Notes: generated by a model not told the origin, from the letters alone. A stretch of DNA of 20,000 nucleotides from an uncultured virus (IMG/VR IMGVR_UViG_3300030104_006589) (IMGVR_UViG_3300030104_006589:107010-127009); one strand, 5' to 3'. Numbered from the stretch's first letter, positions 1 to 20,000 are shown. Numbers and translations: made by a program.

Positions 1-344
1 AGATCTACATCGGGTAATCCTGCTGTTTGTAGATAAATGGAAGGTGGCCCCCCCTGTAGCCTCTTGGCTTCCTTTTTTTCTTTAAAAGCTTTTATAATAT
101 ATTCTTTAACCTCTGACCGTGGTGCTGTTTTGCACCATTTTTTCATATTTCTTTTATTAATAAAGTCAGCAGCGAAATACTGATCGTATTTTTTAAACTC
201 GATCAGTTCTCCAGTTAGTTTGTCTTTCCTTGCATAATTATCCACATAGTAATCTCCAAGGAGTTTACCGTGTTTCTTTATGTGTGCGTGGAGACTTCTT
301 AATGAATCAAAAGACTCGCCACACTCTTTGCAATCATAAGACAT
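1..344 (-). CDS. C2H2 zinc-finger-containing protein, partial (runs off window start)
   Basis: Own translation from ATG at 344: MSYDCKECGESFDSLRSLHAHIKKH..., a CxxC-x12-HxxxH pattern. Open to the window edge and overlaps the stop of the upstream gene. Confidence 0.75.
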   Translation of the reverse strand, partial: MSYDCKECGESFDSLRSLHAHIKKHGKLLGDYYVDNYARKDKLTGELIEFKKYDQYFAADFINKRNMKKWCKTAPRSEVKEYIIKAFKEKKEAKRLQGGPPSIYLQTAGLPDVD

Positions 345-1383
345 CTTGCTGACCAATTCCTAAAACTCTTGCTTTCCATTCAGCCATTCCTTCTAATCTT
401 TCGGCTTCTTTCTTTACTGCCTCTTTTTGCATCTCTGCTATCCGTGCCATTGTCTTTCTTTCTTCTTCTTCTTGAAAAAGTTGAACAATAGATAAAAACG
501 AAGCATTTTCCTTCTGCATCTTCTTCATCCTCTCACCCCGATCACCTTGAAGCTTCTTAGTTAAGTTCTCGATGCGAGTTTCGCATTGATGATACTCAGA
601 ACTCTTAGCTTTGATAATTTCTGCCAAGCGAATAGACATTTCCTGCTGCTCATCAGCCTCATCAAACATATTATTTAATTTATTAAGGTGAGCACTAATA
701 ACCTCCAAATTAATTACCTCCTTGCACACATTTAAATACAAATTAATTTCATCCGCAGTCAAGTCAGGCTTATCCCACGTTAAACGTATAAACTCATGCT
801 CAAAGAGGACTCGATCCTCTTCGTTGAGATAATTGTTAATAATTTTTAGAAATCTAGAGTTCGACAGGTTAACCATAAGTTTTTCAACACAAACTTGTTT
901 TTGCCTGTTAAGCTTTGGTTCATCTAAGCCTAAACCTGTAGCATCATTGATTTTTTTGATGATTCTAGAGGGAGCCTTAGGTGAAATGTATGAACTCAAC
1001 GCCCCGCTGTCTTGTGATGGCAATATATCTGGATTAACAGAACGAATTTCAACCAGCACCGCTCTTTGCTCGGCACTAAGAGGGGAAACCCTGCGATCTG
1101 GAAAAATAATTCTAGCTATCTCTAGCGAGGACAGTCCCGTGTCGGCTTGTTGTAAAATAAATTCAGTTTGTTCCTGCGTGAACTCAATAGTCTCTGCTGG
1201 TGGACGACTTGTCGTTCTAAATTCTATAGCATTTTCTACTAAAAACTTTCTAACAGCCCTACCCTCTTTAGATCTTCCGTCTAAAGAATCGTCTTTAAAG
1301 CATTGCTTGGTTAAATCAATGAGGTTTGGAATTCTTGAGGCGTTTTCCCTTAAAAATTCTTTCTGTTCGTTACTCAGGTCCAT
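334..1383 (-). CDS. Hypothetical phage protein (349 aa) with C-terminal coiled coil
   Basis: Long ORF coupled to both neighbours; E/K/Q/M-rich helical C-terminus. Confidence 0.8.
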   Translation of the reverse strand: MDLSNEQKEFLRENASRIPNLIDLTKQCFKDDSLDGRSKEGRAVRKFLVENAIEFRTTSRPPAETIEFTQEQTEFILQQADTGLSSLEIARIIFPDRRVSPLSAEQRAVLVEIRSVNPDILPSQDSGALSSYISPKAPSRIIKKINDATGLGLDEPKLNRQKQVCVEKLMVNLSNSRFLKIINNYLNEEDRVLFEHEFIRLTWDKPDLTADEINLYLNVCKEVINLEVISAHLNKLNNMFDEADEQQEMSIRLAEIIKAKSSEYHQCETRIENLTKKLQGDRGERMKKMQKENASFLSIVQLFQEEEERKTMARIAEMQKEAVKKEAERLEGMAEWKARVLGIGQQDVL

Positions 1384-2044
1384 TTCCTATGATATCGTTG
1401 TCTTTTAGGATTTCTAAGGCTGTCTCTAGAAACTTTTTCTTTAGGTTCTTAACTTGACGGTAGCCAAGCTTTCTTTTTTGTGGGGATATTTTGTATCCCA
1501 TAAATTTCGCTACGTCCTCTTCAGTCTTATCTTCAAAATATAGCATCCGATAGGCAACATAGTGAGTTTCACTTAACTTTATCTCCATATAGAGATCCAA
1601 TCTCTTTAGAGAGCCATTGAAGTCAAAGTCTGTGTATTCCCTCCCCCTAACCTCTTTAACAAAGTCTTCTGTAGATAAAGGGATTTTTAATTCCAACCCC
1701 ATTTTCTTGGTCTTTTCCCATTTTGAACAAATTGGGCAGGTCGATGGATCATGATCAGCAAACTGATACTTTGGACAGGGGTTAACATAATTCCCGTAGT
1801 GATTCCTTATGAGGTTACGCATCTGGTTTGAGATGATGCGCCCTATCCATGGCTCAAGGGGTCTTTCTTGATCCCACATGTGCCATTTCTTAGCAATATG
1901 TAATTTTATAATCTGCTCTACATCTTCAAAGTCAAACCACCTAACTGCTCTTAACCTCCATTTATACTGCTGTTTTTTAATTGCAGCATCTATGATGTCA
2001 GAAAAATCTTCATAAGTATATTCACCTTTGTTTTTTCTTTTCAT
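1370..2044 (-). CDS. Phage-encoded sigma-70 family RNA polymerase sigma factor
   Basis: Region-2-like DFEDVEQIIKLHIAKKWHMWDQERPLEPWIGRIISNQMRNLIR and region-4-like HTH (LYFEDKTEEDVAKFMGY). Start could also be 2056. Confidence 0.7.
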   Translation of the reverse strand: MKRKNKGEYTYEDFSDIIDAAIKKQQYKWRLRAVRWFDFEDVEQIIKLHIAKKWHMWDQERPLEPWIGRIISNQMRNLIRNHYGNYVNPCPKYQFADHDPSTCPICSKWEKTKKMGLELKIPLSTEDFVKEVRGREYTDFDFNGSLKRLDLYMEIKLSETHYVAYRMLYFEDKTEEDVAKFMGYKISPQKRKLGYRQVKNLKKKFLETALEILKDNDIIGNGPE

Positions 2045-2357
2045 CAATAAATTCATTAACAGACAGAGTTTTACTCTTCTCTTTCGGAGAAGGTTCTGAC
2101 TCGCCTATTAGTGAACCTAAAGTAGTTGTTGTGTGTTCTATATCGTATTCAACTTGGAAGTTTGAAACATGAGGAACTGACTGTGCGTCAGTTTCATCAG
2201 AAGAAACAACTACAGATTTTTCTAGAGCAGGTAATTCTGCCGCAGTGTTGGTAGAAACAGATGCGTTTAACTGTTGACCGCACTTACCGCAAAAATTTGG
2301 TTTGGCGTGAGCGTATTCAATTTTGGTTCCGCAACTATGACAAAATAAGTGAGCCAT
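2022..2357 (-). CDS. Zinc-ribbon domain protein
   Basis: N-terminal FCHSCG...PNFCGKCG double CxxC. Confidence 0.8.
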   Translation of the reverse strand: MAHLFCHSCGTKIEYAHAKPNFCGKCGQQLNASVSTNTAAELPALEKSVVVSSDETDAQSVPHVSNFQVEYDIEHTTTTLGSLIGESEPSPKEKSKTLSVNEFIDEKKKQR

Positions 2358-2478
2358 CTTATATATTTATATGGTTTTAAATCGTTTTTTCAAAAATAAA
2401 CAAGGTCTAGTCCTATATATGGTAAAAAAGCTGTTCGCCGCTAGCGCGTTGACATATGCTCTTGTTTTACATATACTA

Positions 2479-3195
2479 TTACACTTTCTTATGAGTTTCT
2501 AATTTTGAAATAATAAATTTTAAGATTTTACTACGGACAATATCAGAACGGGTAAATTTAAAGGAATGAATTCCATTTTCTTCTGACTTCTCATCAGAGA
2601 ACAGATCGAACATTTCTGCAAATCCTGTTTTCCCATTAATATCGCTTTGCATAAAGTCTCCACAAATAATCAGCTTGCTATCTTCCCCTAAGCGGGTCAC
2701 TAGGGTGGTAAGCTCCTTGAAAGTAAAGTTTTGTGCTTCATCAGCCACAATTAATTTATTGCTCCAGTTCGCTCCTCTTAAAAAGTTTATAGGAACGGCA
2801 GAGATACGACCTTTCTGTTTCAAGAAGGCGGTGTCACCCTCGAAAACAATTTCCTCTAATTTGTCATATAGAGGCATCAAAAAGGGATTAAACTTCTCTG
2901 CCATATCTCCAGGCAAGCTACCTAATCCTTTATCCGCACTTTCTGCAATACTCCTTACATATAATAATTCTTTTTCAGTGTCTTCGGCCATTAGCCTTAG
3001 GCATCCATACAGAGACATGTATGTTTTACTTGATCCTGCTGGACCAGAAACGAAGAATATTTTAACTTCGGGGTCCAGAAGGGTTGACAAGAATCGCCGC
3101 TGACGAGCAGTGAACTTGAAGTCCCTCTGCTTGAATTTGATGGAGTGATGGAAGTGCGGCTCCAACTGTATATTAGACAATTTTTTAAGCGCCAT
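2479..3195 (-). CDS. phoH: PhoH family ATPase
   Basis: GPAGSSKT Walker A variant, LGSLPGD, FLRG, IVADEAQN, TRLGEDSKLIICGDFMQSD, DIVRS motifs. Confidence 0.95.
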   Translation of the reverse strand: MALKKLSNIQLEPHFHHSIKFKQRDFKFTARQRRFLSTLLDPEVKIFFVSGPAGSSKTYMSLYGCLRLMAEDTEKELLYVRSIAESADKGLGSLPGDMAEKFNPFLMPLYDKLEEIVFEGDTAFLKQKGRISAVPINFLRGANWSNKLIVADEAQNFTFKELTTLVTRLGEDSKLIICGDFMQSDINGKTGFAEMFDLFSDEKSEENGIHSFKFTRSDIVRSKILKFIISKLETHKKV

Positions 3196-3219
3196 ACTAC
3201 ATAGTATGTTACACTTAAA

Positions 3220-4068
3220 TCAAAGTTTAATCTGTTTTATTGTTGCACTTGTTTCAACAACGCCTCCTTCTTGTGCCGAGTAAGTTTGCGTTAGAACTGT
3301 AGAACCCTGATTAAAATTGATCATGCTGCCAACATTATCAAAAGGAGTAGTGCTACCGACCCCCACAAGGTGAACAGTAAGGTCATTGTTTAATTTGTTT
3401 CCACTATAATCAATAAGTTTATTAAGCCCTGTAGAAGTAATTGTTAACTCTTGCTCCACTCCATCTAGCAACATCTTAGAGGCGTTAATCGAACCAAGTT
3501 CAAAAGTCGGAGTTCTGTCGTATTTTCTGCTAAAAGACATTTTAGCATTTGTGGCGTTTAGGACTCCTGCATTATCAGTAATATTAGCAGTATGACCGTA
3601 TGCTACATCATCTCTATCCAAGGGAATTGTAGATCCCCCGTAAGGATTTGTATCTCCTGTAATTTGCCCACCCGTGGCAGGTTCTAAAGAAACAAAATCA
3701 GCTTGAAGGGTTACAGGAGCAAATGGCTCAATATTGACACCAACATTACTCGCATAACACTTTTTATAATCTCCACTTCCTACTCTTATGCATACAAAGT
3801 TATCTTGGTTAGCATCTAGTAAAAATCGAAAAGCATCCACTTGACCCGACTCCAGAATACAAGAAACAGATATACTTGCGCTCAGTGGACCCGAAAATTT
3901 AAATTGATCAGTAATAGCAACATTTTTGCCGAGATTTCTTTTGGGAGCGGTAGCGGTGTTGTAATTTACGTTTACATTGGTCGCGGTAACGTAATCTTGA
4001 GATTCATTAACTGATGAAGCCCCAACCGCACTAATGTAAACAGGAAATTCGCTATAAGGTAGACTCAT
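3220..4068 (-). CDS. Hypothetical protein, beta-rich, possibly virion structural
   Basis: 282 aa ORF rich in S/T/N/G/V; structural role is inference from composition only. Confidence 0.7.
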   Translation of the reverse strand: MSLPYSEFPVYISAVGASSVNESQDYVTATNVNVNYNTATAPKRNLGKNVAITDQFKFSGPLSASISVSCILESGQVDAFRFLLDANQDNFVCIRVGSGDYKKCYASNVGVNIEPFAPVTLQADFVSLEPATGGQITGDTNPYGGSTIPLDRDDVAYGHTANITDNAGVLNATNAKMSFSRKYDRTPTFELGSINASKMLLDGVEQELTITSTGLNKLIDYSGNKLNNDLTVHLVGVGSTTPFDNVGSMINFNQGSTVLTQTYSAQEGGVVETSATIKQIKL

Positions 4069-4088
4069 TTGTTATTGTTACACCTGTT

Positions 4089-4250
4089 TCACTGGTTACC
4101 TACTACCATAAGGCCAAAATTAGCTGTAGCGTAAGAAATCCAGACTATCCCCCAGCCATAATCTTTTTTCATGAAATATGCGGCCCCCACTACTGCATAC
4201 ATGATGCCCGCAATCAAAGGCACATACTTTGTTATATCATCAAGAGTCAT
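4089..4250 (-). CDS. Small membrane protein (two TM segments)
   Basis: MTLDDITKYVPLIAGIMYAVVGAAYF...WGIVWISYATANFGLMVVG; two hydrophobic helices. Confidence 0.7.
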   Translation of the reverse strand: MTLDDITKYVPLIAGIMYAVVGAAYFMKKDYGWGIVWISYATANFGLMVVGNQ

Positions 4251-5496
4251 GAGTTTTAAATCTTTCGGGATAGAGACCCTCAAGTTTCTGGTAATGTAAC
4301 TTTACTTCATTTAAATCAAGATCACGACTATCCCTGCCCATATTCTCTTTAGCGCAGAGAGGTCTTAAATTACTCCAGTGATTAGGTCCAATCTGCTCAT
4401 CACCTTCGGCTCCTTTAATATAAAAAGGATTAATATGTTTATACTCCTCCCACAAACAAAGAGGAATAAGGTGATCTATATGCCATGCGCCTTCATGATC
4501 TAGATTTGAACCAGCACCATAATTCTTTTCATTCATCCAATCTTCTGACAAATCTTCAAGAAGCTCTACAAGTTGTTTACTAGTAACTTGCGTCCTTTTG
4601 TTCCATAACGATGGGCTTTTTCCCCCAAAAGCAGTTCGTATGTAATGTTTTAATCTATTTCGTATTCTTCTGGCATAGATGTATCTAGGATTTTTTTCTA
4701 ACTCTCTTCTTCTTTTTTTTGCTTCGGGGCTTTTAGCCCTAGCAAGGCAATACTCCTTATTTTCTACATAATATTTCTTAGCTCTTGCCCTTTCGCAATC
4801 TAAACACTCCCATGAATTACCCTGCTTATTGTCTCTGAAATCATCCCAGTTTTTAACTAATCCACACCTTACACAACATCTTTTCTTTTCAATTAAATGG
4901 TTTCCAAATCTAGGTTCTCCATTCTCTGCAAATCTAACCCAACCTTCTTTATGTAATTCATTTAACCTCTCTTCGCTTAACTCATGTTTCTTATTTCCCA
5001 TATAAGATATCTGCCTAACTCCATTAATCATGTCTTGCGGGAGTTTAAGTAAAGCTTCAAAATCTTTCCTTAAGATAAATATAGTTTTTTGTAAATGGAG
5101 CTTCATTCCATCAGGAACACCCATTTCAAACAAAAAATTCCCATTTCTAATTTTTATCCAATCTTTCCCCTTTTTTGCCCTATCTTTCCCTTTTAAAGTG
5201 GTGTTTACAATGCCTTTCTCGGCAAGAATGTCCACCACTTGGTGCATATTTAAAATTTCATCTCTTTTTAATTTGCAGGTATTCCAAAATTCTTGCTCAA
5301 AGTCTTTTGCATATAGCTCTATAGAAACGTGATAAATGAGGCCGTTCCGATGCATCAAGCTTTCGGGCTTATAACAGTCTTCGCAAATGTCTCTATTTAT
5401 CTTAAAATTTTGCTCAAACCAAACACCTTCTTGGATCTTCTGTTTGATCAAGAAGCTTTTTCTTTTTTTGTTTTCCCCACATATTATACAACTCAT
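4240..5496 (-). CDS. HNH endonuclease-like protein (putative homing endonuclease)
   Basis: C-terminal WHIDHLIPL...NHWSNLRPLCAKEN HNH motif; CVRC...CLDC zinc ribbon followed by a basic helix. Confidence 0.8.
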   Translation of the reverse strand: MSCIICGENKKRKSFLIKQKIQEGVWFEQNFKINRDICEDCYKPESLMHRNGLIYHVSIELYAKDFEQEFWNTCKLKRDEILNMHQVVDILAEKGIVNTTLKGKDRAKKGKDWIKIRNGNFLFEMGVPDGMKLHLQKTIFILRKDFEALLKLPQDMINGVRQISYMGNKKHELSEERLNELHKEGWVRFAENGEPRFGNHLIEKKRCCVRCGLVKNWDDFRDNKQGNSWECLDCERARAKKYYVENKEYCLARAKSPEAKKRRRELEKNPRYIYARRIRNRLKHYIRTAFGGKSPSLWNKRTQVTSKQLVELLEDLSEDWMNEKNYGAGSNLDHEGAWHIDHLIPLCLWEEYKHINPFYIKGAEGDEQIGPNHWSNLRPLCAKENMGRDSRDLDLNEVKLHYQKLEGLYPERFKTHDS

Positions 5497-5751
5497 CCGT
5501 TTATTTTTGGGGCATTGGATATTTTTTCAATTTTGTTTATGAGAATTTTTTTGCTTATCTGAGGAATGAGAAATAGGAGGGGGTGTGCTGTAGCATTTAC
5601 GTTTAACGGTTCACAAGAACGTCATTGACAGATTGATAAATACCTCCCCCCGCCGCATTAACGCGAAAAACCGCTAAAAATTTTTGAGAAATAGGGGGGC
5701 TTGTCAAGTGTTTTTTTTACAGAAAAAAAATGTTTTTTTTGTTTTTTTTAC

Positions 5752-5780
5752 TTGCTTTTTCTGTGAAAGTATGTTATAGT
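5752..5780 (+). promoter_or_regulatory. sigma70 promoter (leaderless)
   Basis: TTGCTT-17-TATAGT with extended TG; ATG 6 nt after the -10 box. Confidence 0.75.
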
Positions 5781-5786
5781 TACTAC

Positions 5787-5987
5787 ATGAAAATTACAGA
5801 AGATCAAATCAACAAGTTCGTAGAAGATAATGACATGATGCCGCTTGGCGGCGATATGTTCGAAGATGCTGGCGGTCATGTCTGGCATGAAGCCAACATC
5901 ATGGACGAGATCGAAAGATCTCAGCCTCTTAATAACCTTTTCGGTGATGTCGCGGGTGCGCTTAATAAGCTCACCATAATAAAGTGA
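5787..5987 (+). CDS. Hypothetical protein (66 aa)
   Basis: MKITEDQINKF...; start reassigned to the leaderless ATG. Confidence 0.75.
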   Translation: MKITEDQINKFVEDNDMMPLGGDMFEDAGGHVWHEANIMDEIERSQPLNNLFGDVAGALNKLTIIK

Positions 5988-5996
5988 AATAAAATC

Positions 5997-6025
5997 TTGC
6001 ATTAAATCAAAATCTAGACTATAGT
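5997..6025 (+). promoter_or_regulatory. sigma70 promoter (leaderless)
   Basis: TTGCAT-17-TATAGT, ATG 6 nt downstream. Confidence 0.75.
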
Positions 6026-6031
6026 TACATC

Positions 6032-6238
6032 ATGACTGACAGCGAAAAGATCACCAAACTAATCGAAGCAAATTCAAGACTACGCGGAGAAATCTGCGGG
6101 GTATCGGGGCAAGTCTCTGGTATGTCAATGTGGTGCAACGATGCCGAGGCATCCGTATGGCTCAAGAAGGTTGAGGGCAGACTAGACGAAGCTCTCAAGC
6201 AAGACGACAAGGCGGTTTCTAAAATCATCTTCGGATAA
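6032..6238 (+). CDS. Hypothetical coiled-coil protein, paralog of 8559..8756
   Basis: Shared GVSG..S....W and (K/R)(V/I)E..LDEA motifs. Confidence 0.75.
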   Translation: MTDSEKITKLIEANSRLRGEICGVSGQVSGMSMWCNDAEASVWLKKVEGRLDEALKQDDKAVSKIIFG

Positions 6239-6256
6239 AATAAATCAAAATAATCC

Positions 6257-6284
6257 TTGCGTTTAACTCAATAACTGGTATACT
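6257..6284 (+). promoter_or_regulatory. sigma70 promoter (leaderless)
   Basis: TTGCGT-16-TATACT with extended TG, ATG 6 nt downstream. Confidence 0.75.
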
Positions 6285-6290
6285 ACTAAC

Positions 6291-6524
6291 ATGATAAAGC
6301 AATTCAAGAATGACAATGGCGAGATCGTTGACTGCGAAGAGATCGCTACCTGTTACCCATCTCATGCATGGTGGGAACTTAACAAGAAGCAACGCCAAGA
6401 AGCTGCCGACAAGAACAACAACGGCGAACTCGGCAAGAAGGGACGTTTCTACAACTCAACTAATGGAGTTGAGAAGTGGGTAGACACCGAGGCAAGGGTA
6501 TGGTGGTCTGAGGACTGCCGATAA
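6291..6524 (+). CDS. Hypothetical protein (77 aa)
   Basis: ORF directly after promoter. Confidence 0.75.
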   Translation: MIKQFKNDNGEIVDCEEIATCYPSHAWWELNKKQRQEAADKNNNGELGKKGRFYNSTNGVEKWVDTEARVWWSEDCR

Positions 6525-6563
6525 TAATCTAACAAAACAAAAAAACAAACTACTACCATCATC

Positions 6564-6806
6564 ATGAAATCATTCCTTAAATCATACATTGCACACACAC
6601 AACTTTCTTTACTGCTTTGCAGTATACTAAACCTTTCGCTTGTAGTCATAGCTATCTGGCTAGGACAAGGCGAGGCACTAGCTAACAGCATACGAGGCTG
6701 GCACGGTGGCGATGTTCTAACTGTTATGTTTGGGCTTCCGTTAGTGTGGGGCTTCATTAGTGCAGTGTTAGACACAGGCATCAATATCTTTCATCAGAAA
6801 TTCTAA
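6564..6806 (+). CDS. Small membrane protein
   Basis: Two hydrophobic segments. Confidence 0.65.
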   Translation: MKSFLKSYIAHTQLSLLLCSILNLSLVVIAIWLGQGEALANSIRGWHGGDVLTVMFGLPLVWGFISAVLDTGINIFHQKF

Positions 6807-6819
6807 CAAAACAACAACC

Positions 6820-6939
6820 ATGGACAAGCGAGCACAATCCAAACACCGCAAGCAACTGAAGCGCAACCGCAAGAATAAAATCATTCGGATGCAGAAGGTT
6901 GCCGAGAAGCGCAGAGAAAAACTTCAAAAAACAACTTGA
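6820..6939 (+). CDS. Very basic small protein (39 aa)
   Basis: Own translation MDKRAQSKHRKQLKRNRKNKIIRMQKVAEKRREKLQKTT. Confidence 0.55.
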   Translation: MDKRAQSKHRKQLKRNRKNKIIRMQKVAEKRREKLQKTT

Positions 6940-6972
6940 CAGGTAGTAGAGTTAAGAGTAAGTAAAAACCCT

Positions 6973-7052
6973 CGTAACTCGTTGGTCATCAACGAGTTAC
7001 GCAGGGCGGGCGATCCCGCGCTCCGTAAGTCGTTAACAGTCAACGAGTTACA
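6973..7052. repeat. Double-palindrome element copy 1
   Basis: CGTAACTCGTTG-GTCAT-CAACGAGTTACG + 22 bp GC spacer + CGTAAGTCGTTA-ACAGT-CAACGAGTTACA. Confidence 0.95.
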
Positions 7053-7098
7053 CAGCTTAACACGCAGAAAAAAAATACAATAAAAACACAAAAAGAAC

Positions 7099-7127
7099 TT
7101 GACTTTTATCTCAGCCTGTGGTATAGT
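7099..7127 (+). promoter_or_regulatory. sigma70 promoter (leaderless)
   Basis: TTGACT-17-TATAGT with TGTG extension, ATG 5 nt downstream. Confidence 0.8.
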
Positions 7128-7132
7128 TAGCC

Positions 7133-7360
7133 ATGCTTACTTCATATGACCTTTGTGTTTCCGCTGTCCGTTTCATCCGCTTCGACGTTTCTAAGGCTCA
7201 TCGCTACGCGATGCTTGTCGATGCCTTCGATGGCGTTGCTGATGTCGATAATCACACCATTCAAAAGGTGTTGTTGTTGGCATACGATGCCCGCGATGCG
7301 GGTGACGACATCCGCGACTTTCGCGGCACTTGCGAGTTCATCCACAGGATGGCTTGCTAA
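7133..7360 (+). CDS. Hypothetical protein, paralog of 8806..9120
   Basis: DIRDFRGTCEFI vs DIHDFRGVCENI. Confidence 0.75.
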   Translation: MLTSYDLCVSAVRFIRFDVSKAHRYAMLVDAFDGVADVDNHTIQKVLLLAYDARDAGDDIRDFRGTCEFIHRMAC

Positions 7361-7383
7361 GTGAAAAAAAACGAAAATAAATC

Positions 7384-7411
7384 TTGCTTTTATCTCAAAT
7401 TCGACTATACT
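7384..7411 (+). promoter_or_regulatory. sigma70 promoter (leaderless)
   Basis: TTGCTT-16-TATACT, ATG 6 nt downstream. Confidence 0.7.
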
Positions 7412-7417
7412 ACTACT

Positions 7418-7711
7418 ATGACAAATCAGGAAGCTTACAACCACGGTTACAACGGCACTCTCACCCTCGACGAGCTTATGGCTCAGTTTGAGGCTCCCGC
7501 CTGTCACGCATACGATGAGCCGCCGCAGTTCTCTGCGTGGCGGTCAGGGGCGCAGGATGCCGCATATGATGCGGAGTCTGATGCCACCGAGTGCGACATG
7601 GAGCCTGATGACTTCATGACTGACGGCGAGGCTGATGCCGATGCCCTCGCCTCCGCTGGCTATGGCACGGATGAGGATTATGGCTTCTATGGCGACGAGT
7701 GTTTCGCGTAA
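7418..7711 (+). CDS. Highly acidic protein (97 aa)
   Basis: 24 D/E, 1 R, 0 K; C-terminal ADALASAGYGTDEDYG. Confidence 0.75.
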   Translation: MTNQEAYNHGYNGTLTLDELMAQFEAPACHAYDEPPQFSAWRSGAQDAAYDAESDATECDMEPDDFMTDGEADADALASAGYGTDEDYGFYGDECFA

Positions 7712-7718
7712 GAAGCGC

Positions 7719-7798
7719 CGTAACTACCTAAGCCTCAACAAGTTACGGAGCGCGGGCCAGCCCGCCCCGCGTAAGTCGTTGACACTCAACAGGTTACG
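7719..7798. repeat. Double-palindrome element copy 2
   Basis: Palindromes 7719-7747 and 7770-7798, 22 bp spacer. Confidence 0.95.
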
Positions 7799-7878
7799 CA
7801 AGTTCTTACAAAAAACCTTGTCAAGTAAAAAGTGAAAAAAAATCACAATAAAAAAAGAAAAAAAAAGATAAAAAGCCC

Positions 7879-7907
7879 TTGACTTTTGTTTGATTGTGTG
7901 GTATAGT
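7879..7907 (+). promoter_or_regulatory. sigma70 promoter (leaderless)
   Basis: A-tracts, TTGACT-17-TATAGT, ATG 6 nt downstream. Confidence 0.8.
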
Positions 7908-7913
7908 TACCAC

Positions 7914-8183
7914 ATGAAAATGATTAACTTTCCTACTCTTATCGCTGATGCCCTTCGTAACGCTCCACGCTACGCGCATGAGGATGCCCCTCTGTTGGTC
8001 GCTCAACTTGTGCGCGACTTCCCTATCATTCGCCCCGATGTAGTCGAAGAGGTTGTGAGCATGGCTTGCGACATGATCGGCAACTCTAACTTTCGGGCTA
8101 ACCTTGAGCTTGAGCGCAACCCCGATGTGATGAGCATCATGCACATCTGCATGATAAAGCACAACGGTAGCGTTGAGTGCTAA
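7914..8183 (+). CDS. Hypothetical protein (89 aa)
   Basis: MKMINFPTLIADALR...; leaderless start. Confidence 0.7.
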   Translation: MKMINFPTLIADALRNAPRYAHEDAPLLVAQLVRDFPIIRPDVVEEVVSMACDMIGNSNFRANLELERNPDVMSIMHICMIKHNGSVEC

Positions 8184-8210
8184 AAAAAGAAAAATAAATC
8201 ATCTTTTCTC

Positions 8211-8239
8211 TTTACTTTACCCTAAATCTATCGTATACT
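8211..8239 (+). promoter_or_regulatory. sigma70 promoter (leaderless)
   Basis: TTTACT-17-TATACT, ATG 6 nt downstream. Confidence 0.7.
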
Positions 8240-8245
8240 ACCAGC

Positions 8246-8497
8246 ATGACAGTTAAGAAAGACCGCCCCTACTACGTTATCCTTACAGGTGAGATCGCCA
8301 AGCCCGTTGTGTTTGGTGGTAGCCACAACCTGCGTTTTAGCGAGCGCATAATGAAAAACCCGCTCGCCTTCCCCAAGGGAGCATGGAAGACCATGATCAC
8401 TTTCCCTAACGAGGAAGCCGCTTATGCATCAGAGTATAAGCAGGGTCTTGAGATCGCAAACGGTCGCTTTGAATGGCGACCTCTCAGCAGGGGATAA
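8246..8497 (+). CDS. Hypothetical protein (83 aa)
   Basis: ORF after promoter; begins MTVKK like 8806. Confidence 0.75.
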   Translation: MTVKKDRPYYVILTGEIAKPVVFGGSHNLRFSERIMKNPLAFPKGAWKTMITFPNEEAAYASEYKQGLEIANGRFEWRPLSRG

Positions 8498-8523
8498 AAA
8501 AAGAAAAAAAAGCATCTTTTCTC

Positions 8524-8552
8524 TTGCAATAATTCAAATCATAGAGTATAGT
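8524..8552 (+). promoter_or_regulatory. sigma70 promoter (leaderless)
   Basis: TTGCAA-17-TATAGT, ATG 6 nt downstream. Confidence 0.75.
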
Positions 8553-8558
8553 TACATC

Positions 8559-8756
8559 ATGACAGAACAAGAACAAATCGACCAACTCAAAGACCAAATC
8601 TTTAAACTCCAAATGGTAATGAAAGGAGTTTCAGGCATCGCCTCCGCAGGTGCTTCATGGCAGGAAACCTCTGGCTTTAACAAGCAGACCTTCAAAAGAA
8701 TCGAGAGCCAACTTGATGAAGCAGTCGAGGAAATCAACATGACCCCGACCCCATAA
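8559..8756 (+). CDS. Hypothetical coiled-coil protein (65 aa), paralog of 6032..6238
   Basis: MTEQEQIDQLKDQIFKLQMVMKGVSGIASAGASW...KRIESQLDEAV. Confidence 0.75.
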   Translation: MTEQEQIDQLKDQIFKLQMVMKGVSGIASAGASWQETSGFNKQTFKRIESQLDEAVEEINMTPTP

Positions 8757-8771
8757 AACCAAAAATAAATC

Positions 8772-8799
8772 TTGCGTTTATCTCAATCTCTACTATACT
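8772..8799 (+). promoter_or_regulatory. sigma70 promoter (leaderless)
   Basis: TTGCGT-16-TATACT, ATG 6 nt downstream. Confidence 0.7.
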
Positions 8800-8805
8800 A
8801 AAATC

Positions 8806-9120
8806 ATGACAGTTAAAAAACCAGCATTCATCTACTCCGTAATCGTTGAAGTTCTCAAGGCGGCTCGCACTGGTGAGCAGTCGGCTCATATAGAACTAGA
8901 AACAGTTGACAGCTACACAGCCGCCGTCATTCTCGATATGTGTAACTCCGCAACCGCTGACGCTAGCGATATCCACGACTTCCGTGGAGTCTGCGAGAAC
9001 ATACTGAAAACAGTCTTGCGCTTGCGTAGGGACACCCGCCCAGACATTCACCCGCTCTGCCGTGCCAATCTCATGAAAGAGGACTTGATGATCTCCACCG
9101 ACGACCTGACCGTGGCGTAA
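8806..9120 (+). CDS. Hypothetical protein, paralog of 7133..7360
   Basis: Shared VD..T...L......DI.DFRG.CE.I motif. Confidence 0.75.
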   Translation: MTVKKPAFIYSVIVEVLKAARTGEQSAHIELETVDSYTAAVILDMCNSATADASDIHDFRGVCENILKTVLRLRRDTRPDIHPLCRANLMKEDLMISTDDLTVA

Positions 9121-9146
9121 AAAAAAAGAAAAAAACCGCTTGACAG

Positions 9147-9226
9147 CGTAACTCCTTGACGCTTAAGGACTTACGCAGCGCGGGCCTCCCCGCGCCGCGT
9201 AACTCGTTGATACTCAACGACTTACG
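9147..9226. repeat. Double-palindrome element copy 3
   Basis: Palindromes 9147-9175 and 9198-9226, 22 bp spacer. Confidence 0.95.
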
Positions 9227-9293
9227 ATACTTACTACTCTATTTACCTATTTATATTCTGACCTGCGACCTGCAAAAAAAAACAAAAAAAGCC

Positions 9294-9321
9294 TTGCGTT
9301 TCCTCCAGCCTGTGGTATAGT
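9294..9321 (+). promoter_or_regulatory. sigma70 promoter (leaderless)
   Basis: TTGCGT-16-TATAGT with TGTG extension; near-duplicate of 10780-10807. Confidence 0.8.
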
Positions 9322-9327
9322 TACACC

Positions 9328-9480
9328 ATGACAATCGAAGAGCTAGCAAAGCAAGACCCCCGCGAAATGTTCACCCACGACCCCCGTGAGCTTCAGGAGT
9401 TGCTCGCGGAGGTTCACGATGAGTTGGGGGATCGCCACCCCAGTTTCTCCACCGACAACGACCAACCTACTACCGACTAA
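9328..9480 (+). CDS. 50-aa acidic protein with DPRE repeat, copy A (not in ORF track)
   Basis: MTIEELAKQDPREMFTHDPRELQELLAEVHDELGDRHPSFSTDNDQPTTD; 39/50 identical to 10814..10966. Confidence 0.85.
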   Translation: MTIEELAKQDPREMFTHDPRELQELLAEVHDELGDRHPSFSTDNDQPTTD

Positions 9481-9484
9481 AATC

Positions 9485-9724
9485 ATGAGCCAGAACAACA
9501 TCTATAAGATGACAGAAATCGAGCACCAGCAGAACCCGCCTTCGTGCGGGGGCAACTGGGAGTATGGGTCTGTGACCCGTGTGTGTATGTCGCGCTCGCC
9601 CAAGGTGGCGTTTGCGATGAGTGGCGACATCACCGTGCGCTATGAGGGCGTGGACGGTGTGCCTATCATGCGCGAGCGGGTGTTCACCAAGGGCGGAAAA
9701 GAGATCTGGCGCAAATACGACTAG
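9485..9724 (+). CDS. Hypothetical protein (79 aa)
   Basis: MSQNNIYKMTEIEH...; ATG 4 nt after previous stop. Confidence 0.7.
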   Translation: MSQNNIYKMTEIEHQQNPPSCGGNWEYGSVTRVCMSRSPKVAFAMSGDITVRYEGVDGVPIMRERVFTKGGKEIWRKYD

Positions 9725-9740
9725 GCCGCGTAATAACCCG

Positions 9741-9820
9741 CGTAACTCACTAAGCGTCAACGAGTTACGCAGCGCGGGCCAGCCCCTCCTCCGTAAGTCG
9801 TTGATACTCAACGACTTATA
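9741..9820. repeat. Double-palindrome element copy 4
   Basis: Palindromes 9741-9769 and 9792-9820, 22 bp spacer. Confidence 0.95.
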
Positions 9821-9890
9821 CTAGTTTACCTTTCTATTTGTCTATTTATATCCTGACCTACAGTCTAGAAAAAAAAAGAATAAAAAATGC

Positions 9891-9918
9891 TTGCAAGTTT
9901 CTAAATCTGTGGTATACT
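9891..9918 (+). promoter_or_regulatory. sigma70 promoter (leaderless)
   Basis: TTGCAA-16-TATACT with TGTG extension, ATG 6 nt downstream. Confidence 0.8.
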
Positions 9919-9924
9919 ACCCTT

Positions 9925-10140
9925 ATGATAAATCGAAAAGACCAAATCCACGCCACACTTTACAACGCCGCCATTGACGGTGCTTTCTCTCTCTCTGTCG
10001 AAGATGGAGAGATTGTTGCTACTGACCTCTTGTGGGCTAACGCCGCCGACAAACCACCTAAGTTTGTTATCCGCTTTGTAGGTAGTGACATCTCTGATGT
10101 AGATGTCGAGATTGATAACGGAGTTAGAATGGGAGCATAG
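9925..10140 (+). CDS. Hypothetical protein (71 aa)
   Basis: MINRKDQIHATLYNAAIDG...; leaderless start. Confidence 0.7.
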   Translation: MINRKDQIHATLYNAAIDGAFSLSVEDGEIVATDLLWANAADKPPKFVIRFVGSDISDVDVEIDNGVRMGA

Positions 10141-10142
10141 TT

Positions 10143-10448
10143 ATGAAAACAGACAATAAGCAAAAAGAAGAAGTTACTTTGGAGCGCAGGATCTGTGATC
10201 GCTGTAGAGATGTTGATGGATTAACCTTCGGTTACATCGGTAACTTTGAACGCTGGGGCGATGACCGAAAGCTTTTCATCTGGATTGATGAAGACGACAT
10301 GAGAGAGAGGAATGGTAATCACGCTAATCTCTGGGAGTGTGTTGCTCGCGATCTTGATGTGAAATCTGCCTGTCTTGCTTTTGCGGCAATCAAAGGTTTT
10401 CAAATGGGTAAAACTTATGCTGATATCAAAATCAACAAGAAGTTCTAA
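10143..10448 (+). CDS. Hypothetical protein (101 aa)
   Basis: ORF coupled to upstream gene; FGYIGNFERWGDDR motif. Confidence 0.75.
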   Translation: MKTDNKQKEEVTLERRICDRCRDVDGLTFGYIGNFERWGDDRKLFIWIDEDDMRERNGNHANLWECVARDLDVKSACLAFAAIKGFQMGKTYADIKINKKF

Positions 10449-10515
10449 TGATTGAAATAATAATAGCACCAATCTTTTCTTTTCTTTTCCCTATAATAAT
10501 AGCTATAATAATCTT

Positions 10516-10680
10516 ATGCATGAACCGATAACAGAACTACAAAGAGAACTAGGCGACCTTGAGAGAAACATCAGGTTTCTTCAACCAGATAAAATGAGGT
10601 GGACTCATAACCGCAAAGCACTAATTGATCAATTAGACTGGATAAAAGAACTAGCTCGCAGAATAAGGGACTCTAAGTAA
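10516..10680 (+). CDS. Hypothetical helical protein (54 aa)
   Basis: Own translation MHEPITELQRELGDLERNIRFLQPDK...; TATAAT 6 nt upstream; stop lies inside element 5. Confidence 0.6.
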   Translation: MHEPITELQRELGDLERNIRFLQPDKMRWTHNRKALIDQLDWIKELARRIRDSK

Positions 10681-10750
10681 CTGATACTTAACGACTTACA
10701 GGAGCGCCCCCGCCCCGCGCCCGTAACTCGTTGAGCGTCAACAACTTACG
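10672..10750. repeat. Double-palindrome element copy 5
   Basis: Palindromes 10672-10700 and 10722-10750, 21 bp spacer. Confidence 0.9.
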
Positions 10751-10779
10751 AAGAATCGTAAAAAAACATAAAAAAGCTC

Positions 10780-10807
10780 TTGCGATTTCTCCAGCCTGTG
10801 GTATAGT
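10780..10807 (+). promoter_or_regulatory. sigma70 promoter (leaderless)
   Basis: TTGCGA-16-TATAGT with TGTG extension, ATG 6 nt downstream. Confidence 0.8.
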
Positions 10808-10813
10808 TCCACT

Positions 10814-10966
10814 ATGACAATCGACGAGCTAGCAAAGCAAGATCCCCGCGAGATTTTCGACCACGACCCTCGCGAAATTCAAGAACTCCTCGCGGAAGTC
10901 CACGCGGATCTGGGCGACCGCGATCCACGTTTCTCCACCGACGAAGATCAACTCCCTACTGACTAA
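10814..10966 (+). CDS. 50-aa acidic protein with DPRE repeat, copy B (not in ORF track)
   Basis: MTIDELAKQDPREIFDHDPREIQELLAEVHADLGDRDPRFSTDEDQLPTD. Confidence 0.85.
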   Translation: MTIDELAKQDPREIFDHDPREIQELLAEVHADLGDRDPRFSTDEDQLPTD

Positions 10967-10971
10967 AAATT

Positions 10972-11187
10972 ATGGAATGGAAACCTACACCTACGCCAAA
11001 AGCTCCCGCTATCGAGGGCTTTCTCACTGCCATTAACGGCATTCACCGCTGCGATGCTATCGAGCGGAAGACTTGCGCCACTTGTGGCGCGAGTGTCACC
11101 CTCGACTCGTTCAAGGACGAGTTGAGCCTGAAGGAGTTCCACATTTCGGCCATGTGCCAGACTTGTCAGGACTCGGTTTTCGGGTAA
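10972..11187 (+). CDS. Small zinc-finger protein
   Basis: CATC...FKDELSLKEFHISAMCQTCQD, two CxxC pairs. Confidence 0.8.
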   Translation: MEWKPTPTPKAPAIEGFLTAINGIHRCDAIERKTCATCGASVTLDSFKDELSLKEFHISAMCQTCQDSVFG

Positions 11188-11191
11188 CCCG

Positions 11192-11270
11192 CATAACTTG
11201 CTAAGTCTTAAGGACTTACGCAAGCGCGGCGGGGGCGCAGCCGTAACTCGTTGAGAATCAACGAGTTATG
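11192..11270. repeat. Double-palindrome element copy 6
   Basis: Palindromes 11192-11220 and 11242-11270, 21 bp spacer. Confidence 0.95.
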
Positions 11271-11309
11271 AAGGAAGTGAAAAAAAATGAATTTTAATGC
11301 AGAAAGTGC

Positions 11310-11337
11310 TTGCTTATTTGTCGAAATGCTGTATAAT
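11310..11337 (+). promoter_or_regulatory. sigma70 promoter without adjacent ATG
   Basis: TTGCTT-16-TATAAT. Confidence 0.6.
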
Positions 11338-11420
11338 GTGGCTCGTAACAAGTTAACCAACCTACACACCAACCATGCCACTGAACTTCCTTAGAAAGAA
11401 AAAAAAGACAATAAATTCAC

Positions 11421-11448
11421 TTGCAATCCCTGTGAATTCGATTATAGT
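11421..11448 (+). promoter_or_regulatory. sigma70 promoter (leaderless)
   Basis: TTGCAA-16-TATAGT, ATG 7 nt downstream. Confidence 0.7.
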
Positions 11449-11455
11449 TAAGCCT

Positions 11456-11746
11456 ATGCAAATACAACGCCCAACACAAGACAGAGAGCTTCGGCTCTTC
11501 CCTCAAAACCCCGTCCATCTCGCATCTAACCTTACAGGTAAAACTGTTCGGTATGAGAACTTTCACAACAAGTCCTCCGTTGCTGATCCCAAGGTTCGCA
11601 CCTTCAAGATCAAATCCATCGAGGATGTTTGCAAGTCCGAGGCAAGCGGTAGCAGATATGTAACCGCAAAAGTCCAAGACGTTGATGACGGAGGGACTGA
11701 GAAATACAGAAATCTTATCCTTGACGGGATTGAGGTGATCGTGTAG
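11456..11746 (+). CDS. Hypothetical beta-rich protein (96 aa)
   Basis: MQIQRPTQDRELRLF...; alternative upstream start at 11375. Confidence 0.7.
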   Translation: MQIQRPTQDRELRLFPQNPVHLASNLTGKTVRYENFHNKSSVADPKVRTFKIKSIEDVCKSEASGSRYVTAKVQDVDDGGTEKYRNLILDGIEVIV

Positions 11747-11760
11747 GTTACCCCACAACA

Positions 11761-11820
11761 GGGGAGCGAGGGGAGGAAAGCCCCAACGGAGTGCTACCAC
11801 CCTCGTTCCCCAACTTTTTC
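11761..11820 (+). terminator. GC-rich stem-loop with large loop followed by T-run; terminator or small structured RNA
   Basis: GGGGAGCGAGGG (11761-11772) pairs with CCCTCGTTCCCC (11800-11811), then AACTTTTTC. Confidence 0.5.
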
Positions 11821-11821
11821 C

Positions 11822-11850
11822 TTTACAAATAATAAACAACATACTAAATT
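11822..11850 (+). promoter_or_regulatory. sigma70 promoter (leaderless)
   Basis: TTTACA-17-TAAATT, ATG 6 nt downstream. Confidence 0.6.
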
Positions 11851-11856
11851 AGCATC

Positions 11857-12078
11857 ATGTCTAAATCATCTGAATCACTTCGCATTGAAGTCAAAACACA
11901 GGAACAAGCTGCATTGCTTAACTATGCACTTGGAATCACCCATCAACACCTTTCAAGCCGTCTTGAGGAGGTCGAAGATGACAAGCTCGACACCTTCATG
12001 GATAACATTAAGTGGACACGCAAACACGCAAAGTCTCTTAATGACAAGTTTTCTCTTAGTGAGTTACAGAATTCCTAG
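11857..12078 (+). CDS. Hypothetical protein (73 aa)
   Basis: ORF after promoter, helical. Confidence 0.7.
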   Translation: MSKSSESLRIEVKTQEQAALLNYALGITHQHLSSRLEEVEDDKLDTFMDNIKWTRKHAKSLNDKFSLSELQNS

Positions 12079-12089
12079 CTTTCTAGAAA

Positions 12090-12470
12090 AGGTCGCGCAT
12101 TGGCGGGGGCAGAACCGCAAAGCGATACAGGATAACCTGAAGCCCTTCGACCTCCAACAAACAAAATTGTTGGTTAAAAAGCCAATCACTGCAATAGGGT
12201 GCAGCCTAAAATCCCCTAATAACAACAACCCCGTGAATTGTCTGTGACTAGCGGGGGGCTAAACACACAGACGCTCCCAGTGGTGGGCAATACCGCTAGG
12301 TGGTAACAGTGACCAGACCCTTAATTGACTGGCACTCGTCAACAAGCCGACTCTCTCCCGCCACGCTTTACTAGTCAGCCTCTGACGGGAGGGAGATACC
12401 ACTTTCTTTGCTGATGCGTAGTAGCCCCGCTCCCCTTTTTGTTTGCTTATTGTTTTAAGGGGGGCGGGGT
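12090..12470 (+). ncRNA. Candidate large structured ncRNA with multiple pseudoknots
   Basis: Dense series of stems and at least two H-type pseudoknots found by eye (see findings). Confidence 0.55.
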
Positions 12471-12479
12471 TTCGCTTTG

Positions 12480-12555
12480 GGGAGTGTAGCTCAATGGTCA
12501 GAGCACACGACTCATAATCGTTAGGTTGCGGGTTCGAATCCCGCCGCTCCCACCA
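12480..12555 (+). tRNA. tRNA with CAT anticodon (Ile2 or elongator Met; not initiator)
   Basis: Acceptor GGGAGTG/CGCTCCC-ACCA, anticodon arm ACGA-CTCATAA-TCGT, T arm GCGGG-TTCGAAT-CCCGC; lacks the initiator GGG/CCC anticodon stem and 1:72 mismatch. Confidence 0.95.
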
Positions 12556-12632
12556 CAACTCATTGATACTGAAGGACTTAGGGCTGCGCCCCCGCCGCGC
12601 AGCCGTAACTCGTTGAGAATCAACGAGTTATG
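12554..12632. repeat. Double-palindrome element copy 7 (abuts tRNA CCA)
   Basis: Palindromes 12554-12582 (degenerate) and 12604-12632, 21 bp spacer. Confidence 0.9.
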
Positions 12633-12703
12633 AAGGAAAATCATGCACACTTTCCTAGCCCTGTCAAGCAGAAAAAAAAATAAAAGAAAAAGCAAAAAAA
12701 GGG

Positions 12704-12731
12704 TTGCACAAAATGAAATCTGTGGTATAGT
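12704..12731 (+). promoter_or_regulatory. sigma70 promoter (leaderless)
   Basis: TTGCAC-16-TATAGT with TGTG extension, ATG 6 nt downstream. Confidence 0.8.
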
Positions 12732-12737
12732 TCTTGC

Positions 12738-13502
12738 ATGTTGATACTCGCTAAAAACAAAGTCGAGTCCGAGCAGTTGGCCGAGGTGCCGACTCCTTCC
12801 GCTACGGACACTCACACTCCAATTCCTCACGCGCTTCTCGCTGATCGCACTCGCAACGTCATTGCGACCGCTGGTCTTGAGATCACTCAAGAGGAACACG
12901 CGCTTGCGCGTAATGGCCTTCGCTACTTCGGAGGGTTCGCCCTGAAGGGACAAGGCATCGAGGGCGATGATCGCCAGTTGGTGCTTGGTCTTCGCAACGC
13001 ACACGATAAGTCCTTCGCGGCTTCCGTCTGCATCGGCAACCAAATGATGGTTTGCGAAAACCTTTGCTTCTCTTCGGATGTGAAGCTCGCTCGCCGTCAC
13101 ACGGTGAATATCCTTCGCGACCTTAACACGGTTCTTTCTTCCGCTGTTAGTCGCGTTGTGTCTCACTGGCACGACATGGGCAAGCGCATCGCCTCCTACA
13201 AGGAGACGGAGCTTTCCAAGGAACGTGCTTCCGATCTGGTCGTTGACCTTGCGGAGATGGGTGCGTTTCCCGCTCGCTCCGTTTACAAGGCGGTGCAAGA
13301 GTTCCGCAACCCTCGCCATGAGGAGTTCAAGGGCGGTTCGCTCTGGACGCTTTACAACGGGGTGACCGAACACCTCAAGGGTGGCGACCTTTCCAAGTTG
13401 CCACAGCGCACGATGACCACTCAGTCTATCTTCGACAAGATCGCGGGACACGCTCCTGAGATCGTCGAAGTTGAAGCCGAGGCGGTCGCGCTTCCCGCTT
13501 AA
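12738..13502 (+). CDS. DUF932 family protein
   Basis: PIPH, LGLRNAHDKS, VCENLCF, RRHT, SLWTLYNGVTE motifs typical of DUF932/DUF945-like phage and plasmid proteins. Confidence 0.8.
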   Translation: MLILAKNKVESEQLAEVPTPSATDTHTPIPHALLADRTRNVIATAGLEITQEEHALARNGLRYFGGFALKGQGIEGDDRQLVLGLRNAHDKSFAASVCIGNQMMVCENLCFSSDVKLARRHTVNILRDLNTVLSSAVSRVVSHWHDMGKRIASYKETELSKERASDLVVDLAEMGAFPARSVYKAVQEFRNPRHEEFKGGSLWTLYNGVTEHLKGGDLSKLPQRTMTTQSIFDKIAGHAPEIVEVEAEAVALPA

Positions 13503-13533
13503 CCCATAACTGGCCCTGCCGTTAACCTACCAA

Positions 13534-13563
13534 GCCCGTCCCCGAAAGGGGGCGGGTTTTTTT
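13534..13563 (+). terminator. Rho-independent terminator
   Basis: GCCCGTCCCC-GAAA-GGGGGCGGGT followed by T-run. Confidence 0.9.
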
Positions 13564-13590
13564 CTTGACATGGGTTTTAGTAAGAAGTGT

Positions 13591-13669
13591 TGTAAGTCGT
13601 TGATACTCAAGGACTTACGGGCGCGGGGCGGGGGCGCAGCTATAAGTCCTTAAGCGTCAAGGAGTTACG
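13591..13669. repeat. Double-palindrome element copy 8
   Basis: Palindromes 13591-13619 and 13641-13669, 21 bp spacer. Confidence 0.95.
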
Positions 13670-13699
13670 CATAATCGTCATTTTTTAATCATTTAAATG

Positions 13700-13727
13700 T
13701 TGACTGGCTCGGTATTTGTGATATATT
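13700..13727 (+). promoter_or_regulatory. sigma70 promoter (leaderless)
   Basis: TTGACT-16-TATATT with TGTG extension, ATG 6 nt downstream. Confidence 0.75.
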
Positions 13728-13733
13728 TGGCGC

Positions 13734-13988
13734 ATGGCTAACTCCTACAGCATCCAAAGAACTGATACAAATAGAATCCCCGCCCCGTTTGACTTTACGT
13801 TTGAGTGGGATAATGGAACAGAAAGAACATTTATAGTTGTTTCATTGCATGGCGCAAAGGCACTAGCCGAAACATTTAGAAACTTCGGTTACGAAGAGGA
13901 AGAAGGTAGTGTTAGGTTTGCTTCAGATGCGCGAACTTTGGAAAGGCTTTCACCGATTGCGAAGTTGGCGAAGGGGAATAAAAATTAA
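13734..13988 (+). CDS. Hypothetical protein (84 aa)
   Basis: ORF after promoter. Confidence 0.75.
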   Translation: MANSYSIQRTDTNRIPAPFDFTFEWDNGTERTFIVVSLHGAKALAETFRNFGYEEEEGSVRFASDARTLERLSPIAKLAKGNKN

Positions 13989-13994
13989 TTTTAA

Positions 13995-14022
13995 TTGACA
14001 ACACCCGCTTTTGTGGTATACT
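13995..14022 (+). promoter_or_regulatory. sigma70 promoter (leaderless)
   Basis: TTGACA-16-TATACT with TGTG extension, ATG 6 nt downstream. Confidence 0.85.
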
Positions 14023-14028
14023 ACGCAC

Positions 14029-14715
14029 ATGTCAAAGCTCCTTAACTCTGGAAACTATAAAACCCGCAAGGGCGAAAAATACGGTTGGAAGACCTATGGC
14101 TTGCACCTTGCACCATTTAACTTATCAGGAAAAAATGTTTGCTCTTCTGCTACTGTTGGTTGCTCTACTGCTTGTCTCAATACTGCTGGCCGTGGAATCA
14201 TGCATTCCGTTCAAGATGCCCGAATTAAAAAGACGAGAAGGTTTTTCGAAGATCGGGATGGATTCCTATCGCAGTTATACAAAGAAATCCAAAGCTCGGT
14301 TAAAAGCGCAACGCGAAAGGAATTAAAGAGTTGTTTCCGCTTGAATCTCACAAGCGATCTCCCGTGGGAGGGGTTGGTTGTAAAATACTTTCCAAGGCTA
14401 CAGTTTTACGACTATACCAAACACCTAAAAAGATTCGTTAGGTTTCTGGAGAGTAAGTTCCCGTCCAACTATCACCTCACATACTCCCGCAGTGAAGAGA
14501 CTCCTGATACGCTAGTAAAGAGTTTGTGTGCAAGTGGTGGCAATGTCGCCGTGGTTTTTCGCAATCACCTTCCCGAAAAATGGCTTGGACTTGAAGTGAT
14601 CGACGGGGATGATTCCGACTTGCGCTTTGAGGATGGCAAGGGTAAGATTGTTGGGTTACTTGAAAAAGGACTCGCTAAAAAAGACAAGACAGGATTTGTT
14701 GTTGAACCAGAATAA
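14029..14715 (+). CDS. GP88-like phage protein (Cys cluster)
   Basis: CSSATVGCSTACL three-Cys motif, FRLNLTSD, FYDYTK, NYHLTYS, DGDDSDLRF; start reassigned to ATG 14029. Confidence 0.75.
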   Translation: MSKLLNSGNYKTRKGEKYGWKTYGLHLAPFNLSGKNVCSSATVGCSTACLNTAGRGIMHSVQDARIKKTRRFFEDRDGFLSQLYKEIQSSVKSATRKELKSCFRLNLTSDLPWEGLVVKYFPRLQFYDYTKHLKRFVRFLESKFPSNYHLTYSRSEETPDTLVKSLCASGGNVAVVFRNHLPEKWLGLEVIDGDDSDLRFEDGKGKIVGLLEKGLAKKDKTGFVVEPE

Positions 14716-14719
14716 ACCA

Positions 14720-14878
14720 ATGAAAGAAGAACTCCAAGAAATACTAGACGACCACAGGTCACAGATAATTGATATGCTCAAGGAAGATGCACAAGAGGCT
14801 CTCGTTGTAGATGTCGAAGCGAACCTCGACCGCATGGTAACCGAAATAAACGAATTGTTAGGCTCTAGTTACGACTAG
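14720..14878 (+). CDS. Small acidic helical protein (52 aa)
   Basis: MKEELQEILDDHRSQIIDMLKEDAQE...; ATG 4 nt after previous stop. Confidence 0.65.
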   Translation: MKEELQEILDDHRSQIIDMLKEDAQEALVVDVEANLDRMVTEINELLGSSYD

Positions 14879-14881
14879 AGC

Positions 14882-14960
14882 CGTAACTCACTCAGGGTCA
14901 AGGACTTAGGGCTGCGGCCCCGCCGCGCAGCCGTAACTCGTTGAGGTTCAACGAGTTATG
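14882..14960. repeat. Double-palindrome element copy 9
   Basis: Palindromes 14882-14910 and 14932-14960, 21 bp spacer. Confidence 0.95.
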
Positions 14961-14996
14961 CATGAATAAAAAATGCATTTTTAATAATAAAAAAGG

Positions 14997-15024
14997 TTGC
15001 ATAAGTCTGAGCGTGTGTTATACT
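14997..15024 (+). promoter_or_regulatory. sigma70 promoter (leaderless)
   Basis: TTGCAT-16-TATACT with TG extension, ATG 6 nt downstream. Confidence 0.8.
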
Positions 15025-15030
15025 ACCCCT

Positions 15031-15177
15031 ATGGAAAAAATAACAGCAAACGATGTTTTACACTGGCATGGCTCAGACCATGACATTAAAGAATTAGCTC
15101 AAGTGATCGCACACATAGTGAATGGTGATTACGATATAGAGCTAGCCAAGCAGGAAATTGAAATGTTAAAAGATTAA
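15031..15177 (+). CDS. Hypothetical protein (48 aa)
   Basis: MEKITANDVLHWHG...; leaderless start. Confidence 0.7.
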   Translation: MEKITANDVLHWHGSDHDIKELAQVIAHIVNGDYDIELAKQEIEMLKD

Positions 15178-15182
15178 GTAAA

Positions 15183-15557
15183 ATGGGACTAGATCAATAC
15201 GCAAAAAAAGTAAAGAGAGAATTCAATCATGAGACTCTCACCGAGACAATCACAAAAACTGAAATCGCTTACTGGCGCAAACACAATGCGCTAGAAGGTT
15301 TGATGGCAGGGCTTTACCGAGAGAAGACAGGAGATGAAGGGGAGTTTAATTGTAAAACTCTTACTCTTGATTCTAACGACCTAGACAATCTTGAAAAGGT
15401 TGTAAAGGGTGGGGATCTTCCTGAGACAGTAGGTTTCTTTTTTGGTGATTGCACCAAGGACAACGAGGAATACAAAGAAATAGACCTTGAGTTTATAGCC
15501 AAGGCTAGGAAATGTCTTGCTAATGGGTTTGATGTAGAATATACTTCTTGGTGGTAA
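15183..15557 (+). CDS. Conserved phage hypothetical protein (MGLD...YWRK type)
   Basis: MGLDQY, EIAYWRKHNAL, GFFFG, terminal YTSWW pattern recurrent in phages. Confidence 0.8.
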   Translation: MGLDQYAKKVKREFNHETLTETITKTEIAYWRKHNALEGLMAGLYREKTGDEGEFNCKTLTLDSNDLDNLEKVVKGGDLPETVGFFFGDCTKDNEEYKEIDLEFIAKARKCLANGFDVEYTSWW

Positions 15558-15558
15558 G

Positions 15559-15735
15559 ATGGAAGAACGACCCTACAAAGTATACCTGAGAGAGATCCAC
15601 TGGCAGGAAGCTGTCGTGGATGCCGTGAGCCGAGCCGATGCCATTCAGAAAGTATTGGATGGTGACGGTCAATACGGGAACGGCACTAGATACGAAGAAA
15701 CCTGCGAGGACGGGCATAGAGTTGAAGAGATATGA
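15559..15735 (+). CDS. Hypothetical protein (58 aa)
   Basis: Own translation MEERPYKVYLREIHWQEAVVDAVSRADAIQKVLDG...; ATGA overlap with next gene. Confidence 0.65.
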   Translation: MEERPYKVYLREIHWQEAVVDAVSRADAIQKVLDGDGQYGNGTRYEETCEDGHRVEEI

Positions 15736-15947
15736 ATATAATCAGACACATAAGCCCCGATAATAGATTTTTATATAATATAAAATACAATGATGACTAC
15801 ACTCTTGATACTATCGGCATACATCTTCTTTTACCCGAAGGCGTATGGAGTCCTGCGGTTTCTCCAGAAATGTTCCCGTCATCACAATTGGAATCTATCA
15901 AAGAAATGTGTTGCGAGCTAATCCGTCGAGTTATATCCTCTGAGTAG
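15732..15947 (+). CDS. Hypothetical protein (71 aa)
   Basis: Coupled ORF. Confidence 0.6.
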   Translation: MNIIRHISPDNRFLYNIKYNDDYTLDTIGIHLLLPEGVWSPAVSPEMFPSSQLESIKEMCCELIRRVISSE

Positions 15948-16017
15948 GATATAAAAAAATGCAGGAAATTTGGATAATATTTTTAGTTTTAGTAACCTTA
16001 ACAATTTTTTCATTAGG

Positions 16018-16236
16018 ATGGCTATAAAAGGAAGACCAGCAGGAACAGGAGGCATCTATAAAAAAAGAGAAACCCACAATAAGCAAGTTTCACATAGCGA
16101 CCGACAAACGCAATACATAACCCACCTTTCTAAAAGCGTTGGTGAGGCTTGCGACAGGTGGCTAGATAAGAAGGGACTGAAGGGTAAAAGCTGGAAAAAG
16201 CAGAACGACGAAATGTTTAAGAAGAAAGTTTCATAG
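16018..16236 (+). CDS. Basic hypothetical protein (72 aa)
   Basis: MAIKGRPAGTGGIYKKR...; K-rich. Confidence 0.65.
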   Translation: MAIKGRPAGTGGIYKKRETHNKQVSHSDRQTQYITHLSKSVGEACDRWLDKKGLKGKSWKKQNDEMFKKKVS

Positions 16237-16356
16237 TGAGGAGTATGACTCTGGTTAGGAATAGAGTGTAAAGAGAACTTACAACGGGGTGTATAGGGTT
16301 TCTGACGATTGCCCTTTGGTCGCCCTCATTGAACACCTAGCCAGAGTCCCACTAAA

Positions 16357-16512
16357 ATGAAAAAGAAGAAAACAAAACTGCCGACTAACTCCCTAGAGGG
16401 ACGGAATATGGTGCGTCACCAGATGCCACCACCGACCACTAGTCACACGGATAAAAAGAAGCAGTTAAATAAGAAAGGTTGTCGTAAGTCGTTGGGCCTC
16501 AACGACTTATAG
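16357..16512 (+). CDS. Basic small protein (51 aa) ending in element 10
   Basis: Own translation MKKKKTKLPTNSLEGRNMVRHQMPPPTTSHTDKKKQLNKKGCRKSLGLNDL. Confidence 0.55.
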   Translation: MKKKKTKLPTNSLEGRNMVRHQMPPPTTSHTDKKKQLNKKGCRKSLGLNDL

Positions 16513-16561
16513 CTTCGCGGCGGCTTTCGAGTCGTAAGTCCCTAAGTATCAATGAGTTACA
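16483..16561. repeat. Double-palindrome element copy 10
   Basis: Palindromes 16483-16511 and 16533-16561, 21 bp spacer. Confidence 0.9.
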
Positions 16562-16578
16562 GATGATGATTTAAGGAT

Positions 16579-16604
16579 AAAAAAAACCGCACTTTCGTGC
16601 GGTT
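16579..16604 (-). terminator. Rho-independent terminator (minus strand)
   Basis: Minus strand AACCGCAC-GAAA-GTGCGGTT followed by T-run, downstream of the SprT-like gene. Confidence 0.85.
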
Positions 16605-16638
16605 AGGTTATTTGATTATTAAGGCTTTAACCTACAAC

Positions 16639-17163
16639 CTAAGCTTGGATTTTATATGGACTGCTATCAGTGTTATTAACTTGAGTTGCTACAACCTTGA
16701 GCTTACCGAATGTATGTGCCTTCTTACCTCTGATCCACCTAGTAGACCAATCTTTAATCTTCGGCTTGCGGTGGTATGTGCTATATACTTCACCTGTATC
16801 TTTATGCACTACTTTATATTTGCCTTCTATTGTATTAACATTGCCACCTCTATCCTTGGGCTTGTAGCACCGCTCAGGTCGTGCGCCCACCTTGACGCAC
16901 ATCCGCTTCCACACAGCATCGTGTCCATGCCCCCGCCCCGTAAGGGCGTGGGCAATCTCATGGAGAACAACGTCTTTACTTTCTTCGATTGTATTAATCA
17001 GAGCAAGCTTCTTTGTAACACCAATTTCTCTTTTATGGTATCTGCACTGACCATATCTACGGACAGCTTTATTGTCCCAAACAAACTTCCAATTTTCTTC
17101 TATTAGCCCCCACTTCTCCATTTGCTCCATAGCAAACTGATGTATTTCTATTAGTTTATTCAT
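16639..17163 (-). CDS. SprT-like zinc metalloprotease domain protein
   Basis: RRYGQC, VVLHEIAHAL (HExxH), HGHDAVWK. Confidence 0.9.
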   Translation of the reverse strand: MNKLIEIHQFAMEQMEKWGLIEENWKFVWDNKAVRRYGQCRYHKREIGVTKKLALINTIEESKDVVLHEIAHALTGRGHGHDAVWKRMCVKVGARPERCYKPKDRGGNVNTIEGKYKVVHKDTGEVYSTYHRKPKIKDWSTRWIRGKKAHTFGKLKVVATQVNNTDSSPYKIQA

Positions 17164-17234
17164 AGTGCGCCTAGTATACTACAGATTATAGTTGTTGCTA
17201 TTAAAAATAAAATCCACCACTGAAAGAACGTCAT

Positions 17235-17525
17235 TTACTGTTCGATTAAATGCTCAACGTGGTTCATGAAATATCTCTCCATATCTGCTAGTGCTTGCAG
17301 GTGCTTCTGCCTCTCCTCTAGTGCAAGACTGTAGGAGGAAAGGGTATAAGGCATGGCATCAATGTCCTGCACATAATAATCTCTGCTGTGAAATTGGCAA
17401 GATTGAATTGCCTCTTTCACCTCATTGATTTTGCCAAGGATTCTGGTGTTGCCCTCTAATAGCATCTTTTTACCTGTGCCATTAAGGTGAACTGTGGGGA
17501 GTGGGTAGTTTACTTCTTCAGTCAT
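17235..17525 (-). CDS. Hypothetical phage protein (96 aa)
   Basis: PTVHLNGT...HSRDYYVQ motif; leaderless promoter upstream. Confidence 0.8.
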   Translation of the reverse strand: MTEEVNYPLPTVHLNGTGKKMLLEGNTRILGKINEVKEAIQSCQFHSRDYYVQDIDAMPYTLSSYSLALEERQKHLQALADMERYFMNHVEHLIEQ

Positions 17526-17531
17526 GCGAGT

Positions 17532-17559
17532 AATATACCACCACCTTCGGTGGTGTCAA
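17532..17559 (-). promoter_or_regulatory. sigma70 promoter (leaderless) with palindromic spacer
   Basis: Minus strand TTGACA-CCACCGAAGGTGGTGG-TATATT, ATG 6 nt downstream. Confidence 0.8.
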
Positions 17560-17753
17560 CAATTAAAATGAATTAAAATGCCAGCAAATCAAATAAAATA
17601 TAAAATGAAATTACAAAAAACAACAAATATAAAAATGCTTCTATCCTGCTCATGCTTATTAAGGTTTTTCGCCGTAAACTGGGCTTTTTTTTATGTCGAT
17701 TAAATGTTGAATTATCGACACGATTTATTTATATGTATACTATATACACATAT

Positions 17754-17870
17754 ATTATTAAGCAAAATATCCGACAACCTACATTATTAAGCCAAATCAA
17801 AATAAACCTGCATTATTAGGGCAAAAATTAGACAACCTAGAATCAACTAAAATCAACCAAAATCAACTAA
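17754..17870. repeat. 3 x 29 bp plus 3 x 10 bp tandem repeats
   Basis: ATTATTAAGCAAAATATCCGACAACCTAC-like units at 17754, 17783, 17812; AATCAACYAA at 17841, 17851, 17861. Confidence 0.8.
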
Positions 17871-18146
17871 AATTAAGTTTTATTTAGTGCAATTGCCTAG
17901 AGTCATGGGGAATTCCCTCGGGGAGAGAAGGTTCTTATTTGTATTTTTACAGAGAGGGGTATAGGCACACACCATTTCTTTTATTACTGTAATTACTATG
18001 AAACCCTTTATTTTATAGTATTCTCTTTTGTATTTACCCCTATGTATTTCTTATAGCCCTCTATTGTATTCTATTCTTTTTAATTCTATTTTAATATTAT
18101 TTAATAGTTTATATTAATTTAAATGTATTCTATTATAAATTATATA

Positions 18147-18323
18147 TTAATCGTCTAGTAAAGGAGGTAGTGGAGGAGCTTCTTTAGCTATATCTAAAGG
18201 CATATTATCTGGGTATTTTACCTTCCCTTTAAACGGCTTCTTTACTTCTTTTTGTAGCCCCTCTAACTCACTATAAACAGACCTTCTATTATTCTGCTTC
18301 TTCCTGCAATCTGATTCTTTCAT
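18147..18323 (-). CDS. Hypothetical protein (58 aa)
   Basis: MKESDCRKKQ...; overlaps the end of the HNH gene. Confidence 0.5.
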   Translation of the reverse strand: MKESDCRKKQNNRRSVYSELEGLQKEVKKPFKGKVKYPDNMPLDIAKEAPPLPPLLDD

Positions 18324-18831
18324 TACATTCTTTCCTTGCAAACTCTCCAAAATATTTTATCTCTCCTTCACTGCGAGCTTGTATAGCGTCTTCTTTATTA
18401 ATAAAGCTTCCTAAATGCTTACTTTCCCCGTTGACCTTAATCCTTGCTAGCCATCTTTTCTCTCTTTTATTCCAATGAACTCCTTTAAAGCCACTGGTAT
18501 TGTTTTTATTTAAACTTGCATTTATGATGTTCTGCGAGGGAGTAGCTAATCTAAGGTTTTTAATTCTATTATCTAATCTATTACGATTTATATGGTCTAC
18601 TTGCTTTTGTAAGGGGTCTACACCATGATATATGTAATAAGCAAGTCTACTGCATAGATAGAACTTTTTCTTGTATCTTGTTTGCAGATAACCCACACCG
18701 TTATCTCGTCCCACTGTTTTACCTTCAAGGTTACGAAACGGTGTTTTCTTCCAAATAAGTATCCCTGTATTTGGATTATAATCTATATTTTCTCTTAGTT
18801 CTTCTAGTGGTGGTAATGGTTTATATCTCAT
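18289..18831 (-). CDS. HNH endonuclease with C-terminal AP2 DNA-binding domain
   Basis: VDHINRNRLDNRIKNLRLAT (HNH) and NTSGFKGVHW...WLARI...HLGSF (AP2). Confidence 0.92.
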   Translation of the reverse strand: MRYKPLPPLEELRENIDYNPNTGILIWKKTPFRNLEGKTVGRDNGVGYLQTRYKKKFYLCSRLAYYIYHGVDPLQKQVDHINRNRLDNRIKNLRLATPSQNIINASLNKNNTSGFKGVHWNKREKRWLARIKVNGESKHLGSFINKEDAIQARSEGEIKYFGEFARKECNERIRLQEEAE

Positions 18832-18842
18832 ATTAAATTATT

Positions 18843-18918
18843 TGGTAGCGGGAGTGGGACTTGAACCCACACTTTAGCGATTTTAAGTCGCTTGCCTCTG
18901 CCATTGGGCTATCCCGCC
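18843..18918 (-). tRNA. tRNA-Leu(TAA) with short variable loop
   Basis: Minus strand GGCGGGA TAGCCCAATGGCAGAGGC A AGCGA-CTTAAAA-TCGCT AAAGT GTGGG-TTCAAGT-CCCAC TCCCGCT ACCA. Confidence 0.93.
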
Positions 18919-18924
18919 AGTCTG

Positions 18925-19005
18925 CTACCATCGGGCGGCAGAAAAAAACATTAGAATTAATATTATTAACACCAACCAAATTGCAAATCCGATAAACCAA
19001 AGCAT
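18925..19005 (-). CDS. Putative 26-aa single-TM peptide
   Basis: MLWFIGFAIWLVLIILILMFFSAARW; TAATG overlap with upstream stop. Confidence 0.45.
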   Translation of the reverse strand: MLWFIGFAIWLVLIILILMFFSAARW

Positions 19006-19343
19006 TATTTAATTAACCTCTTTGCTAAGTGAGTAGATGATATATTATATTGCTTTGAATCAGCATAGCTCTTCGCCACAGAATAGAATGTATAGGTGTC
19101 TTGGGGGTCAGCAGGACGACCGTAGCTATTCTCCTCCTCCAGAATCTCAAGCATCTTGGCTAACTGATACTTGGTCAGTGTCACAGTAACAGGAATTTCT
19201 TCTTTTTTTTGTGGCTTGCCACTTGCAGGATCATCATTAATACCAACGACAATACTTTCTATTTCTACCTCATGAGTTTTTAATGCTTGCCCTAAAGCAA
19301 AGCTCATACCTGCTGTTAATCCAATTAAGATATATTTTTTCAT
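19005..19343 (-). CDS. Hypothetical protein with N-terminal signal/TM segment
   Basis: MKKYILIGLTAGMSFALG; coupled to neighbours. Confidence 0.75.
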   Translation of the reverse strand: MKKYILIGLTAGMSFALGQALKTHEVEIESIVVGINDDPASGKPQKKEEIPVTVTLTKYQLAKMLEILEEENSYGRPADPQDTYTFYSVAKSYADSKQYNISSTHLAKRLIK

Positions 19344-19858
19344 TAGTCTACTAGTAGTTCAAATAACTCAACATCAGAGAGTTTATCTGGATTCTCAGAT
19401 GCTTCAATAAGTAATTGCTCTTTTGATGCCAACTCATTTCTAAAATCATTTATTGTAGCTGAATCGGCAACTAATTCTTTTGTTTTTACATCATATACAT
19501 ACAGGTCATCATGAAACCTAGAATACTCTAAAATATAATCTATTGCTTCCTCAACGGTATTTGTCTGCTCAAGCATTTCATCATCATGACTATTCTGTAT
19601 TCTGATCTCATACTTGAATGTCACCATAGCCAAATCTACATCTGGTGTTTCCACAGGTATCGGAATTGCCTCCCGTGACGGATTTAGCTCTTCATGTAAC
19701 CTTATAGGTATGGTTTCTATTGGTGTTCTTACTGGTTCTGTTGTAATACTCTCTGAGTTCTTATCAATAAAGTGAACAACAACCATCATCAAACAGTAAA
19801 TTATTAAACCGAAGGCTATGCCTACTCCCAAGGCTTGGACGAAATCTTTTTTATTCAT
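19343..19858 (-). CDS. Membrane-anchored hypothetical protein
   Basis: N-terminal TM helix followed by acidic domain. Confidence 0.75.
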   Translation of the reverse strand: MNKKDFVQALGVGIAFGLIIYCLMMVVVHFIDKNSESITTEPVRTPIETIPIRLHEELNPSREAIPIPVETPDVDLAMVTFKYEIRIQNSHDDEMLEQTNTVEEAIDYILEYSRFHDDLYVYDVKTKELVADSATINDFRNELASKEQLLIEASENPDKLSDVELFELLVD

Positions 19859-19859
19859 T

Positions 19860-20000
19860 TTAATTACTTTTTAATTGGTCAATTTCCTCTTGTCGAGAAT
19901 CTGGTTGATTGAAATGTAATGTGTTGCACTTAACACAATACTTCTTTTTTGCTTTTTCGTGAATGTAATCTTCCTCACACTCACAGTCCCAGTAGTTTTC
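19860..20000 (-). CDS. Cys-rich hypothetical protein, partial (3' end)
   Basis: ...YWDCECEEDYIH...CVKC...QPDSR, open to window edge. Confidence 0.7.
   Translation of the reverse strand, partial: ENYWDCECEEDYIHEKAKKKYCVKCNTLHFNQPDSRQEEIDQLKSN

Follow-up and report, generated by a model that had tools for sequence, protein, structure and literature searches.

We report that the early region of an uncultured marine phage carries ten 79-80 bp double-palindrome elements (E1-E10) within the analysed stretch of 20,000 nucleotides (the window), and that these elements are points where modules were deleted, swapped and reordered. Uncultured siphovirus-like phages of marine and freshwater origin, 100-150 kb in size and forming a large clade, share the conserved element sequence, and in them the elements cluster in the early-gene region. 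Our data suggest that they are probably composite intergenic boundary elements of the early region, akin to the PeSL cassettes of T4-type phages and to bacterial BIMEs, reused as homologous-recombination linkers. Judging from the sequence statistics, a dimeric DNA-binding protein most likely recognises the palindromes in double-stranded form.

Elements, promoters and modules of the early region

The ten elements described in a preliminary description of this DNA were all located, at the same starts. Together with the neighbouring signals they are:

E1: 6973..7052, no strand, palindrome 6973-7001, GC-rich core 7002-7023, palindrome 7024-7052
E2: 7719..7798, no strand, starts 8 nt past the stop codon of the gene at 7418-7711
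E3: 9147..9226, no strand, second palindrome identical to the consensus
E4: 9741..9820, no strand
E5: 10672..10750, no strand, first palindrome overlaps the stop codon of the gene at 10516-10680
E6: 11192..11270, no strand, 42 identical nt common to E6 and E7 (11235-11276 = 12597-12638)
E7: 12554..12632, no strand, abuts the 3' end of tRNA-Met
E8: 13591..13669, no strand, 32 nt past the intrinsic terminator at 13532-13559
E9: 14882..14960, no strand, starts 4 nt past the stop at 14878
E10: 16483..16561, no strand, most degenerate of the ten, overlaps the end of the ORF at 16357-16512 and its stop; a bidirectional terminator (16585-16604) and no promoter follow it
tRNA-Met (CAT): 12480..12555, + strand, ends at E7
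Canonical intrinsic terminator: 13532..13559, + strand, downstream of a DUF932 gene
Array of 16 sigma70-like promoters: 5752..15033, + strand, ATG 5-7 nt past each -10 hexamer (leaderless geometry); the -35 starts are 5752, 5997, 6257, 7099, 7384, 7879, 8524, 8772, 9294, 9891, 10780, 11421, 12704, 13700, 13995 and 14997

As measured in all ten copies, two 29-bp palindromes with centres 50-51 bp apart flank a GC-rich core, which is 22 nt long in E1-E4 (80 bp in total) and 21 nt in E5-E10 (79 bp). The two palindromes are mutual inverted copies, which makes the whole element a near-palindrome with 37-nt arms that are 78% complementary, and the core (80% G+C in 135 unique copies) flips its orientation among copies. 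Thirteen matches to the 29-nt consensus with at most three mismatches were detected in the window and none in each of 200 dinucleotide shuffles. A slightly looser pattern recovered 18 of the 20 half-sites and, in the window scan, nothing outside 6973-16561.

The elements had been described as lying at or just after a stop codon, a tRNA end or a terminator. This applies to E2-E10, with E2, E3, E4, E6 and E9 beginning 4-27 nt past a stop codon, and only loosely to E1, the start of which is separated by 167 nt from the last called stop. Moreover, a sigma70-like promoter begins 29-81 bp downstream of each of copies 1-9 (the E6 promoter, at 11311, was identified by eye), in agreement with the approximately 30-80 bp given earlier. 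The element-to-promoter distance is spread more widely in relatives, and this variability argues against a phased activator site. The nine small modules previously outlined, with 1-6 genes, were also recovered, with an element-to-element spacing of 520-1601 bp and 1-6 or 7 small genes apiece. The flanking genes are small ORFans; a scan of 34 proteins, 26 of them small early products of the + strand, gave no Pfam family above the curated cut-off for these 26.

Conservation and candidate binders of the palindromes

The exact half-site pattern matches at least 183 IMG/VR stretches. Across 94 IMG/VR phage contigs and the window 668 half-sites were identified, which form 326 paired elements; successive half-sites are 50 bp apart in 144 cases and 58 bp apart in 52. 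Six of 236 elements lie inside an ORF according to a crude ORF caller. In a 148 kb genome rated 100% complete (G001), all 14 half-sites map to 24.0-27.0 kb and 140.3-142.9 kb, where they adjoin leaderless-type promoters. The lineage is siphovirus-like and has a PolIII-alpha replicase; a search for a cultured relative of the phage gave none. Among 52 contigs, the gene clusters found most frequently with the elements encode PhoH (39 contigs), a zinc-ribbon protein (36) and a sigma-like protein (35).

The palindromy stems from conservation of each arm and not from compensatory pairing. Paired stem cells amount to 84.7%, compared to 83.4 ± 0.5% after column shuffling, and at arm position 6 either C or G occurs, independently for the two arms, the position being unpaired in 31-53% of the copies. 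The match to the consensus is mirror-symmetric, 0.91-0.93 for the inner arms and 0.86 for the outer. In 135 unique copies, oriented by flanking genes as given by the same crude ORF caller, there are 204 G:U-type pairs versus 205 A:C pairs. The conservation of each arm, together with the lack of a sense-strand G:U bias, points to a protein site that is symmetric in double-stranded DNA rather than to an RNA hairpin, and the earlier suggestion of paired protein-binding sites fits these statistics.

These same counts make it unlikely that the element acts at the RNA level, with three consecutive hairpins (or one long one) that would end each early transcript by termination, RNase III processing or 3' stabilisation. 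Most window copies start 0-27 nt past stop codons, as such a role would have it, and one contig from an RNA library, which may be carried-over DNA, runs from the gene at 7418-7711 through its stop into E2, to position 7781. However, none of the ten window elements was called as a + strand intrinsic terminator, the window copies have no U-tract, and ordinary terminators adjoin E8 and E10. The terminator at 13532-13559 indicates that the host uses ordinary terminators and that E8 itself is not required for termination. In addition, the 21-nt cores (the window class) fold barely better than shuffled sequences (-7.6 vs -6.8) and lack TTTT (0 of 64), the orientation of the core is not fixed, and in bacteria the palindrome sits between divergent genes. 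A subclass of relatives with 29-nt cores speaks for the RNA role, having a strong core hairpin (mean -14.5 kcal/mol vs -7.1 for shuffled sequences) that is followed by TTTT on the sense strand in 15 of 18 cases and on the antisense strand in one of 18; here the core appears to have become a real terminator hairpin.

As to the protein that may bind the palindromes, we tentatively consider an IHF/DNABII-type protein as a possible candidate, since the bases that do not vary in the arms read as the IHF consensus, in a register that would be symmetric in view of the structure of IHF. The best-conserved arm bases, TCAA-N4-TTA, match the consensus WATCAANNNNTTR as quoted in an excerpt of PMC5896051. 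The arm frequencies are 0.95 for T+2, 0.88 for C+3, 1.00 for A+4, 0.90 for A+5, 0.99 for T+10, 1.00 for T+11 and 0.97 for A+12, these positions being partly fixed by the search pattern, which leaves the centre (0) and +1 free. Among 519 unique sites the centre is A or T (W) in 78% and +1 is A in 42%, and by a tally of loop counts W-A occurs on at least one half in approximately 66% of the sites compared to approximately 22% expected.

The palindrome also occurs in bacterial chromosomes, where the copies are single palindromes. Akkermansia and Fibrobacter genomes have 13-22 dispersed copies versus 0-1 for a reversed control pattern, and one Akkermansia genome has 18 of its 20 copies in intergenic DNA and 10 of the 20 flanked by divergent genes. 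The occurrence is patchy, comprising three of 121 sampled Verrucomicrobiota and several Fibrobacter, one of which (G013) has an IHF-like gene with a copy immediately upstream. Of the 121 Verrucomicrobiota, 117 have an IHF-like protein, and comparison with the three that carry the palindrome gives no co-occurrence signal. No DNABII gene was found in five related phage records.

Module exchange between relatives

The closest relative (L188) is 77-93% identical to the window across shared early blocks and has the order A-E-C-E-B-E-D, compared to A-E1-B-E2-C-E3-D in the window. The swap involves the modules at 7133-7711 and 7914-9120, and all its junctions are inside elements. One of the L188 elements is a clear hybrid, flanked on the left as E3 is and on the right as E1 is, and the crossovers appear to be distributed across the element. 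The L188 cores resemble one another and not their positional counterparts in the window; the elements are homogenised within a genome. Furthermore, the E9-E10 module is missing in two other relatives (L075 and L062), and some of the relatives and of the metagenome contigs lack tRNA-Met and break at the left edge of E7.

Rearranged junctions of the kind anticipated in the preliminary description were seen in contigs from three marine DNA runs, which skip from 9227 to 9834 (E3 end to E4 end), from 11800 to 12557 (to the E7 edge) and from 16494 to 16595 (removing E10) and show back-joints at elements; being k-mer assemblies of mixed strains, they cannot prove rearrangement within a single lineage. 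Exact 31-mers are shared between elements only by the E6/E7 pair, so repeats within the sequence do not explain the other contig joints.

The expectation that gene order breaks at the elements is thus borne out by the L188 swap, the L075/L062 loss and the contig deletions, but most breakpoints lie elsewhere. Similarity ends within 12 nt of an element edge in 25 of 170 internal cases (14.7%, vs 4.6% of the region), compared to 80 at gene or promoter edges that lack an element and 60 that fade out within genes, and many further ends are at promoter starts, e.g. 8523/8524. Since more breakpoints fall at element-free edges, the elements are not the sole shuffling points and are less privileged over the promoter repeats than the cassette picture implies. 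Shuffling also involves a second type of unit, made up of a promoter with its gene.

This distribution also bears on the integron- or pdif-like system proposed in the preliminary description, in which a host or novel phage recombinase would cut in the palindromes and excise and reinsert promoter-bearing cassettes, and which we regard as very unlikely. The L188 swap, with every junction in an element, is what excision and reinsertion would produce, clean deletions from element to element occur among the contigs, and the site sequences are highly conserved, with arms of 12-13 bp that we take to resemble the half-sites of serine or tyrosine recombinases; the previously noted similarity to the loxP arm is trivial. 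Against it, breakpoints at promoter and gene edges equal or outnumber those at elements, the cassettes bear their own promoters, and the palindrome has a variable centre of just 3 bp, an odd length. In line with the earlier statement on the window, no recombinase domain was detected among its 49 proteins scanned against Pfam. Phage_integrase (PF00589, tyrosine recombinase) and Resolvase (serine recombinase) were each absent from five related phage records, one rated 100% complete, and Y1_Tnp (PF01797, Y1/RAYT transposase) from three; the protein survey of G001 covered 100 of 105 ORFs of at least 130 aa. None of the gene clusters found most frequently with the elements in the 52 contigs encodes a recombinase. 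Finally, the apparent spread of crossovers over the element and the homogenised cores are what homologous exchange predicts, and according to excerpts of PMC2839356 and PMC4122927 the PeSLs of T4-type phages yield the same pattern by homologous recombination.

A selfish MITE- or REPIN-like miniature mobile element, spread over the early region and, as single palindromes, into some bacteria, would account for the near-palindromic structure, the core in either orientation, the intergenic location and the patchy bacterial distribution, but is highly improbable given the lack of a Y1/RAYT transposase in three related records, of a consistent target-site duplication by eye in the ten window copies, the restriction of the copies to one genome region at a fixed place between stop and promoter, and the often divergent-promoter location of the single bacterial palindromes.

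In the reading as boundary elements reused as recombination linkers, each element follows one early transcription unit and precedes the A-rich stretch and sigma70 promoter from which the next, leaderless unit starts, and has two dyad-symmetric sites (approximately 27-29 bp) 50-51 bp apart flanking a stiff GC-rich core. The primary role would be architectural or insulating, exerted by a pair of bound proteins, which may bend the DNA, ahead of each strong early promoter. Exchange would proceed by general homologous recombination or gene conversion between the 80-bp repeats, and likewise between the repeated promoters, i.e. by the PeSL mechanism of T4-type phages and with no dedicated recombinase.

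Comparison with known systems

Integron attC arrays and the pdif modules of Acinetobacter consist of short imperfect palindromic sites that bound small gene modules, and as in these systems module order and content vary between the relatives studied here. However, no IntI- or Xer-type gene was found (five related records), breakpoints are not restricted to the sites, and the modules bear their own promoters, in contrast to the promoterless integron cassettes. The attC sites are conserved in structure and not in sequence, whereas here the sequence is conserved. The pdif site is 28 bp long, has 11-bp arms on both sides of a 6-bp centre, and distinguishes a XerC from a XerD arm; the layout here is 13-3-13, with equivalent arms conserved to within 2 bp of the dyad (T+2 in 95%) and a 3-bp centre.

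The BIME/REP elements of E. coli with IHF sites (RIB/RIP) and the Correia elements of Neisseria, which are MITEs bearing IHF sites, can be compared with the elements too. Coxiella QMITE1 is a further IHF-site-bearing MITE, as described in an excerpt of PMC5896051. Shared features are extragenic composite repeats built of inverted palindromic units, an IHF-consensus site, a place at transcription-unit boundaries, and proposed architectural or insulating roles and use as recombination substrates. The arrangement is the reverse of that in RIB/RIP, with the IHF-like consensus within the palindromes and the GC-rich unit in the middle; moreover, no RAYT was found (three related phage records), and there are tens of copies in one phage region compared to hundreds genome-wide for BIME/REP.

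The apt comparison, already raised in the preliminary description, is with the PeSLs, the promoter-early stem-loop cassettes of T4-type phages (excerpts of Arbiol et al. 2010, PMC2839356; Comeau et al. 2014, PMC4122927). The phage lineage here is unrelated to the T4-type, the element is an 80-bp double palindrome in which sequence and not pairing is conserved and which has no U-tract in the window, the promoters drive leaderless genes, and the palindrome is also present in bacterial chromosomes. The stem-loop of the PeSL type is an effective terminator; here none of the window copies was called as a + strand terminator, and a hairpin followed by TTTT on the sense strand occurs in 15 of 18 copies of the 29-nt-core class of relatives. 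What the two have in common, as far as the excerpts describe PeSLs, are small composite motifs that lie in hyperplastic regions and separate non-essential early genes, a part able to form structure next to a strong early promoter of sigma70 type (in nine of ten elements here), and recombination between copies that gives the insertions, deletions and replacements separating close relatives. Such changes ending in the motifs were found here in the L188 swap, in 25 of the 170 similarity ends and in the contig joints.

Double-palindrome elements and early transcription units

The ten elements of the preliminary description (E1-E10, 79-80 bp each, 6973-16561) are real: a search with the 29-nt consensus, allowing three or fewer mismatches, gave 13 matches compared to none in 200 dinucleotide shuffles. 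All ten could be aligned in register and have the proposed layout, i.e. a 29-bp palindrome (half-site), a GC-rich core of 21-22 nt and a second 29-bp palindrome. The copies were recovered by the repeat finder as repeat families D1 and D3, and entire copies are also mutually reverse-complementary. Using a looser half-site pattern, 18 of the 20 half-sites were recovered and none were found in the window outside 6973-16561. The G+C content of the element region is 45-55% and that of the flanks 35-40%. The sole exact 31-mer repeat within 5600-16700 is part of a 42-nt tract that is identical in E6 and E7 (11235-11276 and 12597-12638) and ends 6 nt beyond the element; the identity suggests a recent conversion tract.

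It had been proposed that each copy is situated at or shortly after a stop codon, tRNA end or terminator. This applies to most copies, which have a stop codon 0-27 nt upstream, with tRNA-Met adjoining E7 and a canonical terminator preceding E8; the exception is E1, 167 nt past the last called stop. The predicted sigma70-like promoters were found 29-81 bp past copies 1-9 (for E6 assigned by eye). On the + strand there are 16 strict promoters of this type between 5752 and 15033 (TTGnnn, 16-18 nt, TAYAnT), roughly half of which have no preceding element. In all 16 an ATG is present 5-7 nt past the -10 hexamer (gap exactly 6 nt in 13 of them), opening ORFs of 48-254 aa. Since this is the geometry of leaderless mRNA the early genes look leaderless, among them:

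12738-13502, + strand, DUF932 gene
14029-14715, + strand, GP88-family gene

The small proteins are nearly all ORFans in the Pfam scan, these two gene products being the + strand exceptions, while the assigned proteins on the other strand are PhoH, a sigma-like protein, an HNH endonuclease and a SprT-like protein. Downstream genes inside the units mostly have no Shine-Dalgarno sequence. The same leaderless promoter geometry is present in L188 (the closest related phage contig) and in G001, a related phage genome rated 100% complete.

Some early genes are paralogous. A 209-nt promoter-plus-gene unit is duplicated (9274-9482 and 10760-10968; 80% identity, repeat family D5), and the protein pairs 7133-7360/8806-9120 and 6032-6238/8559-8756 share motifs; judging from their sequences, this would fit duplication via unequal exchange. 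Upstream of tRNA-Met, approximately 400 nt (12080-12479) are ORF-free and ≈80% conserved among relatives, and may encode a structured non-coding RNA. The RNA folding z-score for 12225-12480 is -2.4, a CopA-like match at 12390-12478 was below threshold (37 bits, gathering score 60), and Rfam at gathering score predicted nothing in the window but two tRNAs. A likely homing endonuclease gene adjoins a tRNA gene:

18289-18831, - strand, HNH_3 endonuclease with a weak AP2-like DNA-binding domain match
18843-18918, tRNA-Leu

Breakpoints between related phages

The suggestion that gene-content differences between relatives coincide with the elements was borne out in part. The 8,182-bp L188 is 77-93% identical to the window across the shared early blocks. 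The gene order is [6291, 6564]-E1-[7133, 7418]-E2-[7914 ... 8806]-E3-[9328, 9485]-E4 in the window and [6291, 6564]-E-[7914 ... 8806]-E-[7133, 7418]-E-[9328, 9485]-E in L188; hence, two element-bounded modules have been exchanged with all junctions within elements. One L188 junction element is a clear hybrid of the E3 left flank and the E1 right flank. The L188 cores are mutually alike and unlike their positional counterparts in the window, which together with the E6/E7 identity points to ongoing conversion among copies. In the related contigs L075 and L062, the GP88 gene is followed by a single element and then post-E10 sequence, the whole E9-E10 module being absent.

Considering all relatives, 25 of 170 internal similarity ends (14.7%) map no more than 12 nt from the edge of an element, compared to 4.6% of the region, and five are inside elements. 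Most ends are thus located elsewhere: 80 at gene edges or intergenic positions away from elements, a large number of them at the start of a promoter -35 or just past a leaderless ATG, and 60 as intragenic fade-outs. Among the recurrent non-element ends, four map to 8523/8524, three to 7930 and eight to 14700-14716.

Contigs from three marine DNA runs skip from the end of E3 to the end of E4 (9227>9834), from 11800 to the E7 edge at 12557 with removal of the tRNA, and across E10 (16494>16595; in all three runs). Elements are also the site of the back-joints 13563>6965, 10926>9146 and 9818>13600. Other joints lie away from elements, e.g. 8573>8802, by which a single promoter-gene unit is lost. 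Because E6 and E7 are the only copies with a common exact 31-mer, the remaining joints are not accounted for by window-internal repeats. These contigs are mixed-strain assemblies and we count them as support only.

Distribution and nature of the palindromes

The exact half-site pattern is present in at least 183 stretches in IMG/VR, and the matches listed fall in 94 contigs, several of 100-148 kb, which together with the window have at least 668 half-sites. Among the matches listed, consecutive half-sites are spaced by 50 bp (n=144), 58 bp (n=52), 51 bp (n=21), 48 bp (n=20) or 52 bp (n=15), with 326 paired elements and 90 lone half-sites; in contigs among these matches, six of 236 elements are within ORFs according to crude ORF calls. 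The 147,748-bp G001 is siphovirus-like and encodes a 2018-aa tape measure protein, PolIII-alpha, DnaB, primase, a RecA-like protein, two RuvB-like ATPases, a PD-(D/E)XK nuclease and ribonucleotide reductase. Its 14 half-sites all map to 24.0-27.0 kb and 140.3-142.9 kb, and six of its nine leaderless-type promoters to 20.9-29.0 kb. The two ends of the G001 contig partly repeat each other (17577-23281 and 141906-147652; 5.8 kb, 96.5% identity), so that the assembly may be permuted or mix strains, with a true length that may be nearer 124 kb.

By sequence comparison there is no close cultured phage: megablast of 6900-16600 against 50,697 phage records and tblastn of a 418-aa window protein against cultured phages gave no match, and the G001 PolIII-alpha and terminase are just 24-32% identical to those of cultured phages. 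The early region of the window is present in at least 18 marine metagenome DNA runs from about eight studies. Many double elements are also present on short MAG contigs (L193/L196, 11.9 kb, 'Enterobacterales'; L200, Verrucomicrobiales; L202, Flavobacteriaceae), in some cases with a spacing of 42 bp and a core of 15 nt. These contigs resemble phage sequences that were placed in bacterial bins, and are therefore weak host hints at best. Literature searches for phage palindromic repeats with early or leaderless genes gave nothing relevant among the matches listed; four arm 12-mers gave one occurrence in a primer table and otherwise papers irrelevant by title or abstract.

To distinguish a DNA site from an RNA hairpin, 135 unique copies were oriented via their flanking genes. 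The stems have 204 G:U-type and 205 A:C pairs, i.e. strand preference is absent. In 64 aligned copies, 84.7% of the stem cells are paired compared to 83.4 ± 0.5% after within-column shuffling, so that the palindromy derives from a consensus kept in each arm without compensation; at arm position 6, each arm has C or G irrespective of the other. Conservation is mirror-symmetric, the core-adjacent arms being better conserved (0.91-0.93) than the outer arms (0.86). The core G+C content is 80%. The 21-nt cores of the window class fold hardly better than shuffles (-7.6 and -6.8 kcal/mol, respectively). In some relatives the core is 29 nt long and forms a strong hairpin, followed in 15 of 18 by sense-strand TTTT, suggesting that one subclass has a terminator built into the core. 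Contigs from both RNA runs cover a small share of the window with strand and ends not readable, and possibly represent DNA carry-over. The pairing and conservation statistics argue that what the copies share and conserve is two dyad-symmetric sites in double-stranded DNA, and the elements most likely carry paired protein-binding sites.

The exact palindrome is also present in 17 stretches in GTDB species representatives (≈0.02 calculated by chance), including chromosomal contigs of Fibrobacter, Akkermansia, a Lentisphaerae MAG and Verrucomicrobiales. A degenerate pattern with two or fewer mismatches allowed is matched 15 and 22 times in two Akkermansia genomes and 13 times in each of two Fibrobacter genomes (reversed control 0-1). 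Of the 20 copies in one Akkermansia genome, 18 are intergenic and 10 are flanked by divergent genes. Most copies in Akkermansia G011 (L210-L229) are positioned 4-12 nt from a second, different palindrome resembling TACAGCATT-N4-AATGCTGTA, often upstream of GT2 glycosyltransferase, polysaccharide pyruvyl-transferase or acyltransferase genes; the pair looks like an undescribed regulatory composite. The Akkermansia inverton inverted repeat is quoted as CGGATT..AATCCG (PMC13343947), and neither the phage palindrome nor the second palindrome is this published repeat.

The best-conserved arm bases (dyad outward, TCAA-N4-TTA) match the core of the consensus for IHF, WATCAANNNNTTR, as quoted in PMC5896051. 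The centre and +1 positions were unconstrained by our search pattern and provide an independent check: of 519 unique sites, 78% have A or T at the centre and 42% have A at +1, and, tallied from loop counts, ≈66% carry W-A in one or both halves (≈22% expected). The register about the dyad is presumably what a symmetric IHF site requires, given IHF-DNA complex structures. In Fibrobacter G013 (L256, C34:100279-100612) a palindrome copy is directly 5' of an IHF-like DNABII gene, and in Fibrobacter G009 (L255) a weaker, degenerate copy is 139 nt 5' of an IHF-like paralogue. A simple IHF story is opposed by the lack of co-occurrence in sampled Verrucomicrobiota (IHF-like protein in 117 of 121, palindrome in 3 of 121) and by the absence of a DNABII gene in five related phage records. 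The co-occurring 111-aa zinc-ribbon protein was rejected as binder, having no credible homologue in five palindrome-bearing bacterial genomes (best match E = 0.0013 over 35 residues), and this null counts against the simple IHF story as well. An IHF-type binder is consequently a tentative suggestion, with the odds against it.

Recombination at the elements and comparison with known systems

An integron- or pdif-like site-specific system acting at the elements, as raised in the preliminary description, is improbable, since neither enzyme nor site geometry speaks for one. Phage_integrase and Resolvase domains were not found in five related phage records, nor Y1_Tnp in three, with positive controls recovered in each of these searches. 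No recombinase domain was detected in 100 scanned G001 ORFs (of 105 with ≥130 aa). Gene clusters co-occurring with the elements, counted over 52 element contigs with ≥2 kb of sequence, are most commonly PhoH (39), the 111-120 aa zinc-ribbon protein (36) and the sigma-like protein (35), followed by two proteins without assignment (27 and 26, respectively) and GP88 (22).

We conclude that the elements are boundary elements, similar to BIMEs or to the promoter/stem-loop cassettes (PeSLs) of T4-type phages, at the ends of early leaderless transcription units. Elements and repeated promoters would act as linkers for homologous exchange, which would delete, swap and reorder host-takeover genes. A bolder scenario, to which we give little credence, is that one conserved DNA-bending or recombination-promoting protein, common to some PVC/FCB bacteria (Akkermansia, Fibrobacter) and the marine host, has the 27-bp palindrome as its fully symmetric site of high affinity, and that the site pairs of this phage clade form a dedicated device excising and reinserting promoter-bearing early genes as circles. 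If true, such a cassette-exchange device would be a functional phage 'integron' with a new site type and a host-supplied or unrecognised enzyme.

The elements together with the 16 leaderless sigma70 units give a clear view of how such phages arrange and renew their host-takeover genes. They also link a phage repeat to a dispersed chromosomal palindrome of cultivable gut bacteria (Akkermansia muciniphila, Fibrobacter), and these bacteria therefore offer an experimental route to the putative binding protein. Shuffling of promoter/boundary cassettes, hitherto seen in T4-type myoviruses, is extended to a large and abundant uncultured clade of marine and freshwater phages. The T4-type PeSLs have the same evolutionary pattern, which is ascribed to homologous recombination (PMC2839356, PMC4122927). 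The boundary element of the window differs in kind from that of the PeSLs, and its sequence is sufficiently conserved to be used as a search handle for the clade.
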